DNA of 64,000 bases from Patescibacteria group bacterium (GTDB lineage Bacteria; Patescibacteriota; Patescibacteriia; JAHJFT01). The notes under the pieces are model-generated. The model was not told where the DNA came from. It was given only the letters and a program-made list of their open reading frames with translations, and made no database searches. The position numbers and the translations under genes are program-made. The stretch spans positions 19,280 to 83,279 of the forward strand of contig JAQTTB010000001.1 in the NCBI GenBank assembly GCA_028710985.1, read 5' to 3'. Positions 1 through 64,000 of the stretch are shown here, in pieces (the first letter of the stretch is position 1; the number at the start of each line of letters is the position of its first letter).

Positions 1-752
1 TTTGATGAAACCGCGCTTTTTTGCGTCCGCTCAACAAGAGACGCGCCGATTTTAAATCCGCGTGCCGCGAGCGCACTGTTCGCCAGTCCGCCCCCGAGTA
101 TGAGCCAATCCGCTTTTTTAACAAATTTTTTTATCAAATTAATTTTTGTGGAAATTTTCGCGCCGCCAAGAACCACAACAAGCGGACGCTTCGAACCCTG
201 TACCGCGCGCTCAAGATTCTCCACTTCATCCGCCAAATCAAACCCGGCATAACTCGGTAAAAACTTTGTCACCGCGGCCACACTCGCGTGCGCCCGGTGC
301 GAGGAGGCAAAGGCGTCATTCACGAAATAATCAAACGGTCGGGCGAGTTCCCGCGCCCAGTTCGCGCTATTTGCTTCTTCTCCGGCGTAAAAACGAATAT
401 TTTCAAGGAGCGTCACCTGGCCGTCCCAGGTTTCCCAGGCGTTGCCAAAAAATTCTGACCCCGGAATCGGAGCGTCGCAGAAATAAACTGATTTTTTTAA
501 AAGCTTCGAAAGCCGTGCTCCGATCGGCCGGAGCGAATATTTTGGGTTCCGCTTTCCTTCGGGCCTCCCAAAATGAGACACGAGCACCACGCCGCCGCCA
601 CGCGCTGTAAGATAACGAATCGTCTTAAGCGAACGCCGAATCTTAGTGTCATCCAAAATACGGCTGTGCGCAATCGGCACGTTGTAATCAACGCGAACTA
701 AAAAAAGCTCGCCCCTAATTTCTTTAATGTCCGTAATTTTTCTGAGTTTCAT
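1..752 (-). CDS. pgk: phosphoglycerate kinase, N-terminal 250 aa (partial, runs off 5' edge of window)
   Basis: Reverse-strand translation from the ATG at 752..750 gives MKLRKITDIKEIRGELFLVRVDYNVPI...LVSHFGRPEG...FASSHRAHAS with no stop before position 1. RVDxNVP and SHxGRP are classic PGK N-domain motifs. It lies directly downstream of gap on the same strand. It is absent from the ORF track only because it has no stop inside the window. Confidence 0.8.
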   Translation of the reverse strand, partial: MKLRKITDIKEIRGELFLVRVDYNVPIAHSRILDDTKIRRSLKTIRYLTARGGGVVLVSHFGRPEGKRNPKYSLRPIGARLSKLLKKSVYFCDAPIPGSEFFGNAWETWDGQVTLLENIRFYAGEEANSANWARELARPFDYFVNDAFASSHRAHASVAAVTKFLPSYAGFDLADEVENLERAVQGSKRPLVVVLGGAKISTKINLIKKFVKKADWLILGGGLANSALAARGFKIGASLVERTQKSAVSS

Positions 753-767
753 GCTGTTATTATATCA

Positions 768-1688
768 CTAGAAAGAGATATTCAAAACCGAAATTTCCGG
801 CGGATCAAAAAGCCTGGCTCTCGGCCCAATCTCTCCAAGTCCTGGTGTGACAAACATATTTTTGCCCTTCCACTCCAGGAGCCCCCGGGCATAAGTCCGC
901 GGCAAATCGGACGGCAATTCAACCACCGAACCGATATAAGGCAGCCTGATTTGACCGCCATGCGTATGCCCGGAAATCAGCAAATCAACTCGGAGCGGCG
1001 CCGGCAGATACCGCACCACGTCCGGATTATGGGCAAGTAAAATCACGCTTTGGCCCGGCCGCTGACCGACCAGTGCGCGGGTTAAATCCATGTTGCCAAA
1101 CCAGTAATCATCCACTCCGGCGATGTAAAATTCCCGACCGCTGATCTTTATCGTTGAACCCTGATTGCGTAAAAATATAATATTTAATTTTTGCAATTTT
1201 TCAACAACCCCGTCAATGCCCCCGCCCTGATAATCATGGTTTCCGGTAACCGCGAACACGCCGAGCGGCGCCTGGAGCTCTCCAAGTTTGGCAAATTTAT
1301 CAATCTGCCCATTGTCAAAAGAAATAAAATCGCCGACCAAAAAAATAATGTCCGGCCGCACGCGATTTACGCGACGCACGACATTGTCAATCAAATATTC
1401 ATCATTATATGGACCGAGATGAAAGTCTCCCAGCACCACGGCCTTAATCATATTCTCCCCGCTTCCGCTGCTGATCGGATAATCATAGTTGCGCGTCACG
1501 ATAAAACGCGGTTCAACGAAACTGCCATAAAAAACCGTGAGCCACGCAATTGCTAATGACAAAACAAAAAAATGAAATAACGCTCTTTTGTTTTTCTTTG
1601 CCCGATCGCGGAGCTCGAGAATACCGGCGCCCGAGGCGATCAAAAAAAAGAAAATTATTCCGTCAAATAGCAGATTTTCCCAACGCAT
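768..1688 (-). CDS. membrane-anchored metallophosphoesterase (calcineurin-like phosphoesterase)
   Basis: N-terminal TM segment. Metallophosphoesterase motifs GDFHLG, GNHDY and GHTHGG seen in the translation. Confidence 0.75.
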   Translation of the reverse strand: MRWENLLFDGIIFFFLIASGAGILELRDRAKKNKRALFHFFVLSLAIAWLTVFYGSFVEPRFIVTRNYDYPISSGSGENMIKAVVLGDFHLGPYNDEYLIDNVVRRVNRVRPDIIFLVGDFISFDNGQIDKFAKLGELQAPLGVFAVTGNHDYQGGGIDGVVEKLQKLNIIFLRNQGSTIKISGREFYIAGVDDYWFGNMDLTRALVGQRPGQSVILLAHNPDVVRYLPAPLRVDLLISGHTHGGQIRLPYIGSVVELPSDLPRTYARGLLEWKGKNMFVTPGLGEIGPRARLFDPPEISVLNISF

Positions 1689-1691
1689 AAT

Positions 1692-2699
1692 TTATTTCCT
1701 GATCGCCTTACCGACAACTAGCGCCATTTCCGCGAGCCGGTGAGAATATCCCCATTCATTGTCATACCAGGCAATGATCTTTAAAAGATCTCCGTCAACA
1801 ACTTCGGTCAGGCTTAAATCAACGATCGAAGAATGATCGTTACCAATAAAATCCGACGACACCAGCGGCTCGTCGGTCACGTCAATGATGCCGCGGTAGT
1901 GCGGAGCCCCGGCCATTTTTTTCAAATGACTATTCACCGCCTCGGCGGTTGCTTTTTTCTTCAAGACGAAAGTAAAATCCGCGAGTGAAACCACCGGAAC
2001 CGGCACGCGAATGGACATGCCATCAAACTTGCCCGCGAGCGATTTTATAACCTTGCCGGTCGCGATCGCCGCGCCGGTTGTGGTCGGAATAATATTCTGC
2101 GGAGCGGTACGGGCGCGGCGCAAATCATTATGCGGACCGTCCACCAGCACCTGGTCCGAAGTCATTGCGTGGATGGTGGTCATATACGCCTTCTTGATGC
2201 CCCACTTCGCCTCAACAATCGCCGCAATTGGAGCGATGCAGTTTGTGGTGCATGAAGCATTATCAATTATATCTTCACCCTTATATTGATGCGCGTTCAC
2301 TCCCTGCATGTATGTATTCACTCCCTCGCCCTTGGCCGGCGCCGAAATAATTACCTTCTTCGCACCCGCGCTAAGATGCATCGCCGCCTGCTCTTTTGAG
2401 CGAAAAAAACCGGTGCATTCAAGCACCACATCAACTCCAAGCTTCCCCCACGGTAATTTACTCGGGTCCTTTTCCATGAATGCCCATACCTTCTTGCCGT
2501 CAACCGCGAGCGAATCCTTAGTGCTTGAAATCCTATGCCCCCATTTTCGATAAACCGTGTCGTATTTAAGCAAATGCGCCAGAGTCGCGGTATCAGTAAG
2601 ATCATTAATCGCCACGAACTCTATCCCCTTTTTGTCCCAGCCGGCCTTGAATGTTGTCCGGCCGATCCGACCGAAACCGTTTATTGCTACTTTTATCAT
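1692..2699 (-). CDS. gap: type I glyceraldehyde-3-phosphate dehydrogenase
   Basis: Rossmann motif NGFGRIGR at the N-terminus. Active-site SCTTNCIAP motif. Length 335 aa. Confidence 0.9.
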   Translation of the reverse strand: MIKVAINGFGRIGRTTFKAGWDKKGIEFVAINDLTDTATLAHLLKYDTVYRKWGHRISSTKDSLAVDGKKVWAFMEKDPSKLPWGKLGVDVVLECTGFFRSKEQAAMHLSAGAKKVIISAPAKGEGVNTYMQGVNAHQYKGEDIIDNASCTTNCIAPIAAIVEAKWGIKKAYMTTIHAMTSDQVLVDGPHNDLRRARTAPQNIIPTTTGAAIATGKVIKSLAGKFDGMSIRVPVPVVSLADFTFVLKKKATAEAVNSHLKKMAGAPHYRGIIDVTDEPLVSSDFIGNDHSSIVDLSLTEVVDGDLLKIIAWYDNEWGYSHRLAEMALVVGKAIRK

Positions 2700-2705
2700 A
2701 ATATT

Positions 2706-3326
2706 TTAGTTATTATTAATAAATGAAAAATTATATAAAACGTTATCGAAAATATCTTGAGAATCTTCGTTCAAAACCCGACTAATTAAATCAACCGACC
2801 ACAATTCGCCGTTCCTCAGGACAAATGCGCTCTGGATTACCGACCCGCCTTCCAAATCGGTTGAGGCTTGGATAATCACCGACGGCAAACCGCCGAGCGC
2901 CGCCGGATGGCGCGCGATGAGTGCATAGCTCGGATCGGATGATATATTCTGATTTAAATATTCGCTCACGTATTCATCGAGCCCTAAATCGGTCGTCACT
3001 TTACCCACCACGAGCCGCAAACCTCTCTCCCCCCGTTCCGGGGTCGTATTTGGATCCCAACTCGTGAATACCAAAAAATCCTCTTCTTGACCCTCAAACC
3101 ATTTGGACGGATGCTTAAATGAAATACTCTGATTTTTATAGCTCACAAATTCAATCGGTTCGAGCTCTTCAGATGGTTCCGAAACCGGCGCCTCGACGGA
3201 CAGGGGGGCCGGCAGCGTCTCCATGGCCGGCTCAAGGCGTGATTTTTGGAAAAAATAAAGACCCAGCGCCATGGCCAAAGCCAGGACGACGATGAATATC
3301 ACTCCGGCTCGTTCCGATCCTTTCAT
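2706..3326 (-). CDS. hypothetical membrane-anchored protein (single N-terminal TM, acidic extracytoplasmic domain)
   Basis: ORF of 206 aa with N-terminal hydrophobic helix VIFIVVLALAMALGLYFF. No recognisable catalytic motifs. Confidence 0.5.
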   Translation of the reverse strand: MKGSERAGVIFIVVLALAMALGLYFFQKSRLEPAMETLPAPLSVEAPVSEPSEELEPIEFVSYKNQSISFKHPSKWFEGQEEDFLVFTSWDPNTTPERGERGLRLVVGKVTTDLGLDEYVSEYLNQNISSDPSYALIARHPAALGGLPSVIIQASTDLEGGSVIQSAFVLRNGELWSVDLISRVLNEDSQDIFDNVLYNFSFINNN

Positions 3327-3406
3327 AATGCATATATTTTATCATAAAACACCGCTATCGCATATACGCAATGGCGGTGTTTATTTATTTCGTATTTATC
3401 TATTAT

Positions 3407-3991
3407 CTATATCGAAATCCGACAAAATCGACGAATTTCCACTTTCTCCCCAAGCGTCACGATCCGGTCATTGATCAAGTCCGCAATCGTCTTATCTTCG
3501 TCCTTTATAAATACCTGGTTCATAAGGCAAACCTCGCTGTAATACTTGGCAAGCTTGCCCTCCATAATTTTATCCATGATTGCTTCGGGTTTTCCTTCGG
3601 CCACGAGTTCTTCGCGGTACATCTCCTTCTGTTTTTCCAGAATCTCCGCGGGAATATTTTCGGGCTTGAGATACAGCGGCTCGGTTGCCGCAACCTGCAT
3701 GGCAATGTCATGCGCCAGTTCTTTGAATATTTCGTTACGGGCAACGAAATCGGTTTCGCAAAGAATCTCAATCATGGCTCCGACCTTGCCGTTTGCATGT
3801 GTATAAGCGTGCACTATTCCTTCCTTCGTCACCCTTTCGGCGCTCTTTTTCGCCGCCTTGATCTGGCCTTTTTTCTTTAAAATTTTCACCGCTTCGTCGA
3901 TATCGCCAGCGGCTTCATCCAGCGCCTTCTTGCAATCAAGCATGCCCGCGCCAGTAATTGTACGCAATTTTACCACTTCTTGTGTTTCCAT
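3407..3991 (-). CDS. tsf: translation elongation factor Ts (short form)
   Basis: N-terminal UBA-like segment LRTITGAGMLDCKKALDEAAGDIDEAV plus EF-Ts core. Located immediately downstream of rpsB, the conserved rpsB-tsf operon arrangement. Confidence 0.8.
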   Translation of the reverse strand: METQEVVKLRTITGAGMLDCKKALDEAAGDIDEAVKILKKKGQIKAAKKSAERVTKEGIVHAYTHANGKVGAMIEILCETDFVARNEIFKELAHDIAMQVAATEPLYLKPENIPAEILEKQKEMYREELVAEGKPEAIMDKIMEGKLAKYYSEVCLMNQVFIKDEDKTIADLINDRIVTLGEKVEIRRFCRISI

Positions 3992-4012
3992 ATTTTTTAT
4001 TTTTATTAGTGC

Positions 4013-4732
4013 TTATTTTTTACTCTCCGGAGCCGCACCCCGCTTTGCCTCTTCCCGCCCCTCTTTCACCGCCTCGGCAACATACCGGGTCATGAGCTCA
4101 ATTGATTTAACCGCGTCATCATTTGCCGGTATGCAATAAGCAACGCCGGTTGGATCAATATTCGTGTCACAGAGCGCAACCAGTTTGACGCCGCGGTTAT
4201 CGGATTCGGCGCGCGCGGTTTTTTCGTATTTCAGATCAACCACGAAAATCGCATCCGGAATTTTATTGAGTTCCTGGATACCGCCGATTCTCTGGCGCAA
4301 TGTTTCAATCTCGCGCGCGAAAACCAATTGCTCCTTTTTTGTATATTTCTTAAGTTCGCCTTTTTCCTGGCGCTTCTGCAGATCACGGAACTTCCGGAGC
4401 AATATGAGAATCTCACTAAAATTCGTAAGCATTCCGCCGAGCCACCGCTCGGTAAGATACGGCGCCCCGCATTCAATGGCGTAGCGCTTCACGATATCCT
4501 TGGCCTGGCGCTTCGTGCCGAGAAATAGCACGACTCCGCCGCGCGCCACGGTTTGGCGCACGAAATCCAGAGCCTTCTCCAGGTATTTCTGCGTTTCCTC
4601 CAGATTGATGATGTGTACATTATTTCTCGCGCCGAAAATGTACGGTTCGGCTTTGGGATGCCATCGGCCGGTCTGGTGCCCAAAATGCACGCCGGCTTCA
4701 AGCATCTCCAATATTGTTGGTAGTTTTGGCAT
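4013..4732 (-). CDS. rpsB: 30S ribosomal protein S2
   Basis: MPKLPTILEMLEAGVHFGHQTGRWHPKAEPYIF... is a typical uS2 N-terminus. Followed by tsf. Confidence 0.9.
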   Translation of the reverse strand: MPKLPTILEMLEAGVHFGHQTGRWHPKAEPYIFGARNNVHIINLEETQKYLEKALDFVRQTVARGGVVLFLGTKRQAKDIVKRYAIECGAPYLTERWLGGMLTNFSEILILLRKFRDLQKRQEKGELKKYTKKEQLVFAREIETLRQRIGGIQELNKIPDAIFVVDLKYEKTARAESDNRGVKLVALCDTNIDPTGVAYCIPANDDAVKSIELMTRYVAEAVKEGREEAKRGAAPESKK

Positions 4733-4847
4733 ATTAAAAAAATATTCCTTTTTACCGCTGTCTCGGACTCGCTAAGGGGCCCCGTGGGGCAGGATCTTAA
4801 CTTACTCGCCCAAAACATGAGAGATTAATTAATTTAATTGTGGCTGT

Positions 4848-4876
4848 ATTATATATATAAGCCCCGACCCTGTCAA
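4848..4876 (-). promoter_or_regulatory. sigma70-type promoter for rpsB-tsf (TTGACA-N17-TATAAT, perfect consensus on minus strand)
   Basis: Minus-strand reading is TTGACA gggtcggggcttatata TATAAT. The -35 is at 4876..4871 and the -10 at 4853..4848. It sits about 110 nt upstream of the rpsB ATG and leaves a leader compatible with S2 autoregulatory leaders. Confidence 0.55.
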
Positions 4877-4899
4877 GAGAGGGGTTGATATGTTAAAAT

Positions 4900-4972
4900 A
4901 GCTTGTAGGAAGTAGCTTGTAGCTTGTAGGACGCGACCTATTAAGATCCTACAAGCTACAAGCTACAAGCTA
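4900..4972. repeat. large inverted repeat built from heptamer triplets (AGCTTGTAG x3 / CTACAAGCT x3) ending 3 nt before the ATG of the 4975 gene
   Basis: Left arm agcttgtaggaagtagcttgtagcttgtagga and right arm tcctacaagctacaagctacaagct flank a 15-nt loop cgcgacctattaaga. A possible TTGTAG-N16-TATTAA promoter is embedded in it. Confidence 0.6.
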
Positions 4973-4974
4973 AT

Positions 4975-7071
4975 ATGCTCGTCACCCGCACAACCTATCT
5001 CATTACAATTGCCATCCTGATAGTACTGGAGGCCGTCTTCCAGCTATTGTGGCCCAGCCCGCTCTTCGGACTCCTGATATTTGCCGCCGGGCTCGGTCTG
5101 ATCGGGCTGGTTATCGGCGCGCGCCTCCTTCCGAACTGGCGCCGCGCCGAACAGGTGCTTTGGGGCGCAATGTTTGTTTTTTCAATGATTGCGATCGCGG
5201 TCGCGATTTTTTATTATTTCTGGTCCATGAATCCCTTGGCCCTCTCCCTCGCCTGGCTTCCGCCCGCGGTTGCCGGATTCTTTTCTCTGCCAACGCCGAT
5301 CATGATCAATGACGAAGAAAAGAAAAATTCTATTCTTGTAAAAATTCTTTTGGCCGCGCTTTTTATTATCATCACCGCCATCGTCCTCAAGACCGCCGAC
5401 CTGCTCTGGGATTCCGGCACGCTGGAAGCAATCCGCTCGCCATGGACCGTTGTTCCGAAAAACTTTTTTATTCTTTTTTATCTCGCCACTGCCGCCGCTC
5501 TTATCTTTCTCGCGAAATCCAAATCAACAAAATTCGCCTGGCTTACTGCCGGCGCTCTGACGTTCCTGTTTCTGGGCATCAATCTTTTTATTTACAAAAT
5601 CGGCTACGGCTTTGACCCGTTCATCCATCAGGCCACGGAAAAATACCTAGCCGAACACGGCACTATCACTCCAAAGCCGTTCTATTACATCGGCCAATAT
5701 TCATGGGTTGTGTTTTTAAATTACTTTACCCATCTCGGCATCAATCTGCTCGATAAGCTTCTCCTGCCCATCCTCGCAGCCGCCGCGCTGCCGGCCGCGG
5801 TCTATACCGGCCTGCGTCGGGGATTCGGTCTCGCGGAAAGCAAAAGCCGGCTCGCCGCGCTCCTCATCCTTCTCATTCCCCTCTCCTCAATGATCGCGAC
5901 CACGCCGCAGGGGCTCGCCAATCTTTTTACCCTGATAATCATTTTTCTTTCGCTCGCCCATCTCCGTTCCAAAACCCCGCCGCTCATACTTCTCGTTGTT
6001 CTTGCGGCCGCGACCGTGTTCATCCATCCGCTTTCCGGCATTCCGACCGCCATCTATCTCACCCTGATTGTAATAATTAAAATTAAAAAATCAAAAATCC
6101 GGATTCCGCTCGTTGCCGCGGCCGCGGGTTTAGGCGCCATTGCCCTACCCCTGCTTTTTATTTTGAATTCCCTGCTCTCCGGCACGGCGGTTGAAGCCAC
6201 TACCGCGATCCTCCAAAGTCCGGCCGTACTCTTTAGTAATCTCCAATTGCCGGCGTTTTATACCGCGAGCCACTTTTCAAGTATTTTGGATTTTATCTAC
6301 ATCTACGGATACAATCTCGCCTGGATTATTCCGCTCCTTGCCATACTTGCCATTATTTTTATCGCCCGCAAAAAAATTCCGTACTGGTGGCTCGCGCTCG
6401 TGATGTTTGCCATACTGCTGGTCAACTATTTTTTCTTACAAAATGCGGTTGAATTTTCTTTTCTTATTTCCTACGAGCGCGGCGCCTATGCCGAGCGCGT
6501 GCTTGCGCTCGCGCAATTTTTTCTATATCCGTTTTTCATTCTCGGCGTAATCGCCTGGGTTGGCCGGGCCTGGCGCGGACCGTGGGCCGTACGCGCGGTT
6601 ATTATTCTCTTTCTCGCCGCCTGCCTTAGCGCCTCCCTCTATCTCTCCTACCCGCGGCAAGACGCCCTGGAAATCTCAAAGGGCATTAATGTTTCAAAAA
6701 GCGATTTGGCCGCCGTGCAATGGGTTGAACGCGACGCACCGAATGATGAGTTCATCGCGCTCGCGAATCAAACTGTGGCCGCCGCCGCTTTGCATGAATT
6801 TGGATTTAAAAAATATTTTGGCGACAAATTCTACTATCCCATCCCGACCGGCGGCGAACTCTACCAGTATTATCTCAAAATGTCATATGAATCACCCTCG
6901 GCCGTAACCATGCGCCAGGCAATGGACTTGGTCGGAGTAAATTACGGATATTTTATCATCAACGATTATTGGTGGAATTCGGAAAAAATAATTGAAGATG
7001 CTAAACTCCAGGCCGGCTCGTGGCAGGAGATTGACGAAGGGAAAATTTATATTTTCAAATATAAAAAATAA
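4975..7071 (+). CDS. polytopic membrane protein, GT-C-like (YfhO/GtrC/PMT-like architecture: about 500 aa of TM helices plus a C-terminal soluble domain)
   Basis: 698-aa ORF with more than 12 predicted hydrophobic helices, then a roughly 190-aa hydrophilic C-terminal domain containing NDYWWN. No homology search was possible. The call rests on architecture and on context beside GT2/GtrA genes. Confidence 0.5.
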   Translation: MLVTRTTYLITIAILIVLEAVFQLLWPSPLFGLLIFAAGLGLIGLVIGARLLPNWRRAEQVLWGAMFVFSMIAIAVAIFYYFWSMNPLALSLAWLPPAVAGFFSLPTPIMINDEEKKNSILVKILLAALFIIITAIVLKTADLLWDSGTLEAIRSPWTVVPKNFFILFYLATAAALIFLAKSKSTKFAWLTAGALTFLFLGINLFIYKIGYGFDPFIHQATEKYLAEHGTITPKPFYYIGQYSWVVFLNYFTHLGINLLDKLLLPILAAAALPAAVYTGLRRGFGLAESKSRLAALLILLIPLSSMIATTPQGLANLFTLIIIFLSLAHLRSKTPPLILLVVLAAATVFIHPLSGIPTAIYLTLIVIIKIKKSKIRIPLVAAAAGLGAIALPLLFILNSLLSGTAVEATTAILQSPAVLFSNLQLPAFYTASHFSSILDFIYIYGYNLAWIIPLLAILAIIFIARKKIPYWWLALVMFAILLVNYFFLQNAVEFSFLISYERGAYAERVLALAQFFLYPFFILGVIAWVGRAWRGPWAVRAVIILFLAACLSASLYLSYPRQDALEISKGINVSKSDLAAVQWVERDAPNDEFIALANQTVAAAALHEFGFKKYFGDKFYYPIPTGGELYQYYLKMSYESPSAVTMRQAMDLVGVNYGYFIINDYWWNSEKIIEDAKLQAGSWQEIDEGKIYIFKYKK

Positions 7072-7112
7072 AAAAGTACGAGTCGTCTATATGCAACCCG
7101 TACTTTTTTTAT
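7069..7112. terminator. bidirectional rho-independent terminator between convergent genes
   Basis: aaaaAGTACGagtcgtctatatgcaacCCGTACTtttttt. The stem is flanked by an A-run and a T-run. Confidence 0.55.
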
Positions 7113-8275
7113 TTTACCAACTCCAGCAATTTGCTGATATAATTTTCCAGTCCATATTCCGCCACCGTCTTCCGACAGGCCTCGCTCATGCCCGCAAGCC
7201 GCGCCGGATCCGCTATGAACGGCTTAATTTTCGCAAGCAGCTCGTCTTTCGCCCCCGGCGTAAAAGTCCACCCGTTCTCCCCTTGGCGCACGAGCTCCCC
7301 GGCTCCGCCAATGCGCGATACAAGCACCGGCACTCCGGCAGCCAGGCTCTCGGAGATTACGGCCGGCGAATTCTCGTAGCAAAATGACGGCACGATGGCG
7401 AGATCCGCCCCGGAAAAAAGTCGTCCAATCTCTTCACGCGGCCGCGGACCTAAAATATTTATTCGCGCATCGCCCGCGGCGATTTTTTTTATTTCTCCAA
7501 GATCCGAACCACCACCCGCAACCGCAAGATGCCAATCGCCGGGCAGATCCTTAAGGGTTTCAACCAGCCACCGCGCGCCCTTGTGTTTCTCAATCTGGCC
7601 GAGATACAGCAGATTAAGCCCGGGGTGCAATATTTTTTCCGCCATCCCTGCCAGGGGCGCGGGATTCGGCAAAACCTCAACGCGCGAGTCTTTAAAAAAT
7701 CCCTTATTTTTATAAAATTCCGCGAGCCAGCGCGACGGCGAAACAATGAGCCGCGGCGAACCAAAAAGCCGGCGCGAGTACGCTTCCCAGATCTTCCGCA
7801 CGAACGAACGCTCCGCCTTTGCTTCTTCCCCCCAGAGCATGAGTCCGTTCGGCGCAGAAAGCTGAATGTCGTGTGCCACGTGCACCCAGCGCTCGCTCTC
7901 TGCCTTGAGCGCCAAAACTCCGAGCATGCCCAGGCCCCTAAGATTATGGCTTACGATAAGATCCGGCACTTCTTCCCTAATCGCGCGCCGCATCATGCCC
8001 AAACCCGCAAGGCTCATGGCGTCCAGCGCGTGCCAGATCGCGCGCGCCGCAAAACCGTGCTCTCCGATATTTTTATACCAAAAAATATTAAGCGGAAAAA
8101 AGCGGCAAATTTTAATGCCATCCGCCTTGTCGCAGGCAAAACCGCGCGGACCGCTCGAGAGCACCGCCACCTCGTGCCCGGCATCGCGAAACCCGCGCGC
8201 CTGGAGTTCAGCCACCCGCTCGGCTCCGCCCCGCGCCTCGGGCGGATACAAATTTGAGACAATCAGAATCTTCAT
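7109..8275 (-). CDS. glycosyltransferase family 4 (GT-B)
   Basis: MKILIVSNLYPPEARGGAERVAE N-terminus. C-terminal EX7E-type region (FCYENSPAVISESLAAGVPVL). Confidence 0.8.
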   Translation of the reverse strand: MKILIVSNLYPPEARGGAERVAELQARGFRDAGHEVAVLSSGPRGFACDKADGIKICRFFPLNIFWYKNIGEHGFAARAIWHALDAMSLAGLGMMRRAIREEVPDLIVSHNLRGLGMLGVLALKAESERWVHVAHDIQLSAPNGLMLWGEEAKAERSFVRKIWEAYSRRLFGSPRLIVSPSRWLAEFYKNKGFFKDSRVEVLPNPAPLAGMAEKILHPGLNLLYLGQIEKHKGARWLVETLKDLPGDWHLAVAGGGSDLGEIKKIAAGDARINILGPRPREEIGRLFSGADLAIVPSFCYENSPAVISESLAAGVPVLVSRIGGAGELVRQGENGWTFTPGAKDELLAKIKPFIADPARLAGMSEACRKTVAEYGLENYISKLLELVK

Positions 8276-9420
8276 AATTTAAAATATTGCCCACGCATCT
8301 TCCCGACGATTACCGGCCAGGTAAATTCCGCCTCAATCCTCTCGCGCGCCCGCTCCCCCATTTCTTTTACACTCTCCGGATCCGCGGCCATATCGTTAAT
8401 CGCCTTGGCAAGGCCGTTAACATCCTTCGGCGCCACCAGCGCGCCGGTTCTGCCGTCCTGCACCACATAGCGCACGCCCGGAAGACTGCTCGCGATCACC
8501 GGTTTTCCGCAGGCGCCGGCTTCGAGCGCCACGAGCCCGTAGGCTTCGGATTTATCAACCGAAGGAAATGTGAGCGCGTCGGCCAAATTATAATATTGCG
8601 GCAATTCGCGGTCATCCACTCCCCCGGCAAAAAATACGCGCTCCCCCAGGCCGGCGGAGGCGACGATCTGCTCAAACTCCGGCCGGCGGTCGCCGTCTCC
8701 CACGACAAGCAATTTAATCTTTTTATCTTTGACTGTCTTTACTGCCTCAATCAATTTATCCAGTCCCTTGAAATAATGCGCGCGGTCCAATCCGCCGACA
8801 AAGAGCAGGACAAAATCGCTGGCTAGAATATTATATTTTACGGCGAGCGTCTCCAGCCGGTGGCCGGGCGAAAAAAATTTCTCGTCCACCCCGAGATTTG
8901 AAACCACGAATTTTTCCGGATCCTGAGCCACGAATTTCGCCAGATCCCCGGCCTGGGCGTAATCAAGCGTGGATACAAAAACCTTATCCGCGGCCGCGAG
9001 AATCCGCCGCAAAAATAACCGCCGGTATAATCTGAAAAACAACCCTATTGCTCCCCTTCCTACCGTATCCATATGATACGTAACAACCAGTTTGTTCTTT
9101 TGTTCTTTTGTTCTTTTGTTCTTTTTCCAAAAAAGAGCCGCTTCCGCTCCGCCAAAAAACGGATAGTGCAAATGAACGACATCAAATCCGTCCAGCATGT
9201 CCGCAAGATGCGGCACCCAGGCGGCATTGCCGTAGCGGATGACCGGCTTAAGATAAATTACGTTAAAATCAAACTTCAGCCGCTCGGCTCCCCGGGGCGT
9301 CGGGCAAAACACCGTCACCTCGTCGCCGAGACGCGCGAGCTCGCGCGCGTGCGCGTATGCCACGTTGCCCATACCGCCGCGATAAGGAGGAAATGTCGAT
9401 GTGATTATCGCTATCCTCAT
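8272..9420 (-). CDS. glycosyltransferase family 4 (GT-B), with lysine-rich insertion encoded by an 8-bp x4 tandem repeat
   Basis: MRIAIITSTFPPYRGGMGNVAY N-terminus. GLVALEAGACGKPVIAS motif. 4-bp overlap with the downstream GT4. Confidence 0.8.
   Translation of the reverse strand: MRIAIITSTFPPYRGGMGNVAYAHARELARLGDEVTVFCPTPRGAERLKFDFNVIYLKPVIRYGNAAWVPHLADMLDGFDVVHLHYPFFGGAEAALFWKKNKRTKEQKNKLVVTYHMDTVGRGAIGLFFRLYRRLFLRRILAAADKVFVSTLDYAQAGDLAKFVAQDPEKFVVSNLGVDEKFFSPGHRLETLAVKYNILASDFVLLFVGGLDRAHYFKGLDKLIEAVKTVKDKKIKLLVVGDGDRRPEFEQIVASAGLGERVFFAGGVDDRELPQYYNLADALTFPSVDKSEAYGLVALEAGACGKPVIASSLPGVRYVVQDGRTGALVAPKDVNGLAKAINDMAADPESVKEMGERARERIEAEFTWPVIVGKMRGQYFKL
9092..9123. repeat. perfect tandem repeat TTGTTCTT x4 (8-bp unit) inside GT4 CDS 8272..9420
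   Basis: ttgttctt ttgttctt ttgttctt ttgttctt read directly from the sequence. It encodes KNKRTKEQKNK on the minus strand. The unit length is not a multiple of 3. Confidence 0.9.
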
Positions 9421-9439
9421 AAATTAATCAGCTTCGATG

Positions 9440-9590
9440 CCTTGTTTGGTTTAGTCAAAAGTTAAAAGTCAAAAGTCCAAAGTCAAGTCTAAAATTTTTT
9501 AGTCCAATCTCTCCAGCTGAATGTATCTATAACTTTTTGACTTTTAACTCAACTTTTAACTTTAGACTTTAGACTTTTAACTACAAAACA
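9440..9590. repeat. long imperfect inverted repeat made of AAAGTC/TAAAAGT-type short repeats, located between two co-directional GT genes
   Basis: Left arm agtcaaaagttaaaagtcaaaagtccaaagtcaagtctaaa. Right arm ctttttgacttttaactcaacttttaactttagactttagacttttaac. Confidence 0.6.
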
Positions 9591-9593
9591 AAC

Positions 9594-10712
9594 CTACCAA
9601 AATATAATTAGTCGTGCAATTAAAAAATAAAGATTAAACAACGGATTAGCGATTTTAAGCGCCCAATTATTAATTTCCTGATACTCAATCTTCCCTGTGA
9701 AATGACGAAGCACTTCTTTATCCCCGATACTTCTCGCGCGCGCGATTCTCGCGTGCTTGACGAAGAGATACGGCCAGTGCCACGGCGCGATCATCCAAAG
9801 ATATGCCTTAAGCTTCTCGCGCCACCAGCCGGACTTGATGGAAAAAATAAACTGCCCGAGCTCCATCGCGAGAAAGGCCGGCAGAAACACGAGCTGGGTC
9901 AGAAATTTATAATCGCAAAAATATAAAATAAAACGATTTCGCTCCATCCAGTAATATTTTGAAATACTCCGGCTGAATTCATATTCGTGATACACAACCG
10001 ACCGCGGCGCGAGCACGTTCACGAACCCGCCAAGCCGGAGCCGCCAGCCCAGATCCAGGTCTTCGTGATACGCAAAAAGTTTTTCATCAAAAAGCCCGGC
10101 ATCGCGCAAGGCGCCGATCTTGTATAAAACCCCGGCTCCGGAGCCGTAAGCAATTTCCGGAAGCCCGATAAAATCGCGTTCGCTCCGCGCCGCGCGCGAA
10201 CCGCCGCAAAATCCGAATCCCAGATAATGAATCATGTTGCCCGACGAATTAATGAGTCCGCGCTCGGGCCAGAGCGCGAGCAGAGACTGCACCGAACCGA
10301 TTTTCTGATTTGATTCCGCCGCATCGACGGCATGGCGCAAAAAATCCGGCTCAACCCGCGTATCGTAATTTATTAAATAAACATAATCAAAACCCTGCAC
10401 CTGCCTGCCGGTAGGCAGGGCCATTGCATACTCAATCGCGCGGTTGTTTCCGCCGGCAAAGCCGAGATTCGTGTTCATGGGCATAAAGTGAATCTTCGGC
10501 AGCCCCTGGGGCGGCGACTGCATTATCTCCAGAATGCGCTCGCGCGACCCGTCGGTTGACGCATTGTCAACAATAACAAGCTCAACCGCCTCCCGCGGAT
10601 AATCCAAGAGCGCGAGCGATTCAATCCAGGCATCTAAAAAACGCCGCGCCTTCCAGAGCACGGCGATAATTGCCACTCGTTTTACATCCTGATTATTCAT
10701 GCTTTTTTGCAT
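9594..10712 (-). CDS. glycosyltransferase family 2 with C-terminal membrane extension
   Basis: VAIIAVLWKARRFLDAWIESLALLDYPREAVELVIVDNASTDGS is a GT2 signature with a DxD region. The start is chosen at MQKSMNN (10712), giving a 20-nt overlap with the upstream DUF2304-like gene. The ORF track's 10838 start would give a 146-nt overlap. Confidence 0.7.
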   Translation of the reverse strand: MQKSMNNQDVKRVAIIAVLWKARRFLDAWIESLALLDYPREAVELVIVDNASTDGSRERILEIMQSPPQGLPKIHFMPMNTNLGFAGGNNRAIEYAMALPTGRQVQGFDYVYLINYDTRVEPDFLRHAVDAAESNQKIGSVQSLLALWPERGLINSSGNMIHYLGFGFCGGSRAARSERDFIGLPEIAYGSGAGVLYKIGALRDAGLFDEKLFAYHEDLDLGWRLRLGGFVNVLAPRSVVYHEYEFSRSISKYYWMERNRFILYFCDYKFLTQLVFLPAFLAMELGQFIFSIKSGWWREKLKAYLWMIAPWHWPYLFVKHARIARARSIGDKEVLRHFTGKIEYQEINNWALKIANPLFNLYFLIARLIIFW

Positions 10713-11037
10713 CTTCACTCTTCTCTCCCACCGCGATTTCGCGGGTAATTTTTGTGATATTTTTTTCGATTGACTGAATTTTAATGAATATTCTGAACGC
10801 GAGATAAAATAACAGCACGATTGAAAGATATGTCGCAAGATCCGCGCCGCGCTCGACTCCGAACCAGGCCGCCGCCACGTCGGTTTTCTTTGGGATTACC
10901 GCCGCCGCGCTGACCGCAATCCAAAACAAAAGCCAAACCGCGAGCCATCCGGCGGTAATGTCTTTTGATCGGTACTTGCGGAACGCTCTCCAGGCCGCAA
11001 TCGCCGCAAATAATATAATAACCGCTTGAATTATCAC
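10693..11037 (-). CDS. small membrane protein, DUF2304-like (commonly paired with GT2 in CPR-type glycosylation modules)
   Basis: 114 aa with three hydrophobic helices and a charged C-terminal tail. Located between two GT2 genes. Confidence 0.55.
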   Translation of the reverse strand: MIIQAVIILFAAIAAWRAFRKYRSKDITAGWLAVWLLFWIAVSAAAVIPKKTDVAAAWFGVERGADLATYLSIVLLFYLAFRIFIKIQSIEKNITKITREIAVGEKSEDAKKHE

Positions 11038-11705
11038 AAAAATTTATTTAATAAATAATCCCAGACTATTTTTAACGAGCCGAGCGATCTCTGTCCTTTC
11101 GCCAGGCTTTCCGGCGTGTATTTAACCGTTACCGGCACTTCGACATATCTTAATTTGTTCCTTCCGATTTCGTCAAGAATTTCCGAAGCGTGAGCCATTC
11201 TGTCCTGGGTAATTTTAATCTTCTCGGCCGCCTCACGGCTCAATGCGCGGAATCCGTTATGCGTGTCTGTGACCCTAAGCCCGGAAGTCAAACGGGTAAA
11301 AATTATACCACCCATAAGCACGAGCTGGCGCAAAGCCGGCACATTGGATTTTTTTCCCAAAAACCGCGAGCCCAGCGCCACATCCGCCCCGCCAAGAATA
11401 ATCGGCTTCACCATCTCGTCAATCTCTTCGGCCAGATGCTGGCCGTCAGCATCATAATGCACGATAATATCCGCGCCCAGGCTCCGGAGAGTGAATTCGG
11501 TACCCGTGGCAAGAGCCGCCCCCTGTCCACGGTTAATCACGTGACGCAGTACCACCGCTCCGGCCGTTCTTGCGACTTCAGCCGTCGCGTCGGTTGAACC
11601 GTCATCAACAACTACGGCGGCATCAATATGCGGCTTTATATCTTCTATGACTTTCGTGATAGAAGCCTCCTCGTTGTAAGCTGGTATTACTGCTACTATT
11701 TTCAT
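11034..11705 (-). CDS. glycosyltransferase family 2, dolichyl/polyprenyl-phosphate sugar synthase-like (DPM1-like)
   Basis: MKIVAVIPAYNEEASITKVIEDI...VVDDGSTDAT...DADGQH are GT2-A motifs. Soluble, 223 aa. Confidence 0.8.
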   Translation of the reverse strand: MKIVAVIPAYNEEASITKVIEDIKPHIDAAVVVDDGSTDATAEVARTAGAVVLRHVINRGQGAALATGTEFTLRSLGADIIVHYDADGQHLAEEIDEMVKPIILGGADVALGSRFLGKKSNVPALRQLVLMGGIIFTRLTSGLRVTDTHNGFRALSREAAEKIKITQDRMAHASEILDEIGRNKLRYVEVPVTVKYTPESLAKGQRSLGSLKIVWDYLLNKFL

Positions 11706-11729
11706 AAAACTACTTTCGCATCAATATTA

Positions 11730-11962
11730 TCGTCATTCCCGCGAAGGCGGGAATCCAGAAACAGTATACCTTGCGGATTCGATTTATAAACTGTCACACA
11801 AATCACTCCAAAGCGGATTGCAGTCTTCAATGAATTTAATCTTTTAGACCCTTTCCACTTATTGGAGGATGCAAATATAGAACTGCCGATAATCGGACAT
11901 AGCATAAATAAGTAGCCCCGAGATTAATTGGTTGTGGATTCCCGCCTTCGCGGGAATGACAG
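11730..11962. mobile_element. MITE-like 233-bp element with 26-bp terminal inverted repeats of the REP-like palindrome CGTCATTCCCGCGAAGGCGGGAATCC
   Basis: cgtcattcccgcgaaggcgggaatcc at 11730..11755 and its reverse complement ggattcccgccttcgcgggaatgac at 11936..11960. The interior is non-coding and AT-rich. The only ORF across it, 11702..11905, is the typical LDSRLRGND translation artefact of this palindrome. Confidence 0.6.
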
Positions 11963-11964
11963 TT

Positions 11965-12978
11965 CTAAATCCCAACCAACCCCTTCTGCACCCTTGAAAA
12001 ATCAATCGTCTTTTGAAGGCCCTCCTCAAGCCGCACGAGCGGAATCCAGTCTAGCCTCTCTTTGGCTTTGGTGATATCCGGAAGCCCAAGTTCGGTCATG
12101 AAAAGAAGCGGGGGTTCATGTTTGATTTCCGAGGATGAATTCACCATGGCGATTATTTTCTTTGCCACGTCGGCGAGCAGGAAATCCTGGTCCGATCCGA
12201 GATTCACGGGCCCGATATCCGCCGGCGCCTGCATCAGGCGCTTCAGCCCGTCAACAATATCCGAGACAAAACACAGGCTTGTTTTAAAACTTTCATCGCC
12301 GTAAATAACCAGTTCTTTGCCGTCAAGCGCGTCGGTGATAAAATCCGGTATCATCTGGCCGTCAAAAAGTTTCATGCGCGGCCCGTAGGTGCGGAAGATA
12401 CGCGCAATTTTCGCGTCGATCCCAAAAACTTGACTATAAGTCGCGACCATTGCTTCAGCGAAGCGCTTTCCCTCATCATAACAGGCGCGAGGCGAAATGG
12501 TTGAAACCCCGCCGATTTCATCTTCCCGAAAAGAAAGATGCTCTTCTTTGCGCCCTCCATAAATTACCGAACTGGATGTAAAGAGAAATTTTGCTTTGTA
12601 CTTCACCGCGATATCCAGGGCGTGCCTTGTTCCGACCGAGTTGGAAAGCGCGGTCTGCAGCTTAAATTCATCAAATCGTTTCGCCGATGTCGGACAGGCC
12701 AGATGATAAACTTCCTGAATTCCCTGAAAACGCAATTTGAACCTCTCAAGCTCGGGAAATGATTCCAGATCAAACGGTTCGTTGGTATCCAGCCGCAGAA
12801 ATTCAAAATCCGGATTCTGCATCAACCGGTCAATGTTTGATTCCGAGCTCGTCACAAAATTATCAATACAAATAACCTTGGCTTCATCCAAAAGCGACTC
12901 GCAGAGGTGTGAACCGATAAATCCGGCCCCGCCGGTGACAAGCACATTTTTCTTCTCAAATATGGGCGAAATTGGCAT
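11965..12978 (-). CDS. NAD-dependent epimerase/dehydratase, UDP-glucuronate decarboxylase (UXS)-like
   Basis: VLVTGGAGFIGSHL Rossmann motif. Short-chain dehydrogenase YxxxK region. 337 aa. Confidence 0.75.
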   Translation of the reverse strand: MPISPIFEKKNVLVTGGAGFIGSHLCESLLDEAKVICIDNFVTSSESNIDRLMQNPDFEFLRLDTNEPFDLESFPELERFKLRFQGIQEVYHLACPTSAKRFDEFKLQTALSNSVGTRHALDIAVKYKAKFLFTSSSVIYGGRKEEHLSFREDEIGGVSTISPRACYDEGKRFAEAMVATYSQVFGIDAKIARIFRTYGPRMKLFDGQMIPDFITDALDGKELVIYGDESFKTSLCFVSDIVDGLKRLMQAPADIGPVNLGSDQDFLLADVAKKIIAMVNSSSEIKHEPPLLFMTELGLPDITKAKERLDWIPLVRLEEGLQKTIDFSRVQKGLVGI

Positions 12979-13096
12979 AATTTTTGTATTTATTTTATCA
13001 AGTTTATATGTATATTTTAGACGAAATCACGCTTTTTGGCAAGGAGCGAGAATAATAATAAAACGAGCCGATTAAAGCCCGCTTTGTTCCATTGTT

Positions 13097-13552
13097 CTAT
13101 TGTTTTATTGTTCTCTTAAAAATGAATATTTTCTGAAAAAAGAAATTAATAAAATAGAGAATGGCATACACCACAAATTTTGCCGCCACGTCCCAGATTC
13201 CGAGGTAATGCACCGTGACAAACAGCAGGCCTTCGCCGATCAAAAAAACCACAAGCGCGTTAATCCAATAAACCGCATACTGCCTGACCACGCGCTTATC
13301 CGTATCGCCGAAAGTATAAGTCTTGTTAAACCAATAACCCACGATCGCGCCGAGCGTCATGCTCACAAAATTCGCCAAAAGATAATGTATGCCGAAAATT
13401 TTTGTGAGCAATAGATACGTCCCAAAATCAACGCCGGTCGCCCCGGTCCCCACGATCGTGAACCGCCACAGCTGTTTGATGGTTTGAAAAAGATTTGATT
13501 TTTGAGATATATTTTTGAGATTTGAGATTTGAGATTTGAGATTATCTTCCAT
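13097..13552 (-). CDS. GtrA family membrane protein (putative polyprenyl-phosphate-sugar flippase component)
   Basis: FTIVGTGATGVDFGTYLLLTKIFGIHYLLANFVSMTLGAIVGYWFNKTYTF is a GtrA-like four-helix core. The N-terminal 20 aa are encoded by a 7-bp x4 repeat. The true start may be an internal TTG. Confidence 0.65.
   Translation of the reverse strand: MEDNLKSQISNLKNISQKSNLFQTIKQLWRFTIVGTGATGVDFGTYLLLTKIFGIHYLLANFVSMTLGAIVGYWFNKTYTFGDTDKRVVRQYAVYWINALVVFLIGEGLLFVTVHYLGIWDVAAKFVVYAILYFINFFFQKIFIFKRTIKQ
13515..13542. repeat. perfect tandem repeat TTGAGAT x4 (7-bp unit) at the 5' end of the GtrA CDS, inside the GtrA/WbaP divergent promoter region
   Basis: ttgagat ttgagat ttgagat ttgagat, preceded by a degenerate tttgaga copy at 13501. 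Read directly from the sequence. Confidence 0.9.
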
Positions 13553-13613
13553 ACTCTTGAAATTTTATCTAATATTAGTTAATATATGCCCACAAGCACA
13601 TATATTATCTCCT

Positions 13614-14993
13614 ATGACCGACACCATTGTCAAAGTAAAGAAAGCCCTGCTCGTGCTCGGCGACCTCGCGGCCGCCTATTCTTCGCTTTATCTTACCCTG
13701 CTTTTACGCTACCGCGACGGCCTGAATCTTGAAGCCTGGCAGAGCCATCTCGTCCCGTTCACCGCAATTTACCTTGCCTGGATTGTGGTATTTTTTATAA
13801 GCGACCTTTATAACCTGAACACCGCGCGAAACACCGTGGATTTCCGCCGACGCTTCTTCCAGGCTCTGGCAATCAACGCCCTGATCGCGGTCGCCTTCTT
13901 CTACCTCAATCCCGCCGTCGCTATTGCGCCAAAAACCAACCTTATTATCAACATCGCAGTTTTTGCGATTCTCGCCTACTTTTGGCGCGCGATTTTCAAC
14001 CTCGCGGCTTCACATTCAATTTTCGCGAACCGCGTGCTCTTTATTGGTTCACAGAAAAAATTTCAAGACATCATGCCCGACCTCGCACGAGGCGCCTATC
14101 ACGACTGGAAGGTCGTTGCCGTTGTCGACCCGCAGGAGATTAAAGAATACCGCCGCGACAACGTCAGTTTTTATAAAAACACCACCCCGCTTTCCGAAAT
14201 CATTAACCAGGAAAAAATCAGCACCATCGTGCTCGGCCTCTCCCCGGAAGAGCACCCGCGTCTCGGAAGAGAACTCTACGACTGTATCTTTGCCCATTCA
14301 ATCGCAGTCGTGAATTTGCCGAAATTTTATGAAATCGTCACCCAGCGCCTGCCGGCCGATTTGCTTTCAGAATACTGGTTTTTGGAAAATATCAAAGAAA
14401 TGGACAAAAAATTCCACGACTCGGCAAAGGCCATCGCCGATATCGCCCTCTCAATCGCCTTTGGCGCATTTTTCCTCGCCACCCTACCGATTATCGCGGC
14501 CGCGACACTGATCGACAGCGGCTGGCCAATTTTTTACACCCAGAACCGCGTCGGCCGCCGAGGCAAAATTTTCAAAATCATCAAATACCGCACCATGTAC
14601 CGCGATGCCGAGCTCCAGGGCGCGCTCTGGGCTAAGCGCAACGATGCACGCATTACCCGCGTCGGCCGCTTGCTCCGCAAAACCCGGCTGGACGAACTGC
14701 CGCAGATTATCAATGTCCTCAAGACCGACATGAGCTTCATTGGCCCGCGGCCGGAACGCCCGGAATTTGTAGCTGATTTGGAACGCATGATGCCGTTCTA
14801 CGCTCTCCGCCACTTAACCCGGCCCGGACTCACCGGTTGGGCGCAAATCAATTATGAATACGCCGCGAGCTACGAGGAAAATTTGAAAAAACTACAATAC
14901 GATTTATACTATATCAAGAACCGGTCACTCCTCTTGGACTTTAAAATACTTTTAAAGACCGCCGGGATTGTAATAAGCAGGAAGGGGCAATAA
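13614..14993 (+). CDS. polyprenyl-phosphate hexose-1-phosphate transferase (WbaP/sugar transferase family, initiating phosphoglycosyl transferase)
   Basis: Five N-terminal TM helices and a central domain. The C-terminal bacterial sugar transferase domain carries KFRTMYRDAE...DELPQIINVLKTDMSFIGPRPERPEF. The start is moved to the ATG at 13614 (MTDTIVKVKK) to avoid overlap with the divergent GtrA gene. Confidence 0.8.
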   Translation: MTDTIVKVKKALLVLGDLAAAYSSLYLTLLLRYRDGLNLEAWQSHLVPFTAIYLAWIVVFFISDLYNLNTARNTVDFRRRFFQALAINALIAVAFFYLNPAVAIAPKTNLIINIAVFAILAYFWRAIFNLAASHSIFANRVLFIGSQKKFQDIMPDLARGAYHDWKVVAVVDPQEIKEYRRDNVSFYKNTTPLSEIINQEKISTIVLGLSPEEHPRLGRELYDCIFAHSIAVVNLPKFYEIVTQRLPADLLSEYWFLENIKEMDKKFHDSAKAIADIALSIAFGAFFLATLPIIAAATLIDSGWPIFYTQNRVGRRGKIFKIIKYRTMYRDAELQGALWAKRNDARITRVGRLLRKTRLDELPQIINVLKTDMSFIGPRPERPEFVADLERMMPFYALRHLTRPGLTGWAQINYEYAASYEENLKKLQYDLYYIKNRSLLLDFKILLKTAGIVISRKGQ

Positions 14994-15005
14994 AAAAATA
15001 ACAAA

Positions 15006-15036
15006 AAATAGGTGTTTGCAGACACCTATTTTTTTA
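15006..15036. terminator. bidirectional rho-independent terminator
   Basis: aaaaaaTAGGTGTttgcagACACCTAttttttt between the convergent genes 13614..14993 and 15039..15956. Confidence 0.65.
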
Positions 15037-15038
15037 CA

Positions 15039-15956
15039 CTATTTATTTTCCAATCCCCACCGTTCAAACAAATCTTTCATCCCGTCGATGAACTTTACCT
15101 GCGGCTCCCAGCCAAGAAGTTCTTTGGCGCGCCGGATGTCCGCCCGCGTATGCTTGGCCTCAATGCGCGGCGGCAAAAATACTTTTTCCCCGCCGAACAT
15201 GGCCGCGATTTCATTGACCGAATGGTTATCTTCGGCACCGATATTTATCACTTCGCCTTTCCCCACCTTCATGGATTCAAGCGCTAGAATATTGGCGTTA
15301 ACCACATCGTTTATATGCGTAAAATCGCGCGTCTGCTCACCGTCGCCGATTATGGTCAAGGGTTTACCGGCGTCATAGAGCTGCTTAAAAATACTCATTA
15401 CCGTCACATAGGCCCCCTTATCCGCCATGCCCTGGCCATAGACATTAAAATAACGTAAAGAAACCGTAGGTAGTTTGTAGATATTGGCAAAAATTTTCGC
15501 GTACAGCTCACCAATGTATTTCTGAAGGCCATATGGATGCATCGGTTGAGCCGGCAGTCCTTCGTGGAGCGGCAATGTCTCCTGCTCGCCATAAGCCGAT
15601 GACGAGGCGGAATAAACTAACTTCTTGACACCCGCATCACGGGCCGCGATTAACACGTTCAATGTTCCACCAACATTTGCTTCGTGCGTCTCCTGCGGCT
15701 TCTCGATTGAAAGCGGCACCCTCGGAAGAGCCGCGACGTGAAAAACCCCCTCAACGCCAGTAAAGTGCGGCTTTATCTCATCAAGTTTAGTTATATCGGC
15801 AAACACAAATTCCGCATCCGGATGCAAATTTTCTTTTTTACCGGTAGACAAATTATCAATAATCTTCACGGCGTAGCCGCGGCTGATTAATTCTTTTACC
15901 AAATTATGGCCGATAAATCCCGCGCCGCCAGTGACTAAAACTTTTTTATAATTCAT
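15039..15956 (-). CDS. NAD-dependent epimerase/dehydratase (UDP-glucose 4-epimerase GalE-like)
   Basis: MNYKKVLVTGGAGFIGHNLVKELISRGYAVKIIDNLSTGKKENL. YxxxK catalytic region. Confidence 0.8.
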   Translation of the reverse strand: MNYKKVLVTGGAGFIGHNLVKELISRGYAVKIIDNLSTGKKENLHPDAEFVFADITKLDEIKPHFTGVEGVFHVAALPRVPLSIEKPQETHEANVGGTLNVLIAARDAGVKKLVYSASSSAYGEQETLPLHEGLPAQPMHPYGLQKYIGELYAKIFANIYKLPTVSLRYFNVYGQGMADKGAYVTVMSIFKQLYDAGKPLTIIGDGEQTRDFTHINDVVNANILALESMKVGKGEVINIGAEDNHSVNEIAAMFGGEKVFLPPRIEAKHTRADIRRAKELLGWEPQVKFIDGMKDLFERWGLENK

Positions 15957-16004
15957 ATTACCGATCTTTATTTATTTAAATTATTGTAGCATAGACTGAA
16001 TCTT

Positions 16005-16033
16005 TTGACAAGGGCGGCTAATTCGGATAAAAT
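16005..16033 (+). promoter_or_regulatory. candidate sigma70 promoter TTGACA-N17-TAAAAT for the flippase gene and the start of the AT-rich island
   Basis: TTGACA agggcggctaattcgga TAAAAT. The -10 ends 21 nt upstream of the ATG at 16055. Confidence 0.45.
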
Positions 16034-16054
16034 ATTGAATATTCATAAAGACCC

Positions 16055-17308
16055 ATGGAAATCAAATTAATAAAAATCGCTGAAAAATTTTTCAAAACCG
16101 ACATTAATTATTTAATTAAGGGCGGCTTTTGGCTTACTTCCGGGCAAATCCTTACTTCGCTGTCATCTCTAATTTTAGCAATCGCTTTTGCCAATTTGCT
16201 GGAAAGAGAATCTTATGGCACCTATAGATATATTCTTTCCGCAATCGGCATCATTTCGCTCTTTACTCTTCCGGGAATAAATACCTCTTTGATAAGATCG
16301 ATAGCGAATAATTTTTCCGGATCCTACCTGAAGGCAATTAAGACAAAGTTTAAATTTTCACTGATTGCCACTATAGCTTGCTTAATAGTCGGAATATATT
16401 ATTTTTATTGCCAAAATAATGAAATTGCCTTTTGTTTCTTTATTATTGCATCCATTATCCCTTTCAATAAATCATCCGAACTCTATTTGTCTGTACTGAA
16501 CGGCCAGAAAAGATTTAAACTCTATACTATTCTATATGCGAGTTCAAATATTATTGCAACGTTGTCAATAATCTTAACTTTATTTTTCACGGATAGTTTA
16601 GCGCTAATTTTAACGTCGTATTTCTTATCTTATACGATCCTGCAATTAATATTTTCTTTGTACGTAAAAAAATACCTAAACAACAATGAGGCTGATAATA
16701 CCGTTGAATATGGCATTCATTTGAGCATAATGGATGTAATCAAAACGATCGCCGGACATCTCGACAGGATACTCATATTCAACGCAATGGGACCGTTAGA
16801 GGTGGCTATTTACTCTTTTGCCGTTGTCCCGCATAGCCAGGCAAAAAGTTTCCTCGAAAATATTAAAGTCCTCGCTTTCCCCAAACTTAGCGCGTCCAAC
16901 GAGGAGGATATAAGAAAATTTTTACCAAAAAAAATTCTAAAAATGGAGCTCATAATCGCAATCTTGGTAATCATCTACATCTTCGCCGCTCCGACCCTAT
17001 TCCAAATATTTCTCCCGAAATACATGGATTCGGTCCTCTATTCCCAAGTGTACTTTATCTCGTTGATATTTTTCCCAAGAACAATTTTATCTACCGCAAT
17101 GACCGCAAAAATAAAAAAGAAAGAACTTTATTCCATAAGAATCCTCAGTCCAATACTAAGAATTATACTGATGGTCGTCGGATTAAAATTCTTTCAACTT
17201 TGGGGCGTACTCGTCGCGGGTATGGCGGCAAATGCGCTCATGATGTTAATCTACGGCTATTACTTTAAAAAAGCATTCAAGCAAATCACTTATCAATCAT
17301 CTCTCTAG
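16055..17308 (+). CDS. polysaccharide biosynthesis protein, Wzx-like oligosaccharide flippase (MOP/MATE-like superfamily)
   Basis: 417 aa with about 12-14 predicted TM helices. Typical size and topology for Wzx. It is the only plus-strand gene in the island. Confidence 0.6.
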   Translation: MEIKLIKIAEKFFKTDINYLIKGGFWLTSGQILTSLSSLILAIAFANLLERESYGTYRYILSAIGIISLFTLPGINTSLIRSIANNFSGSYLKAIKTKFKFSLIATIACLIVGIYYFYCQNNEIAFCFFIIASIIPFNKSSELYLSVLNGQKRFKLYTILYASSNIIATLSIILTLFFTDSLALILTSYFLSYTILQLIFSLYVKKYLNNNEADNTVEYGIHLSIMDVIKTIAGHLDRILIFNAMGPLEVAIYSFAVVPHSQAKSFLENIKVLAFPKLSASNEEDIRKFLPKKILKMELIIAILVIIYIFAAPTLFQIFLPKYMDSVLYSQVYFISLIFFPRTILSTAMTAKIKKKELYSIRILSPILRIILMVVGLKFFQLWGVLVAGMAANALMMLIYGYYFKKAFKQITYQSSL

Positions 17309-18071
17309 AAAAAAGACTGTTGCGGGGATATATCAGCAAGATCTGAAATAGCAAATATACTATCGAAAAAATGATATATAGACCATACATCCATACTCCA
17401 TATCTAATATCGTACAAGCAAACCAATAATATCAATAAATACCATATCCATACGAAGTCGTAGATCATACTTACCGAATAGTTAAGAAATTTCATAAAAA
17501 CCTTTTTACCCGTAAAGAGGTTTTTATTATAATCCCTGAGGACATCCTGATGATTTTCAAGAGTAACTTTATATTTGATATGATGCCTCAACTTACCTAG
17601 CATTTTATAGTTAGTGAGCAATATGGAAAAAACAATGCTCGAAATTAATATCAGCATGTTCTGCGTAAGAACATAAAGAAAAACGCCCGTAGAAAAAGTC
17701 AAGGCAAACGGATAATAGAAATGAAATAATATCTCGTAATATATTCCCCTCTGAGTATAATGCTCACGATATCGGGCAATACCACCGTCTACCTTATCCA
17801 ACATTGATGATATTCTCATCAAAATAAGCTGGATAAAATATATCCAGAAAGGATCTACGGCAAATAACAGTAAATTAATAAAAAGGGAGATAATCAATAA
17901 CGCCACATTCAAAACGGACACGAAGTTGGGCGAAATTTTTGGAAAAATATTTAACAAAATAAATGTTATATACAAGGCCAGATAGCGTTCTGCGCGGTAT
18001 ATAATACCGCTCTTTTTTATTTTTTCCTGCTTGCCCAAGAAACATTTATCCCTCAGCTCAGAAAATGTCAT
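17286..18071 (-). CDS. CDP-alcohol phosphatidyltransferase-like polytopic membrane protein
   Basis: Contains DKVDGGIARYREHYTQRG, a partial match to the DG-x2-AR-x8-G CDP-OH_P_transf motif. Multiple TM helices. Confidence 0.4.
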   Translation of the reverse strand: MTFSELRDKCFLGKQEKIKKSGIIYRAERYLALYITFILLNIFPKISPNFVSVLNVALLIISLFINLLLFAVDPFWIYFIQLILMRISSMLDKVDGGIARYREHYTQRGIYYEILFHFYYPFALTFSTGVFLYVLTQNMLILISSIVFSILLTNYKMLGKLRHHIKYKVTLENHQDVLRDYNKNLFTGKKVFMKFLNYSVSMIYDFVWIWYLLILLVCLYDIRYGVWMYGLYIIFSIVYLLFQILLIYPRNSLFSREMIDK

Positions 18072-19177
18072 ATAAATTTAAATAATTTAATTAGTTTATC
18101 CGTCTGCTGTGATAAGGAAAAATTATCACGGACATGGGAAAATGCCGCCATCCCCATTTTATTTCTAGTTTCACTATCCAGCATTTTCTTTATAGCATTA
18201 CTGATTTGATCTTCATTGCCACGCTCAATAATAAACCCATTCACATTATCAAGCACTATCTTATTTATTCCCCCTACGGCAGTTGAAATAACCGGCAATC
18301 CACATGACATGGCCTCCAGTACGGCATTTGGACAACCCTCATTTTTAGAGTATAAAATAAAAATATCGGCCAATAGATACTGTTCTTTTAATTCCTCTCT
18401 ATCCAATAAACCGGTAAAAATAACTTTTTCTGCCAGCCCTAAATCAAGCGCAATTTTTTCGAAATGCTGCCGCAATTGACCCTCGCCGACGAGAACAAGT
18501 CTGGCGATAGGCAGACCCCGATCCACCATTTTTTTAAAAAAATAAATTAATTGTTCCTGGCCCTTGTTCTCATTTTTCATCGAGCCCACATTCAATAACG
18601 TTACCCGGTCAATTTTTTTACCTTTTCTTAATTCCCCCAATGCTCCTTCGGATATTTCAATTTCGACTCCATTATTAATAACAATCATCCGGTTTCGATA
18701 GAATGGCTGATACTTGACTAGGCTGTTCATTACTTCTTCTGAAACGGCGATTATCCTATAGCAACAAAAATTTAAAAAAACATCGATTATCCTTAAAAAC
18801 AAACTCTTTCGATCCGCCATCCCCGATTCTCGAATTAAAACCCTCAGCCTCGGATTAAAAATTTTCAAAAGTCTAGCAACGACGTTCGCCACATCTAGGG
18901 TAGAATAAACAAATTTTATATTGTTAGTTTTCACAAAAAGCAGGGTTCGATAAAATGATCTAACGTCAAATAAATACTTAAAATTAAAACTCACTACTTC
19001 ATTTTTTATTCGTAATTTGGAAACGAAGGTCTGTTCGGCGCGAAAAATCGTAGCAAAAAAAATATTAAATCCCTGCGCCGATAAATAGTTAGCCTGTTTT
19101 ATAAAATAAGTTTCGGCGCCGCCGACACCCAATCCGTTTATCAAAAGTAATATATTTTTAGTTGCAGATTCTTTCAT
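18068..19177 (-). CDS. glycosyltransferase family 4
   Basis: N-terminal LLINGLGVGGAETY. C-terminal NEGCPNAVLEAMSCGLPVIST. Confidence 0.75.
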   Translation of the reverse strand: MKESATKNILLLINGLGVGGAETYFIKQANYLSAQGFNIFFATIFRAEQTFVSKLRIKNEVVSFNFKYLFDVRSFYRTLLFVKTNNIKFVYSTLDVANVVARLLKIFNPRLRVLIRESGMADRKSLFLRIIDVFLNFCCYRIIAVSEEVMNSLVKYQPFYRNRMIVINNGVEIEISEGALGELRKGKKIDRVTLLNVGSMKNENKGQEQLIYFFKKMVDRGLPIARLVLVGEGQLRQHFEKIALDLGLAEKVIFTGLLDREELKEQYLLADIFILYSKNEGCPNAVLEAMSCGLPVISTAVGGINKIVLDNVNGFIIERGNEDQISNAIKKMLDSETRNKMGMAAFSHVRDNFSLSQQTDKLIKLFKFI

Positions 19178-19178
19178 A

Positions 19179-19847
19179 TCAGTTACACCGCACCACGGCC
19201 CATATTTCCCCCCAATTTATTTTGTAATCCGATATAGACATTCCGGCTGAATTCAGCTCTTCGGAAAAGTCATTAAAAGTATATTCAATAAAATGATTCC
19301 GATCCAATCGATATTCAAGTCCAAGCTCTTTTTTATACGGCACTAACCAATCCCGATTAATCATCGGCACGCGTATTAAAGCGATATCGCAAATATTTTT
19401 TATTTGCTTTAAAAGAGAAGTCCTATCATCTATATGCTCCAGTACATTAGATACTACGACGCGATCAAATTTTTCATTAAAACTATACTGTGTCGCATCG
19501 GCGACAATATATTCAACGTTTGGCAACGCGCAGTGCGATTTTGCATACTCAATACTGGTTTTATTCATATCAATCCCCACGACTCTTTTGGCCTTTTTGG
19601 CAATCTCGCGGGTCAAAATACCATTACCGCAGCCAATATCAAGGACGGTGTGCGATGGCTCGATATTATTTAGAAAAAAATCGTGATATTCAGTGAGGCG
19701 ATGCTTTGGATGTATCCCCCCCTCTCGCAATGAAGCGACCGTGACAATTTTATGCAATGCCCAATCGTGCAAATAAAATAATCGCCTCAGGATCCAGAGG
19801 GATAAATTTTTATTTTTAAACGCTCTTTTTAATAAATCCTTTAGCAT
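19179..19847 (-). CDS. class I SAM-dependent methyltransferase
   Basis: VLDIGCGNGILTREIA is SAM-binding motif I. 222 aa. Confidence 0.7.
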   Translation of the reverse strand: MLKDLLKRAFKNKNLSLWILRRLFYLHDWALHKIVTVASLREGGIHPKHRLTEYHDFFLNNIEPSHTVLDIGCGNGILTREIAKKAKRVVGIDMNKTSIEYAKSHCALPNVEYIVADATQYSFNEKFDRVVVSNVLEHIDDRTSLLKQIKNICDIALIRVPMINRDWLVPYKKELGLEYRLDRNHFIEYTFNDFSEELNSAGMSISDYKINWGEIWAVVRCN

Positions 19848-20775
19848 ATTCTTTTAATGTGGAACTAATAATACTTTTTTTCTTTGAAAAAATCAGCATC
19901 TTTTCAAACAAATCATAAAAATGTTCCAATTCCTGTTCATTTTTCACATAAGGGCTTCCGCCGATCATCAGCTCGCTTGAATGCACCATAAAAACAGCTA
20001 CGGGAAAATTTTGTCTGAGTAAAGCTTCGAGCACAGACCTTATTTCATCAAAACTTGAGTTTGAGAATATCCTCAACCACCGCTGTTTAAAAAATAATTT
20101 ATTTAATACTTTTTTCAATAACGAATCCGGCAATAAAGCAAATGACCTAGAAATATATGAGGCCTCTCCAACGAAAGGTGAGGTAAACGCAACTGTCATC
20201 GGCACCTCCAATACCCCGTCCACTACCGAGGGCATCAGCGACGAACCGCGAAAATCCGGTCCCCGTCTATCGTGGCCGCCGGAAGAATTATTCTTCCATG
20301 ATATCTTTGGGGTTACCGAGCTGTCGGCGATATAGCCCAATTTATTCAAAAATCGCATTATCCGAATATCATAACCCCAGCGTCCGGCTCGATGAGTCTT
20401 TGGACTTATGCCAAAATTTTCCGCAATCGCCTTTGTTAAAGATGATAATTTTTTGTACAGCTCTTCGTCTTCAAGCTCATTAGGAAAACGATGCTTCAGC
20501 ATTTCCCATTCCCTGTCCTTCACACAAGGCGGTGTTGTCCAAGGATGCAAATGAGCCCCAACTTCCGCTGACCCGGAATCCTGAAAAGGCTTAAGAATAT
20601 TTACCGATTCTCTATCTACCGCAACCTCATAAGTTATAAAATATGTCGGTTTAAAGCGATATTTTTGGCAAAGCTCCTGGAAGCGAGGCAGAAATTTAAT
20701 ATTTTCAAGTGTAATTTCCTCAGATCTTTTCCACTGGTTGTCCGCCTCAACATCAACGGTTATTATTAATTTCAT
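19816..20775 (-). CDS. polysaccharide deacetylase-like protein (divergent)
   Basis: An ITVDVEAD N-terminal beta-strand and His-rich segments resemble divergent carbohydrate esterase 4 (CE4) deacetylase proteins. Weak call. Confidence 0.4.
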   Translation of the reverse strand: MKLIITVDVEADNQWKRSEEITLENIKFLPRFQELCQKYRFKPTYFITYEVAVDRESVNILKPFQDSGSAEVGAHLHPWTTPPCVKDREWEMLKHRFPNELEDEELYKKLSSLTKAIAENFGISPKTHRAGRWGYDIRIMRFLNKLGYIADSSVTPKISWKNNSSGGHDRRGPDFRGSSLMPSVVDGVLEVPMTVAFTSPFVGEASYISRSFALLPDSLLKKVLNKLFFKQRWLRIFSNSSFDEIRSVLEALLRQNFPVAVFMVHSSELMIGGSPYVKNEQELEHFYDLFEKMLIFSKKKSIISSTLKEYAKGFIKKSV

Positions 20776-22406
20776 ACATTTTTAAAACCCCTGATTCGCA
20801 TCCAATATTTGATAACGCTTGAATACACCTTGTAATAATAGTAACATTGTTTTCTTTCACCGCCAAATGCTTCCTTGAATTCAGCGATTGACCTGAGCCC
20901 CCTCTGATTTGAATCCGGACTTATGCCGCCTAAGTCAAAAATTTCATGATCCGTTAATTTCGCGTATCGAATTGCCTCCCAAACGATCATCCGATTTGCC
21001 TGCCCCACAATCTCGCACTGCTGGCTATCGGAAAAACGCAGTGAGGAAAGAGCCCAAGCACGAATATTCCTAGTATCGCTGATAAAAATACCGCCGGCGA
21101 TCATTTCGTTTTTATAATAAGCGGAAAAAAGTAAGCCGTTTTCTAGATAATGGTTGACTCTTTCGATGGGCAAACCTTTTTCTGAGCGAAAAATACTATA
21201 AATTCTTCTAAATTCCTTATGATTTAGGTCATTTTTTACGATAATCCCATTTCTTTCCCCTCTTTGAATCTGTTTACAGATATAATTTTTCCTCATCTTG
21301 CTCCAAATCGTTTCAATGCTCTGTCTTAAATCAATTACCGTGGTTAAACCCGCTCGTTTATGAAAATCTGGCTTATCAATATTGTGATAGGAAAAAAAAT
21401 TGATCATTCCAACGCCTGGAATGTCTTGCGGATCCTCAAACCATCGCCAGCACTTTTTTAAAAAATTAGTGTCAAATAAACCATAGCAAATCCGGCTAGA
21501 AATTACCGGCTTATGCGCCTTTATTAATATAAGATGTGAAAAACCTCTGATTATCGGCAAGTGTTCAGCGAGGCGAAAAAGCGTTGGATAAATTTTTTTT
21601 AAAAAACCCATCCTCTGTTCAAACGGAAGCGCTATGTCAATGAAACTAACATTGTCGATAAAAAAATTTTTGTTAAATAAATTTATTATATCTTTCGCGG
21701 AAAAATAATAATAATAAATACCCGAAGGATGAACTCCCTCTTTTGGTAATTTCTTTAATCTCCTCCTTAAATCAAGATGATACGCCGATAAAATCAACGG
21801 CTTGCCCGGCGCAAGGGTGAAATTAATGTTTTGGAGAAACTGATTACGATACGCATCGGATGGCAAATGCTCTAAGACTTGGGCAGAGAAAGCAATATCA
21901 AAAAAACCTTTTGCTGTTTTAAACGACGTTACGTCAGCCCAGACCAAACCAACATTATTGGATTTTAATTTGCACGAAAGTATCTCCAGCGAATTAAACG
22001 AGATATCCACCCCCAATAAACAACTATAATCAACAAATTCCTCTGTAAAACGACCTGTTCCGCAGCCATACTCAATTATTTTTTTTCCCGATACGTCGCC
22101 GACTTGCGCAAGCGTTGAGGGAATTTCCCTATCATGCCTCGCAGACAATCTAGCGTCATAACCGCCAGCTTGCGCATCTCTAACGGCTATCTCAGAACCT
22201 ATTTTTTCATCATTGACCGTCTGCTCCGGCAATATAAACAAAATCCCATTTTTAATTTGATATGCTTTCCCACAACGAACGCATTTTAGAAAACCATTAA
22301 ATATTGCCTCGTCATTGCCGCTTTCCATGCCACCAATTTCAAGACGAGCGTTATCAGATTGACAGACCAGGCAAGCAATAAGTTTTTTCGAAAATCCTAT
22401 CCTCAT
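20772..22406 (-). CDS. tri-domain fusion: Trm112-like zinc-ribbon + class I SAM methyltransferase + C-terminal FemAB/GNAT-like acyltransferase domain
   Basis: CLVCQ...CVRCGK zinc ribbon. IIEYGCGTGRFTEEF SAM motif. C-terminal region of about 190 aa with a GNAT/FemAB-like pattern (IRAWALSS...FDLGG). Confidence 0.55.
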   Translation of the reverse strand: MRIGFSKKLIACLVCQSDNARLEIGGMESGNDEAIFNGFLKCVRCGKAYQIKNGILFILPEQTVNDEKIGSEIAVRDAQAGGYDARLSARHDREIPSTLAQVGDVSGKKIIEYGCGTGRFTEEFVDYSCLLGVDISFNSLEILSCKLKSNNVGLVWADVTSFKTAKGFFDIAFSAQVLEHLPSDAYRNQFLQNINFTLAPGKPLILSAYHLDLRRRLKKLPKEGVHPSGIYYYYFSAKDIINLFNKNFFIDNVSFIDIALPFEQRMGFLKKIYPTLFRLAEHLPIIRGFSHLILIKAHKPVISSRICYGLFDTNFLKKCWRWFEDPQDIPGVGMINFFSYHNIDKPDFHKRAGLTTVIDLRQSIETIWSKMRKNYICKQIQRGERNGIIVKNDLNHKEFRRIYSIFRSEKGLPIERVNHYLENGLLFSAYYKNEMIAGGIFISDTRNIRAWALSSLRFSDSQQCEIVGQANRMIVWEAIRYAKLTDHEIFDLGGISPDSNQRGLRSIAEFKEAFGGERKQCYYYYKVYSSVIKYWMRIRGFKNV

Positions 22407-22408
22407 AT

Positions 22409-23521
22409 TTATCCTAAAATCTTCATTAAATCATTATAAAACCGATCGGGGTTATACTGATTCTTTATCAATTCAAAGCCGGCATTTCCCATTTTTATTA
22501 AGTTGTGCTGATCCGAAATAGTCAGGCGAATCTTATCTATTAAATCGACCAAATTTTTACTTTCAAAGATGTAACCATTCACGCCATTCTCAATATATTC
22601 CTTCGTTCCATTTTCGCTCGAACTAATAACCGCCAGTTTGCAACTCATTGCTTCAACTATCGAAAAAGCCGCGGCTTCACCATAGCTCGGTAAAATGAAT
22701 ACATCATTTACTTTATATTCTTCATAAACATCCTTCCAATTAATATCAAATTTCACCTTCACAATTTCCGATAAATTATTAACTTTAATGTACTCTAATA
22801 ATTCATTTGTATATTCATTCTCATCCCTTTCGCCGACTAATGTAAGATTAATATTAAAATTATCTTTTAATTTTTCAACGGCCTTAACTAATAAAATCTG
22901 ATTCTTGCGCTCTTGGAATTTACCTACGCAGATAATATTAACCCATCCGCCAATAAAATACTCCTTGTTGAAGTCAAGCGCTTCATGAACAAATGGAATA
23001 TAAAAAAGATTCTTATTCTTACTTGCATAAGCGTCGTTACCCCTCAATGGAGTAATTACCGACGCCTTCCACAAAAAACCAACCAGCCAAATCGAGAAAC
23101 TCTTGATTTTTTTTCTAAATTTTTCAATTTGAATTAAAAAAATAATTTTTTTAACACCCAGGAACCGACTTAGAAGCGCGCCAAGGATTGAATAAAGACT
23201 ATCAATATTTTTTATCAGCACAACGTTCGGCCGATATTCCTTTATCAAATGATATAGTGAAAATATGGGTGGATAGCTATATCGTATCTCGAACCGATTC
23301 TTAATTGTGCGTCCACCCCGCTTATTGAATATTCTATTAAATAGCTTAAAAATATTCGAATATCCAACAACTCGCGGTTCTAGAATATCATAGCATTCTG
23401 ATTTTCCGCGATACATAACAAACATGGCCACTTCGTGTCCAAATGACTGAAGGGCCTCAATCATGTAGAAAAAATTTGTATGATATCGCGGGGTAAGAAA
23501 TAAAAATTTCATTGATTTCAA
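22409..23521 (-). CDS. glycosyltransferase family 4
   Basis: C-terminal GEAAAFSIVEAMSCKLAVISS GT4 motif. Confidence 0.7.
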   Translation of the reverse strand: MKSMKFLFLTPRYHTNFFYMIEALQSFGHEVAMFVMYRGKSECYDILEPRVVGYSNIFKLFNRIFNKRGGRTIKNRFEIRYSYPPIFSLYHLIKEYRPNVVLIKNIDSLYSILGALLSRFLGVKKIIFLIQIEKFRKKIKSFSIWLVGFLWKASVITPLRGNDAYASKNKNLFYIPFVHEALDFNKEYFIGGWVNIICVGKFQERKNQILLVKAVEKLKDNFNINLTLVGERDENEYTNELLEYIKVNNLSEIVKVKFDINWKDVYEEYKVNDVFILPSYGEAAAFSIVEAMSCKLAVISSSENGTKEYIENGVNGYIFESKNLVDLIDKIRLTISDQHNLIKMGNAGFELIKNQYNPDRFYNDLMKILG

Positions 23522-25224
23522 ATTTTTAAAATTTTATAATCCTTATTACTGAAAACTTCCTCCAGTCCGTCTGCTGAATTCGAACTATAGTATAAATCCA
23601 TATATTTACCGCGCGGCAAAAGAATATATGAACAATCAAGCCTAACGGCAAAATTTACAATCTCTTTGAAGTCAGCCGCTTTTTCAACGATCTGATTATA
23701 TGCCTGTCTCTCCTCATACCATCTTTTAGCATTTTCGAAATTTGAAGTAACCCAAATAGAACCTTCTTTTTCAGTCAGATTAGTATTCTGCCTACTTAAT
23801 ACTTTGAATTTAAATTCATTTTGAAAGTCATCAAAAACAAAAATCCGGTTCTCACTAACGGAAAGCGCGCTTTTTGCCCAAATTGCCGCCTCATAAAGAT
23901 TGTTAAAGTTATTTGTATTCGATTCATCCACCACGGGGGCTAAATTATATTTTATTCTTATGCCTTCGGGCACCAATGCCCTTACTACCGGCCTAATAAC
24001 GGGCGCAAAAAAATAAATTGGCGTAACCACAACGATCAAAGATAATGCTACGGACAGCCATTTTTTATTCATCCTAGAATAAAGCAAATAAACAACTAGA
24101 GCGAACTGCATGATTAGAATGAAGCCCAACACCCTCATTAGCCGAATGTGCTCCACGAAAAATGGCAGCTCTCCATTTTTCATTAAAAAATAATTAGTAA
24201 CATCAACACCGATAACGAATAAAATGGTTATAATCATCAGTATGGTGCTGATTTTATGAACTGCCCGTTTCTCCGAATCTAATGAGGACCCGTAGATACG
24301 CATGATAAAAAACGATAAAAAAAACATTAAGATCATTGTAAAACTATCCCACATCGAACGTTTAATTCTGGCCAAGTCGACTGTCGCGAGAAAACCGTTC
24401 GCTTCAAACCTATATTGAACAATTTCAGAATGCAAAGCAACGTCCTCGGCGCTCAAATACTCCTCGGCCGGAATCATGCCGGTACTCGAATTAGTAAAAT
24501 GGTTTATCAAAAATGGCAAAGCTACTATAAAATAAATGACAGCAAAAATAATTATCGGCTTGAAATATGCCCTATGTTGCTTCGCATAAAAAATCAAAGC
24601 GCCCAAGATAAATAAACCGATAACTACGCTTCCGACGGGCGGATATAAGTAAAGCAAAATGCCGGCAGATATTGCCAATAAAATATTATATTTATTATTT
24701 TTTAAACCATAAATTATCCAATAGTAGCTAAGCAAAAAATAAAAAGGAAAGGCGAATGTATTGCCGCGCAAATTCCCAAGATCGAGCAAGCCAATTCTTG
24801 TAAAGAATACATTACGCGGTACTACGCACAAAAGTCCCACCAATGCCGCTAGGGACCAGCTTTTAAATATTTTTTTAGCAATTAATCCGCTCGCAAGATA
24901 GGTTATGGCAATTATAAGAATAGTAAATAGATGATAGCTCACTAAATCATACTTCAAGCCTGGATTGAAATAATAAAAAACCGGGAACGCTGCATATAGC
25001 TCCTCCTGATTATAAGCCGACGGCACGTCTGTCCATACTCCATCATTTTTTTGTATCATCAATAATTGATAACACCAAAGATCGCTGCTCAAATCGCCAA
25101 GATTACTACCATAATTAGTAAAAATATAATAAAAAATTATGACTACAAGTATGATAGTAAAAAAAAGTTTAGAATTGAAAAATTTTAACATTTTATTTAC
25201 GTTGTTTAAATAGAAGATCAGCAA
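23518..25224 (-). CDS. polytopic membrane protein, GT-C-like (GtrC/YfhO-like), directly downstream of a GtrB-like GT2
   Basis: About 420 aa of TM helices followed by a roughly 150-aa soluble C-terminal domain. Translationally coupled to the GT2 at 25193..26050. Confidence 0.5.
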   Translation of the reverse strand: MLIFYLNNVNKMLKFFNSKLFFTIILVVIIFYYIFTNYGSNLGDLSSDLWCYQLLMIQKNDGVWTDVPSAYNQEELYAAFPVFYYFNPGLKYDLVSYHLFTILIIAITYLASGLIAKKIFKSWSLAALVGLLCVVPRNVFFTRIGLLDLGNLRGNTFAFPFYFLLSYYWIIYGLKNNKYNILLAISAGILLYLYPPVGSVVIGLFILGALIFYAKQHRAYFKPIIIFAVIYFIVALPFLINHFTNSSTGMIPAEEYLSAEDVALHSEIVQYRFEANGFLATVDLARIKRSMWDSFTMILMFFLSFFIMRIYGSSLDSEKRAVHKISTILMIITILFVIGVDVTNYFLMKNGELPFFVEHIRLMRVLGFILIMQFALVVYLLYSRMNKKWLSVALSLIVVVTPIYFFAPVIRPVVRALVPEGIRIKYNLAPVVDESNTNNFNNLYEAAIWAKSALSVSENRIFVFDDFQNEFKFKVLSRQNTNLTEKEGSIWVTSNFENAKRWYEERQAYNQIVEKAADFKEIVNFAVRLDCSYILLPRGKYMDLYYSSNSADGLEEVFSNKDYKILKI

Positions 25225-26050
25225 TTAGAGAAATGAAAAATATGAGCACGGCGCTTAACATGAGGAATATGCTGAAATTACCAACAAAATTATCGCCTAC
25301 AAGATCATATATACCCTTGGCGAAACCGACTGTAAAGAATGCAATTCCAAACGGTATTAAAAATTTTAATGGTTGAAAATAGAAGGCAATTTTAAAAATT
25401 AAATTTATGTAAGTAAAAAAATTCCACGGCCTAATACCAGACTCGCCCACCCTTTTGTGATAGTCGATTGGCAGGAATTTGACTAAGTAATCATTCTTTA
25501 AAAACGCCATAGTAATGGTTGACGTAAATGAATATCGGCTGGGATACAATCCCCAAAACTCAAAACAGATATCTTTTTTGAAAAGCCTCATCCCCGAATT
25601 CAAGTCAGGTATTTTTCTATTGACAAGCCATCCCGCAAACCAATTTACAAATTTTTTCGGAACCCGTCTAATAAATTCGGTATGGTTAACCTTCGTCACT
25701 CTTGCACCGACAATCATGTCATAAGAATCCATGAACGGAAAAAAATCCGATAGCTTCTCTACGGGATAAGTGCCATCGGCATCGATAATAAAAATCCACT
25801 TGCCGGCTGCGGTTTTAATCCCCCTTTTCAAGGAGGCTCCGTAACCTAAATTATATGGATTGCGAATAATCTTTATATCTGATCGTGATTCTAATGTTTT
25901 CAGAGTGCCATCCTCGCTCTTATCATCAATGGCAATTATTTCAAAAGTATGTGATGTACACTTTTCGGCAACTCGTGCCAGTCCATCCAAAACATTCGCA
26001 ACCGTCGCTTCTTCGTTATAACATGGGATAACAATTGAAATTTCACTCAT
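25193..26050 (-). CDS. glycosyltransferase family 2, GtrB/ArnC-like polyprenyl-phosphate sugar synthase (two C-terminal TM helices)
   Basis: SIVIPCYNEEATVANVL...IAIDDKSEDGT...IDADGTY plus C-terminal hydrophobic helices. Confidence 0.8.
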   Translation of the reverse strand: MSEISIVIPCYNEEATVANVLDGLARVAEKCTSHTFEIIAIDDKSEDGTLKTLESRSDIKIIRNPYNLGYGASLKRGIKTAAGKWIFIIDADGTYPVEKLSDFFPFMDSYDMIVGARVTKVNHTEFIRRVPKKFVNWFAGWLVNRKIPDLNSGMRLFKKDICFEFWGLYPSRYSFTSTITMAFLKNDYLVKFLPIDYHKRVGESGIRPWNFFTYINLIFKIAFYFQPLKFLIPFGIAFFTVGFAKGIYDLVGDNFVGNFSIFLMLSAVLIFFISLIADLLFKQRK

Positions 26051-26054
26051 ATAA

Positions 26055-26981
26055 TTATTTATTTATTGCAATTATTCGAATATTGGAGGTGGCATATAGA
26101 GCCCCGAGAACAAAATCAATTAACGAAAAAAATAGTGTTAAAAATAAATTATTTATATTAAACCAACCGGCAATTTTTTTATGTTTGTCATCGAAATAAT
26201 GATGCAATGACTGAATCCAGAAAGTCGGGCTCAGCAAAAATTGAATTCCAATAACAGCGAAATTGCACTCATTCAACAAACCCACGAGGATATTTTTATT
26301 AAAAATATGCCAATGTCGTGGTATATGATAGCCTCCCCAATATCTCTTTCTAAAAATTCTCGCATCTAGAGAATCGTAATTTGGGGTTTCGATAATAAGC
26401 AAGCCGTTCCGTTTAAGCATCCTCCTGGCCTTTAAAATAATTTCGCGTGGATTATGAAGGTGCTCAATCGTTTGATTCAAAATGATTGCGTCAAAATAAT
26501 CATAATAACCCCCCATTTCTTCGAATCTTCCTGCAATGAATTCGATACCATGCCGATTTAATATATCACCAGTTGCAGAATTAATATCATTGCCATACAA
26601 TTTCCATCCGCTACCCCTGTGTTTCTTAATAATTCTGAGCAATTCTCCGTTGCCGCACCCACCGTCGAGAATTCTAGCATCATCCGAAAGATTAGCAAGC
26701 AAAGGACGAACCTTCAATCTTTGCACAAAATTCCGCGCAATCTTTGTAATAAAATTTAACCCCTCTTCAAATTTATAAGGAAAATAATTTGCTGGATAAA
26801 TCTTTTCAATTTCTCCGACGGTCGGATTGGGATTTAGGTATATCACACCGCACTTTAAACACTTTACGTAACAATATTCCTGATCGGATGTGTGATATTC
26901 AAAATCTTTTCCATGCGCCCAAACTTTGTACAGATCCGATCCGCATACACCACGACAAGCTTTTTGGGTCCTTATTTCCAT
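26055..26981 (-). CDS. class I SAM-dependent methyltransferase with N-terminal Cys4 zinc-ribbon
   Basis: CRGVCGS...CLKCGVIY zinc ribbon. ILDGGCGNGELLRII SAM motif. Confidence 0.7.
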   Translation of the reverse strand: MEIRTQKACRGVCGSDLYKVWAHGKDFEYHTSDQEYCYVKCLKCGVIYLNPNPTVGEIEKIYPANYFPYKFEEGLNFITKIARNFVQRLKVRPLLANLSDDARILDGGCGNGELLRIIKKHRGSGWKLYGNDINSATGDILNRHGIEFIAGRFEEMGGYYDYFDAIILNQTIEHLHNPREIILKARRMLKRNGLLIIETPNYDSLDARIFRKRYWGGYHIPRHWHIFNKNILVGLLNECNFAVIGIQFLLSPTFWIQSLHHYFDDKHKKIAGWFNINNLFLTLFFSLIDFVLGALYATSNIRIIAINK

Positions 26982-27080
26982 ATTTTTTTATAATCCACCG
27001 GAAACTGCTTCTCATAAATTGGCAATAAATAATCAAATTTTCCCCACTGATATCCGAATCTCTCTTCAGAACCCATACAT

Positions 27081-28913
27081 TTATAATTCAAGCTTATTTT
27101 TACGGTAAAATTTTACAAAACTTATCAAACCCCACAACTCTCTACTATAATCTTTCTTATTCCCCATATGATCCGCAACCATTTTTTCAATCGCTTTACC
27201 ATTTAAAAATGCTATATCCGCAATATTCTTTTTATCTAAAATATCCATCATGAAATCCTTTAATTCATTCTTCAGCCAATCCGCGATCGGAAAGCTGAAT
27301 CCCTGCTTCTTTGTATAAATTAACTTTTTCGGTAAATACCTCTCTAGAAGCTTTTTTAAAATATACTTAGTGGTGATACCGCGAATTTTTAATCCCGGCG
27401 CCAAGGAATTGCTAAACTTTATTACTTCGTTGTTCAAGAAAGGAACACGTACCTCTAAAGAATTAGCCATGCTCATTCGATCGACCTTGACTAAATACTC
27501 CCCTTCCAGCACGGTTTTCTGATCAACATACAATAGCTGATTCAGCACATCTTCCCCCTCCACGACTTTAAAATACTCTGCAAAATCGTCGCAAACATTG
27601 TTAAAAAAATCTTCAACTAGGATATCCGCATTATGCATTATTCTATAATAAAAATGAGATTTTGTAAATGGATACTTGGCCGCATAAACAAACCTTTTTA
27701 ACTTATAATCAAAGCTCATTTTTCTGTAAGAAGACGGCAAATAATGAACCATTTTTTCCACCAATGTTTTTATGGGCAGGTGGCGATAAATTTGACTAAT
27801 TCTAGGCAAATAATAGATAGGGTAACCCCCAAATAACTCATCCCCGCCGTCGCCGGATAAGCAGACTGTCGCTCGCTCTTTTGCAAAATGGCACAAGAAA
27901 TATGTGGGAATCGCGCTGCTGTCACCAAAAGGCTCCTGAAAATAATCAAAAATATCCGGAATGGCATTTATGACCTCCCTCTTCTCTAGATAAATCGAAT
28001 TATGATTAGTGCCAATAATCTTTGCGATTTTACTGGCGTTCTTTGATTCGTCATAAGAATTCTCACCGAAATTAAATCCAACCGTAAATGTATTCAGGTT
28101 TCCTACATGCTCCTTGGCGATGGCGGTGATTAAACTAGAATCAACGCCGGAGGATAAGAATACCCCCAATGGCACATCGCTGACCAAGGATTGTTCGATT
28201 GATTCATCGAGCACGCACCGTAGGGCATCGATTGAATTATTAAGATCTTGATAATTATTTGTAAATGTCGGTTTCCAATATTCCTGAATATTAATTTGCT
28301 CTTTCTGCAAATCAAAAATCGCAAAACTAGCCGGTGGCAATTTAAAAACGTTTTCAATTATGGACTCATTGCCATAAATGTAATTTTGATAAAAAAATCT
28401 TCTGACTGCCCTTAAATTAATTTTTTTGTTGATCTGGAGCGATGCCAGCTCAGAGGCGAATTGAAATATCCCGTCATGAAAACTATAGTAAAGTGGTTTT
28501 ATTCCCATTCGATCTCTGGCCAAAATTAATTGATTTTTAACTTCATCGTAAATTGCCAGGGCGAACATGCCATCGAATAATTTGAAGGCTTCTGGTCCAT
28601 ATTTAATATAGGCCCTTAATACAACCTCCGTATCGGAATCGGAGAAATAGTCACCGGGCAAATCTTTTTTTAATTTTTTAAAATTATATACTTCACCATT
28701 GTAGACAATCGCATAGGCGCCAATTCTCATGGGTTGGCTCGCCCTTTGAGAAAGATCAATGATAGAAAGACGCCGGTGTCCTAATTTGACCCTCTGATCT
28801 TCGGATATAAAAAAACCTGCCGCATCCGGACCGCGGTGGAGCATTGAATCTCTTCTCTTCAAAAAAATTTCCTTATCAAATTTCGATGAATATTCTCCGA
28901 TAATTCCGCACAT
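27081..28913 (-). CDS. asnB: asparagine synthase (glutamine-hydrolysing) family amidotransferase (WbpS/PseA/AglX-like candidate sugar amidotransferase)
   Basis: N-terminal MCGIIG class II glutaminase nucleophile. SGGVDSS PP-loop. 610 aa. Confidence 0.85.
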   Translation of the reverse strand: MCGIIGEYSSKFDKEIFLKRRDSMLHRGPDAAGFFISEDQRVKLGHRRLSIIDLSQRASQPMRIGAYAIVYNGEVYNFKKLKKDLPGDYFSDSDTEVVLRAYIKYGPEAFKLFDGMFALAIYDEVKNQLILARDRMGIKPLYYSFHDGIFQFASELASLQINKKINLRAVRRFFYQNYIYGNESIIENVFKLPPASFAIFDLQKEQINIQEYWKPTFTNNYQDLNNSIDALRCVLDESIEQSLVSDVPLGVFLSSGVDSSLITAIAKEHVGNLNTFTVGFNFGENSYDESKNASKIAKIIGTNHNSIYLEKREVINAIPDIFDYFQEPFGDSSAIPTYFLCHFAKERATVCLSGDGGDELFGGYPIYYLPRISQIYRHLPIKTLVEKMVHYLPSSYRKMSFDYKLKRFVYAAKYPFTKSHFYYRIMHNADILVEDFFNNVCDDFAEYFKVVEGEDVLNQLLYVDQKTVLEGEYLVKVDRMSMANSLEVRVPFLNNEVIKFSNSLAPGLKIRGITTKYILKKLLERYLPKKLIYTKKQGFSFPIADWLKNELKDFMMDILDKKNIADIAFLNGKAIEKMVADHMGNKKDYSRELWGLISFVKFYRKNKLEL

Positions 28914-28919
28914 AGATAC

Positions 28920-29327
28920 TTAATTCTCTTTAAAGCAAAAAACGAATCTTTTATTAATTAAAAATGTAAAAAAGGACATTAATAATCCGACCAGGGCAAC
29001 GGATAAAAGGTAATAAAAACCTAAAATAGTTGTTAGCAAATAGACCAAAGTGAAGGTAATTAATCCTATTGCGCCATATATCGCGAGATAACCAAGGTAC
29101 CTTGCAACATAACCTGATTTTCCATGACCAGAAAATGTAAATAATGAATTCATTATAAAACTAAAAGTCCAGGTAATAAAAGTTGCGATTACAAAAGATA
29201 ACATGTACCAAAAATGCAGTGATTCAGTAAAAATGAAAGTTAATAATAAATTCAACAAAAAAGAACTGACTCCAATGATGAAAAATATCGGATATCTCCT
29301 AAAGATATTTATTATATTCAAAGCCAT
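28920..29327 (-). CDS. GtrA family membrane protein
   Basis: Four hydrophobic helices. The start is chosen at MALNIINIF (29327) to avoid a 53-nt overlap with the upstream gene. The ORF track start is 29399. Confidence 0.55.
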   Translation of the reverse strand: MALNIINIFRRYPIFFIIGVSSFLLNLLLTFIFTESLHFWYMLSFVIATFITWTFSFIMNSLFTFSGHGKSGYVARYLGYLAIYGAIGLITFTLVYLLTTILGFYYLLSVALVGLLMSFFTFLINKRFVFCFKEN

Positions 29328-29346
29328 CTTGAAAAAATTAATAAAG

Positions 29347-30783
29347 TCACGCTTCAACAATTTTCTTTTTACGACCTCCGAATTTCCATGAATTGCCATT
29401 TCTCATCTGAATATAAATTGAATTCAAATCAATTTCTGAATTACTTCTCAACCATCGTTCGATAAGATCCCTTGATAAATATGTAGTTGTTGGCGTTACC
29501 AATTGGTCAAAAACAATGTGGTGAAAAAAAATAAAGTTCTCCTCGGAAATCCAAACGGTATATTGATATAATGGTAATTTTTTTACAAAAGAAATACTTT
29601 TAAGTATATTGATTATTTTAGAGTAAAGAAAAAATAAAATAGCCAATGGGCCAGCGATAAAATATTTATTTAACCACCATGGTGTATGACAAACAATGCG
29701 ACGAAGTCGATCGATGACGTTTATTATTATCCAATTGCCTTCTTCCGCATAAACCCAGCAATGAAAACGACCGCCGGGTATAGTATTTTTAATTACAAAA
29801 TTAAAACCCAACTCCGGCTCCTTTAAATGATGGAGAACGCCAATACAATAAACAACATCGAACCCACCTTCGCTGAATTGTAAAATATCATCCTGAATAA
29901 TCCTATATTTTGTATTTTTGATATCTTCTAAATTTTTTCTCGCCGAATCGACGGAAGCACCTAAGTCAACCCCAACCATTTCACGCGGCTGCCAATTTGC
30001 TAAATGCACCATCAGGCTGCCATTGCCGCAGCCGAGCTCTAATATTTTATTTCCAGAAAAATCATTCTTGGTCAGTGGATGCATCCAATCCTCGAACTGT
30101 TTAAATGTATATATTGAACCAGCGACCAGATGATTCCACGATTTGGCAAATGCATCTGCCGTACCCTGATCCGGACTAGCAATAGCTTCATTCAGCTCCT
30201 TGGAGTGTGATTTTACACAAACGAATTCAAACGAAATCTCATCAAATCCCCCAACCCAAAAGCACCATATTCTGCTGCAAAAAACCTGGTTAAAATTAGC
30301 TAAACCGCTAATAAATTTATCTACTATTTTCAGTAGTTGCGTGGAAATTTCGCCATAACCCAAATATTGCAATAAATGCGGAAAAGCCATCCACCGCAGT
30401 TCCATTCTTTTCAGCCTAAATTCGACGCCGATATATCCAGATGAAGTATACTTTTCATTAAAGTAAAGGGGGAAAGCAACATCAAAACCGTGTGCATGTT
30501 GAGCGTGCGTAAAGCCGCGAGAAAAATGCGGCACTTTCAATTTTAAAATGCCGCCGTCTCTTAAAATTCTGTGCATCTCTTTCATCACCTCGAACGGTTT
30601 ATCGAGATGCTCCAAAACATGATAAGCCTCAATCAAATCAAAGCTATTCGATTCAAATGGATAAGGCAAACTGTTCAGGTCATGGATAACATCCGGTGAA
30701 ACTAACGGATTGATGTCAACATTGATATAATCGCTCTTTTTTGACGCACCGCATCCTAAATTTAATTTGTTCGTACTTTTCAT
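29347..30783 (-). CDS. tandem dual-domain SAM-dependent methyltransferase
   Basis: Two SAM motifs: LNLGCGASKK and ILELGCGNGSLMVHL. 478 aa. Confidence 0.65.
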   Translation of the reverse strand: MKSTNKLNLGCGASKKSDYINVDINPLVSPDVIHDLNSLPYPFESNSFDLIEAYHVLEHLDKPFEVMKEMHRILRDGGILKLKVPHFSRGFTHAQHAHGFDVAFPLYFNEKYTSSGYIGVEFRLKRMELRWMAFPHLLQYLGYGEISTQLLKIVDKFISGLANFNQVFCSRIWCFWVGGFDEISFEFVCVKSHSKELNEAIASPDQGTADAFAKSWNHLVAGSIYTFKQFEDWMHPLTKNDFSGNKILELGCGNGSLMVHLANWQPREMVGVDLGASVDSARKNLEDIKNTKYRIIQDDILQFSEGGFDVVYCIGVLHHLKEPELGFNFVIKNTIPGGRFHCWVYAEEGNWIIINVIDRLRRIVCHTPWWLNKYFIAGPLAILFFLYSKIINILKSISFVKKLPLYQYTVWISEENFIFFHHIVFDQLVTPTTTYLSRDLIERWLRSNSEIDLNSIYIQMRNGNSWKFGGRKKKIVEA

Positions 30784-30800
30784 AACTGGATTTAAAATGT

Positions 30801-31754
30801 CTAAAAATTAATTTTAGATTTTAAAACGTACGGTTTCTCCCCTCGCGATTCATAATAAGTGCGCATGATCAATTCCGCTAAAACACCCATGGCGATAAGC
30901 TGTATGCCGACAATGATAAATAAAGCAGTCAATATCGGCAATGGAGTCTCCACGAAACTTCTTAATCCAAAAATTTTAAGCACAATCGCAGATAGGCCGG
31001 CCATAATCCCGACAAAAAGCGCGATAAACCCCATCCCTCCAAAAAAATGCATCGGCTTATTCAAATACTTTTCAAAAAATTTTATAACTACCAAATCCAG
31101 TAAAACTCTAAAAATTCTAGATAAACCATAATTGCTCCGACCGGCTTTTCTTGGACGATAGTTTACCTCCACTTCTGTCAGATTAGCGCCTTGGCGTACG
31201 GCATAAGCCGGTATAAACCGATGCATTTCTCCATAGAGGGAAAACCCGTGTAATATTTTTTTTCTATATGCCTTCAATGTGCATCCATAGTCATGCAACT
31301 TAACATTAGTAATTCTTGAAATCAACCAGTTCGCCATGAGGGAGGGCAGTCTACGACTTAATTTATTCTTTTGCCAACGCCCGCGACGCCACCCGGAAAC
31401 AACGTCATACCCGTTATTAATACGCTCCAAGAGCCTTGGAATATCGGCCGGGTCATTTTCTAAATCACTATCCATGGTCACGATTATATCACTGCTCGCA
31501 TATTCAATCCCGGCTTGAAGCGCGGCGGTTTGTCCGCGATTTACCGCAAAACTTAAAACCTTAATTTTATTATTATCGCCCGCTAGTGATTTTAACACGG
31601 CCAAAGAATTGTCGCTCGACCCATCGTCAACCAGAATTATTTCATAATCATAACTATTCCTCTCCATTACGGACACGATCTCTCGGACCAATTCCAATAA
31701 ATTTTTTTCCTCATTATAGACTGGTATAACAATCGATAAATGCATATTTCCCAT
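30801..31754 (-). CDS. glycosyltransferase family 2, GtrB/ArnC-like polyprenyl-phosphate sugar synthase
   Basis: LSIVIPVYNEEKNLLELV...LVDDGSSDNS...MDSDLEND plus two C-terminal TM helices. Confidence 0.8.
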   Translation of the reverse strand: MGNMHLSIVIPVYNEEKNLLELVREIVSVMERNSYDYEIILVDDGSSDNSLAVLKSLAGDNNKIKVLSFAVNRGQTAALQAGIEYASSDIIVTMDSDLENDPADIPRLLERINNGYDVVSGWRRGRWQKNKLSRRLPSLMANWLISRITNVKLHDYGCTLKAYRKKILHGFSLYGEMHRFIPAYAVRQGANLTEVEVNYRPRKAGRSNYGLSRIFRVLLDLVVIKFFEKYLNKPMHFFGGMGFIALFVGIMAGLSAIVLKIFGLRSFVETPLPILTALFIIVGIQLIAMGVLAELIMRTYYESRGEKPYVLKSKINF

Positions 31755-33418
31755 TAAAATTTAATTAAAACAAAATATTCATTTTGCGATATGGGAAGAT
31801 CCCCTTGATCCCCTTCTTTCACCACTCCGGCTAACGCTGAGTTCGAACGCAATAGCGCATAATTTGCCCCATATTTACGACCAAAATCTATCAACTTAAC
31901 GATATCGTCACCGTGTAGGGCATTGTTTTGTTCTTCAAATACTCTGCGCCATTCTACCAATTGATTCTTGCCCGACATTAAATATGCGGATCCCTCTTCA
32001 AAGGAAGTAACTATATTAACCCTGCAGAAATAACGCAAATTAAAATCATTACTAATCACGGTATCCCCGTCGCCGACACCGCCGTTTTTAAGTTGCTGGC
32101 AAACTATATTATATATCTTTTCCTGGTCTTCAAACACCTTATTTTGAAATACCCTGGGTATATATTCCTCCTGATAATTCTCATAACCTAATAAAAATTG
32201 AAACCATTCGAAGCCAAAGGAGGAGCTCAAAAAGCCCAAAATGAGCAGGGCGGATAAGAAAATTACTCGAACTTTTTTTTGTAAAAAATATCTATTGCGT
32301 CTAAATAATTCTTCCAGTGAAACAGCCACTAATAAAAATATACCAAAGTAAACAAATTTAAAAAATCGACTAGTTTGCTGAAAAATAAACGGACCATCCA
32401 AATGGATCATCGCTATTTGTAGTATTGGAAAAAATACACTAAAAAATATTGAGAGCAGTATAAATAAAATTGACCACTTTGCGATAAGATAATCCAAGGA
32501 TTCTTTTATGATTAACCTCTTTTTCAAGAGGTACAAAACATATGCAACGAATGGCGCAAAGAAAACAAGAATAATTATCATATGCCGTATCCACATAAGG
32601 CTCTCCGGCGGATAATCCCATGGCGTCCTAAAAATTATCGCTTCCAAGAAGTCTAAGCTTGAGTATTCAACATTAGATAAAAATTTGGAATTTATTGCAT
32701 CTAAACGAAAAATTATTTCATACAACAGCAAGGATGAACCAAGAATAAATGCAGCTGACGCTGATGCGGTCTGTTTCAAAACACCAAAAAAATTATTGCG
32801 CCAAAATAAAAGAAATAAAGATATTACGAGAGCTAGAAAAGTAAAAAATAATATGCTTACCGGATGAATATAAGAGACTATACCGAGCAATAAGAACAAC
32901 GGCCAAATTTTCTTATTGTCGTAAATAAATTTAATAATTAATGCACCGATTATCCATAAGAATGGCATCGCCGTCGAACGTCCCAAAACTTCATAATTCG
33001 TGAGAACTCCGAATATTTCGTTCCCGACCGAAAAGCGCGGGGCAAGGGCTACTATAGCTACAACGATCGCGATTGAACGCCGTATGCCCAATATTCTAAG
33101 CGCAATATACGCCGAATAACCAGTAAAAAAAACCATAGAAAATAATAGTATATTGCGGCTGGTAAATGGATCAAAGAAATAACTCAACGCATTAATAATA
33201 TATGGATAAACGTAGTATCGATACGTCATCGTGGACAATAATTCATTTCCTGGATAAGAACTATCCATTAAAGCCCGGTTAGACGCCATAATGGCAATCT
33301 CATCGCCATTGAGTCTAAACGGCAGGGAAAAATTATAAACAACCGACAGAGCGGCAATAAACAAAAAAATCAATATTACACATAAATTGACGATTCCAAC
33401 ATTTTTACGCTCTGACAT
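31754..33418 (-). CDS. polytopic membrane protein, GT-C-like (GtrC/YfhO-like), directly downstream of a GtrB-like GT2
   Basis: About 400 aa of TM helices plus a roughly 150-aa soluble C-terminal domain. Start/stop overlap with the GT2 at 30801..31754. Confidence 0.5.
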   Translation of the reverse strand: MSERKNVGIVNLCVILIFLFIAALSVVYNFSLPFRLNGDEIAIMASNRALMDSSYPGNELLSTMTYRYYVYPYIINALSYFFDPFTSRNILLFSMVFFTGYSAYIALRILGIRRSIAIVVAIVALAPRFSVGNEIFGVLTNYEVLGRSTAMPFLWIIGALIIKFIYDNKKIWPLFLLLGIVSYIHPVSILFFTFLALVISLFLLFWRNNFFGVLKQTASASAAFILGSSLLLYEIIFRLDAINSKFLSNVEYSSLDFLEAIIFRTPWDYPPESLMWIRHMIIILVFFAPFVAYVLYLLKKRLIIKESLDYLIAKWSILFILLSIFFSVFFPILQIAMIHLDGPFIFQQTSRFFKFVYFGIFLLVAVSLEELFRRNRYFLQKKVRVIFLSALLILGFLSSSFGFEWFQFLLGYENYQEEYIPRVFQNKVFEDQEKIYNIVCQQLKNGGVGDGDTVISNDFNLRYFCRVNIVTSFEEGSAYLMSGKNQLVEWRRVFEEQNNALHGDDIVKLIDFGRKYGANYALLRSNSALAGVVKEGDQGDLPISQNEYFVLIKF

Positions 33419-33430
33419 ATTTTATGAAAA

Positions 33431-34159
33431 TTATTTTCTACATATCGCCATCAACGAAACGCCGAATGGAAAATTAAAACGCTTCAATACAAACGCTTCC
33501 AGGGAAAACACCCAAAATAATATACGAGATAAGGGGCCGCCGCTGCCGACAAATTCGATTTTCTTAACAGAAAAAAAAGCTTTTTCGAAAAAACGGAAAA
33601 ATAATATTGGCAAAAATAAAATGGTATTAAAATACGAAGAACGTACAACGTGCAAACCCAAACTCCGTAATTTTACAAAAATTTGATTGTAGGTATAACG
33701 GCGAAAATGATGTCCCGCCTCATCGGCCCAGCCCCACAAAAAATTAAAAGCAGGAACAAAAATAATAATTATTCCTTCTTTTTTTACTACACGTTTCAAT
33801 TCACTAATAGCTTTATTATCATCAGACACGTGTTCTAATACATCGAGGCAAATCACAACATCAAAAAAATTATCTGGAAATTGAATATTCGTAATATCTC
33901 CCAAATCGACATTCTCTAAAAAATTTTGTTTACAAAAATTAACGGCCAACGGGCTATTATCAACGCCATAACAAACACCGAATTTTTTGAGCTCCTTCAT
34001 CAGCATACCCGTGCCACAACCGACATCGAGCATCTTCAATGCACCACTATGGTCAGAAAAAAAATTACTGATTATATCAGCTACAATTCTTCGCCTCACC
34101 CTATACCACCAATTATCTTTTTCAGCTGTATAAATTAATTTATAGACGTCAGATCGCAT
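33431..34159 (-). CDS. class I SAM-dependent methyltransferase
   Basis: MLDVGCGTGMLMKEL SAM motif. Confidence 0.7.
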   Translation of the reverse strand: MRSDVYKLIYTAEKDNWWYRVRRRIVADIISNFFSDHSGALKMLDVGCGTGMLMKELKKFGVCYGVDNSPLAVNFCKQNFLENVDLGDITNIQFPDNFFDVVICLDVLEHVSDDNKAISELKRVVKKEGIIIIFVPAFNFLWGWADEAGHHFRRYTYNQIFVKLRSLGLHVVRSSYFNTILFLPILFFRFFEKAFFSVKKIEFVGSGGPLSRILFWVFSLEAFVLKRFNFPFGVSLMAICRK

Positions 34160-34166
34160 AACTTTA

Positions 34167-35237
34167 TTAAATATTCTTATCTGGATAAAAATTATCCATC
34201 AAACGCTCAATTAAAAAATCCAAACTATGCTCGCGGATTATAATTTCTCTCAATCCCTTGCCTAACGCCACCCGCCTGTCTACATCCATAGTCAATAAAT
34301 TTATCAATTTATTCTTAAAATCATTCACGTCATCCTCCTCAAAAACCATCGGCTCAGGCAAAACATCCTTTAGCGCCCTATTTGATACCAGCACCGGCAT
34401 TTCACAGGCCATGGCTTCAAAAATTGTCTTATCCATGCTCCCGCTCTGTGTAAAATTAACATAAAGCGCGTGTTGGTTATAAATGTTCGATGTCTCACGA
34501 TATGGCACGCCAGGATAAAAAGAAAGCATTCCTGCGCCCTCCAGCTCCTTGCCCGCTCCCCTGACTCTTTGATAATATTCCGCATCGGAATCGGTCGGAT
34601 CGCCATAGATACTCGCCGTAAAGCCAATTCCTTGGCCATGCAGATCAGACAAAGCGTTAACAAACATTTCGACTTTCTTAACTGGCGATATTCTCCCCAG
34701 AAACAATACGGATTTTTCATATTTCGCCGATGGATCGAAACCTTTAAATATATCTGTGTCGATCCCAACGGGCATAATCCTTGCTTTTTTATACCGCGAG
34801 CAAAACGAATTTGGTGAAGTGTAGAATACGTTATTGGAAAATAAGACGCCAAACCTAGTTATGATATTACCAATCTTGTGATTGTGCCATAGAAAAATTT
34901 TTTTATTAAAAATTCTCCACAATATACCGGCCATAACAATATATTCCGGATTCATATGGACAAAAATAACGTCGTAATCCCTAATTAGAAAAATAATATT
35001 TTTATAAAATTCGATAATATAGCCAACCCGACTCTTCCTTTTTTCCTTTTCCAGGGATATAACTCGCACATTGTTTGGCAAATTATATTTTCCTGACTCT
35101 AGACAAACTACGTTAACAGTATCAAACGATGGGCTAATCTTCATAATCCAGTTATGAAAAAATCCAAGCACTTTATCGTCCCTGTCAACCTTCTGAGTAA
35201 TAATTAGCAGATTTATTTTTTTATCGCCTTGTCCCAT
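34167..35237 (-). CDS. glycosyltransferase (GT-B fold, GT4-like)
   Basis: C-terminal GSMDKTIFEAMACEMPVLVS motif. Confidence 0.65.
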   Translation of the reverse strand: MGQGDKKINLLIITQKVDRDDKVLGFFHNWIMKISPSFDTVNVVCLESGKYNLPNNVRVISLEKEKRKSRVGYIIEFYKNIIFLIRDYDVIFVHMNPEYIVMAGILWRIFNKKIFLWHNHKIGNIITRFGVLFSNNVFYTSPNSFCSRYKKARIMPVGIDTDIFKGFDPSAKYEKSVLFLGRISPVKKVEMFVNALSDLHGQGIGFTASIYGDPTDSDAEYYQRVRGAGKELEGAGMLSFYPGVPYRETSNIYNQHALYVNFTQSGSMDKTIFEAMACEMPVLVSNRALKDVLPEPMVFEEDDVNDFKNKLINLLTMDVDRRVALGKGLREIIIREHSLDFLIERLMDNFYPDKNI

Positions 35238-36337
35238 GTTTCGTTATAAAGTTTTAATGTCGCCTCCTTGCCCGGAAGTCGCTCTAACGCGTTCTTGGCA
35301 TTTTGACTAAACTTCATTTTTAATTCAGGGTTATTCTTTACTTTGACCAATGCGTCAGAAATCGCACTTATATTATTTACCGGGACCACGATACCATTCT
35401 CATAGTTTTTTACCACCTCTCCGGCGCAACCGACGTCGGTCATGATAACTGCGCAGCTGCAAGCCAGGGATTCAATAGCCACCCTGCTCCATCCTTCGTA
35501 TTCAGAGGTCAATAAAACACAATCCGCTCCCTTAAAAAAACTCACAACGTCCTGGGTCCAGGGAATGAAAATCACCGATTCACCCAAGCCCAATTCGCCT
35601 ACCAATCTTTTTAATTCTTTTTCCTGACTCCCCTCGCCAACAATGAGCAAGCCGCTCTTAGGACTTTTTTTTAAGAACATTAAAAATGCTTTTAAGGCAA
35701 CGTCTATTCTTTTTACCCTCTCCAATCGCCCCATAACCAGAGCGATAAAATCAAATTGTGAATATTTTTCCTTTAGATTAAAATCCGGCTCCTTTAATTC
35801 CAGACTTTTCCAAGGTGTGCAAATCGGCAGAACCGTTATCTTTTCTTGATTAATCCCTCTCTTGATTAAGTCCCGCTTGATTCTCTGACTAACCGCTCTG
35901 ATAGAATCGGCCTTTTTTATAATTCCCAAGCCAAGATACCATCGTAGATTGTTCAAAAAATTTTCTCCGCGCCAATGAGGATTACTAAAAAAATCGCCAT
36001 GGAGTTGAATATTCAAACCTAAACCGAATTTTCTTTTAGCGAAATATCCGATTAACCCGATGGCAAACGGGTCTTGAACCGAAACGACATTAATATTGCT
36101 GCGCTTAATAATGCTGGCTGCTTCCCTCCACAATTTTAACCAGCCAAAAAATTTATTATTAACTCCCACGGATCGTACGAATACGTTGTCGGTTAATTGT
36201 ATATTCGTGCTACAACCAGCCGGCAGCAAAATATAAAATTTATTACCAATAAAATTGGCGTAACTCTTAAATCTCTCCTGTGTCTCGCTACCCGACTTTA
36301 AAATTCTTGCATCGGTGCCAATTATCAAAATGTTCAT
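35213..36337 (-). CDS. glycosyltransferase family 4
   Basis: C-terminal EYEGWSRVAIESLACSCAVIMTDVG motif. Confidence 0.75.
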   Translation of the reverse strand: MNILIIGTDARILKSGSETQERFKSYANFIGNKFYILLPAGCSTNIQLTDNVFVRSVGVNNKFFGWLKLWREAASIIKRSNINVVSVQDPFAIGLIGYFAKRKFGLGLNIQLHGDFFSNPHWRGENFLNNLRWYLGLGIIKKADSIRAVSQRIKRDLIKRGINQEKITVLPICTPWKSLELKEPDFNLKEKYSQFDFIALVMGRLERVKRIDVALKAFLMFLKKSPKSGLLIVGEGSQEKELKRLVGELGLGESVIFIPWTQDVVSFFKGADCVLLTSEYEGWSRVAIESLACSCAVIMTDVGCAGEVVKNYENGIVVPVNNISAISDALVKVKNNPELKMKFSQNAKNALERLPGKEATLKLYNETWDKAIKK

Positions 36338-37338
36338 TTCAGCTTCAAATTAATTGCTTTAATTATCGGCTTATTGGCAATGCTGCAGTTTTTGCATACC
36401 GGCAATTCCTGCTCAATGACTGCTCTTCTGATTTTTGCGTATTTATCGCTCTGCCAAATTTTATTAAAACTTCTTTCTTCAAAAACATTACCAACCACGA
36501 TGCTCCCCTCAAGATCGGTGCAGCATACACCCACATCACCGTTCCAAAGTATCACACTGCGCCAAATCCAGGGGCATGTCTTTGGCTTATCTATATTCAC
36601 GAGTCTACCCTCCTTCAGGCGATAGCGACTATTTTTTAAATCCGTTGGCAGAAACTCCAAGGCATTTGCTAGAAGCTTTTCCTGAAGTTCGGCCGTTGAC
36701 CCGATATTGAAAGAAGCGCTTTTAAACCACAGGGCGTCAACTCCGAGCTTGCGGCCCAAATCCTCAATCGCTCCCATCTCACGCTCATTGAACTTCATTA
36801 CCAAGAATTGAATAATAATCCTTGTCTTGCGGTTTTTGATGCCCGCTATCTGCCGCAGGGTTCCAACTATTTTATTAAAATCGCTATTGACACGATATTT
36901 CTGCTGCGTCTCGGCCGATGCTCCGTCCATGGCAAAAATCAAATTATCAATTCCATAGCCGACCGCCTCGCGATACCTTTCAACCGGCATGGTCCCATTA
37001 GTACTAACTGTCAATATATAACCGTGGTCTTTGAGATACTTCACCATCGCCGGAAACTCAGGATTGGCGAATGATTCGCCGGAAAAGTGCAAAGTAATTT
37101 TTTTGATGCTCCTGGGCAAATAACTTTCTATTTCCTCGAGCTGTTTCAAGGTTAAAAATCCTCTCGGCTTGGTTGACGTTCTCTGAATGCAAAACGGACA
37201 ACGCAAATTACAAAAACTCGAGGCCTCAATAATTATTTCTTTAAGCGGCCTAACCCTCCGAATCCAGGCATCTGGAAGCAATAACAGCGCTCTGTTGAAC
37301 AGAGTCGATTTACTTATTTTATCTTTCAGCCAATACAT
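36334..37338 (-). CDS. radical SAM protein with C-terminal SPASM/twitch Cys cluster
   Basis: CNLRCPFC (CxxxCxxC) near the N-terminus. C-terminal CPWIW...CCTDLEG...CKNC cysteine cluster. Confidence 0.75.
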   Translation of the reverse strand: MYWLKDKISKSTLFNRALLLLPDAWIRRVRPLKEIIIEASSFCNLRCPFCIQRTSTKPRGFLTLKQLEEIESYLPRSIKKITLHFSGESFANPEFPAMVKYLKDHGYILTVSTNGTMPVERYREAVGYGIDNLIFAMDGASAETQQKYRVNSDFNKIVGTLRQIAGIKNRKTRIIIQFLVMKFNEREMGAIEDLGRKLGVDALWFKSASFNIGSTAELQEKLLANALEFLPTDLKNSRYRLKEGRLVNIDKPKTCPWIWRSVILWNGDVGVCCTDLEGSIVVGNVFEERSFNKIWQSDKYAKIRRAVIEQELPVCKNCSIANKPIIKAINLKLK

Positions 37339-38449
37339 ATCGTTTTATTATATTCAGGGTATCGGTCGCCGTATCTTTCCACGTGCGGTTTAATTCACCT
37401 TCTTTTATATCTGGACAAATTCTTTCATAATCAGATTCCTCGGCCAAACGAGCAATGTCTTTTTTTATTTCTTCGCGATCCATTGGATTAGTCAAAGTGG
37501 ATCTACCTTCAAAAATTTCTTCCATACCATTATCCCTGGTAATAATCAGGGGTTTCCCGAGTTTCATGCATTCCATGCCAAAATTCGGGCTGATTTCCGA
37601 AAACGAAGGCAGGATGCAGGCATAGGCCAATTTTATCCTTTCAATAACCCCTTGATGCGGAATGCCGTCAAATATTTTTATATATTCATCTGACCGGCTC
37701 TCTCGAACAATTCGTTTTAAATTATCTTTTTCGGGACCATCGCCATAAACACTCAAAAAAATCTTTTTTCCCTCGGTACGAAGCTCGACAAAAATTTTAA
37801 TTAAATCAGCCAGATTTTTTAATTTTATCAATCTGCCAGCAAATAAAAATATTTTATCCGGTTCAGCGTAACTCAATGACTGCCCTTTTAAAATCTGAGG
37901 GAATGGATTTAAAATAACGCTGCTCTTGGCCTCAATGAAAGGAAATACTTTCAAATAAATATTTCTCTGAAAATCGGTAGAAAAAATAATATGGGAACTG
38001 CGTGTTAAAACCAATTTAATAAGACGAAAGGCCATGCCACGCGTATATAAGTTTCTGCCGTAATATTCCGATAGCGTAACCCTTTGGCCGGATTCAGCCG
38101 CTTTCTCCCAAAGATAATCTCCACCGAGACGCAAAAATATTTTTTTTCTTAAATATACATTGGCAATTGCGGTTGGCAAACCAGCGCTCAATATATCAAA
38201 TGTATAAATGAGATCCGCCTTTCGTCCGTGTCGCAAGACATTAATAAAAAAGGTGAAATATCTAATATAAACACACGGCTTTCTTGAAACACCGTGGATT
38301 CTCATCCCCTCCACCGCATTTGGCTGGCCATATGTAATTATTTCGATCTCATGGCCTAATTTTTTTAGCTCCGCAGATAAATTTTCTACATACGTTGCTG
38401 GCCCGCCAATATCCGGTGGAAATATGCCCGTTGTGATCAATATCTTCAT
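37319..38449 (-). CDS. glycosyltransferase family 4
   Basis: N-terminal MKILITTGIFPPDIGGPATYVENL. C-terminal ISPNFGMECMKLGKPLI. Confidence 0.75.
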   Translation of the reverse strand: MKILITTGIFPPDIGGPATYVENLSAELKKLGHEIEIITYGQPNAVEGMRIHGVSRKPCVYIRYFTFFINVLRHGRKADLIYTFDILSAGLPTAIANVYLRKKIFLRLGGDYLWEKAAESGQRVTLSEYYGRNLYTRGMAFRLIKLVLTRSSHIIFSTDFQRNIYLKVFPFIEAKSSVILNPFPQILKGQSLSYAEPDKIFLFAGRLIKLKNLADLIKIFVELRTEGKKIFLSVYGDGPEKDNLKRIVRESRSDEYIKIFDGIPHQGVIERIKLAYACILPSFSEISPNFGMECMKLGKPLIITRDNGMEEIFEGRSTLTNPMDREEIKKDIARLAEESDYERICPDIKEGELNRTWKDTATDTLNIIKRYVLAER

Positions 38450-39558
38450 TTTAAATATTTATCATATTCCCCGCTCACTTGCCGAACAACCTTATCCCAG
38501 TTGAATCTTCCCAACCCCTGAAAAGCATTATTTCTTAATCGTTCGCGCAGTTCCTGGTCGCTAAGAAGACGCTTTATGGCCGCAGCGATGGCTTCCGAAT
38601 CTCGCGGCGCAATTAAAAGCCCGGTTTGATTATCGGAAATAACATCCGGAATTCCGCCGACTCGCGTTCCTATAACTGGCGCCCCGCACGCCTGGGCTTC
38701 AATAAAGACAATACCTAAACCCTCAGCGAGCGATGGACAAATAAATATTTGAGCCTTGCCCATCTCCCTAAGTGTCTCTTCGTGCGGCAGTTTACCCAAG
38801 AGCGTAACCCTGCTCCCCAAATTCAATTCCTTTATCATCCGCTCAATTTCCTGTCTTTTATTTCCCTCCCCAACCATAACCAAATGAGCATTGGGAAATT
38901 CTTGAAAAACCGAGGGCAACGATTTTATTAAATAATCCAATCCTTTTTCCCAGGAGAGTCGCGCCACGCAGACGATTCTTCCCGGGATCGGTTCGGCCTG
39001 ACTTTGTTTTGCCAGCTCAAGGTCAACCCCATTCGGAATAATTACAACCTTGCCCTGATCGGTCCTCAATTTCTTCGCGCGTTCAGCAAGCGACGAGCTA
39101 ATCGCAGTTACAAGATCGGGCGTAGAGTGAATTCTTTTCCAAAGAAATGCGGGAATTTTCTTGCTCGGATCGTCCAGATCGCCGCTTTGTAAAGTCAGGA
39201 TTGTTGTAATTTTTTTATTAAAAATTGAAAAAAGCCACAACGCGATGCCGGCATAGCTCTCCATAACTGCATGAACCAAGTCCGGCTTTAATTTTTTGGC
39301 TAAAATTACAGCAAAAATCGGATACAGCCATTTATCAAAAGAACTGCCGATTCCAACGCGGTAGTACTTAAACTTGTCCCGCTGTTCAAATTTTGGCAGT
39401 TTCTTATCTAATCGAGCGCTGATGATTGTAAAATCATATTCTCCAGCCAGCCGTTCAACCACTTCTTTCACAAACATCTCCGCACCGCTGATAAATGGGT
39501 CGTAAAAGCAAGAAAAAATTACAATTTTTTTTTGTCCATTCATTCTATAAAAAATCAC
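38446..39558 (-). CDS. glycosyltransferase family 4
   Basis: C-terminal LAEGLGIVFIEAQACGAPVIGTRVGGIPDVI GT4 motif. Confidence 0.75.
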   Translation of the reverse strand: MIFYRMNGQKKIVIFSCFYDPFISGAEMFVKEVVERLAGEYDFTIISARLDKKLPKFEQRDKFKYYRVGIGSSFDKWLYPIFAVILAKKLKPDLVHAVMESYAGIALWLFSIFNKKITTILTLQSGDLDDPSKKIPAFLWKRIHSTPDLVTAISSSLAERAKKLRTDQGKVVIIPNGVDLELAKQSQAEPIPGRIVCVARLSWEKGLDYLIKSLPSVFQEFPNAHLVMVGEGNKRQEIERMIKELNLGSRVTLLGKLPHEETLREMGKAQIFICPSLAEGLGIVFIEAQACGAPVIGTRVGGIPDVISDNQTGLLIAPRDSEAIAAAIKRLLSDQELRERLRNNAFQGLGRFNWDKVVRQVSGEYDKYLK

Positions 39559-40265
39559 TTAATTACTTTTTCCTGAATTGAACTATATTGACTACTCTTC
39601 AAAGCCTCCAGCCCCTTCATTTCGTTCTCCAGTCTTTTTATCATTTCCGGATGGGCATAGGCCTTATCAATTAACTCTTTCCATCGAGGCTCCTGCTCGA
39701 TTAATACATCTTCCGCGGAAATGAAATCCACGTCGACATCGCTATATATTGGATTGTCTTTCTGAAACTTTTTACAAAAAGCTTCCGATCTCGGAACATG
39801 ATAAGCATTCGTAACGATTAAAATATGGTTCCAAAAATTTTCCTTTGCTATCCTGAATAGTTCTTCAAAATTCTGCTTGGTATTTTTGGAAACTTTTTCA
39901 ACAAAAATCGATTCTTCCGGTATTCCTCTTCCCACTAACTCTTTTTTCATCAACTCACTTTCCTCCGGCGTCTCCGGTGGCTCGCTTTCAAGATAGTTAG
40001 GCTTTCCAGTGACAGTCAAAACGTTCTTTGCCGTGTCGCCCTTTTTAAAGAGATACTCCGTGGCAATAACTCTAATCCGGCCACCTAAGGCGCCGAATGC
40101 ATCGCCTTCGGAATAGGCCGTCGTGCGCCATCCGAATTTTTCATGCTTTCTCATTGCGCCACTCAACGTGATAATGGCGTCATAGCGATATTTATTTTCC
40201 TTTTCAACGTTAGTCTCATCAAATATTTCGCCGGTCACCGATGAGACTCCTTCGGATAATGGCAT
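39555..40265 (-). CDS. hypothetical protein, possibly DUF218/YdcF-like
   Basis: IITLSGAM...GRIRV pattern. Weak call. First gene after the epimerase in the long minus-strand operon. Confidence 0.4.
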   Translation of the reverse strand: MPLSEGVSSVTGEIFDETNVEKENKYRYDAIITLSGAMRKHEKFGWRTTAYSEGDAFGALGGRIRVIATEYLFKKGDTAKNVLTVTGKPNYLESEPPETPEESELMKKELVGRGIPEESIFVEKVSKNTKQNFEELFRIAKENFWNHILIVTNAYHVPRSEAFCKKFQKDNPIYSDVDVDFISAEDVLIEQEPRWKELIDKAYAHPEMIKRLENEMKGLEALKSSQYSSIQEKVIK

Positions 40266-40267
40266 AT

Positions 40268-41254
40268 CTATGTTGCCGAATTATTATAGATACTTTTATA
40301 CCACTCATAAGTACGCCGCAATCCTTCGTCCAGTCCGACTTGCGGCAAGAAATCCAAAAGTTCCTTCATGCGCGTTACATCCGGACAGCGATAACGGATA
40401 TCAGCCCTTTTTCCTTCAACGAACACGGGTTGAAGATCTTCACGGCCCGAAATTTTGATAATCTTTTCCGCCAAATCCAATATCGTGGTCTGCCGACCCA
40501 TTCCAATATTTATAACCTGACCATTTGTCTTTTCCGTAAGAAGCGCCCGAACTTGTGATTCAATATTATCATCAATATAAATAAAATCACGCGTCATCAT
40601 ACCATCACCATAAACTGTGGGCGATTTACCATCCAAAACCTGACGGATAAACACTCCGGTTACAAATCCATAGGCCGAGGACTCTTGGCGCGGTCCGTAA
40701 ACATTAAAGAAGCGCAGGGCTGTGGCCGGCAGATTAAACTTATCGTTATATCCTAAAAACATATTCTCACCAATTAGCTTGGTCAATGCGTAAGTATCGC
40801 GCGAACGCGGATTATGCACTCCGTCCTCTTTCTCCGGCAAAGTCACCGGCTCACCATAAGCTTCGGATGACGATGAAAAAACAATCTTCTTAACACCCTT
40901 AATGAGCGACAACTCCAAAATATTTTTATATCCATCGATATCACGAAGCGGCAAAAGCGGATTTTCTTGAACTCGCTTCACTCCGACCACGGCTGCTAAA
41001 TGAAAAACATAATCAATCGGATTCATCAAAAAAACATCCCTGAGTTCTTCGTAGACGCAAACATCGCCTTCAATGAATTTAAAATTCGGATTTTCGCGAA
41101 AACTAGAAAAATTTTCCAGTTTGCCCGTGCTCAAATCGTCAATAACTATTACCTTAGCTCCTTCACGGAGCAAGCGATCCGTCAAGTGTGAACCCACGAA
41201 CCCGGCCCCGCCGGTCACAAGAACACTCTTGTCTTTTAGTTGAGAATAGTCCAT
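40268..41254 (-). CDS. NAD-dependent epimerase/dehydratase, UDP-glucuronate decarboxylase (UXS)-like
   Basis: SVLVTGGAGFVGSHLTDRLL Rossmann motif. 328 aa. Confidence 0.8.
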   Translation of the reverse strand: MDYSQLKDKSVLVTGGAGFVGSHLTDRLLREGAKVIVIDDLSTGKLENFSSFRENPNFKFIEGDVCVYEELRDVFLMNPIDYVFHLAAVVGVKRVQENPLLPLRDIDGYKNILELSLIKGVKKIVFSSSSEAYGEPVTLPEKEDGVHNPRSRDTYALTKLIGENMFLGYNDKFNLPATALRFFNVYGPRQESSAYGFVTGVFIRQVLDGKSPTVYGDGMMTRDFIYIDDNIESQVRALLTEKTNGQVINIGMGRQTTILDLAEKIIKISGREDLQPVFVEGKRADIRYRCPDVTRMKELLDFLPQVGLDEGLRRTYEWYKSIYNNSAT

Positions 41255-41308
41255 ATTTTGAGTAGAATTAGCTGTTTTATTGACTTGAAATTAATATAAC
41301 ATTAGACT

Positions 41309-41337
41309 ATTATATATATATTGAGTATAATCGTCAA
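41309..41337 (-). promoter_or_regulatory. sigma70-type promoter TTGACG-N17-TATAAT (minus strand) for the ~25-kb minus-strand glycosylation operon
   Basis: Minus strand reads TTGACG attatactcaatatata TATAAT. The -35 is at 41337..41332 and the -10 at 41314..41309. About 55 nt upstream of the epimerase ATG at 41254. Confidence 0.5.
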
Positions 41338-41396
41338 GAACGAATTTTTGGCTATATCAAGAGAAAAAACAAAAAAAAGAAATAGAGAAAAAGACT

Positions 41397-41789
41397 ATGG
41401 GCGAAACTATCAAATCATTTGAGGACTTGCTCGTTTGGCAAGAGTCGCACAAGCTCATGATTGACGCTTATGGGTTCGCGGACCGCTATTTGCCGCCGGA
41501 AGAAAAATACAATCGCATTTCTCAAATAAAACGCTGTTCAAGCTCAATCCCTGCCAATATCGCCGAAGGTTATGGTCGATTTCATTTCTTGGAAAATATC
41601 CAATATTGCCGGCAAGCCCGAGGTTCACTTGATGAACTTAAAAACCACATCATCGCCGCCCGAGACCTAAAGCAGGCTCCTCCGGAAGAATGTGCCAAAT
41701 TTATCCAAAAATGCAATTATGTACGGGCTATCCTAAATAACTACATTAACAAAACTCATGATCTCTATATTGAAAATAAGCAAAAATAG
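41397..41789 (+). CDS. four-helix-bundle protein (23S rRNA intervening-sequence protein family)
   Basis: LLVWQESHKLMIDAYGF...IPANIAEGYGRF is a conserved signature of this family. 130 aa. Confidence 0.7.
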   Translation: MGETIKSFEDLLVWQESHKLMIDAYGFADRYLPPEEKYNRISQIKRCSSSIPANIAEGYGRFHFLENIQYCRQARGSLDELKNHIIAARDLKQAPPEECAKFIQKCNYVRAILNNYINKTHDLYIENKQK

Positions 41790-41854
41790 TATATCACCCG
41801 TTTGACCACATTTTTCTTCTTTTCTCTTTTTCCTTATTTCTCAATACAACCCTC

Positions 41855-43021
41855 ATGCCACCAAATTCCCCAAAAAAGAAATTATTGCATCTCATTACTC
41901 AACCAACGTGGGGCGGCGCCCAGCGCTATATTTTTGATTTGGCCTCAAGCCTCAAGGACGAATTCGACATCACGGTCGCGTCCGGCCCGCTTCGCCAAAG
42001 CGAAAGCGAGGCGAGCGAAATTAAGGATGGCCGCGAGCTCCTTGACCGTCTTGAGGCCCAGGGCATAAAGACACGTGTTTTCCCTCACCTTATCCGTGCC
42101 ATCAATCCAATAAGAGATTTGCAGGCTTTTATACAAATCTTCGTATATCTATACGCCAATAAATTCGATACCATCCACTTAAATAGCAGCAAAGCCGGCG
42201 TCCTCGGCTCCATCGCCGCTAATATTCAGTCGGTTCCGAAAATAATTTATACCGCACATGGCTGGGTTTTTAATGAACCCATGCCAACCTGGAAAAAGAG
42301 ATTCTATAAATGGGCCGAACGCCTGAGCGCCAAACATAAAACAAAGATTGTCACCCTTTCCCGTTTAGAAACCGAGATCGGGGTACTTGAGCGCATTGCG
42401 CCGGCTGAAAAATTTGTACAAATCTATCACGGCGTAAAACCGATTGAATTTCTTTCATCCGATCAGGCCCGCGACGAACTAAAAATACCGCGCCAGATTC
42501 CGGTAATCGGTTGCATTGCCAATTTTTATGAAACCAAGGGCCTGGAATATATCGTCAAAGCCTGGCCGCAAATCATCGCCGCAATTCCTGACGCCCAGCT
42601 CGTGATTATCGGCGATGGCGCGCTTCGAAAAAAACTTGAATCGCTGATTAAAAAATTAAATCTTGATGAAAACATTGCGCTTGCCGGCTCCCGGCCCGAT
42701 GCTTCAAAATATTTAAAAGCTTTTGATGTTTTCGCGCTCCCGTCGGTTAAAGAAGGCCTTCCCTACGTGATTCTTGAGGCCATGCAAGCCGGTGTTCCGA
42801 TCGTGGCGACGCGCGTCGGCGGCATTCCAGAGATGATTGAGGACGGCGCAAGCGGCCGGCTCGTCCCGCCGGCTGATTCGGCCGCCCTTGCAACCGCGAT
42901 TATAAAAATTCTGCAAAACAAAAATCTCGGCGAGTCATACGCCGAGAACGCGCGCCAAACGCTGACGCAAAAATTCAGCTTTGAAAGAATGATCGAACAA
43001 ACCCGATCGTTATACAACTGA
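41855..43021 (+). CDS. glycosyltransferase family 4
   Basis: HLITQPTWGGAQRYIFD N-terminus. VKEGLPYVILEAMQAGVPIVATRVGGIPEMI GT4 motif. Confidence 0.8.
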   Translation: MPPNSPKKKLLHLITQPTWGGAQRYIFDLASSLKDEFDITVASGPLRQSESEASEIKDGRELLDRLEAQGIKTRVFPHLIRAINPIRDLQAFIQIFVYLYANKFDTIHLNSSKAGVLGSIAANIQSVPKIIYTAHGWVFNEPMPTWKKRFYKWAERLSAKHKTKIVTLSRLETEIGVLERIAPAEKFVQIYHGVKPIEFLSSDQARDELKIPRQIPVIGCIANFYETKGLEYIVKAWPQIIAAIPDAQLVIIGDGALRKKLESLIKKLNLDENIALAGSRPDASKYLKAFDVFALPSVKEGLPYVILEAMQAGVPIVATRVGGIPEMIEDGASGRLVPPADSAALATAIIKILQNKNLGESYAENARQTLTQKFSFERMIEQTRSLYN

Positions 43022-43023
43022 GC

Positions 43024-43265
43024 ATCAATAAAATCCCTCTCTGCCTCTCCCTTCCTGCCTGCCGGCAGGCAGGTTGCATACTTTTGGTTACAAAAGTATG
43101 TCCTGCTGAAAGCAAACAAGAGTGGTGCTAGAAAAGATAATTATTGCCCAGACAGGTGGCAGGCAAGAACTTAAAAATCCCAATATTAAAACAACTTGTA
43201 CGATAATATATAATAGGATTCCCCCGGTACATTGAACCTGGATTCCCGCCTTCGCGGGAATGACA
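43024..43265. repeat. copy A of a ~215-240-bp intergenic repeat, containing the perfect palindrome CCTGCCTGCCGGCAGGCAGG, the hairpin CATACTTTTGgttaCAAAAGTATG, and a terminal REP-like palindrome (43240..43265)
   Basis: Near-identical to 56987..57199. The palindrome is at 43054..43073 and the hairpin at 43077..43100. Confidence 0.8.
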
Positions 43266-43369
43266 AAAGTAAGGCAGGAATGACAAATGGCGCTAAGATT
43301 TTTATAGCAAGATTCCCGCCGGAGCCTGCCCTCATGCAAATGGGGGGGGTGGCTAAAAATATCGTCAAC

Positions 43370-43412
43370 CAAAAAACCACTCCGACGTTACGTCGAAGTG
43401 GTTTTGAATTTT
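43370..43412 (-). terminator. rho-independent terminator for the Wzy_C/TPR gene (minus strand)
   Basis: Minus-strand transcript reads AAACCACTTCGACGtaaCGTCGGAGTGGTTTTTTGG. Confidence 0.6.
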
Positions 43413-43416
43413 AATC

Positions 43417-45660
43417 TTATTGCCCCGCCTTCGCTTCTTTCTCGTCAATCATTTTCAGAAACTCATCCGTATCCGCGGATATTGAGGGATCCAACTGTTT
43501 GGCAATATTCGCGTACAACCGCGCGAGCTCATACTCCCCGACTTCAAAATATGCCGCCGCAATACCGGCATATAACCGCGGATCGTTTTCATCAATATTG
43601 TCAATCGCAAAATTATAAAGTTCAATCACCCTCGGCATATTGCCGGCTTTAGCATTAAGTTCAACCATCGCCGCCACTTCCGGAAGATTTACCGGATGTC
43701 CGCCGATTGATGCCGATTTTTCAAATGCCTCAAGTGCTTTATCTTCCCACTCGGCCTCATAGTATGCAATACCTAAATTCCACCATGACTCCGTGACATT
43801 GGGATCGAGGTTCACTGTCTCCAGATAATACTGGACAGCCTCATCGGTGCGGCCAAGATTCAAGAGCGCCTTACCGCGCACAAAACGCAACTGCTGACGA
43901 TCGGGAGAATACCTTAGCGCCTCATCAATGTCCGCGAGCGCCTGTTCATGGTGCGTCGGATCAATCTTACCAAGCTCGAGCTGAATCAAGCTCATGAGAT
44001 AATAATTATATATATTCATGGGATGAAGCGGCACAGTTGCCTTTAGCGCATCGTATGATCGCTCAAGATACTCAGCGAGCTCATCGCTTGGCATTTGCAT
44101 TGAGCGGCTAATTTGCGCCATCTCTCGGCTATAGTAAAGAGGAACCAAATCCGGATATTGGTTTGAGATAGCCATGCCTTTTTCAAATGCTGCGGCCGAA
44201 CCTTTATAATCCCCTGCCTGTGACGCAATCACTCCGCTCCGCACCCAGGTGGAAGCAAACGCGGTCCGAAAAGTAAATAAATACAAAACCGCAAACGAAA
44301 AAATTATCAAGACCGCGAGCCACGCTCCGGCAACGGCTGGAGTATTGATAAACAATCTTCCCTCTTTTTTCGGTTCGGTTGTCTCGCTCTGCCACCAGGC
44401 CAGGCAGAAATAAAACATAATCAATGCATTCGGCTGGTCAAAGATAAAAAGATTTTGCACGAAATATCCGATCAGAATTCCAATTGAGCCGCAATAAATA
44501 TGGGTATCGATTTTACCGCCCTTGAAGGCTTTGGTGAGCTGAATGATTATGAGAGCGAATAAGGCGAGATATGCCGCCGTACCGACCACGCCCGTATTAT
44601 TCAGCATATCCATCATCTGGTTATGCGCATGGTCAAACCATGTTTCGTAGAACGAAAACTCCAGTGACTTTGGATTGTAGTATTTATTGAAAGTATAAAA
44701 ATAATTTTCCGGACCCCAACCAAAAACCGGACGCTCCAAGAATCCCTTCCACGCGATTTCCCAAGCAATAAAGCGCGTCGCCGCCGTGCCACCGGTTAAC
44801 GAAATATCTCGGAAGCGATTGAGGCCGGGAACCTGCGCGGTCCAGGCCTGATCTTTAATCAGCCAAAATCCAGCCGACGCAAGGATTATTGCCAAAAATA
44901 TACCCGCGGAAATTATGCGGATCTTTTTATTATTTTTAAGTATTGCGTAAAGCGCGAGATACACGAGCCCGGCGAGAAAAACTCCAACCATTGCGCCGCG
45001 TGTTTCGGCGAAAAGAAAAGCCAAGAACTGTATTGCGAGCATGGCTCCCCACATTGCCTTGGTTGACCACCGCACGGCTTTTTGCAGAAGAACGAGCGTA
45101 ATGAACATAGTGAAAATCAAATACGCAGCCAAGAAAATCGGATTATTCATAAACGCGCCGGTACGAGCGCCGGTTTGCAGCACCAATTCCGGCGCCACGC
45201 GCTGGATAAAAGCGACAAACGACAGCGCCACGCTCACACCCACATTGAAAATTAAAACTTTTTTCCATTCGCGCCAGCCGCGGAAAACCGAAATTGCCAT
45301 AAAATAAAACAGGAGATAATGGAGAAGCGGCCAAAAACCGGTCATACGTTCGTGATAACTCCAGAAGCTGCGATTCGAATCAACGCCAAAAATCACGGCT
45401 AAAAAAAGTCCGATGAAATACGCCGCAAGCCCGTACATAATAAGCGACCGCCGCGGCCGGTATTCCGGCTTGCGCGCGAGAAGATATATATACCACGGCA
45501 ACGCGCTCATGAGCACGATCATAAGATAGACCGTCTTGCCAAAAATATACGGGTAAACCGTCCATGGCAAAAAAATAAACGGCATCACGAGAGCCGCATA
45601 TACGCTAATTTTTACCCACCAATATGCGATGCGGTCCATTGTTTCAAGATTGTTATTCAT
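43417..45660 (-). CDS. O-antigen ligase (Wzy_C) family membrane protein with C-terminal TPR repeats, a candidate O-oligosaccharyltransferase (PglL/WsaB-like)
   Basis: About 12 TM helices with a large extracytoplasmic loop, typical of Wzy_C. The C-terminal roughly 250 aa contain TPR-like repeats (AYYEAEWEDKALEAFEKS, GRTDEAVQYYLETVNLDP). Confidence 0.65.
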   Translation of the reverse strand: MNNNLETMDRIAYWWVKISVYAALVMPFIFLPWTVYPYIFGKTVYLMIVLMSALPWYIYLLARKPEYRPRRSLIMYGLAAYFIGLFLAVIFGVDSNRSFWSYHERMTGFWPLLHYLLFYFMAISVFRGWREWKKVLIFNVGVSVALSFVAFIQRVAPELVLQTGARTGAFMNNPIFLAAYLIFTMFITLVLLQKAVRWSTKAMWGAMLAIQFLAFLFAETRGAMVGVFLAGLVYLALYAILKNNKKIRIISAGIFLAIILASAGFWLIKDQAWTAQVPGLNRFRDISLTGGTAATRFIAWEIAWKGFLERPVFGWGPENYFYTFNKYYNPKSLEFSFYETWFDHAHNQMMDMLNNTGVVGTAAYLALFALIIIQLTKAFKGGKIDTHIYCGSIGILIGYFVQNLFIFDQPNALIMFYFCLAWWQSETTEPKKEGRLFINTPAVAGAWLAVLIIFSFAVLYLFTFRTAFASTWVRSGVIASQAGDYKGSAAAFEKGMAISNQYPDLVPLYYSREMAQISRSMQMPSDELAEYLERSYDALKATVPLHPMNIYNYYLMSLIQLELGKIDPTHHEQALADIDEALRYSPDRQQLRFVRGKALLNLGRTDEAVQYYLETVNLDPNVTESWWNLGIAYYEAEWEDKALEAFEKSASIGGHPVNLPEVAAMVELNAKAGNMPRVIELYNFAIDNIDENDPRLYAGIAAAYFEVGEYELARLYANIAKQLDPSISADTDEFLKMIDEKEAKAGQ

Positions 45661-45661
45661 A

Positions 45662-47620
45662 TTATTTTATTTCAACGGCATTAATATTGTCAAAAACGCC
45701 ACTGATAAAGCGCAGATTAATTTTATTATTATAAATTTCCGCGATGGCGATTCTCACCTCTCCGACAATATAGTCATAAAATGCTTTCAAGTCAAACTGA
45801 TTCGCCTGCGTCGCCCAGTTTGCGCTGCGGAGGAACGCGCCATTCCGATCGAATGATTTTATATATATATTTCCGTCTGTTTTATAAGTAACCAGTATCT
45901 CTTCTTCTTCGCCCGTATCCAAATTTTGCGTCGCAACGAATATTGGCCCCGTGATTTTCTCTGCCGCTTGAAAATTTGAAACCAAGACGCCACTCTTCCT
46001 AAATATCTTAATATGCAAAACACCGGCATCAATAAATCCCACGATTATTTCATCCGTGTCATCGGCATCAATATCTCCAGCCGTGACCGTAACGCCGCCG
46101 CGAAAACCAGAAGTATACGCCATAAAATTACCCTGAATTTCCCCTCTTTCATTAAACACTAGTATATGCGGACCGCCGCCCGGACCCGGCGCGGTGATAA
46201 TTTCATCGTTCACCGTCCGGCTGTCCACATTTCCGACGGCGATATTCACGCCACCGCGGAAAAGCGAATTATACGCAAAAAATTGTCCGTACAATTTCCC
46301 TGTCTCGCTAAAAATACGCACCTGCGGACCGCCGCCCGGACCCGCGCCGACCACAATTTCTTTTTGACCGTCATTATTTACGTCGCCGCTCTGAGCCGTG
46401 AACCCCTTTTTGAAACTATCCGGAAACACCGCGAAGCTATCTTTGACTTCCCCGCCGCTCCCAAGCTCACGGACAACCGGCGTAAAACCAAGCGGCGCAC
46501 CGATTACAAGCGATGAACCGCTCTTTGCCGCTTCAAGCGCCAACTCAAGCGCAGCGCGCGCATCCACGCGCGTTCCCAAGCCTCCGGCAAAATCCGGATT
46601 GATCCCGTCAATTATCACGCCGCTTTTTACCAAAATTTCATTGATTTCACGAGCCGAGAGCCCGGGCGCGATTGATTTCACGAGTGCGGACACGCCGGAA
46701 ACAATCGGCGCCGCAAACGAAGTGCCCGACCAATCGTCATCATAGAATGTATCAAAATCCGCAATTGCCGAGTTATAAACACGCGCGCTCCATATATCCA
46801 TGCCCGGTGCCGAAACATCAACGCAGGCTTTGCCAAAATTTGAAAATTTCGCTTTTTGATCCAACGTGTCGGTTGCCGCGACTCCAAGTACGTATATTTC
46901 ATTCTCATATTGATCAATGCACACCGGAAATTCATCGTACATATCCAAGTTCGAGCCGCCCGATTCGTCCGGCGTATTGCCGGCCGCCGCCACTACTACT
47001 ACTCCCGCTTCCCAGGCGCGGCGCACCGCAGTTGACATATCCTCGCTAAAATTAAAACCTACAAAACTCAAATTAATCACATCCGCACCATTTCGAATGG
47101 CGTAATAAATCGCTTTTGCCACATTGTCCGAGAATCCGTTACCCGTGGCATCGAGCACCTGAAGCGGCATTATCTTGCTCTCCCAGGTGATTCCGGCCAT
47201 GCCGTTCCGATTATTCCCTTCGGCTGCGATGATGCTCGCCACCGCCGTGCCATGGCTAATTCCCTCTTCCGCATATCCGTTGGAAAAATTCGGCAATATA
47301 TTTCCGTTATTATCCGAGAAATTCCATCCATTCACATCATCAATATAATCATTCTTATCATCATCGATTCCGTTTGCCGGAATTTCATCTTCATTGATCC
47401 AAGCATTGCCATCCAATTCCGGATGCGAAATATCCACGGCCGTATCAATCACTGCGACAATCACCTTCGGACTGCCGGTCGAAATATCCCAGGCGCGTTC
47501 GGCATCAATCTGACGCAAATACCACTGACGCGAAAAATCCGTATCGTTTGGGGTGAAAGCCTGCGCGCCTTGAACCGCAACGAATACAAAAATTATTGTG
47601 CAGAATATAAACTTTTTCAC
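45662..47620 (-). CDS. S8 family serine peptidase (subtilase) with signal peptide and C-terminal FG-GAP/VCBS-like repeats
   Basis: Catalytic triad contexts VIDTAVD, HGTAVASIIAA and GTSFAAPIVSG. Repeated DxDxDG...GGGPxxxxF modules. Confidence 0.85.
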   Translation of the reverse strand: MKKFIFCTIIFVFVAVQGAQAFTPNDTDFSRQWYLRQIDAERAWDISTGSPKVIVAVIDTAVDISHPELDGNAWINEDEIPANGIDDDKNDYIDDVNGWNFSDNNGNILPNFSNGYAEEGISHGTAVASIIAAEGNNRNGMAGITWESKIMPLQVLDATGNGFSDNVAKAIYYAIRNGADVINLSFVGFNFSEDMSTAVRRAWEAGVVVVAAAGNTPDESGGSNLDMYDEFPVCIDQYENEIYVLGVAATDTLDQKAKFSNFGKACVDVSAPGMDIWSARVYNSAIADFDTFYDDDWSGTSFAAPIVSGVSALVKSIAPGLSAREINEILVKSGVIIDGINPDFAGGLGTRVDARAALELALEAAKSGSSLVIGAPLGFTPVVRELGSGGEVKDSFAVFPDSFKKGFTAQSGDVNNDGQKEIVVGAGPGGGPQVRIFSETGKLYGQFFAYNSLFRGGVNIAVGNVDSRTVNDEIITAPGPGGGPHILVFNERGEIQGNFMAYTSGFRGGVTVTAGDIDADDTDEIIVGFIDAGVLHIKIFRKSGVLVSNFQAAEKITGPIFVATQNLDTGEEEEILVTYKTDGNIYIKSFDRNGAFLRSANWATQANQFDLKAFYDYIVGEVRIAIAEIYNNKINLRFISGVFDNINAVEIK

Positions 47621-47701
47621 AGGCTAAAAATTCATAAGTTATACGGATATGATACCATTTTTGCGCAAAAAATACACACTCATGCCATCCATCCCCAACC
47701 T

Positions 47702-47739
47702 AAATCCCGCCCCCGGGCGTCCCCAGGGGCGGGATTTTT
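47702..47739. other. GC-rich stem-loop AAATCCCGCCCC-N12-GGGGCGGGATTTTT between the surface-protein gene and the S8 peptidase gene
   Basis: 12-bp perfect stem. The T-run lies on the plus side only. It could be an attenuator or an mRNA-stabilising hairpin. Confidence 0.4.
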
Positions 47740-47777
47740 GAGTTACTGAATATTGCCGATTACTCGGCCAGTCAAGA

Positions 47778-50700
47778 CTAGAAGGTCAATACCACGTTTT
47801 CGGTGAGATCCTTGACGAGATACTCGTCAGTCCAATCACCGGTTGACAACGTATCTAATTGAGCGTTGTGCGGTATTGCCGCCTTGTCTGACCAGACAAG
47901 GTAAGCAGCAACTTCGCCACCCACTACACCGGTTGCATCCAAGTTCGGACCACGTACGGTGCCGACCGCGGCTGCATTCAGGTGATAGGTGTAGATGGTT
48001 GAGCTGCCAGTCTTAATAGTTACGTTAAGCGACTCGCTGGAGCCTGCACCGCCAACCGTACCCTTGAGGGTAAAGATGTGGCCGGAGCCAGAAATGCTCT
48101 GCTCTGTGCCGCTCGTGTAACTAATAAAGATTGTGCCCGAGGCATCGGTTGCGCCTTCAACAGTATTGCCGAGGTTATCAGTGATGGTAACCAAATCGGA
48201 AATATCTGTACCGTCCTGGAACCACTTCAAGGTATCAACCGTGAACGCACCGCTCTTAGTGAATTCGAATGTGAGTTTCGCGACACCCGCATCGCCTGCA
48301 CTGTCTGCGGTAACCTTGGTCTTGTAGAGTTCAATCGTACCGTTGGCCAGGCTCGAGCTAGCTAACGCTTGCTTGGCAAAAGTAAGCTTGGTCTTGCGGA
48401 TAACCATTGGGTTGCCCGCGAGGACCGCCGAGGCCGCCGCGTACACGCGCTCGCCGGACATGGCGCCCGTGCCCTTCACATTGTAACTATTGGTATAGTT
48501 CGCATCCCACTCGCCGGTCGTAACATTGTATTCAACCGCGAGTTTCGGGTTGTTGCCCGAGGTTGCGCCTGCGTCAATCGCGTTCAGCTTGCCAACCACC
48601 TGGAAGGTCACACTGCCGTCAGCCGGCACGGTGATCGGGGTGGAAAGCGTGATGTCGGTCGCCGTCGCCGAACCCGGGAACACATCCGTGCCCGAGGAGA
48701 CGATTACGCCGTCCTTCTGAATCGCGAGGTACTTGAAGTCACTATTTGCGCCGCCGCTATAGCGTTGCAGGCGGATCTTGTCAACGGAGATATTTTCGTA
48801 CTGTGAAGTAATCTTGGCTTGGGCAAAGGTTGTCCAAGCATCCTTACCGGCAATGACAATGTCGGTTGACGGATTTGATTCCGCCGCGATTGTCAATGTA
48901 CCGGAATTCTTCACAGTCTGGAAGATTGTCGGACCGTTGTTGATCGGATTGCTCCAAGTCACGTCGCCGTCAGTCGCAGTAACTGAATTGGCATCTGCGT
49001 CTTCGGCCGAAATATCGGTTTCGAGAGCAATACCGACCCAGAATGTGTCATCCGTACCGCCGGAAGTCGCCACTGAATCAAGTATTGCCTTGACAACCAA
49101 TGTCTTGGTTTCACCCGCCGGAATGCTATAGCTGAGACCGTCAAATGTGGCGGTACCCGCCGTTGCATCCGGGCTCTCGGCCGTGCCGAGCTGAGTCGTG
49201 CCATCCCACAGCGTAAGCTGGGTAATGACATCGTCCAGTTGAGCCGCGGTATAACCCGCACCGTTCACATTGCCCTGACCAGTGACTTTAACGCTCGTCA
49301 CTTTGATTGCGCTCTGTGAACCAGCTGTGAACACAAAACCAGATGAAGCAACATCTGATGTCTTCTTGACATAGGTGTCACTCACCGGAGTCGCGGCCAG
49401 CTGAACTGTCAGACTCGATGTCTTGACCGTCATGGTGTTGCCGGTAATAACCGCATTCGGCACGATTTGGGTTACAGCGAGATATTCGCCTGTGGCATTG
49501 TTCTTCACATAATCGGCAGCAAAGGCATTCAACTTGGCCACATATTGGCGATCGCTGTTGAACCAGGCGTTGTTTGCCACATCGGCCTTGAGGGCCAAAT
49601 TCTTGGTTGTGCCCGCGTTCACATAAAATGAATCGCTAACCACCCAAGTGCAAGTAGTTGCATCCTCACCACAGGCGGGACTTCCGCTTGAAAGTTGAGT
49701 CGGACCGGCGACAACTTCGCCGGAATCGGTATCAACTAATTTGATGTCAGTGAACAGATCTGTGGTGGATGCGTCAATGTAGTCATCACCATTGATACCT
49801 GCCAGTGTGAAGCTGATCTTGCGGACCTCGAGAGTGTTCTCGGCCGCAGTCATGCCAAACTGGAAGAAGATCTGATCCTGGCCGGCCTTTGGCATAGTGC
49901 CAGTCGCCGGACCATTGTAAGCGATCGTCAATTGACCGCCCTCGGTATTCGTGGTTACTGAATCGCCGCTATCAAAATCATCAATGTTCACTGCCGCGCC
50001 CCAGCCATAGGTATTATCTGTGGCATCGACATCGGTAGTGTACTCAAGATAGGTAATGATAGAGCGGCCGCCCTTGCCCACGACATCGGCCTTGACATAA
50101 AGAGTCTTGGTTGTGCCGTTGGAAATGAGATAAGGCGTGGCGAGGATAAAGTTTATCTTATCGCCGACAATTGTCGCTGTTTCGGCCACTAATTCTGTAC
50201 CAACATACAGCTTCAGGTTGGTAACGTCGCTGTTCACGACCGTACCGGCCTGAGCGATGCTGATTTGATTAAGCTTAATATCCGCGCTTGCGGCAGTAAG
50301 CTTAAATGAAGAAATCGTGGCTGCAAGTGATCCAACTGTTACGTTGGCCGGATCTGAACCTTCATTCACCGTCAGAGTGGCGGCATCCTGTGCACCAACC
50401 GTGAAGGTGTTGCCGCGTATCGGGAAACTGCCCGAAACCGTGGCGGTTGTGCCAACCTTACTCGTCGCAACGAGCTCTAGGGCATGTTCATCCGCAGCTA
50501 TTGCGGTTGAACTCAAATCGCCGCGGACCGTGAGATACTTGGTCGTGCCGGCGGTAATCGTCAAGTTCAGGTTGTTGAATTGAGCCTCGTTTGAGCTGGT
50601 ATTGATACTGCGACCGCTCGTCAGTCTTGTTGAACCCTCATAGAGGTAGACGTTCGTGAAGTCGCTCGCTGTACCAACGCCAAGGCGATGGAATGTCAGG

Positions 50701-51557
50701 GTATTAAGAATGACATTGCCGTCCGAGCTCGCGGTCACAGCGACCTTAATAAGCTGCACGCTTGACGAACCCTGGGCGACAGTTGCGCCCGCCGGGGTGT
50801 CAGAGGCCAAGGCCACGGCAAGACCGGTGCCTGTGCCGGAAACGCCGGCTACAAGATCCGTAATGCCCGCTTCACCGCCGGTAACCGCGGTTCCGTCCGC
50901 ATAAGTTACATCGGCCGCGACTGGGCTAATTACGAAACGCCATTGGAACATGTTGGCATCAAATGCCGCCTCGTTCGCAATTGCGCGCTTCTGACCATCC
51001 TGAATGTAGTAGACGGATGCACCAGAAGCATACTTAATCAAGCATCCATTCGGATGCACATAAGTGCTGATTGAGGTGCCGATTGAATAGTTGGTGAAGA
51101 ATGAATCCGGAACGTCAACTACCCAGCTGGCCCAATTTGTTCCCCAGAGTTTCTGGGCAACGGCCTCGGTCTCAACCCAATGCAAAACACCGCCGGTCGT
51201 CACGGCATAAACCTTGGGATCGGTGGTAATTTTGATTAGGAATGTACCTGGGCGGATTGTGATATTTCCGCCGATAGAGACTGCCGCGAGTTCCGCGTCA
51301 GTGATCTCTTTCAGGGTTGAGAAATCGGGGTACCATGAATAATAGGTGTTCTCGTTCGGGAAAACGTATCTCTTACCATCTGCTGCGTAATAATACACCG
51401 CCGGTTGGCTGGCCTTAATAAGGTCGCCTGCGGACAAGGTCGCTGCTTCCGCTGCCAAAGGCATTATGAAAGCCGCAAAACCGATTGACCACGCCATGGT
51501 GGTGATAACTACGCCAACGGTAAGGATCCTCTTTGAAATGCGTAGAACTTCAGTCAT
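47778..51557 (-). CDS. giant secreted cell-surface protein (1259 aa), Thr/Ser/Ala/Gly/Val-rich, a candidate S-layer or surface-layer glycoprotein
   Basis: Signal peptide ending AEAA. Low-complexity beta-rich repeats. GC content is about 55%, far above the neighbouring island. A long structured leader lies upstream. Confidence 0.7.
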   Translation of the reverse strand: MTEVLRISKRILTVGVVITTMAWSIGFAAFIMPLAAEAATLSAGDLIKASQPAVYYYAADGKRYVFPNENTYYSWYPDFSTLKEITDAELAAVSIGGNITIRPGTFLIKITTDPKVYAVTTGGVLHWVETEAVAQKLWGTNWASWVVDVPDSFFTNYSIGTSISTYVHPNGCLIKYASGASVYYIQDGQKRAIANEAAFDANMFQWRFVISPVAADVTYADGTAVTGGEAGITDLVAGVSGTGTGLAVALASDTPAGATVAQGSSSVQLIKVAVTASSDGNVILNTLTFHRLGVGTASDFTNVYLYEGSTRLTSGRSINTSSNEAQFNNLNLTITAGTTKYLTVRGDLSSTAIAADEHALELVATSKVGTTATVSGSFPIRGNTFTVGAQDAATLTVNEGSDPANVTVGSLAATISSFKLTAASADIKLNQISIAQAGTVVNSDVTNLKLYVGTELVAETATIVGDKINFILATPYLISNGTTKTLYVKADVVGKGGRSIITYLEYTTDVDATDNTYGWGAAVNIDDFDSGDSVTTNTEGGQLTIAYNGPATGTMPKAGQDQIFFQFGMTAAENTLEVRKISFTLAGINGDDYIDASTTDLFTDIKLVDTDSGEVVAGPTQLSSGSPACGEDATTCTWVVSDSFYVNAGTTKNLALKADVANNAWFNSDRQYVAKLNAFAADYVKNNATGEYLAVTQIVPNAVITGNTMTVKTSSLTVQLAATPVSDTYVKKTSDVASSGFVFTAGSQSAIKVTSVKVTGQGNVNGAGYTAAQLDDVITQLTLWDGTTQLGTAESPDATAGTATFDGLSYSIPAGETKTLVVKAILDSVATSGGTDDTFWVGIALETDISAEDADANSVTATDGDVTWSNPINNGPTIFQTVKNSGTLTIAAESNPSTDIVIAGKDAWTTFAQAKITSQYENISVDKIRLQRYSGGANSDFKYLAIQKDGVIVSSGTDVFPGSATATDITLSTPITVPADGSVTFQVVGKLNAIDAGATSGNNPKLAVEYNVTTGEWDANYTNSYNVKGTGAMSGERVYAAASAVLAGNPMVIRKTKLTFAKQALASSSLANGTIELYKTKVTADSAGDAGVAKLTFEFTKSGAFTVDTLKWFQDGTDISDLVTITDNLGNTVEGATDASGTIFISYTSGTEQSISGSGHIFTLKGTVGGAGSSESLNVTIKTGSSTIYTYHLNAAAVGTVRGPNLDATGVVGGEVAAYLVWSDKAAIPHNAQLDTLSTGDWTDEYLVKDLTENVVLTF

Positions 51558-51782
51558 AAATAATTTATATCCTTTTGAATTTAATTCTTATCACGCAAGC
51601 GGCCATTGGCCCCGACCTTTTAGCCTGCGCGTTAATTAACTCTGGTACAAGTTCCGACGCCCCAACATAAAGTTGGCGGTCGGAATCCCGACTTCCGCCT
51701 GCGGCGGAATGTCGGGACATCAGCCCATACCCCGGAAACGGCTTCCATAAAAACCGCCTTCGGGGTATTTCCGATGATTAAT
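51558..51782 (-). promoter_or_regulatory. 225-nt structured 5' leader/intergenic region upstream of the surface-protein gene
   Basis: Contains CCCGAC(A)TTCCGCC-gcag-GGCGGAAGTCGGG and a CCCCGAAGGCGG/CCGTTTCCGGGG stem. Confidence 0.45.
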
Positions 51783-52991
51783 TTAATTCGTTACCGCTTT
51801 TGTCGTGGTTGCGGCTCCAGCCACTGCTGGCGTAGATGAAGTCTGAATTACGGGAATGATTGGGTCAGTCGATGAAACCCCAACCGGTTCGGTTATAATC
51901 GGCGTCTCGCTTGCTTCACTCTGATTTTCGGCTCCAACCGCCGAAGCCAGGGTATTCACTTCTTTTACCGCCGCAATCGCCCCGACTAAATCATTATTTT
52001 CCAAAAGTTCCCGTGCCTCCACAACTTTTTCCGCCAGTTGATCGGCAGTCGCGGTTGATGCTCCCGTTACCCCGATAACTTCACCCGTGCCGCTCGCCGC
52101 ACCAGTAATCACCTCTCCGGTCGAAGACGCGGCCTCCGAACCCACCGGGGTAGAAATTACCTCCGCGGTACCCGAAGCGCTCGTTACTCCAACCAACGCT
52201 GCCGCGGCTTCGGCTCTTTCCAGCTTGCTCGTAATTTTTTCAATTACTTCTTCCTCGGTGATTCCTTCGGCCTGACCCTGGGCGTGTTTCTCTACGATGA
52301 CTTCAACGGCCTTAACTGCCGTTACCTCAACAACCGCTTTCGCTTCTTGGACATCATTCTTATTGACATCGGAAAGCTTGTCCATGGTTTCCTGCAATTT
52401 ATTTTCAAACTCTTCAGATTTTTCATCAACGATTTTCGCCACCTCAACCGCCTTCTTTGAAGAACTTTTTTGTTTAATTTCTTCCAGATCATCCTGAACT
52501 GTTTTCATGCCTTTTTTAAAATCCGCCATGGACTTGGTTAGCTTTTCTTCCTTCCTTATATCGGGTTTCTCAATCAACTTAGTCGCTTCTTCCAGCCGCC
52601 GTCCGGCAAAATCAATGCGCAGTTTTGTTTTAACTTCCCGGGCCGGCGAAAGGGTTATTTGCGCGCCTTCGGAAAATAATTTTACGCCGTAAAGCGCATC
52701 ACCCGGCAAGCTGCCAAAAGACGCACTCACTGTCGCGGTCCAGCTGCCAAATACCAGAAATACGATAACCATGGCTGCGACAACCGGACGAAACGCCTTA
52801 GACCAGCCGGTGCTTACATCCACTGCCAATGAAAAATTTTCAAGCAGACTGCCGGTTTTCTCCGCCGCCGGCGCGTCCTGTCTTGCGTGAGCAAGCATGC
52901 TTTCGCGCGTTGACAATACCCAAGCCTCACGCGCTTTGCCGCCCGCTTTCGTCTTACCGAGATTATTCAATTGTTCTACCAATTTATCCAT
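51783..52991 (-). CDS. membrane-spanning anti-sigma factor candidate (DUF5667-like extracytoplasmic domain, T/S-rich tail)
   Basis: Sits 9 nt downstream of the ECF sigma gene. One TM helix at about residues 68-90. Coiled-coil, Lys/Glu-rich middle region. Confidence 0.5.
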   Translation of the reverse strand: MDKLVEQLNNLGKTKAGGKAREAWVLSTRESMLAHARQDAPAAEKTGSLLENFSLAVDVSTGWSKAFRPVVAAMVIVFLVFGSWTATVSASFGSLPGDALYGVKLFSEGAQITLSPAREVKTKLRIDFAGRRLEEATKLIEKPDIRKEEKLTKSMADFKKGMKTVQDDLEEIKQKSSSKKAVEVAKIVDEKSEEFENKLQETMDKLSDVNKNDVQEAKAVVEVTAVKAVEVIVEKHAQGQAEGITEEEVIEKITSKLERAEAAAALVGVTSASGTAEVISTPVGSEAASSTGEVITGAASGTGEVIGVTGASTATADQLAEKVVEARELLENNDLVGAIAAVKEVNTLASAVGAENQSEASETPIITEPVGVSSTDPIIPVIQTSSTPAVAGAATTTKAVTN

Positions 52992-53000
52992 TTATCGGGT

Positions 53001-53546
53001 TTATTTATTGTCTTGCTGCTCCATAATTTCACGTAATGCCGCGAGCGAGCGGTGAAGCAGAACCCGCACATTGTTTCCGCTTTTCTGCAAAATACTCGCG
53101 ATTTCGCCAGCTGTCATATTATCCAGATACTTCATCACCACAATCTCGCGATACTCATCCTTTAGTTTATTCAGCGCACGGTAAATCCTCGCCAAGTCAG
53201 ACTGCTTCTCCAGTTCCGCCAGTCCAACGATGTCCACTTCTCCGGCCGTCTCTTCCATGAGCTGAATATCGCTCTTTCTCTGCCGATAATGGTCAATGAC
53301 CAAATTCCGCGCAATTGTGTAGAGTAGGGCTCCCACACTTTTCACCGGCTGGCTGCCTGCAAGATAATCCCAGGCTTTTAAAAAAACCTCTGAACTCAAG
53401 TCTTCAGCTTCTTGTTCCGAGGATACTTTAAAAAAAATAAATCTATATATCTTGGCGCCGTAATCATCATATAACTCTGCAAATGCCCCTGCGTCCTGCT
53501 TCGCCTTGATCTTATAGACCAGTATTTTTTCTTTGAATTTATTCAT
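53001..53546 (-). CDS. RNA polymerase sigma-70 factor, ECF subfamily
   Basis: Region 2 (YDDYGAKIYRFIFFKV...VFLKAW) and region 4 HTH (MTAGEIASILQKSGNNVRVLLHRSLAAL). Confidence 0.8.
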   Translation of the reverse strand: MNKFKEKILVYKIKAKQDAGAFAELYDDYGAKIYRFIFFKVSSEQEAEDLSSEVFLKAWDYLAGSQPVKSVGALLYTIARNLVIDHYRQRKSDIQLMEETAGEVDIVGLAELEKQSDLARIYRALNKLKDEYREIVVMKYLDNMTAGEIASILQKSGNNVRVLLHRSLAALREIMEQQDNK

Positions 53547-53638
53547 CTATATTGACGATAAGATGATACGAATGTTACACAATCCGCCTTCATTTGTAAA
53601 GTCTTTTAGTCTCAAATTCGGTTAAATCACCCGTTTTC

Positions 53639-53667
53639 TTGACAAACTTTCAAGCTGCACATATAAT
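53639..53667 (+). promoter_or_regulatory. perfect-consensus sigma70 promoter TTGACA-N17-TATAAT for the HTH gene, followed by the palindrome AAGTCTAaactagccTAGACTT around the predicted transcription start
   Basis: TTGACA at 53639..53644, a 17-nt spacer, and TATAAT at 53662..53667. The inverted repeat at 53669..53691 is operator-like. Confidence 0.6.
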
Positions 53668-53702
53668 AAGTCTAAACTAGCCTAGACTTTTAATATAAGC
53701 CC

Positions 53703-53999
53703 ATGTCTTCATCCATTCGCTTATCCGTATCCGAAGCCGCCCGGCTTTTTGGCATTAGTGAAAAAACCCTGCGCCGCGCCATCATTAATAAGGAAATCAA
53801 CTATATCGTGGTTGCCGGCCGGTACAAGCTAAATTTTGAAAGCCTGGTCAAGTGGTCCCAGCAAAAAACCACGGTGCGCCGCAAATCCGAAAAATACGGC
53901 ATCGACCAATTTGTGGATAAATGGCGCCTCTCCGCCACCCTCTACTCCCCCAACCCACCCGCCACGGAACAAGAGAACAATTCAACAATACAACAATAG
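53703..53999 (+). CDS. small helix-turn-helix DNA-binding protein (excisionase-family HTH)
   Basis: SVSEAARLFGISEKTLRRAIINKEINYIVVAGRYKLNFESLVKW matches the XIS/MerR-like HTH pattern. 98 aa. Confidence 0.6.
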   Translation: MSSSIRLSVSEAARLFGISEKTLRRAIINKEINYIVVAGRYKLNFESLVKWSQQKTTVRRKSEKYGIDQFVDKWRLSATLYSPNPPATEQENNSTIQQ

Positions 54000-54061
54000 A
54001 ACGACCTATAAAAAAACAAGCGTTTTACCTATGCTTGTTTTTTTGTTGTATTGTTGAATTG
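53978..54061. terminator. nested bidirectional terminator: a 19-bp perfect outer inverted repeat (CAATTCAACAATACAACAA / TTGTTGTATTGTTGAATTG) enclosing an inner AACAAGC-loop-GCTTGTT hairpin flanked by an A-run and a T-run
   Basis: Outer arms at 53978..53996 and 54043..54061. Inner hairpin at 54015..54039. The left arm encodes the last residues of the HTH protein. Confidence 0.65.
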
Positions 54062-54074
54062 TTGCGTTGTCCGC

Positions 54075-55229
54075 TTACGCCGTTTCCAGCGCGAACTTGC
54101 ATTCCGGCTTCAGATCGAAATAAAGTCCGGAAATGTCGCGGCAGATGTCTTTCCAGTTATATTTTTCATTCACGAAAATCTTCGCGCGCGCGCCCAGCTC
54201 TTTCAGATTTTCGGTTTGCGGCAAATACGTCTCAAGCTTACGGATTAAATCTTCAACATTCTTATTTTCAAAACTGATTCCCGCTTCACTCACGACTTCC
54301 ATATTTTCCGGGATATCGCTCGCGATCACCGGCAAACCCCAGCCCATCGCTTCAAGCAAAGCGATCGGCAAACCTTCGGATTCGGACGGATGAACCAGCG
54401 CGTAAGCGTTGCCAAAAAGCGCATTCAACGGCTCGCCGTTCTGAAAACCGGTAAATACAATAGATTCGTCGCCGGCCGCCATCTCATGAAGTTCTTTCAC
54501 GTAATCATCTGTAAAAGCCGAGTCGCCGACGATCACGAGTTTTTTATTGCCAATTATCTCCGGATTACGGAATTTTAGAGTTTTATAAGCATCAATCAAA
54601 TAATGGGCGCCCTTATGACGCACCAGCCGCGAAACCATAATAATATACTCTTTAGGCTCAAGACCAAACTTTTTAAGATACTCGGTGTCGGCCGGATTCT
54701 GCATCCTAACGCCGTTCGGAATATATTGAGTCATGGAATCATAAGCTTCGGAGCAATACTGATTCAAAGTACGCGAAACCGTAATGGTGCGGTCCGCGAA
54801 ACGGCACGCTGACCATTCGCCAAGGCGAAGCATAGCGCGGGCAATAAATCCCCATTTTTGATGCTTGCGATCAATGCAGTGAAAAGTCACCACCACTTTG
54901 GTGCTGGGTCGCAAAATTTTCGGAAGCCACGAGAGTAGCGCCGGCCCGACGCCGTGAATGTGGATAATCTCAAAACCGCTCCGGCAGGCATGAATAATGC
55001 TCAAGAAAGTATGGCTAATGGCATCAAGATGCTTGGTCTTAAGGCTCGGGGTATAAATAAGATGCACCCCGTTAATCTGTTCCTCGTGGCCCTTTGAGTA
55101 CCACGGGCGACAGTATACAAAAACCTCCAGGCCGAGTTCAGCCAGGCCGCGCGAAAGCTCATCCACGTGGCGTTCAATACCACCGAAGATAGCCGGGATG
55201 CCTTTTTGTCCGATCATTGCTATTCTCAT
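54075..55229 (-). CDS. glycosyltransferase family 4
   Basis: MRIAMIGQKGIPAIFGGIERHV N-terminus. C-terminal SESEGLPIALLEAMGWGLPVIASDIPEN motif. Confidence 0.8.
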   Translation of the reverse strand: MRIAMIGQKGIPAIFGGIERHVDELSRGLAELGLEVFVYCRPWYSKGHEEQINGVHLIYTPSLKTKHLDAISHTFLSIIHACRSGFEIIHIHGVGPALLSWLPKILRPSTKVVVTFHCIDRKHQKWGFIARAMLRLGEWSACRFADRTITVSRTLNQYCSEAYDSMTQYIPNGVRMQNPADTEYLKKFGLEPKEYIIMVSRLVRHKGAHYLIDAYKTLKFRNPEIIGNKKLVIVGDSAFTDDYVKELHEMAAGDESIVFTGFQNGEPLNALFGNAYALVHPSESEGLPIALLEAMGWGLPVIASDIPENMEVVSEAGISFENKNVEDLIRKLETYLPQTENLKELGARAKIFVNEKYNWKDICRDISGLYFDLKPECKFALETA

Positions 55230-55353
55230 ACCATGATTATTTGTAATGCGATTAATTTGTTATGTAATCTCATTAAATCCTCGTCTTGCCCGCCGAAATC
55301 CCGACCGAACGAAGTGAGCGTCGGGACGAAGGAGGGTCATTGCTATTCTCATA
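55214..55353. repeat. 17-bp direct repeat TCATTGCTATTCTCATA (55214..55230 and 55337..55353) flanking a 106-bp segment with a GC-rich hairpin TCCCGAC-N14-GTCGGGA
   Basis: The first copy contains the start codon of GT4 54075..55229. The second copy recreates the first five codons (MRIAM) in front of a 29-codon upstream ORF. Confidence 0.7.
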
Positions 55354-55664
55354 TTAAACAACCCACTATACCACATTTTTGCGTTTTTGTCAACTCTCGA
55401 GTCCGGCCAGCTCTTGACAAAACCCGCAATTTATGATATACTTTACCGTTAAAGTCAAAATGGAACAGTCGTATCTTATGACAAATTTTGGCTAAAGCAA
55501 GCCCTTTACAACCTTCTCCCAAGCGTCGAATCTACATTTTCTGGCTATTTTCAGCAATGGTTGGCACACAGTTCAACCCCACCTGCTCGGCTTATATTAT
55601 GCAGATTCATCGCTTAGGAGAAGCAAAACAACCTAAACGCAAAAAACACCGAGGAGGGTGTAAA

Positions 55665-56699
55665 ATGAAGAACTCCAGGATAGTGCTGATTCTCTGCGCC
55701 CTGGTACTGATGGCCTGCGAGACGAGGTACGTGGACGTGGGCGGCGAGCCCGACACCTCCATCGACACCGCGTCCGACAGCGTGGAGCTCTGCTCCGACG
55801 GCCTGGACAACGACATGGACGGCCTGGTCGACTGCAACGACAACGACGGCGACGAGAACTGCCCGCCGTGCGCGGACGCGTCAACCGACGCCGTGGCCGA
55901 CGAGATCGAGGACAGCGCAGAAACCGACGTCCCGCCCGTGGAGCTCTGCTCCGACGGCCTGGACAACGACTTCGACGGACTCGTGGACTGCAACGACGGG
56001 GACGACTGCTGCGATGAAGCAGTGTGCGTTACGAGCGAGCACTGCGCTTCGGAAGACGCTTCAAGCGACTCCGAAGAGGAAGCCGACGCAGTCTCCGACT
56101 CGGGTGCGGATTCGGATCCCGCCGAGGACCCCGTGCCTGACACTGATCCCGACACCGCCTCCGACCCGGATAGCGCAAGCGATCCGGACGCGGTCTCTGA
56201 CCCGGACGTGGTGGACGCCGAAGCCGACGCAGCTGACATCCTCCACTCCGGCCTGGCCACGTTCAAGTGGTGCCGGCCCATGACCATGGCGCGCCCCGAC
56301 CACATTCTCGCGGAATGCTTTGTCTGGGGAAGCCTCTATGAAAGCTGGGATGACTCCTGGGAGCTGGCAACCGGCTCTCCGGACTTCGTCGCACCGGCCG
56401 ACAGCGACTGCATCGAGTTCACCCTGCCAGATCTGGATTACACGCTCCTCGGAATAAGCGTAGAGTGCAACATCACTGCCTATTCCGACTCGGCGTACGG
56501 GCCGTGGGGACGCATCTACGCTCTCGGCGAGTGCACGTGCGGCGGCAGCTGTGTCGTAAAAGGCACGCTTACCGTCCGTTCCGGTCCCGACGCTGATGAC
56601 GCAACCGCCTTGGATCTCACGAGCCTAGTCGTGCAGAATCCGCGATGCGCGTCCCTGAGCGACCAGGCCGGCAACTACGTCCTCTCACCTATTCCATAG
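55665..56699 (+). CDS. secreted acidic lipoprotein with thrombospondin type-3-like calcium-binding repeats (high-GC compositional outlier)
   Basis: Strong RBS GAGGAGG 7 nt upstream of the ATG at 55665. Lipobox LVLMAC. Two repeats: [27 protein letters not shown] and [22 protein letters not shown]. Poly-(DPD[ST]AS) tract. GC above 60%. The ORF track's longer start at 55488 was rejected. Confidence 0.6.
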
Positions 56700-56718
56700 G
56701 GGGTTCGTCTCTCCCCAT

Positions 56719-56768
56719 GGGCAGGATAAGCAAGGTCCCCCCCTACCTTGCCCCTGCCCGCCTTTTTT
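56719..56768 (+). terminator. first stem-loop plus T-run after the lipoprotein gene
   Basis: GGGCAGG ...(26 nt)... CCTGCCC gccTTTTTT. Confidence 0.4.
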
Positions 56769-56805
56769 CAGCGAATCATGCAAATGATTCATTGAAAAAA
56801 GGCAA

Positions 56806-56845
56806 AAATAAAAAACGCCCCGTGTTTACCGAGGGCGTTTTTTTG
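56806..56845. terminator. rho-independent terminator (bidirectional character)
   Basis: aaaaaaCGCCCcgtgtttaccgaGGGCGttttttt. Confidence 0.65.
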
Positions 56846-56986
56846 TGCATCTTAGTCAGAACATGGGGTTCGGGGGCGCAACTGAGCATGGCGCTAGGAA
56901 GCAGTGAATTGCCTATTTGCCGAGAGCGAACCCGCCTGCCAACGCCTGGCGTAGGCCTGGCGGGCAGGTTTGCGACCCCGAAACTT

Positions 56987-57199
56987 CCTGCCTGCCGGCA
57001 GGCAGGTTGCATACTTTTGGTTACAAAAGTATGTCCCGCTGAAAGCGAACAAGAGTGATGCTAGAAAACAATAATCAATACCCAGACAAGCGGCAGGCTG
57101 TGGCTAGAAAATCCCAATATTAAAACAACTTGCACGAAAATATTTAATAGGATTCCCCCGGTACATTGAACCTGGATCCCCGCCTTCGCGGGGATGACG
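56987..57199. repeat. copy B of the ~215-bp intergenic repeat (palindrome at 56987..57006, hairpin at 57010..57033, REP-like palindrome at 57174..57199)
   Basis: Same orientation as copy A at 43024..43265, with an almost base-for-base match: cctgcctgccggcaggcaggttgcatacttttggttacaaaagtatgtcc(c/t)gctgaaagc... then ...taataggattcccccggtacattgaacctgga. Confidence 0.8.
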
Positions 57200-57247
57200 A
57201 AGAGAGCACTTTGCCACTTACCGTCATTCCCGCGAAAGCGGGAATCC
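57174..57247. repeat. inverted pair of REP-like palindromes (GGATCCCCGCCTTCGCGGGGATGACG, 24-nt spacer, CGTCATTCCCGCGAAAGCGGGAATCC) forming a ~28-bp-stem hairpin
   Basis: Units at 57174..57199 and 57222..57247. The second is followed by agaaaca, as at 11756. Confidence 0.8.
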
Positions 57248-57261
57248 AGAAACAAAGCCCC

Positions 57262-57385
57262 TCCAAAATCCCTCTCTGACACGTCGCTCGCGAGCGACGT
57301 GTCTCTGTCTCCCCCTTCCTGCCTGCCGGCAGGCAGGTCAGCCACCCCGAAACTTTTTGGTTACTTTTTGGTTACAAAAAGTAAC
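57262..57385. repeat. partial third copy of the intergenic repeat (palindrome CCTGCCTGCCGGCAGGCAGG at 57318..57337 and hairpin GTTACTTTTTGgttaCAAAAAGTAAC at 57360..57385)
   Basis: aaaatccctctctg...ctcccccttcctgcctgccggcaggcagg matches 43030..43073. Confidence 0.7.
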
Positions 57386-57458
57386 GCGCCGGAGGCAAGA
57401 GACCAGAGGTAAAAAGATGCAAGAAAAAAATGGGAGGCCCAAACGATTGTAGGAGGAA

Positions 57459-57490
57459 CAAAAAGACGTGCCTTTAAGCACGCCTTTTTA
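57459..57490. terminator. bidirectional rho-independent terminator downstream of gene 57499..59394
   Basis: aaaaagaCGTGCctttaaGCACGccttttta. Confidence 0.55.
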
Positions 57491-57498
57491 TAATATTT

Positions 57499-59394
57499 TT
57501 ATGGACGGACTTTTCCAAGACCCGCCGCCCGCGTGTCATGCGCAAGCTCGGTCGTAATCAACGGAGTGGCAAACGACAAATCTTTACCGATAAATTCATC
57601 ATGCGCCGTCACCTTTATCCAGTCAACGAGCGACGCCGCCGTGCCCGCCTGATCCGCGGTCGGCACAATTTCCACCTCAAAGCTCAGGCCGATCACGGCC
57701 CCGGATTCAGCTGTGGCCGAAAGCTCTTTAAGCGACCAGGTTATCATTCCGGTGTCCGGATTATAATTAATGCTGTCCCCGGCCGTCACGCTTGAAAGCC
57801 CGGCATATGTAACATTCGGGGCAAGTTTTGCCTGCAGAAACATGTTGGTCAGATCGCTTGTGGTTTTTGGCAAATTCCAGAAAACCCAATACTTGGTCGG
57901 TCTCTCGACCTTGGGCGGCATGGAACCACGGCCAAGCTGATCACCGGTTTCGGCCCAATAACGCGCGAATGCCTGACTCGCGAACGGCGTTATCATTTTT
58001 ATATCAATACGTCCAGTTTTATAAACCGCAGCCCCTTCTTCCCCTTCAACGCGGTAACTCGCCAAAACCGCGACAGGCATTGTTATATTCTTCTGCGACT
58101 CGAGCTGTGAAAAATCCGGATTACTTTTTAGATATAAGGCGCCGGATACTTTTTTTGTCTCGCCCGGCGCAAGGCCTGCCGCACTTTCTTTAAAATAAAA
58201 TCTTCCATCGCGAAATTCCATTCCCTCGATGCGCGCCGTATTTATTAAATAAGCATCGGCTTCAACCGCGAGAGCGACGTCGGAAAGCGCAAAGTCGCCA
58301 ATATTTTTATACGATACCACGACATCCATTTTCTCGCCCCAGCCGGCAACCGGTTCGGATGTATCATTTATACGTATAACCGCTTCAATCTGCGGCGGAA
58401 CAATCTGCGCCGAAGCGGCTAAAATCTCCTGGCGCGCTTTCTCTTCACCCGCGGTTACGTATGTTTCGAAATAAAAATTCGCGCGGCTGTCCGGACAGGC
58501 AAGATAGCCGCGAATTGTAATCTCACCCTCTTTCCCGGCCTCAAGGTCGCCAATTCTAAAAACATTTTCTAACATAGGGAGCGATGAACTCAAGTATTCA
58601 AACCCGGCGGGCCAATACGCGTGAACCTCAGCATTCACGAGAGCGGCGCTTCCTGTATTTTTATATTTAATCTTAACATCAATATCCTGATTATTTATCA
58701 GCTTTTCCGGAGCCTCAAGCTCGGCCCAGAACACGGAATCATCTATAGTATAGCTTGCGGTGAACGGCTTCTGCTCATTCTTGCCGTTCTCGGCCTGTGT
58801 GAATCCGAGCGTTGACCAGACGGTTTGTGAATCTCCAACCGTGCCCCAAACGCGTCCATGCAAACGCAGTCTCCCCTCTCCCCCTGGGGGCAGGGTTCCG
58901 ATATCCACAATATTTTTTGTTGCGTCGGTCTGCGCCGGAATCGTATCTAAAAGTTGAAAATTATTCGGCAGCCTGAAACTCCAATAAGCCTCGTCAAGTA
59001 TTGATTCCGAATCGTTCCGGTAAACCCAGACCACGCTCACTTCTCCGCCGCTCACGATCTCCTGCGGCATAACTGCGGTATCAATATGAATCTTGTCGGC
59101 AATCGAAGGCTTGTAAAAATAAATAAGTGTGACAAAAACCGAGAGCGCAATAATGAGTCCTAAAAGCGCCATATCCACCCAGAAAAGAATTTTGGCGCGC
59201 TTGTATTTGCCTTCATAGCGCGTTTCATAATGATCGCGAAGCCGCGAGGTAATGGCTTTCGCCGGCTGTAAGGCCACATTCAGTGTCCCAATAAAAATAT
59301 TACCTCGTCCTTTGTCGGCCGCGGATTTAAATTCCTGCGGAGTCATAACATCTTCCGACACATTGGTTAAATCAGTTGTTTTTTCTTCTGGCAT
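57499..59394 (-). CDS. membrane-anchored extracytoplasmic protein with three CARDB/DUF11-like beta-sandwich repeats
   Basis: Cytoplasmic N-terminus of about 65 aa and one TM helix. Repeated xVxYKNxG...A segments: DVKIKYKNTGSAAL, DVVVSYKNIGDFAL and VVWVYRNDSESIL. Confidence 0.5.
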   Translation of the reverse strand: MPEEKTTDLTNVSEDVMTPQEFKSAADKGRGNIFIGTLNVALQPAKAITSRLRDHYETRYEGKYKRAKILFWVDMALLGLIIALSVFVTLIYFYKPSIADKIHIDTAVMPQEIVSGGEVSVVWVYRNDSESILDEAYWSFRLPNNFQLLDTIPAQTDATKNIVDIGTLPPGGEGRLRLHGRVWGTVGDSQTVWSTLGFTQAENGKNEQKPFTASYTIDDSVFWAELEAPEKLINNQDIDVKIKYKNTGSAALVNAEVHAYWPAGFEYLSSSLPMLENVFRIGDLEAGKEGEITIRGYLACPDSRANFYFETYVTAGEEKARQEILAASAQIVPPQIEAVIRINDTSEPVAGWGEKMDVVVSYKNIGDFALSDVALAVEADAYLINTARIEGMEFRDGRFYFKESAAGLAPGETKKVSGALYLKSNPDFSQLESQKNITMPVAVLASYRVEGEEGAAVYKTGRIDIKMITPFASQAFARYWAETGDQLGRGSMPPKVERPTKYWVFWNLPKTTSDLTNMFLQAKLAPNVTYAGLSSVTAGDSINYNPDTGMITWSLKELSATAESGAVIGLSFEVEIVPTADQAGTAASLVDWIKVTAHDEFIGKDLSFATPLITTELAHDTRAAGLGKVRP

Positions 59395-59411
59395 ACAAGT
59401 ATGATACCAAT

Positions 59412-61469
59412 TTATTTAATCATGGACAATGTAAAAACCCCGGTTGTCTCGGCGATAATCTCATCGCGTCCATCATTGTCAATATCCGTCGCCGCAACGC
59501 CGACTCCGGAATTATCGTGCACATCATAAGCAAAAAATCCGCCGCCGTCGAGCGCCTGCCCTTTTTCGTTGAACACGCGCACATGCGGACCGCCGCCCAG
59601 GCCCGGACCAGTGATTATTTCATCCGCGCCATCGCCATCCGTATCCCCGGCCGCGACATTCACTCCGCCACGAAAATTTTTATCATAAGCGAAAAATCCC
59701 GGATTGATCAGGCGTCCGTCCAGCCCAAAAACGCGCACATGCGGACCCCCGCCGACTCCGGCTCCGGCAATTATCTCTTTCCAGCCGTCGCCGTTCAAAT
59801 CTCCGATCGTCACATTCACCCCGCCACGAAAATTTTTATCATAAGCGAAAAATCCCGGATTGATTAAAACGCCATCGCGGTTAAAAATTCTAATTTGCGG
59901 ACCGCCGCCATTTTCCGTTCCGGTGACGATTTCCATAAAACCATCCTTGTCCAAATCTCCGGCTGTGATATTTATGCCACCGCGATATTTATCCGTATAG
60001 GGATAGAACTGGGCATGCACCTTGCCGGAGGCATCATAAATCGTCACGCGATTTATATCACCGACCACGGTTTCGTCCTGACCGTCACTATTCAAGTCAG
60101 CAATCGCCACATTACTTCCGCCCCGGTAATCCGCTTCGTAGGCAAAAAAACCGGTGCGATAAACTTCGCCGTAACGGTTGAATATTCTTACAAAACTTCC
60201 GTTTGTGAATGTCGTGTTGGCAATTTTTTCGATCGGCCGAATCAGCACAATGCCGTCGCGCGGCGCGACAACTGTGCCGCTCACGATGGACCCGTCGTTT
60301 TTTTTCGGATCCTGGACACCGTGAATTTTTTCATATTCTCCAAAAAATTCGGTTGACTGGTTGCTGTAAGTAGAATTCACCAGCACCAAGCCGTTTTGAA
60401 ATTCGCGCTTCCACAAACCCTCCATTAAATCCGAACCGGAAGAAGTGAGGTTTTCCGCCGGACCCTTGGGAGCGCCGAGATATGCACCGTATTCATCATA
60501 CCACCAGGTTTGGCCGTGATCCTGGTCACCGAAATCAAAACTGTAATATCCGTCAAAAAGCATAGCGCTCGTATAACCGAAACGCATTGTCTTGTAATCA
60601 TTCTGGCTGCCGGTATTGTTCGTATTGGAATTTAGAATATTGGACGATGGCTGCTGCGATTCCGTGACGGCATCGCGGTAGTTTTTAAGCGCGTACGTCC
60701 AATCTTTGCTCGAAAAATTCTCAACCGTCACACCGTCGGTATGGTTTGCGTAATACGGGCCATCATTCAGCATCACGAGATATTTGGAGCCAATCGCACT
60801 CGCGGTTGCATCTAATGCTTTCGCGATTCCTTCTTTCCACAGGCGATTTGCGTCGCTTGATCCCGCCGGCTGACCGTCGCGGTTAAAATCAAGATTTCCG
60901 CCGGCAAAATATGTTACATCCTCCCAGCCATTATCAAAAAAAACACCATCCCATTTTCCCGAAGCGATAATTTCATTCTTAACAAAACTCGGCAAATAAT
61001 CATTCCAGCGTTGACCGGCAACCGAAAGGCATTCGTTCGTGATATTCATTATCCAATTGCCCTGCCAGAATGATCTTTTGTTTCCGGATGTATCAACGAG
61101 GTACCATTCATTTTTAATTCCCTGGGCCAATTTACGCCGCAGCGAACTTGAGGCCAGGCCGTCAATACTTTGTCGCACTTCAACGAGCGGAATATAAGCG
61201 AATATTTTTATATCCGGATTGATTCGCCTCATCGTGTCAATGGCGGAGGGATTGGATGTCTGGATATCCATGTCCAAAATCACCACATCCCATTCTGCAA
61301 GATCTCGCGCCTTGTCGTCTGCCACGCTCCAATGCAAAAAAATATTGGCCAACCGCGGCGCGTCCGTATTCAAAGGCGCACTTGCCGCCAAACCAGGCCA
61401 ACTAATAAATATAATTAACAAAATAAAAAAGCCTTGAACCCAAAACTTTAATTTACGGAGAATTTTCAT
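59412..61469 (-). CDS. secreted protein with an N-terminal TIM-barrel glycoside-hydrolase-like (GHL) domain and C-terminal FG-GAP/VCBS repeats
   Basis: Signal peptide beginning at MKILRKLKFWVQGFFILLIIF. The start is chosen at 61469; the ORF track start of 61574 adds 35 non-signal residues. Seven or more DxDxDG...GGGP(H/Q)VRVF modules. A 156-bp tandem duplication lies inside. Confidence 0.55.
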   Translation of the reverse strand: MKILRKLKFWVQGFFILLIIFISWPGLAASAPLNTDAPRLANIFLHWSVADDKARDLAEWDVVILDMDIQTSNPSAIDTMRRINPDIKIFAYIPLVEVRQSIDGLASSSLRRKLAQGIKNEWYLVDTSGNKRSFWQGNWIMNITNECLSVAGQRWNDYLPSFVKNEIIASGKWDGVFFDNGWEDVTYFAGGNLDFNRDGQPAGSSDANRLWKEGIAKALDATASAIGSKYLVMLNDGPYYANHTDGVTVENFSSKDWTYALKNYRDAVTESQQPSSNILNSNTNNTGSQNDYKTMRFGYTSAMLFDGYYSFDFGDQDHGQTWWYDEYGAYLGAPKGPAENLTSSGSDLMEGLWKREFQNGLVLVNSTYSNQSTEFFGEYEKIHGVQDPKKNDGSIVSGTVVAPRDGIVLIRPIEKIANTTFTNGSFVRIFNRYGEVYRTGFFAYEADYRGGSNVAIADLNSDGQDETVVGDINRVTIYDASGKVHAQFYPYTDKYRGGINITAGDLDKDGFMEIVTGTENGGGPQIRIFNRDGVLINPGFFAYDKNFRGGVNVTIGDLNGDGWKEIIAGAGVGGGPHVRVFGLDGRLINPGFFAYDKNFRGGVNVAAGDTDGDGADEIITGPGLGGGPHVRVFNEKGQALDGGGFFAYDVHDNSGVGVAATDIDNDGRDEIIAETTGVFTLSMIK
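59657..59863. repeat. intragenic tandem duplication (156-bp period; 51-bp near-identical cores at 59657..59707 and 59813..59863) within the FG-GAP region
   Basis: attcac(t/c)ccgccacgaaaatttttatcataagcgaaaaatcccggattgat occurs twice. It is also visible as the repeated HSATKIFIISEKSRID / HPATKIFIISEKSRID stretches in the antisense ORF 59376..59867. Confidence 0.8.
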
Positions 61470-62694
61470 TTTTGAGTTTAAGCGATGACTCATATATCTC
61501 AAATATTTTTTTATAGTGATCCGCCGCGCCGTTTTCTTTCTCCACCCTCGCCCTCCCCTGTTTTCCGAACTCAATAAGTTTTTTCGGATTTTTTTCCGCG
61601 TCCAGGATTCTTGCCGCTAAATCGTCCGGATTTCTTGGTTCATAGAGATAACCGCTCATACCGTGCTCAACCATTTCCGGAATTCCACCAAGCCGCGACG
61701 CGATTATCGCCTTGCCGAGCGCTTGGGCCTCGAGCACGCCATATGGATAATTATCGTGCATGAGCGTCGGCACGATTACCGCGCGGCATCCGCCAATTTC
61801 AGCCTTGAGCGCGTCCGGCGCAAGATGTCCGAAAAATTCAATATTTTTCGCGCCGCTGGTTTTTACAAAATCCTTAAGTCCGTTCTCGAGCGGTCCGGAT
61901 CCGGCGATCTTCAATTTAATATTCTTGTGTTTGCAAAAAACGCTTACCAGATCGGAGACTCCCTTTTCGTGCGCCAGCCGCCCGGCATAGAGATAGTAGT
62001 CTCCGACTGCTTCGTGCGGCTCATATTCATCAAGGAAAACAAAGTTCGGCACTACCTCAATGCGCTTCACCCGTACCCCCCAATCCTTAATTTTTTTGGT
62101 AAAGAAACGGCTTGGGCTAACGTAGCAATCTACCACATTTTCGTATATTTGTCTAGTCTTGGCAATGGCCATTTCCGCGGCCGCGAGAGCGCTCGAGGCC
62201 AGCGAATTCTGCGCGCATCTGTAAATAATGGCATTGTAATATTTGTGTTTGAAACACCTCTCGCAGATTCTGCCGCGGGTGAATAATTTATAATTCGGAC
62301 AAATGAGTTTATAGTCATGGAGGGTCAGGATTTTTGGCGCCGGCGAATCGCGGAGCGCATCCAGCACCGATGTACTCAGCTGATGATAGATATTATGGAG
62401 ATGCACAATATCGGGTTTAAAATCCGCGAGCAGTTTTTTCAAATTACTGCGCGCTTCGAAATTATATAAATACCCTGCCGCCTTGCCGGCTTCTCTTAAG
62501 ATTCCTTCGCGGCGGGTGTAATCAACTTCGGAAACAAAATACTTGCTCCATACGGATTTATCATTTTCACGGCCCTTCATGGAGAAGAATGCGACTTCGT
62601 GGCCCTGCCGCTTCAGGAGCTCCGCTAGGTCAAAAAAATAAGTTTCCGCTCCGCCGCGCCGGTAAAAAAATTTATTAATTAATAATATTTTCAT
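61453..62694 (-). CDS. glycosyltransferase family 4
   Basis: MKILLINKFFYRRGGAETYFFDLAELLKRQGHEV N-terminus. Typical GT4 C-terminal half. Confidence 0.8.
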   Translation of the reverse strand: MKILLINKFFYRRGGAETYFFDLAELLKRQGHEVAFFSMKGRENDKSVWSKYFVSEVDYTRREGILREAGKAAGYLYNFEARSNLKKLLADFKPDIVHLHNIYHQLSTSVLDALRDSPAPKILTLHDYKLICPNYKLFTRGRICERCFKHKYYNAIIYRCAQNSLASSALAAAEMAIAKTRQIYENVVDCYVSPSRFFTKKIKDWGVRVKRIEVVPNFVFLDEYEPHEAVGDYYLYAGRLAHEKGVSDLVSVFCKHKNIKLKIAGSGPLENGLKDFVKTSGAKNIEFFGHLAPDALKAEIGGCRAVIVPTLMHDNYPYGVLEAQALGKAIIASRLGGIPEMVEHGMSGYLYEPRNPDDLAARILDAEKNPKKLIEFGKQGRARVEKENGAADHYKKIFEIYESSLKLKNENSP

Positions 62695-63773
62695 AATTTT
62701 GTATACAGAGACTGGTATTCATACGCCATTTTCTGGATTGAAAATTCCTTCTCCGTGTAATCCTTGGCCTCTCTTGCCATAAAGAGCGCCTCGCTCGGAT
62801 GCTCGATCATCCATTCAATCGCCTTGGCAAGCGCCGCCTCGTCGCGCGGCGGAACAAGCAGGGCGTTCTTTTTATCTTGAAAAATATCTGCGAGTCCGCC
62901 GACCGCGGATGCGATTATCGGCAGGCCGCTCGCCGCCGCCTCGATCGCCGCGAGTCCCATGCCCTCCCAGAGCGACGGAAAAATAAAAATATCCGCTTGA
63001 GCAAGCAAACTCGGTACATCCTGACGGGCGCCCAGTAATTCGATACGATCCTCGAGACCTAATCCCCTCACGTCGGCAATAATCTTTTCCCGCAGTGCGC
63101 CCTCTCCGACAAGCCACAGCATCCACGGCGTGTCTTTTATTTTATAAAGCGCGCGCACCAAATATTCATGCCCCTTTTGCGGCTCAAGCCGCGCCACATT
63201 GATAAGAACCGGCGGTGATGAAAAGTTTTGTTTTTCCTTTTTTGAAAAACGCGAAAAATCAATACCGTTATATATAATTTTAATTTTATTACGCGGTGCG
63301 CCCTCATGCACCACGGCGTAATCCGCCACGGCCGGCGAGACGGCAATAATTTTTTTGAATATGCCGACCGTCATTTTTTTTATAATTTTCTTTAACATGC
63401 CTTCATTCAAATTCAAATTGTGTTCGGTCTTCACGATCGCCGGAACGCCGGCAAACCGCGCCGCGAGCCCGGCCCAGATATCCGCGCCAAAAAGATGCGT
63501 ATGCACGATTGCCGGTTTTTCTTTTTTGAATAACAGATACAGCGATAAAAAGACTCCAAGCCCCAGCCTGGTGCGCTTAACTAAAACGAGCGGCCTGATA
63601 CCCGCTGCGATAAAATCTTTTTCCAGATTGCCGCCGCGCACCATTGAAACGACTCTGACTTCAAAGATATTTTTATCCAATTTGGAAACCAAATCCAAAA
63701 CCAGCCGCTCCGCGCCTCCGTAGCCAAGAGTCGTAATCACCTGAATAATTTTAATTTTATCCCTCTTTTCCAT
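62691..63773 (-). CDS. glycosyltransferase family 4
   Basis: IKIIQVITTLGYGGAERLVLDL N-terminus. SLWEGMGLAAIEAAASGLPIIASAVGGL motif. Confidence 0.8.
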   Translation of the reverse strand: MEKRDKIKIIQVITTLGYGGAERLVLDLVSKLDKNIFEVRVVSMVRGGNLEKDFIAAGIRPLVLVKRTRLGLGVFLSLYLLFKKEKPAIVHTHLFGADIWAGLAARFAGVPAIVKTEHNLNLNEGMLKKIIKKMTVGIFKKIIAVSPAVADYAVVHEGAPRNKIKIIYNGIDFSRFSKKEKQNFSSPPVLINVARLEPQKGHEYLVRALYKIKDTPWMLWLVGEGALREKIIADVRGLGLEDRIELLGARQDVPSLLAQADIFIFPSLWEGMGLAAIEAAASGLPIIASAVGGLADIFQDKKNALLVPPRDEAALAKAIEWMIEHPSEALFMAREAKDYTEKEFSIQKMAYEYQSLYTKL

Positions 63774-63786
63774 TTTCTAGTATGGG

Positions 63787-63806
63787 TCGCATATATGCGA
63801 CCCCTT
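63787..63806. promoter_or_regulatory. perfect 20-bp palindrome GGGTCGCATATATGCGACCC, 13 nt upstream of the GT4 start codon at 63773
   Basis: Read directly from the sequence. An A-rich run lies on one side and a T-rich run on the other. It could be a terminator of the upstream partial gene, an operator, or both. Confidence 0.5.
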
Positions 63807-63825
63807 CCTTATTTCGTTTTTTTCG

Positions 63826-64000
63826 TTATTTCGTTTTTTCCTCTTTTCTTTTTTTCTTCTCCAGATGCGGCCGCTCTTCGTGACGAAAAACTTTGGTCGC
63901 CGCGAGCGCCAAAGCGAGCGGAATCCATAACTTTGGGCTGTAATAATTTGTATTAAATAATTGATAAGTCATACTTCCCGCGGCCATCACGAGGCACGAA
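63826..64000 (-). CDS. C-terminal fragment of an upstream minus-strand gene (partial; Lys/Glu-rich tail ...HLEKKKRKEEKTK*)
   Basis: The reverse-strand frame is open from the window edge to the TAA at 63828..63826. Product unknown. Confidence 0.35.
   Translation of the reverse strand, partial: SCLVMAAGSMTYQLFNTNYYSPKLWIPLALALAATKVFRHEERPHLEKKKRKEEKTK

Follow-up and report, generated by a model that had tools for sequence, protein, structure and literature searches.

A probable S-layer protein of an Uhrbacteria-like Patescibacterium with six beta-sandwich domains and an N-terminal candidate wall anchor

The stretch of DNA analysed here (the window; 64,000 nucleotides from Patescibacteria group bacterium) carries a single copy of a giant gene whose product is 100% identical to the NCBI entry 'hypothetical protein PHW53_00295' of Patescibacteria group bacterium. 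As the initial annotation had stated, this is the largest gene in the window, with an open reading frame of 1259 aa followed by a second-longest of 747 aa. The gene, the parts of its product and its neighbours are arranged as follows (positions in the window):

43417–45660, minus strand: polytopic membrane protein with a Wzy_C (O-antigen-ligase-type) domain and C-terminal TPR, candidate O-oligosaccharyltransferase
45662–47620, minus strand: S8-family subtilase, secreted and containing FG-GAP repeats, which separates the giant gene from the Wzy_C gene
47702–47737, minus strand: GC-rich, 16-bp terminator-like hairpin, beginning 41 nt past the stop codon
47778–51557, minus strand: whole giant gene, single ORF with ATG start, 1259-aa secreted protein
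47781–50825, minus strand: six-domain body, Ig1–Ig6, candidate lattice-forming part
47781–48404, minus strand: Ig6, residues 1052–1259, beta-sandwich, Ig-/cohesin-like
48405–48932, minus strand: Ig5, residues 876–1051, beta-sandwich, Ig-/cohesin-like
48933–49421, minus strand: Ig4, residues 713–875, beta-sandwich, Ig-/cohesin-like
49422–49994, minus strand: Ig3, residues 522–712, beta-sandwich, Ig-/cohesin-like
49995–50417, minus strand: Ig2, residues 381–521, beta-sandwich, Ig-/cohesin-like
50418–50825, minus strand: Ig1, residues 245–380, beta-sandwich, Ig-/cohesin-like
50853–51443, minus strand: N-terminal module (N-module), residues 39–235, three ~60-aa beta-beta-beta-alpha-beta-alpha units (AF2)
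51444–51557, minus strand: signal peptide, residues 1–38, predicted cleavage between AEA and AT
51595–51622, minus strand: upstream element AAAAGGTCGG with a short hairpin directly after it; AAGGTCG at 51613–51619
51783–52991, minus strand: DUF5667 membrane protein, directly adjoining the giant gene on its 5' side in 69 of 72 relatives
53001–53546, minus strand: ECF-type sigma factor, lying upstream with the same orientation in 72 of 72 relatives

The giant protein is predicted to be exported via Sec with a cleavable signal peptide. The signal peptide noted earlier is borne out by a K/R n-region, by hydrophobic residues 11–36, which form the sole hydrophobic segment of the protein, and by the A-E-A/A cleavage site at residues 36–39, in which A36 and A38 are invariant among 62 homologues; an LPXTG motif and a C-terminal TM segment are both absent. 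The richness in Thr, Ser, Gly, Ala and Val likewise holds, these residues making up 51.8% of the total (T 13.2, A 12.1, G 9.2, V 9.0 and S 8.3%). The mature protein has a mass of 127 kDa, a pI of 4.44 and the full sequence three Cys, a combination of acidity and scarce cysteine that resembles S-layer chemistry.

The GC content of the gene is 53.1% rather than the ~55% first given, and the supposedly adjacent island of ~35% GC is a block at 16001–41300 of 37.8% GC that cannot be called adjacent because it ends 6.5 kb away. GC3 of the giant gene (0.59) equals that of rpsB (0.59) and is close to that of gap (0.58), other compared genes outside the island lying at 0.49–0.63; the gene is compositionally ordinary for its own genome, and this match with native neighbours gives no support to a compositional anomaly or horizontal transfer. 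Codon bias (Nc 45) falls inside the neighbours' range and, since it does not single the gene out, is uninformative as a proxy for expression. No tandem repeats were found in the DNA of the gene, which has only a faint periodicity of ~430–500 nt that reflects a conserved strand motif occurring once in each domain; the repetition is one of ancient protein domains. Antisense ORFs do lie within the gene, as had been remarked, and five of them are 80 aa or longer, but the repetitive sequence to which they were ascribed was not found, and DNA repeats are unsupported as their origin. High GC and repetitive DNA are invalid as grounds for an S-layer assignment.

Structure prediction had been proposed as a check for beta-sandwich or Ig-like arrays. 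In AlphaFold models (pLDDT 88–89) the N-module of three ~60-aa units is followed by six homologous beta-sandwich domains, delimited from AF2 secondary structure together with hhalign, and both modelled halves of the protein are all beta-sandwich beyond the N-module. The six body domains are homologous and anciently diverged. Neither the giant protein, nor a 62-sequence profile, nor the isolated N-module has a significant match in Pfam, NCBIfam or PDB sequences (best E ~0.02–0.5; about 0.1 for the giant protein against PDB sequences). In particular, Pfam returned no SLH (PF00395) and no cohesin (PF00963) match in the giant protein, and PG_binding_1 (PF01471) was missing even when the isolated N-module, predicted to be beta-rich, was searched at E<10, a threshold at which that module hit nothing in Pfam. 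The earlier remark that enzymatic motifs are lacking agrees with searches of Pfam, NCBIfam, PDB and AF2 structure matches, which yielded no catalytic domain or enzyme fold.

The protein belongs to a large family found in Patescibacteria alone. A total of 1146 homologues match over the full length at 41–69% identity; the family occurs at no fewer than 80 GTDB species loci and has relatives in Falkowbacteria and Pacebacteria; and it comprises 2253, 1483 or 489 cluster representatives at E thresholds of 1e-3, 1e-10 and 1e-30, respectively. Across hundreds of species the architecture is collinear and the length range narrow. At each related locus the genomic context is fixed and there is a single full-length gene; apparent tandem full-length paralogues at two loci (L077, L080) were rejected, the second ORFs there being shorter. 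Conservation drops outward, from 69–75% identity in the anchor (the first two N-module units compared with distant homologues) to 31% in Ig6.

What varies is the N-terminus. Residues 236–1209 are collinear with the Jorgensenbacteria protein A0A1F6BM51 (E 3e-97), whose N-terminus is PG_binding_1, and the body also matches Peregrinibacteria-type proteins (E 1e-105 to 2e-89) that begin with three SLH domains. Homologues P0381, P0388 and P0414 carry SLH, and the Peregrinibacteria homologue MBI2463500.1, classed as SLH, is named 'S-layer homology domain-containing protein'. Among 124 full-length representatives, 73 have an N-module of the present family, 24 a PGBD and 18 SLH. By these alignments, many Patescibacteria lineages share an orthologous six-domain body, and its anchor is swapped among N-module, three SLH domains and PG_binding_1. 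Because PGBD-type homologues have unrelated neighbourhoods, for example beside dnaA/dnaN with neither ECF nor Wzy_C genes, the body appears to work outside the ECF/Wzy_C context.

The N-module is marked by the motif GDLIK..VYY...GKRYVFPNE.TY.SW, and profile comparison lends weak support (E about 1e-3) to its being built of three repeats. In homologues SLH or PG_binding_1 stands in its place, and it occurs on 725 further Patescibacteria proteins, mostly short, including fusions with cupredoxin and Big_1 domains. Because it is also found on these small cupredoxin and Big_1 exoproteins, the N-module is most likely a cell-wall anchor. It would hold the giant protein non-covalently on peptidoglycan or a wall polymer, and the small exoproteins that carry it may be tethered to the wall in the same manner.

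The giant gene is preceded by a conserved leader consisting of AAAGGTCGA plus a hairpin. AAGGTCG was present in 66 of 68 upstream regions, 62–248 nt 5' of the ATG, and the hairpin (mean dG -10.1, z -2.0) is built from 51 distinct arm sequences in 62 unique leaders; the leader motif is essentially confined to the position upstream of the giant gene. A sigma-70-type promoter was not found in the intergenic region upstream of the gene, nor was a clean -35 box, a partly conserved ATCCTC-like block occurring in 31 of the 62 leaders at a spacing of 18–21 nt, and neither the gene nor its flanks matched anything in Rfam. The element may represent a specialised promoter -10 region and transcription start combined with a 5'-terminal stabilising stem-loop. 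At the other end, the 88-nt terminator stretch has an MFE of -48 kcal/mol (z -6.6), and none of 200 shuffles was equally stable. The 5' hairpin and the strong terminator are consistent with high expression of what would be a monocistronic unit that is probably transcribed strongly from its own promoter and leader.

Upstream, the DUF5667 protein has a short cytoplasmic N-terminus, one TM segment, an extracellular part with DUF5667 and a coiled coil, and an S/T/A/G-rich tail, and is a candidate anti-sigma factor; a literature search on DUF5667 found nothing. The best NCBIfam match of the ECF sigma factor is the BldN family, below the family cutoff. An autoregulated ECF promoter serving the sigma gene as well as the giant gene was considered and rejected: the region upstream of the ECF gene is AT-rich and unrelated to the giant-gene leader, and because the leader motif is missing there, control of the giant gene by the ECF sigma factor is not supported. 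The adjacent pair may regulate the giant gene or may sense the state of the envelope.

Downstream, a Wzy_C(+TPR) gene lies within 3.5 kb of the giant gene on the same strand in all 57 of 57 relatives, and beyond it here is a glycan cluster of low GC that includes a Wzx-type flippase. The intervening S8 subtilase is outside this conserved core, a downstream S8 match being limited to the window-like subclade (L075–L077). Wzy_C proteins can also act as polymerases or as ligases for non-protein acceptors. The S-layer O-oligosaccharyltransferase WsfB and PglL, for their part, combine Wzy_C with TPR, and slg clusters are low in GC, the Geobacillus S-layer gene adjoining its slg cluster (PMC2943079). 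By analogy, the variable low-GC cluster would make a lipid-linked glycan, the flippase would flip it, and the Wzy_C-TPR protein would move it onto Ser/Thr/Tyr of the exported giant protein, which is a candidate glycan acceptor; both the neighbourhood and the Wzy_C-TPR make-up fit O-glycosylation, though indirectly. Within the giant protein, no glycosylation site emerged, a sequon is neither enriched nor conserved, and the Bacteroidota-type motif D(S/T)(A/I/L/V/M/T) is found at 5 sites against 8.1 expected, hence not enriched.

Considering these data together, we think it probable that the product of the giant gene is an S-layer, or surface-array, protein, as the initial annotation had proposed, and that it coats an Uhrbacteria-like Patescibacterium. 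This reading now draws on the collinearity of the body with PG_binding_1- and SLH-anchored proteins, on the fall of conservation outward from the anchor, and on a 2024 preprint that predicts S-layers of six-Ig proteins; the six body domains would spiral outward and make the lattice contacts. The anchor-swap evidence, one body on SLH, PGBD or N-module, is independent of lattice modelling.

The same architecture could in principle belong to a wall-anchored adhesin or stalk for host or particle attachment, projecting as single molecules with no lattice. Among the best structural matches are indeed Ig-like arrays of adhesins, with PrgB, AgI/II C123, RbmA and a fibrillar adhesin's CLIPPER domain. 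Fibrillar adhesins, however, usually have near-identical repeats in variable number and variable lengths, while here six anciently diverged domains keep a fixed collinear architecture and narrow lengths across hundreds of species, DNA repeats are absent, and a single full-length copy sits in a fixed context. Patescibacteria are thought to live host-attached (PMC11665869), and Kuroda et al. interpret the PGBD proteins that are related and highly expressed as serving attachment to the host (PMC10936435), but no terminal ligand-binding head domain is seen in the AF2 models, and on balance we consider an adhesin unlikely. It is less plausible still, and in our judgement very improbable, that the six sandwich domains dock secreted proteins as a cohesin-like scaffold, with the N-module of the small exoproteins as the matching 'dockerin': the likeness to cohesins stays at the generic jelly-roll/sandwich level with no Pfam match, the N-module is on the giant protein itself, and homologues have wall-binding SLH or PG_binding_1, not dockerins, in its place. 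Strict co-location with the ECF sigma factor, the DUF5667 protein, the Wzy_C-TPR protein and glycosyltransferases might instead point away from a structural coat and towards an accessory of envelope-glycan assembly, such as a scaffold serving the Wzy_C pathway on the periplasmic side, or a ligand in envelope-stress signalling, such as the signal received by the ECF/DUF5667 pair. The dnaA/dnaN-type neighbourhoods of the PGBD-bearing homologues speak against this, and exporting a 127-kDa, six-domain protein with interchangeable wall anchors would be an odd design for a pathway accessory; we find such a role scarcely credible.

Patescibacteria account for a large part of bacterial diversity, are nearly all uncultured and have a surface-contact lifestyle. 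S-layers have been observed on some of them by EM, and to our knowledge no coat protein has been demonstrated experimentally; the locus offers a concrete and very widespread candidate. If the S-layer reading is true, the protein would serve as a cell-surface marker for the whole lineage, its anchor domain would point to other wall-attached surface proteins encoded in Patescibacteria genomes, the conserved unit of ECF pair and leader element would control coat synthesis, and a testable case of S-layer O-glycosylation would be at hand in a minimal bacterium. Established concepts would be unchanged, an Ig-array S-layer protein with interchangeable anchors being of a known kind.

The closest counterparts are the Patescibacterial six-Ig proteins of 1131–1274 aa that the preprint predicts to form hexagonal-pyramid S-layers (bioRxiv 10.1101/2024.05.28.596244, suppl.), including A0A1G2EN61 (Nealsonbacteria, 1131 aa), A0A1F5NRV7 (Doudnabacteria, 1264 aa), GMX59286.1 (1185 aa), A0A0G1WWP5 and A0A1F4NSF7. 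The giant protein shares with them the phylum, the length class (1259 aa in a range of about 1130–1275), a signal peptide and an array of six Ig-like domains preceded by an N-terminal anchor, putative in the giant protein, and the preprint's 'Homologs numerous across many Patescibacterial classes' parallels the 2253 representatives of the present family. This link is an indirect one, through phylum, length, six-domain architecture and PGBD-bearing homologues; three homologues considered on length as preprint proteins, P0399 (1264 aa), P0497 (1185 aa) and P0301 (1173 aa), have other or no accessions, P0497 coming from a different assembly. The body is homologous to PGBD-anchored Parcubacteria proteins of 1134–1185 aa, the kind treated in the preprint and in PMC10936435, which describes highly expressed secreted proteins of Paceibacteria, some having peptidoglycan-binding domains and some Ig-like folds; the preprint places homologues of its candidate among the top five expressed signal-peptide genes for two of the three species in that metatranscriptome. 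The giant protein differs in having its unannotated three-unit module in place of the PG-binding domain and in the ECF/DUF5667/Wzy_C neighbourhood, which is specific to the Uhrbacteria-like branch. It is probably an anchor variant of a protein kind predicted so far by computation alone, the S-layer role of the six-Ig family itself being a computational prediction accompanied by expression data only.

Further afield, the preprint sees a 'striking resemblance' between the Patescibacterial proteins and Haloferax volcanii csg, a glycosylated protein whose six Ig-like domains spiral into hexagonal units; csg is archaeal and has a C-terminal lipid anchor, as opposed to the putative N-terminal wall-binding module here, and was neither detected by sequence with the giant protein nor among the top structural matches. 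The slg loci of Geobacillus stearothermophilus (SgsE) and Paenibacillus alvei (SpaA) place a monocistronic S-layer gene beside a low-GC glycan cluster, as the present locus would do, and there a Wzy_C-domain membrane protein (WsaB, or WsfB with TPR) is the O-oligosaccharyltransferase (PMC2943079), a role for which the present locus has a candidate in its Wzy_C-TPR protein; the S-layer proteins lack sequence relationship, and a Wzx-type flippase stands here in place of the Wzm/Wzt ABC transporter. SLH-anchored proteins such as Bacillus anthracis Sap and Geobacillus SbsB resemble the giant protein in their signal peptide and string of beta-sandwiches, and in a tripartite N-terminal wall anchor, putative in the giant protein, that is also found on other exoproteins. 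The Bacillus bodies are unrelated in sequence and the giant protein has no SLH by Pfam, whereas the SLH-bearing Peregrinibacteria homologues (MBI2463500.1) possess the same six-domain body (E about 1e-90). In Clostridioides difficile SlpA/Cwp, as would be the case here, three tandem anchor units (CWB2 in SlpA/Cwp) are common to the main S-layer protein and other wall proteins, but the giant protein has no CWB2 match and its units are of about 60 aa, against a CWB2 fold of ~90 aa. With its two or three ~60-aa units, the N-module, or VY-repeat module, would be a functional counterpart of SLH, CWB2 and PGBD. We advance only tentatively, as a possibility somewhat less likely than not, the joint proposal that this module is an undescribed, largely Patescibacteria-specific wall anchor and that, in the Uhrbacteria-like branch, a fixed unit of ECF sigma factor, DUF5667 protein, S-layer gene with its own AAAGGTCGA promoter and hairpin leader, and Wzy_C-TPR O-glycosyltransferase couples envelope sensing, coat production and glycosylation of the coat; if so, the module would tether the S-layer protein together with a set of surface enzymes, cupredoxins and Big_1 proteins among them.

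The gene at 47778..51557 on the minus strand (1259 aa, ATG start) is the longest ORF of the 64 kb, as the initial annotation had held, and the signal peptide claimed for its product is borne out by a K/R n-region, hydrophobic residues 11–36 and an A-E-A motif followed by A, typical of a Sec signal, with A36 and A38 invariant across homologues of the encoded protein (the window protein). Residues 11–36 form its sole hydrophobic stretch, and neither LPXTG nor a second hydrophobic segment was found in it. T, A, G, V and S make up 51.8% of the protein, Cys occurs three times, and the mature form has a pI of 4.44 and a mass of 127 kDa. The GC contrast drawn earlier with an adjacent island (about 55% vs. 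about 35%) holds at 53.1% vs. 37.8%, but the low-GC block at 16–41.3 kb lies 6.5 kb away rather than adjacent. The GC3 of 0.59 equals that of rpsB and gap and falls inside the range of native neighbours; the composition of the gene is not anomalous for its genome. Antisense ORFs, described as many, were indeed present (five of at least 80 aa), but the DNA is not repetitive: no repeats were found in the gene, just a faint 430–500 nt periodicity, which arises because there is one strand motif per domain.

Searches of Pfam, NCBIfam and PDB sequences, including one with a 62-sequence profile, gave no significant match to the window protein and no enzyme fold was found in it, which agrees with the earlier statement that no enzymatic motifs are obvious. 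Structure prediction for Ig-like arrays, which had been suggested as a check, yielded two confident AlphaFold2 models, both from the 62-sequence alignment (pLDDT 87.9 for residues 39–660 and 89.4 for residues 620–1259), with the following parts:

Residues 39–235: N-module, three ~60-aa β-β-β-α-β-α units
Residues ~245–380, 381–521, 522–712, 713–875, 876–1051 and 1052–1259: six β-sandwich domains, Ig1–Ig6 (the body)

Triplication within the N-module is weakly supported by profile comparison. Between body domains, hhalign gave 81–99% for Ig1–Ig4 pairs, 92% for Ig2–Ig5 and 89% for Ig2–Ig6, and on these sequence grounds the six domains are judged homologous to one another. Against the PDB, Foldseek returned tandem Ig-like arrays exclusively (integrin alpha legs, PrgB, AgI/II C123 and complement MG domains), all at TM <0.25. 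At the end of Ig2 we also observed an invariant acidic loop, Y503-E505-D509-D514-G520 (YLEYTTDVDATDNTYGWG; residues 503–520, ~49998–50051), which could be a metal-binding (Ca2+) site; Ca2+-type metal sites stabilise some S-layers.

The N-terminal ~200–300 residues were classified in 124 full-length representatives, with Pfam confirmation on examples:

Window-type module family: 73/124
PG_binding_1 (PGBD): 24/124
Three SLH domains: 18/124
NBR1-like Ig: 4/124
None or fragment: 5/124

Window residues 236–1209 align with residues 126–1088 of Jorgensenbacteria A0A1F6BM51 (E 3e-97), whose record name is 'Peptidoglycan binding-like domain-containing protein'. Among the SLH-bearing homologues is MBI2463500.1 of Peregrinibacteria, recorded as 'S-layer homology domain-containing protein'. 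Used alone as a query, the N-module retrieved 725 mostly short Patescibacteria proteins of 45–70% identity; it is fused, N- or C-terminally, to cupredoxin, Big_1 or TSP3 domains, and a 179-aa paralogue is encoded in the same genome as the giant gene. Because it swaps with known wall-binding domains and is common to the large protein and other exoproteins, in both respects like SLH and CWB2, we call the N-module an anchor; it would bind the cell wall and, as a new module, would anchor the S-layer protein. Sequence identity runs from 69–75% in the first two anchor units through ~50% in Ig1–2 to 31% in Ig6, as would be expected if the anchor lies near the wall and the distal end is more exposed.

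A Patescibacteria MAG (744-kb contig) encodes a protein with 100% identity to the window protein, recorded as 'hypothetical protein PHW53_00295'. With clustering at 90%, there are more than 1000 full-length relatives of the window protein (41–69% identity), none of them named. The gene has relatives in at least 80 species of GTDB, almost all of which bear the label Uhrbacteria or Patescibacteria; Falkowbacteria and Pacebacteria proteins were reached via a divergent family member. When 1.84 billion cluster representatives were scanned exhaustively with HMMER, using the six-domain body alone, 2253 matches were obtained at E 1e-3, 1483 at 1e-10 and 489 at 1e-30, most of them 1120–1440 aa long and collinear across the entire body. 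Many public records of this Patescibacteria-specific gene are titled 'uncultured Gammaproteobacteria' (L005, L010, L014, L017 and about 35 other loci) and single fragments carry the labels Acidobacteriota, Thermoplasmata or Methylomirabilis, the odd-label records including P0179 and P0281; most likely, such labels are placeholder names or stem from binning errors. In some relatives of the window-like subclade, a second, shorter ORF downstream of the giant gene (L077, 11601–13364, 587 aa; L080, 8200–9432, 410 aa) resembles parts of the giant protein by tblastn.

The kind of protein was already known. In the part of its supplement that concerns us here, a 2024 preprint describes the scanning of a Nealsonbacteria genome and proposes an S-layer protein built as a left-handed spiral of six Ig-like domains, with example proteins of 1131–1274 aa and, by its account, homologues that ranked in the top five signal-peptide genes by expression in two of the three species of Kuroda et al. 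(bioRxiv 10.1101/2024.05.28.596244). The latter authors reported strongly expressed secreted proteins, some carrying peptidoglycan-binding domains, others having Ig-like folds (PMC10936435), and S-layers have been observed by EM in some Patescibacteria. Since phylum, length and six-domain architecture are the same and PGBD-bearing homologues exist, we infer, likening the two by description, that the window family is that of the preprint, in which an S-layer role had been predicted for related proteins. Our analysis adds to it the leader element, the anchor variant and the invariant sigma/anti-sigma-like/Wzy_C neighbourhood.

Taken together, it is probable that the window protein is the S-layer protein of its bacterium. 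The initial annotation had arrived at a probable S-layer protein from composition and size, and the compositional grounds did not hold up; the reading itself is supported by the wall-anchor swaps and the six-domain design. A large secreted protein of this type might instead act as an adhesin outside any lattice, as a cohesin-like scaffold or as an accessory of the glycan pathway, but all three are less likely. What counts against them is that the six-domain design is fixed and the length range narrow, that wall anchors are swapped, and that the body occurs independently of genomic context.

The S-layer candidate is accompanied in the window by the following features:

16001–41300: low-GC block (37.8%), about 25 genes, all minus except the flippase gene
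16055–17308, plus: Wzx-type flippase, in the low-GC block
45662–47620, minus: secreted S8 subtilase with FG-GAP repeats
51613–51619, minus: AAGGTCG (motif plus hairpin element, 51595–51622)
51783–52991, minus: DUF5667 protein (extracellular coiled coil, long; low-complexity tail at the C-terminus, rich in S/T/A/G/V)
53001–53546, minus: ECF sigma factor (best NCBIfam match BldN family, with 112 bits against a cutoff of 206 bits)

Over non-redundant related loci, the giant gene is preceded on its own strand by an ECF sigma gene in 72/72; a DUF5667 single-pass membrane protein gene lies directly upstream in 69/72, and a Wzy_C(+TPR) membrane protein gene ≤3.5 kb downstream in 57/57, usually followed by an opposite-strand GT4 gene and then more glycan genes. 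The window has the same gene order plus an extra S8 gene between giant gene and Wzy_C, the downstream S8 match being confined to the window-like subclade (L075–L077); relatives outside it have a GHL15+FG-GAP protein, upstream, in place of S8. As a PGBD-type homologue adjoins dnaA/dnaN and has no ECF, DUF5667 or Wzy_C genes there, the neighbourhood is a trait of the Uhrbacteria-like branch and not of the whole family. The zinc-binding anti-sigma motif is absent from the DUF5667 protein, so that its anti-sigma role is suggested by position only. A small HTH_17/excisionase-family gene (53703–53999, plus), divergent from the ECF sigma gene, is kept at the same place in many relatives (39–67% identity) and so may also take part in regulating this locus. 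The ORF at 55488–56699 (plus) has the highest GC of the region (61%, GC3 74%) and matches the NCBIfam 'acidic double-disulfide repeat' (E 4e-12); it is probably another secreted protein, with a true start that is likely internal.

Besides the flippase, the low-GC block holds several GT4, methyltransferases, an epimerase/dehydratase and an asparagine-synthase-like amidotransferase. The block seems to be a variable glycan cluster that has probably undergone lateral exchange, and similar low-GC loci for S-layer glycosylation are found in Geobacillus and Paenibacillus; in these the Wzy_C protein is a predicted O-oligosaccharyltransferase, TPR occur in WsfB, as in PglL, and a monocistronic S-layer gene can adjoin the cluster (PMC2943079). 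No conserved glycosylation sequon was found. By analogy with these loci, glycosylation of the window protein is a well-motivated proposal, and its O-glycosylation by the neighbouring Wzy_C-TPR enzyme seems to us about equally likely to be right or wrong.

Upstream of the giant gene, AAGGTCG is present in 66/68 relatives, mostly as AAAGGTCGA, 62–248 nt before the ATG; the motif is essentially limited to this leader in 961 kb of related loci and is missing from the region upstream of the ECF gene. A hairpin begins 1–2 nt after it, and its sequence differs in 51/62 unique leaders with pairing kept (mean dG −10.1 kcal/mol, z −2.0, vs. −4.2 for a control segment). Neither an Rfam family nor a sigma-70-type promoter was found in the leader. 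In our reading, AAAGGTCGA and the hairpin together make up a promoter/start element that is independent and tightly conserved; its 5'-terminal stem-loop would be stabilising, as known from abundant long-lived mRNAs, and it is plausible that the adjacent ECF factor reads this element. Beyond the stop codon there is a GC hairpin of 16 bp (z −6.6). In many of L003–L043, the last ~25 nt before the ATG form a second small hairpin, CCC-loop-GGGTT or TCC-loop-GGATT, which contains a Shine-Dalgarno-like AGGG/AGGA and may modulate translation.

Follow-up and report, generated by a model that had tools for sequence, protein, structure and literature searches.

Sequence comparisons indicate that the major surface protein of Patescibacteria is the center of a phylum-wide regulatory unit, in which a divergent HTH_17 gene, an ECF sigma gene, a DUF5667 gene, a leader, and the surface-protein gene recur in the same arrangement. 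The leader contains a short RNA motif, here called H2, that covaries strongly, has an invariant 9-nucleotide (nt) bulge, and is new to Rfam. Patescibacteria (CPR) account for much of bacterial diversity and rely on contact of their cell surface with hosts, and to our knowledge no gene regulation has been experimentally characterized in them. The module thus described is a concrete regulatory unit: in it, DUF5667 is likely to serve as an ECF anti-sigma sensor, and its precisely spaced promoter points to leaderless expression of the sigma factor. Targeted literature searches yielded no papers on DUF5667/PF18915, on the Patescibacteria S-layer in connection with ECF factors, or on CPR sigma factors, and nothing on the module itself. 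Our favored reading, to which we give about an even chance, is that this conserved cell-surface module is co-transcribed from the sigma promoter and that the surface mRNA is processed or stabilized at H2.

The window, by which we mean the whole 64-kb stretch of DNA analyzed, contains the features listed in Table 1. The gene order proposed in a previous sequence-only reading was confirmed: the ECF sigma gene, the DUF5667 gene, a 225-nt leader, and the genes for the surface protein, the S8 protease, and the Wzy_C/TPR protein follow one another on the minus strand. The proposed pair of an ECF sigma factor and a membrane anti-sigma-type protein looks genuine, as a sigma gene adjoins the DUF5667 gene on the same strand in 83 of 89 DUF5667 loci. 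The linkage of this pair to the giant surface-protein gene also held, being kept over deep divergence within Patescibacteria, where surface-protein identity falls to about 27 to 35% and same-strand order and orientation persist across lineages at 27 to 45% identity. The module was recovered with either query, the anti-sigma candidate or the surface protein (three of three picks), and the HTH_17 gene is its best-conserved member by both synteny and identities.

Table 1. Features of the module and its surroundings, in window coordinates
Feature	Position	Strand	Evidence or remark
HTH_17/excisionase-family DNA-binding gene, divergent	53703..53999	+	TIGR01764
Palindrome near the HTH_17 gene	53668-53689		Conserved in alignment A2
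Consensus promoter of the HTH_17 gene	53639-53667	+	Scores 12/12
Sigma-70-like promoter TTTACA-N17-TAACAT, overlapping the ECF promoter	53572..53600	-	Scores 9/12
ECF-type promoter TGTAAC-N16-CGTC	53554..53579	-	Invariant in alignment A2, one per locus
ECF (group 4) sigma factor, 181 aa	53001..53546	-	Sigma70_r2 and r4_2 (Pfam)
DUF5667 single-pass membrane protein, 402 aa, anti-sigma candidate	51783..52991	-	Pfam PF18915
Hairpin H1, directly past the anti-sigma stop codon	51718..51776	-	Fold; compensatory changes in relatives
Two extra hairpins, including CCCGACATTCCGCC/GGCGGAAGTCGGG	51652..51717	-	Absent from all relatives in alignment A1
A/U-rich box GUUAAUUA, single-stranded, abutting H2 on its 5′ side	51633..51640	-	
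H2, conserved RNA motif	51591..51632	-	Covariance model, 45 bits, E about 1e-8
Shine-Dalgarno-like AAAGGA, 12 nt upstream of the ATG of the surface gene	51570..51575	-	Read from the sequence; conserved in close relatives
Secreted or anchored surface protein, 1259 aa	47778..51557	-	
GC-rich hairpin AAAUCCCGCCCC...GGGGCGGGAUUU after the surface gene	47702..47737	-	Longer stem read by eye
TGgTATCAT promoter-like site (TGnTATCAT) of the S8 gene	47649-47657		
S8 protease	45662-47620	-	Pfam
Wzy_C/TPR protein	43417-45660	-	Pfam

In the sigma factor, Sigma70_r2 spans residues 25 to 91 and r4_2 spans residues 119 to 171. The protein passes the ECF model TIGR02937 (87 bits, cut-off 42.9), and its best solved relative is SigW (5wuq, E = 1.6e-19), with SigL and SigE structures also matched. 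Its best equivalog model is that of the BldN family (TIGR02952), and orthology with BldN was rejected because the score of 112 bits falls far under the cut-off of 206. The promoter upstream of the gene follows the family pattern GTAAY-N16-CGTC, which is conserved before the sigma genes of Patescibacteria and Chloroflexota, and the end of CGTC lies exactly 7 nt from the sigma ATG, a distance that implies a leaderless or near-leaderless mRNA. In 1.03 Mb of sequence, the motif occurred 63 times against 17 expected, and an ATG stood exactly 7 nt downstream in 33 of the 63 matches. It also precedes target genes at L097, a locus of another lineage, in keeping with its being the cognate promoter. With a promoter of the AAC-N16/17-CGT type before its own gene, the sigma factor appears to be autoregulated. 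The overlapping sigma-70-like site is kept as TT(T/G)ACA-N17-TAATAT in the close clade only and may possibly serve as a basal promoter.

The DUF5667 gene starts 9 nt past the sigma stop codon, and residues 93 to 206 of its product match PF18915 (44.6 bits, cut-off 27). The AF2 model placed N-terminal helices at residues 2 to 13 and 22 to 45, a transmembrane (TM) helix at 63 to 91, and an ectodomain at 100 to 361 that is helical at 100 to 266, with a disordered linker and tail. The predicted topology is that of a single-pass membrane anti-sigma factor, a TM helix linking a short cytoplasmic N terminus to an extracytoplasmic domain. The N terminus shows the conserved pattern LxxQLKxL...W...NRxxLL; it has no Pfam match, a profile search with it against the PDB gave no anti-sigma factor, and residues 1 to 66 contain no Cys or His motif and no HxxxCxxC. 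A class I anti-sigma protein (ASD/ZAS; zf-HC2, RskA) was rejected on these grounds, no such N-terminal domain being recognizable. A Foldseek search of the model against the PDB returned generic or designed helical repeats only. We infer that the DUF5667 protein binds the sigma factor. The T/S/A/G-rich tail described from the sequence alone is present here, the T+S+A+G fraction being 0.67 and 0.49 in segments of the anti-sigma candidate and 0.43 in the mature surface protein, but its likeness to the surface protein is not conserved, since the same region is D/E-rich in relatives (0.36 to 0.45).

The surface protein has no sequence match in Pfam, NCBIfam, or the PDB, and the same searches found no known S-layer anchoring domain (SLH, CWB2). 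It starts with a hydrophobic helix (residues 3 to 26) and a conserved N-terminal alpha/beta domain, followed by beta-sandwich modules. For residues 1 to 450, the AF2 model had a pLDDT of 78.5, and Foldseek matched cohesin, BslA, the CLIPPER adhesin, and PrgB Ig-like domains with E values of 2e-4 to 2e-3. As modeled, the protein would be secreted, beta-rich, and modular, as an S-layer protein should be. It has at least 1146 homologs, and all those named in their source are called "hypothetical protein."

Folding bore out the claim that the leader (51558-51782) is structured. Its energy was -100 kcal/mol, compared with -67 ± 4.7 kcal/mol for 200 dinucleotide shuffles, none of which folded as well (z = -7.08), and the leaders of relatives were equally structured (z = -6.9 and -5.1). 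The antisense strand reached -76 kcal/mol (z = -4.6), the sense strand being 24 kcal/mol more stable. Both of the strong stems cited in the sequence-only reading exist; CCCCGAAGGCGG/CCGTTTCCGGGG is conserved, but CCCGACATTCCGCC/GGCGGAAGTCGGG belongs to a two-hairpin insertion found in this genome only, and the truly conserved element of the leader, the AAAGGUCG-bulge hairpin, had been overlooked. The stem CCCCGAAGGCGG/CCGTTTCCGGGG is part of H1, which has no U-tract; almost every locus has a strong hairpin just past the anti-sigma stop codon. The extra hairpins around CCCGACATTCCGCC/GGCGGAAGTCGGG were considered as a repeated or mobile element, and this was rejected, as no copies occur elsewhere in the window or in the loci. 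The relatives have a further hairpin, H3, which covaries and lies just upstream of AAAGGA; it is missing in this window. The A/T-rich box just 5′ of H2 in this window could be read as a -10 element, a point against the favored reading.

H2 is built from a helix, P1 (9 bp here in the computed fold), a 5′ bulge, and a hairpin, P2, that returns directly into P1. The bulge consists of the invariant AAAGGUCG (51613-51620) followed by A/G, 9 nt altogether. There is one H2 per locus, always in the gap between the anti-sigma and surface genes and always on the sense strand, and the covariance model has its sole match in the 64-kb window here. Since a MAFFT alignment of 25 diverse copies misaligned the variable P2, the seed alignment used 10 sequences that share one architecture, in which 98.6% of the cells are paired and 12 of 15 pairs show double changes. 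In an alignment of 21 sequences, 96.8% of the cells are paired, compared with 35 to 53% in slid controls, and 13 of 14 pairs are compensatory. The distant loci gave weak covariance scores (12 to 21 bits; nine loci, filters off) or fell under the threshold, and H2 was identified there by regular expression and constrained folding. Rfam 15 had no gathering matches in the window and gave chance-level matches only on three leaders (E ≤ 10; best E ≥ 0.8). The many G-U pairs, together with the greater stability of the sense strand, argue that H2 acts as RNA rather than DNA.

We then looked at what could drive the surface gene. An AAC-N16-CGT promoter, for which the sequence-only reading had proposed a search of the leader, was not found in 51558-51782 by regular expression; the motif stands before the sigma gene instead. 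With a position weight matrix (PWM) from 23 sigma promoters, the ECF promoter was likewise absent from 45 of 46 homologous leaders, scores not rising above those of shuffles. No consistent sigma-70 match of 9/12 or better and no conserved -35 element was seen upstream of H2 in 28 loci, although the promoter and terminator scans use consensus signals that those of Patescibacteria may not fit; canonical promoters do occur elsewhere in this genome. H1 was rejected as an intrinsic terminator: it lacks a U-tract, the terminator scan flagged nothing on the minus strand of the leader, and the strongest hairpin upstream of H2 is followed by at least 5 U in 8 nt in only 3 of the 28 loci. It is because promoter and terminator signals are absent from the leader that we infer co-transcription and processing.

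According to this favored reading, the autoregulated sigma gene would be transcribed from GTAAC-N16-CGTC as a leaderless mRNA, followed by the gene for its cognate single-pass DUF5667 anti-sigma-type protein and, after the structured leader, by the gene for the major surface protein of roughly 1260 aa. No promoter is recognizable for the surface gene itself, read-through from the sigma promoter(s) being its most likely source of transcription. The leader would uncouple expression of the surface gene from that of the regulators: H1 would cap the upstream RNA, the A/U-rich single-stranded box would be a likely entry site for an endonuclease, and H2 (P1, the AAAGGUCG(A/G) bulge, and P2) would form the 5′ end of the surface mRNA or lie close to it, acting as a stabilizer and as a docking site for a putative trans-acting factor. 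Two earlier suggestions, that the surface layer is under envelope-stress-type control and that the leader is a stabilizing 5′ untranslated region, are plausible. It would be unusual for a very abundant surface protein to be driven only via an anti-sigma-gated promoter, which speaks against the favored reading.

A serious, if unlikely, alternative is that the surface gene has a noncanonical promoter of its own, either between H1 and H2 or in the 3′-terminal part of the anti-sigma gene. In that case H1 would end the sigma/anti-sigma transcript, H2 would be the 5′-terminal stabilizing stem-loop of a constitutive mRNA, and the sigma pair would be tied to the surface gene by neighborhood only or would regulate it indirectly. 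An A/T-rich box (GTTAAT, TAAAAT, TATAAT-like) does occur 0 to 6 nt upstream of P1 in many loci, a TATAAT ending exactly 6 nt before P1 in locus L025, and the near-universal hairpin past the anti-sigma stop codon could mark a transcript end; moreover, a strong promoter dedicated to the gene is usual for S-layer proteins (PMC3666127). However, the box abuts P1 in most loci (similar boxes, GTTAAn, TAAAAT, or TATAAA, stand 0 to 3 nt ahead of P1 in many of them), and a start 6 to 7 nt downstream would delete the outer P1 pairs. Because these outer pairs covary, the box must be part of the RNA and not a -10 element. The failure to find a conserved -35 or a consistent match also counts against such a promoter, as do the H1-type hairpins, which lack U-tails in 25 of 28 loci.

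We hold more tentatively, and as unlikely overall, that the module is a dedicated homeostatic circuit for the outermost protein layer, in which DUF5667 senses the surface and H2 is bound by a specific trans-acting regulator. The helical DUF5667 ectodomain and the conserved C-terminal SST.../TTT-E-I-I tail would monitor the surface layer, and the surface gene would be carried on the sigma transcript, its mRNA being governed by an undescribed class of RNA, the AAAGGUCG-bulge hairpin. H2 could be bound by the surface protein, by the conserved HTH_17 protein, or by an RNase.

It is improbable that H2 controls translation of the surface protein, whether as a riboswitch-like aptamer or through AAAGG in the bulge as a standby or Shine-Dalgarno-like site. 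An invariant single strand flanked by covarying helices is typical of aptamers, and in many distant loci, which show no obvious Shine-Dalgarno sequence near the ATG, the bulge AAAGG is the sole sequence of this kind. Against this, no expression platform is conserved, H2 lies anywhere from about 10 to about 190 nt from the ATG depending on the locus, no conserved complementary (pseudoknot) partner of the bulge was detected downstream (5.57 observed versus 5.44 for shuffles), and H2 is very small to serve as a ligand pocket.

We consider it very unlikely that the adjacency is historical, with the sigma/DUF5667 pair answering an unrelated envelope signal and controlling genes elsewhere in the genome. 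Such pairs do exist without a surface-protein homolog in Chloroflexota and other lineages, and at L097 a metal-efflux operon appears to be the target of the pair; the conserved order and orientation in Patescibacteria, at the surface-protein identities given above, and the absence of a second strict GTAAY-N16-CGTC site from the 64-kb window argue the other way. Finally, it is highly improbable that AAAGGTCGA is the -10 element (GTC) of an ECF promoter with GTTAAY as its -35, by which the sigma factor would drive the surface gene directly: GTC is common among ECF -10 elements and the GTTAAY-GTCG gap of 15 to 19 nt in many loci loosely resembles GTAAC-N17-GTC at the sigma gene, but the spacing is variable, mostly 18 to 19 nt, versus a fixed 17 nt there, PWM scores in the leaders are no better than those of shuffles, P2 varies in length from 12 to 45 nt across loci, and P1 would run across the supposed spacer into the transcribed sequence, whereas its covariation and its G-U pairs make sense only with both arms in one RNA.

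The favored reading, co-transcription with processing or stabilization at H2, has parallels in several known systems. In Streptomyces, sigma-BldN and RsbN control the chaplin and rodlin surface-sheath genes, and RsbN, whose gene is itself a BldN target, is a single-pass transmembrane anti-sigma factor without similarity to classical anti-sigma domains (PMC6101532). The likeness lies in an ECF sigma factor paired with a single-pass anti-sigma protein, the BldN pair governing secreted cell-coat proteins, and in the BldN-family model scoring best for the sigma factor here, albeit under its cut-off. The cytoplasmic part of RsbN has 117 aa and three helices, whereas about 65 aa and two conserved helices precede the TM helix here, and chaplin genes have their own BldN promoters, unlike the surface gene. 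With SigW-RsiW and sigma-E-RseA, which involve a class I anti-sigma domain and regulated proteolysis, the module shares an autoregulated AAC...CGT promoter, adjacent and nearly abutting sigma and anti-sigma genes, and an N-in single-pass anti-sigma protein with an extracytoplasmic sensor domain. It differs from them in having no recognizable anti-sigma domain or HxxxCxxC, in its all-helical DUF5667 ectodomain with no informative structural match, and in a sigma mRNA that appears leaderless.

For slpA of Lactobacillus acidophilus and L. crispatus, secondary structure in the leader confers a long mRNA half-life (PMC3666127). There, too, a long structured leader precedes the gene for a dominant surface protein, but slpA leaders lack a bulge of invariant sequence that is kept throughout a phylum, as in H2, and they lie behind dedicated strong promoters, with no sigma/anti-sigma pair ahead of them. 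Operons whose processed transcripts differ in stability, such as B. subtilis cggR-gapA (cut by RNase Y), and the E. coli ompA 5′ stem-loop resemble the module in placing regulators upstream and an abundant product downstream, with A/U-rich cleavage 5′ of a protective stem-loop; cleavage is known for cggR-gapA, whereas here it is only predicted from sequence. The ops/RfaH system, the LoaP leader hairpin, and EAR act from the leader to bring elongation factors to long operons for surface structures, and like H2 they are short, conserved, and found with long envelope or surface gene clusters. H2 differs in having no sequence or Rfam similarity to them, and the conserved module includes no NusG paralog.

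The extension of control to "processing" of the surface protein, as had been suggested, is weak, since the S8 gene has a promoter-like site of its own and is absent from several related modules; it also stands behind the GC-rich hairpin. This hairpin likely marks the end of the surface-gene transcription unit, and the terminator-like matches overlapping it (47718-47731 and 47719-47735) are on the plus strand only. The S8 and Wzy_C/TPR genes would probably form a transcription unit separate from the surface gene. Loci L120 to L122, which have no S8 gene, retain Wzy_C downstream of the surface gene.

The minus-strand genes named in the sequence-only reading (ECF sigma, DUF5667 protein, surface protein, and, downstream of the surface gene, an S8 protease followed by a Wzy_C/TPR protein) were all confirmed by ORF and domain calls. 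The sigma factor scored above the cut-off of the ECF superfamily model TIGR02937; its top equivalog was the BldN family, at a score under that model's cut-off, and its structure matches were SigW, SigL, and SigE. Searches of Pfam, NCBIfam, and PDB sequences yielded no match for the surface protein.

Features of the locus, in window positions
Feature	Position	Strand	Remarks
HTH_17 promoter	53639-53667		perfect TTGACA-N17-TATAAT
Palindrome	53668-53689		AAGTCTAGGCTAGTTTAGACTT
Sigma-70-like promoter overlapping the ECF promoter	53572-53600	-	in this clade
ECF promoter	53554-53579		strict pattern
ECF sigma gene	53001-53546	-	181 aa; Sigma70_r2 and r4_2
DUF5667 gene	51783-52991	-	402 aa; DUF5667 exceeds the Pfam cut-off
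C-terminus of the DUF5667 protein, with conserved motif	51783-51920	-	
Leader	51558-51782	-	225 nt
38-codon ORF	start near 51748		
Two extra hairpins	51652-51717	-	
H2	51591-51632	-	45 bits
Surface gene	47778-51557	-	1259 aa
Alpha/beta domain	50850-51450	-	residues ~40-235
GC hairpin 3' of the surface gene	47702-47737	-	12 bp
Extended -10 of the S8 gene	47649-47657	-	TGgTATCAT
Glycan-synthesis island	16000-41300	-	

In an alignment of the sigma upstream regions, TGTAAY-N16-CGTC-N7-ATG was invariant, and this strict pattern occurred exactly once per locus. The motif is kept in most Patescibacteria lineages and also in Chloroflexota, there with a longer 5' UTR. Over 1.03 Mb, GTAAY-N16-CGTC was found at 63 sites versus 17 expected, and 33 of the 63 are followed by an ATG at a distance of exactly 7 nt. 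Since the spacing is fixed and no SD is present, the sigma mRNA is probably leaderless. Two further patterns support GTAAY-N16-CGTC as the cognate promoter of the sigma family. At nine loci forming one Patescibacteria clade (L065, L066, L068, L076, L077, L081, L090, L104, and L108), the ECF motif lies between sigma and DUF5667, not upstream of sigma; a sigma-70-type promoter is present at the sigma gene of L066, the sole locus of the clade inspected, and the similarity of the clade's large downstream proteins to the surface protein begins only at about residue 245. On a non-Patescibacteria contig (L097, 5302-10602), one strand has four copies of GTAAC-N16-CGTC: three of them precede a sigma-DUF5667 pair, a 131-aa ORF, and an OEP plus HlyD/CusB-like metal-efflux operon, and the fourth is at 6676. 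Judged from sequence, these sites look like a small ECF regulon.

The sequence-only reading had proposed a search for an ECF promoter within the leader, the gap between the anti-sigma candidate and the surface gene. Neither the strict pattern nor a PWM trained on 23 sigma promoters (minimum 14, median 31.5 bits) revealed one: PWM scores in anti-sigma-to-surface leaders were no better than those of shuffles in 45 of 46 cases, so this check was negative, and the promoter precedes the sigma gene instead. A consistent sigma-70-type site was likewise missing upstream of H2, the central leader hairpin, while textbook promoters exist elsewhere in the genome, at the HTH_17 and S8 genes. The strongest hairpin between the anti-sigma stop codon and H2 carries a U-rich tail at 3 of 28 loci. 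The best-supported model, in which we place about even confidence, is read-through. An autoregulated ECF promoter, assisted in this clade by the overlapping sigma-70-like promoter, would transcribe sigma, anti-sigma, and, through hairpin H1, the surface gene; the leader would then uncouple the fates of the upstream and downstream RNA halves, and H2 would mark, or lie close to, the 5' end so generated, where it would stabilise the RNA and be recognised by a protein or RNase. S-layer mRNAs are stabilised by structured 5' UTRs (PMC3666127), and in Streptomyces sigma-BldN/RsbN controls the chaplin and rodlin sheath (PMC6101532). The latter system is the closest regulatory analogue of the module in the window, whose sigma is, however, not a BldN ortholog. 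The main rival, in which the surface gene has an independent promoter of non-canonical form, appears less likely.

Folding of the leader gave -100 kcal/mol versus -67 +/- 4.7 for shuffles (z = -7.08) and just -76 kcal/mol for the antisense strand. These data indicated that the structure is real and well beyond chance, as claimed from the sequence. In close relatives, leader alignment and RNAalifold revealed three covarying hairpins, with H1 directly 3' of the anti-sigma stop codon, H2 in the centre, and H3 just 5' of the SD. The window leader is without H3, and it carries two extra perfect hairpins that are absent from every relative and have no repeats elsewhere in the window or loci. Of the two stems singled out earlier, the first thus falls within the covarying H1, and the second is a lineage-specific extra hairpin. 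The inserted segment also creates a 38-codon ORF not present in relatives.

Among the leader elements, H2 is the one retained throughout the group. Its helix P1 (8 to 14 bp) leads on the 5' side into a bulge made up of 1 to 3 variable nucleotides and AAAGGUCG(A/G); next comes a P2 hairpin whose length varies greatly, after which the strand goes straight back into P1. In the 10-sequence seed, 98.6% of cells were paired (slid controls, ~40%), with both-side changes in 12 of 15 pairs; in a 21-sequence alignment, whose figure is somewhat inflated by fitting to the model, 96.8% of cells pair (slid controls, 35-53%), with compensation seen at 13 of 14 pairs. Covariance models R1 and R2 gave a single match per locus, which invariably lay on the sense strand within the anti-sigma-to-surface gap, and the match in the table is the sole one in the 64-kb window. 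H2 was also found in all three unbiased loci, picked from the surface protein; in more distant loci, where covariance-model scores are weak, its assignment is based on constrained folding. No conserved sequence complementary to the bulge was found downstream, a pattern suggestive of recognition by a trans-acting factor. No Rfam family matched the leader or H2, and we consider it improbable that H2 is a riboswitch or a standby site. H2 appears to be a small RNA motif so far undescribed and the key conserved element of the leader.

Contigs of DUF5667 homologs all showed the same order: HTH_17 on the opposite strand, sigma, DUF5667, a gap of ~185-210 nt, and a large protein of ~1180-1260 aa. A further 105 loci came from scans of genome and metagenome collections. 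By tblastn, the four-gene order was present in Candidatus Magasanikbacteria, Uhrbacteria, and unclassified Patescibacteria, at identities as low as ~30% for sigma and 27-35% for the surface protein; Chloroflexota and other lineages have sigma-DUF5667 pairs without the other two genes. An ECF sigma gene is adjacent on the same strand at 83 of the 89 DUF5667 loci with enough upstream DNA. The surface-protein family has at least 1146 homologs, called 'hypothetical protein' wherever a source gives a name, and three of three picked arbitrarily (42-46% identity) carry the same module. The link of sigma and anti-sigma to the surface protein is thus conserved whether the search starts from the DUF5667 protein or from the surface protein, which bears out part of the sequence-only interpretation; a purely coincidental adjacency is considered improbable. 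S8 and Wzy_C probably fall outside the unit: in those three loci Wzy_C lies downstream and S8 is absent, and the S8 gene of the window has its own extended -10, suggesting that the two genes are transcribed separately from the module. A GC hairpin follows the surface gene, and two relatives (L006, 15327-18182; L007, 8895-11750) have an extra 951-aa gene without a Pfam match, located 3' of the surface gene and ahead of S8.

That H2 acts as RNA and not as DNA is favoured by its frequent G-U pairs and by the difference in folding energy between the sense and antisense strands. On its 5' side, P1 is directly preceded by an A/U-rich box; since the outermost P1 pairs covary, the box must be transcribed, and single-stranded RNA is a likelier reading of it than a -10 element. 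An ECF promoter hidden within H2 is the least credible of the alternatives.

In a model of surface-protein residues 1-450 (pLDDT 78.5), a hydrophobic helix at the N-terminus is followed by a conserved alpha/beta domain and by beta-sandwich modules; by Foldseek the model resembles cohesins, BslA, CLIPPER adhesin domains, and the Ig-like domains of PrgB. The predicted fold is consistent with a surface protein and does not prove an S-layer. Conservation within the surface protein peaks in the alpha/beta domain (52-84% identity, against 30-68% over the full length); this domain has weak Foldseek matches to the EccB repeat domain and may be a cell-wall anchoring module.

The AlphaFold model of the DUF5667 protein (12-sequence alignment, mean pLDDT 65) has two N-terminal helices fitting a conserved LxxQLKxL...W..NRxxLL pattern, a TM helix (63-91), and an all-helical ectodomain (100-266) predicted with confidence; the remainder comprises a disordered linker, a helical hairpin, and a disordered tail. 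Foldseek returned generic helical repeats only, and profile searches matched the cytoplasmic part to no known anti-sigma domain; the protein is therefore a candidate anti-sigma by its architecture and near-universal pairing with an ECF sigma. The T/S/A/G-rich tail noted earlier is present here, as is a linker of like composition, and is confined to this genome, the region being D/E-rich in relatives. Conserved SST[ED]..[IV] ... TTT[DE]E[IV]I ends the tail, of otherwise variable composition, and could be a sorting or interaction signal.

The divergent HTH_17/excisionase-family gene (+), which together with its promoter spans 53639-53999, encodes the best-conserved protein of the module (55-82% identity where sigma shows 30-70%). 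Its promoter is directly followed by a palindrome kept in relatives; the protein is likely an autorepressor and possibly a third regulator of the module. Beside the surface-protein module is a glycan-synthesis island, a single long cluster encoding GT4 glycosyltransferases, methyltransferases, an AsnB-like amidotransferase, a radical SAM/SPASM protein, and an NAD epimerase/dehydratase. Its GC content is 0.35-0.40 versus ~0.48-0.52 in the flanks, and it may have been acquired horizontally.

Follow-up and report, generated by a model that had tools for sequence, protein, structure and literature searches.

The stretch of DNA analysed here, referred to as the window, comprises 64 kb of a Patescibacteria genome. 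On its plus strand lies a gene of 344 codons that starts at ATG 55665 and ends at TAG 56697-56699. The encoded protein is identical to GenBank MDD4994911.1, the hypothetical protein PHW53_00320 of a Patescibacteria group bacterium MAG (744,538-bp contig). An earlier reading of the window (the original prediction) had guessed that the DNA belongs to a member of the candidate phyla radiation, and this identity proves the guess correct. The locus has the following features:

55393-55365, minus strand: second promoter-like site (11/12 consensus matches), back to back with the plus-strand site and placed to serve the GT4 gene
55414..55442, plus strand: promoter-like site TTGACA-17-TATACT, with a TG ahead of its -10 box (11/12 consensus matches)
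55449..55664, plus strand: putative 5' leader of ~216 nt, strongly structured, with the transcription start inferred from the promoter
55651..55657, plus strand: Shine-Dalgarno sequence GAGGAGG, 7 nt before the ATG
55665..56699, plus strand: coding sequence, 344 amino acids and stop codon
55665..55718, plus strand: signal peptide with lipobox L15-M16-A17-C18, by pattern match; Cys18 is predicted to be lipidated and to begin the mature protein
55782..55871, plus strand: module 1, residues 40-69, with four cysteines and a DxDxDGxxD calcium motif
55938..56045, plus strand: module 2, residues 92-127, with six cysteines whose order and spacing match those in the teneurin C-rich domain
56046..56228, plus strand: acidic low-complexity linker rich in Asp, Pro, Ser and Ala, residues 128-188, with four imperfect DPDxxS hexapeptides read from the translation
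56229..56696, plus strand: C-terminal domain of "type A", residues 189-344, with eight cysteines, predicted to be all-beta and without relatives outside the clade
56816..56845, plus strand: hairpin CGCCC...GGGCG with a trailing TTTTTTT, probably forming a bidirectional terminator between two convergent genes

Expression signals and surroundings of the gene

In the program-made list of open reading frames (ORFs), the gene begins at TTG 55488 (55488-56699). We prefer ATG 55665, because the GAGGAGG at 55651-55657 precedes it and because all orthologs align from the methionine that it encodes. An antisense ORF at 55607-56305 (232 amino acids) was rejected as a by-product of high GC content, since similar spurious ORFs overlap every ortholog.

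The original prediction credited the gene with the strongest Shine-Dalgarno sequence in the window. Indeed, its duplex with the anti-Shine-Dalgarno sequence is calculated at -12.1 kcal/mol, compared to -6.5 kcal/mol or weaker for the other 49 ORFs, which makes it the only strong site of this kind in the window; the orthologs likewise carry strong AAGGAGG-type sites. The promoter configuration TTGACA-17-TGnTATAyT recurs upstream of all five orthologs for which upstream sequence is available. The leader, which has a GC content of 41 per cent, has a minimum free energy of -57.2 kcal/mol (z = -3.9), and none of 200 shuffled sequences folds as well. Leaders of the orthologs are 85-160 nt long and also fold more stably than their shuffled versions (z from -3.1 to -6.7). 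One leader stem shows a few compensatory changes among the orthologs. Searches of Rfam (at the gathering threshold and at E <= 1) returned no credible family for either the leader or the 3' region. The hairpin downstream of the gene was reported on the minus strand by the scan of the sequence, and its plus-strand reading was made by eye. Repeats located downstream of the gene are dispersed REP-like elements that are also found elsewhere in the window.

The neighbors of the gene encode a GT4 glycosyltransferase, a DUF11 protein, a sigma-70 factor, and a DUF5667 protein, in a neighborhood given over to genes for envelope glycans and wall-associated proteins. No tRNA gene was found in the window, and no integrase, transposase, or other mobility gene lies next to the gene.

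A predicted lipoprotein with two Cys/Asp modules

The N-terminus has the organization of a bacterial lipoprotein signal peptide: a K/R-containing n-region and a hydrophobic core are followed by LMAC, which satisfies both a PROSITE-style pattern and the lipobox pattern [LVI][ASTVIM][GAS]C. The lipobox cysteine is also kept in all seven orthologs (the gene in the window included). The proposal that the product is a secreted lipoprotein is thus supported. No genes for the processing enzymes Lgt and LspA are encoded in the 64-kb window. The mature protein contains 81 Asp and Glu residues but only eight Lys and Arg residues, as well as 18 cysteines, and Asp makes up 17 per cent of the residues encoded by the gene. 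The long acidic tract that had been described is visible in the translation at residues ~128-188. TRF called no tandem array in the DNA of this region, the linkers of the orthologs vary in length and sequence (with DP, DT, and VDT repeats), and the linker has weak matches to the SD-repeat stalks of SdrC and SdrD (E = 0.003). The same architecture is found in all orthologs: the lipobox is followed by one or two Cys/Asp modules, then by a low-complexity acidic linker, and finally by the C-terminal domain.

The original prediction assigned the two cysteine-containing DxDxDG repeats to the calcium-binding thrombospondin type 3 family. Both repeats are present, and their translations read D48-N-D50-M-D52-G53-L-V-D56-C-N-D59 and D100-N-D102-F-D104-G105-L-V-D108-C-N-D111, thus giving the motif DxDxDGxxDxxD twice. 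At the DNA level, the two copies (55781-55848 and 55937-56004) share 68 nt with 88 per cent identity. The family label, on the other hand, does not hold: hmmscan against Pfam-A at E <= 10 detected no TSP_3 (PF02412) in the whole protein, in either repeat, or in the repeat region, and a PDB profile search at E <= 1 returned no thrombospondin chain. Pfam PF11617 (Cu-binding_MopE) also did not match the protein or its repeats at E <= 10, while the control protein P0002 scored 38.8 bits. Instead, the protein matches the NCBIfam model of the acidic double-disulfide repeat, NF033662, in two stretches (46.8 bits, E = 1.7e-12; curated cut-off 41), the best of which spans residues 38-61 in module 1. 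The orthologs L001, L010, and L006 pass the same cut-off (44.6, 59.1, and 54.4 bits, respectively), L009 scores below it (34.8 bits), and L007 and L008 do not match. In the latter two orthologs, DNEPGG takes the place of DxDxDG, and calcium binding is therefore not expected to be universal in the family. The number of cysteines per repeat also varies: module 1 has four, module 2 has six, and the repeats of L001 and L010 have two, while we read the name of the NCBIfam model as implying four, paired in two disulfides.

The repeats had also been described as uncommon in bacteria, and here the databases say otherwise, as a dedicated NCBIfam model exists and lipoproteins with many such repeats occur in Bradymonadia and Myxococcota. 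Outside the clade, matches to the repeats are multi-repeat lipoproteins from these two groups, some of them named MopE-related, and the best database matches of the repeat region come from Bradymonadia, Myxococcota, and "Proteobacteria". A literature search on the name of the NCBIfam repeat retrieved no papers.

Among proteins of solved structure, the modules resemble teneurins. In a single-sequence search, module 2 matched the teneurin chain 7PLP_A with all six cysteines aligned (E = 0.0015), and a profile built from the 13 repeats of the clade retrieved only teneurin sequences from the PDB (13 sequences, best E = 1.5e-6). In addition to the six cysteines, module 2 keeps the ligand positions D97, D100, N101, D102, D104, D108, D111, and D114. 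In the C-rich domain of Ten4 (38 residues), three Ca2+ ions are bound by eight acidic residues, the disulfides are 1-3, 2-5, and 4-6, and two of the Ca2+ sites resemble those of thrombospondin type 3 repeats (Meijer et al., PMC9058538). The consensus of the teneurin domain is ExxCx(D/N)xxDx(D/E)xDxxxDCxxx(D/E)CCxxxxCxxxxxC, and its motif has already been linked to that of MopE (Tucker et al., PMC3278476), so that the connection between teneurins and MopE was previously known. Judged by these alignments, the modules are homologs of both the teneurin C-rich domain and the bacterial acidic double-disulfide repeat. By analogy with teneurins, Ca2+ binding by the modules is plausible, which preserves the calcium chemistry of the original proposal, and the disulfides of module 2 would be predicted to join C95 to C115, C109 to C121, and C116 to C127.

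The C-terminal domain (156 residues) is far more restricted in its distribution. Among 1.84 billion cluster representatives it has only one other matching cluster, P0028 (47 per cent identity, E = 1.7e-22), which also comes from Patescibacteria. A profile of two C-terminal domain sequences returned nothing from the large database, the query proteins included, and is thus a weak negative; a profile of seven sequences retrieved only P0061, the L007/L039 ortholog. PDB searches with the sequence and profile of the domain gave nothing below E = 0.6, and Pfam had no match to the domain, the whole protein, or the orthologs. AlphaFold2 models of the full protein (pLDDT 46) and of the C-terminal domain from the two-sequence alignment (pLDDT 36) were too poor to use, and the module region likewise has a pLDDT below 50 in the former. 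A Foldseek search of the PDB with the first AlphaFold model yielded generic beta-sandwiches (E >= 0.05, TM <= 0.21), which we judged to be meaningless.

Composition, synteny, and exchange of the C-terminal domain

The gene had been singled out as a sharp outlier in GC content, and within the 64-kb window this is confirmed: its GC content is 0.641 and its GC3 is 0.803, whereas the other 49 ORFs range from 0.29 to 0.57 in GC (maximum 0.572) and from 0.31 to 0.63 in GC3 (maximum 0.632). The neighboring genes have a GC content of ~49 per cent, 15 points below the 64 per cent of the gene, and the step in composition coincides with the boundaries of the coding sequence. About half of the GC excess stems from amino-acid content, as the same protein written in the codon usage of the host would have an expected GC content of 0.559. 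The remainder is found at synonymous sites. Measured against all non-island genes, the expected GC3 is 0.572 +/- 0.025 (z = 9.3 for the observed value); measured against the four other plus-strand genes, which form the fairer control because the genome has strand asymmetry, it is 0.615 +/- 0.025 (z = 7.6). Within the gene, the segment that encodes the modules has the highest GC3 (0.925). A reading in which the third-position bias is specific to C, derived from opposite-strand flanks, was dropped after the same-strand control ascribed part of the bias to strand asymmetry: some of the surplus of C at four-fold sites is also seen in the other plus-strand genes of the window, and relative to same-strand genes both G- and C-ending codons are raised.

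From this composition, the original prediction inferred horizontal acquisition. That inference fails on the orthologs. Six other related lineages of Patescibacteria, seven with that of the window, carry the gene in the same slot, in the conserved order GT4(-), gene(+), DUF11(-), GHL15/FG-GAP, and GT4. The P0028 gene, for instance, lies between GT4 glycosyltransferase and DUF11 genes as in the window, with sigma-70 and DUF5667 genes on one side and GHL15/FG-GAP and additional GT4 genes on the other, and its flank proteins are 39-66 per cent identical to those of the window. Further loci were obtained by scanning metagenomes with the DUF11 protein, followed by tblastn and reading of ORFs, and the ortholog loci are L001, L010, L006/L012, L007/L039, L008/L011, and L009; a scan of genome contigs yielded only the L001-type genome. 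Every related locus that spans the site has the gene between GT4 and DUF11, and it is missing from more distantly related loci of high GC in which a DUF11 homolog occurs. Across the lineages, flank proteins are 51-78 per cent identical (up to 94 per cent in the closest pair), whereas the lipoprotein itself is 27-57 per cent identical.

Each ortholog exceeds its neighbors in both GC and GC3: the orthologs have a GC content of 0.56-0.66 and a GC3 of 0.61-0.87, compared to 0.38-0.53 and 0.29-0.61 in their neighbors. The excess is weakest in L001 and L010. In L039, GC3 is 0.797, against 0.38-0.49 for ten neighbors. Among two-fold pyrimidine-ending codons, the C fraction is 0.69-0.92 in all seven orthologs versus 0.17-0.45 in the flanks, and the G-ending two-fold codons (Glu, Lys, and Gln) are raised in five of the seven lineages. 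Four-fold sites gain C alone, with no change in G. Because the composition is common to all orthologs, the anomaly does not indicate recent acquisition. On the evidence of these comparisons, the high G+C content is an inherited property of the gene family and not a scar of recent transfer. Moreover, given the divergence of the orthologs and the saturated dS of their flanks, a passive foreign signature should have decayed, and something would therefore have to maintain the composition.

The protein has changed faster than the products of its flanking genes. In the closest pair, L008 and L009, the lipoproteins are 57 per cent identical, compared to 84-94 per cent in the flank proteins, and dN/dS is 0.39 against 0.01-0.05 in the flanks. 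The C-terminal domain is under purifying selection overall (dN/dS 0.21-0.39). In the same pair, the dS of the gene is 0.78, as opposed to 2.2-2.6 in the flanks, which are saturated, and this low value may reflect either synonymous constraint or recent exchange.

The C-terminal domain occurs in two deeply divergent types, A and B, and the alignments indicate that these have been swapped between the close relatives L001 and L010. Specifically, the flanks of these two loci are 88-92 per cent identical in nucleotides and the N-terminal halves of the proteins are 71 per cent identical in amino acids, whereas the C-terminal domains are only 22 per cent identical (15 bits). At the DNA level, the two loci cease to match within the acidic linker and match again from ~20 nt past the stop codon, and the L010 domain has 33-38 per cent identity with the type B domains found in L006-L009. 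Incongruence of the whole-protein tree was discarded as evidence of exchange, since a change in rate would by itself suffice to explain the split between types A and B among the window, L001, and L006-L009. The L001/L010 pair is thus the only decisive case. It implies that horizontal exchange does occur, but that it replaces alleles or domains within the clade and did not bring in the gene itself. The two types have conserved Trp, Cys, and Gly positions in common, and in all seven orthologs the last residue of the domain is Pro.

Interpretation and comparison with known systems

We favor, with a probability of roughly 0.55, the reading that the product of the gene is a clade-specific lipoprotein of the cell surface, inherited vertically and probably very abundant, that is stiffened by calcium and ends in a variable head, and that its high GC3 is actively maintained. 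The promoter, leader, and Shine-Dalgarno signals point to abundance. The gene would be transcribed from a near-consensus promoter into an mRNA whose long leader is structured and whose ribosome-binding site is the only strong one in the window, and the product would be exported and anchored by a lipid at Cys18. The two disulfide-knotted, Asp-rich modules would then sit beside the membrane, each holding two to three Ca2+ ions and becoming rigid, if the analogy with teneurins applies. The polyanionic Asp/Pro linker of ~60 residues may form an extended stalk, and the 155-residue, Cys-rich beta domain at its tip may be the working, variable head. Two head types that recombine would fit a surface structure under diversifying pressure. 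The high GC3 could be kept up by selection on codons or mRNA that is linked to very high expression, which is the favored candidate and also the least secure step of this scheme. We rank expression-linked selection above recombination-linked GC bias on account of the conserved expression signals. Several observations count against it: the raised G-ending Glu, Lys, and Gln codons are not the usual signature of tRNA-driven selection; the codon shift is faint in rpsB, tsf, and gap, classical highly expressed genes that the window also contains (NAC 0.37-0.46, GC3 0.56-0.59); and the other plus-strand genes show part of the four-fold C excess.

The composition might alternatively be a by-product of recombination. 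If the gene marks a hot spot, its GC3 could have been raised by GC-biased gene conversion or by imports from a GC-richer allele pool of the clade, and selection on expression would play no part. The swap of C-terminal domains between L001 and L010 despite flanks of 88-92 per cent identity is what such a hot spot would produce, as are the two modules kept 88 per cent identical in DNA within the segment of highest GC3, and the G-ending codons raised in five of seven lineages; the low dS of L008/L009 could reflect recent exchange. O-antigen loci, too, have a persistently atypical composition. However, a symmetric conversion bias should raise both G and C at four-fold sites, where only C gains, and a GC-rich source population did not come to light, as the gene is missing from the distant loci of high GC that have a DUF11 homolog. 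To our knowledge, an effect of 30-50 GC3 points also far exceeds the biased conversion reported in bacteria. We therefore regard this account as possible but unlikely. Recent transfer from a high-GC donor in Myxococcota or Bradymonadia, with a foreign signature that has yet to ameliorate, would explain the 15-point gap in GC, the joint rise of G- and C-ending codons relative to same-strand genes, and the taxonomy of the best repeat-region matches. Yet those outside matches span only 9-47 per cent of the protein, namely the repeats, and relatives of the C-terminal domain are confined to the clade. The gene keeps its syntenic position in six further lineages, and their flank proteins have diverged to 51-78 per cent identity, a distance at which, we infer, a passive signature should have decayed; there is no adjacent tRNA, integrase, or transposase; and the composition changes exactly at the coding sequence, next to a leader with only 41 per cent GC. 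This explanation is highly improbable.

A different question is what the protein does. A role in attachment to host cells, as raised by the original prediction, would be compatible with the rapid divergence of the protein and with the exchange of its C-terminal domain. Instead of a specific adhesin, it could be a polyanionic cation store or envelope spacer with a net charge of about -73 that buffers Ca2+ and Mg2+ as teichoic acids do, in which case the C-terminal domain would be structural. The preponderance of acidic over basic residues, the presence in every ortholog of an acidic linker of varying length, and the setting among envelope-glycan and wall-associated genes are in keeping with such a role. 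Conservation of Trp, Cys, and Gly across the head types, together with dN/dS values of 0.21-0.39, argues instead for a folded functional domain, and the swapping of head types looks like switching of specificity, so that we consider a mere store or spacer improbable. At the other extreme, the protein might be the dominant surface protein of the clade, in which a teneurin-like stalk stiffened by calcium presents a head that determines specificity towards hosts or phages, cassette swapping acts as an antigenic or host-range switch, and a constraint on expression or mRNA that is new for ultra-small bacteria has long kept the composition apart from the genomic background; this stronger version of the favored reading is tentative and, taken as a whole, rather unlikely.

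Patescibacteria live attached to other cells, and we know of very few surface proteins in the group with an assigned role. The gene is a concrete candidate for such a protein: it is clade-specific, has what appears to be a high-expression design, contains modules with a solved animal counterpart, and carries a head that has been exchanged. If selection causes its composition, then strong codon or mRNA selection operates in organisms that are thought to have little of it; if recombination does, then the gene marks a hot spot. The persistent anomaly at synonymous sites and the head swap are accordingly the points of main interest for follow-up. The gene is also a cautionary case, in that a GC-rich gene of the kind usually flagged as foreign is evidently an old resident with an inherited composition.

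Several known systems share individual properties with this protein. Genes of S-layer and other major surface proteins combine a consensus promoter, a long structured 5' leader, a strong ribosome-binding site, and atypical codon usage, as the present gene does, although the protein has no sequence similarity to any S-layer family. The staphylococcal proteins SdrC, SdrD, and ClfA similarly place an acidic low-complexity spacer between an anchor and a folded domain. They differ in their anchor, which is a C-terminal LPXTG motif instead of an N-terminal lipid, so that the order of the parts is reversed; their folded domains are not homologous to that of the lipoprotein, which scores 15 bits against family cut-offs of 1,700-2,500. 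Thrombospondin type 3 repeats have the DxDxDGxxDxxD calcium motif with flanking disulfides, which are predicted for the modules as well, and the homologous motif of teneurins coordinates two Ca2+ ions as these repeats do (PMC9058538), but their cysteine pattern and repeat length are different. The NF033662 or "MopE-related" proteins of Bradymonadia and Myxococcota contain the same repeat, and many of them are also lipoproteins with an N-terminal cysteine. However, they consist of 5-10 tandem repeats and little else, whereas the protein described here combines two repeats with a stalk and with a C-terminal domain that is private to its clade. PF11617 additionally matches some of the MopE-related proteins, P0002 among them, but not the present protein.

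Teneurins provide the structural counterpart of the modules. With the C-rich domain of human Ten4 (residues 834-871, PDB 7PLP), module 2 aligns six cysteines in the same order, has D or N at the positions of D840, D843, N844, D845, D847, D851, D854, and D856, and shares G-L-V at 848-850. It fits the teneurin consensus from the first to the last cysteine, save for a single residue inserted ahead of the CC pair, and its Glu lies at -2 from the first cysteine rather than at -3; module 1, unlike the teneurin domain, has only four cysteines. Teneurins present this domain in an animal type II membrane protein of 2,700 amino acids with EGF, TTR, and YD-shell domains, whereas here its homolog is part of a bacterial lipoprotein of 344 amino acids.

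Shine-Dalgarno strength and the 5′ leader of the lipoprotein gene

Among the 50 ORF starts scored in the window, no ORF other than that of the high-GC, Cys-rich lipoprotein (55665-56699, plus strand) has a Shine-Dalgarno duplex beyond −6.5 kcal/mol, and even rpsB carries only AAGGA. The genome appears to be Shine-Dalgarno-poor, which is what makes the GAGGAGG of the lipoprotein gene conspicuous. This gene and its orthologs in related Patescibacteria loci are preceded by the following 5′ leaders:

Window 55449-55664, leader of the lipoprotein gene
L006 4897-5049, ortholog leader
L007 9113-9268, ortholog leader
L008 4483-4642, ortholog leader
L009 5580-5708, ortholog leader

Compared with shuffled sequences, the leaders of all orthologs fold much more strongly (z-scores of −3.1 to −6.7), and a long stem with a small number of compensatory pairs is common to four of them. 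A search of Rfam returned no family matching the leaders. The structured leader could be an mRNA-stabilising or regulatory element.

Composition and repeats in the surrounding window

Three further sets of features were mapped in the window:

16055-41254, minus strand except for one ORF: low-GC island of approximately 23 ORFs (GC 0.29-0.44)
41397-41789: gene of the 23S rRNA-intervening-sequence protein family, bordering the island
10400, 11732-11960, 43050-43264 and 56959-57380: dispersed intergenic palindromic repeats of two types

GC3 (GC at third codon positions) of the island ORFs lies 2 to 8.5 standard deviations under that of the remaining window, a compositional anomaly that runs opposite to that of the lipoprotein gene. 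The island, whose gene content includes a Polysacc_synt flippase, asparagine synthase, methyltransferases and epimerases, looks like a surface-glycan cluster. One palindromic repeat, CCTGCCTGCCGGCAGGCAGG, occurs at four sites in the window, and the other, GTCATTCCCGCGAAAGCGGGAATCC, at five sites on both strands; chance expectation is none for either. Together, the two types occupy a large share of the 800-bp spacer 3′ of the lipoprotein gene.

Flanking genes and other large proteins

In the window, a single 720-aa ORF (59412-61574) combines the GHL15 domain with the FG-GAP domain, and the same fusion occurs in L006-L009 and L039; at L001 13187-15213 the two domains are split between adjoining genes encoding 417 and 258 aa. 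Between its sigma-70 and GT4 glycosyltransferase genes (4130-5812), L001 also has additional genes without counterpart in the window, including a 203-aa ORF (25 per cent GC) and an APH-family kinase gene (32 per cent GC), which are likely an insertion in the L001 lineage.

The 1,259-aa ORF at 47778-51557 has no match in Pfam and retains 64-66 per cent identity in L001 and L039. Its share of C-ending Asp, Asn, His, Tyr and Phe codons (0.48) is the highest among minus-strand ORFs of the window. In L039, which belongs to the same clade, a 1,332-aa protein (19182-20915, the gene extending past the locus end) bears MopE-like CxDxxDNDCDGxxD modules, related to the two in the lipoprotein. The module is thus present in further large proteins of these genomes.
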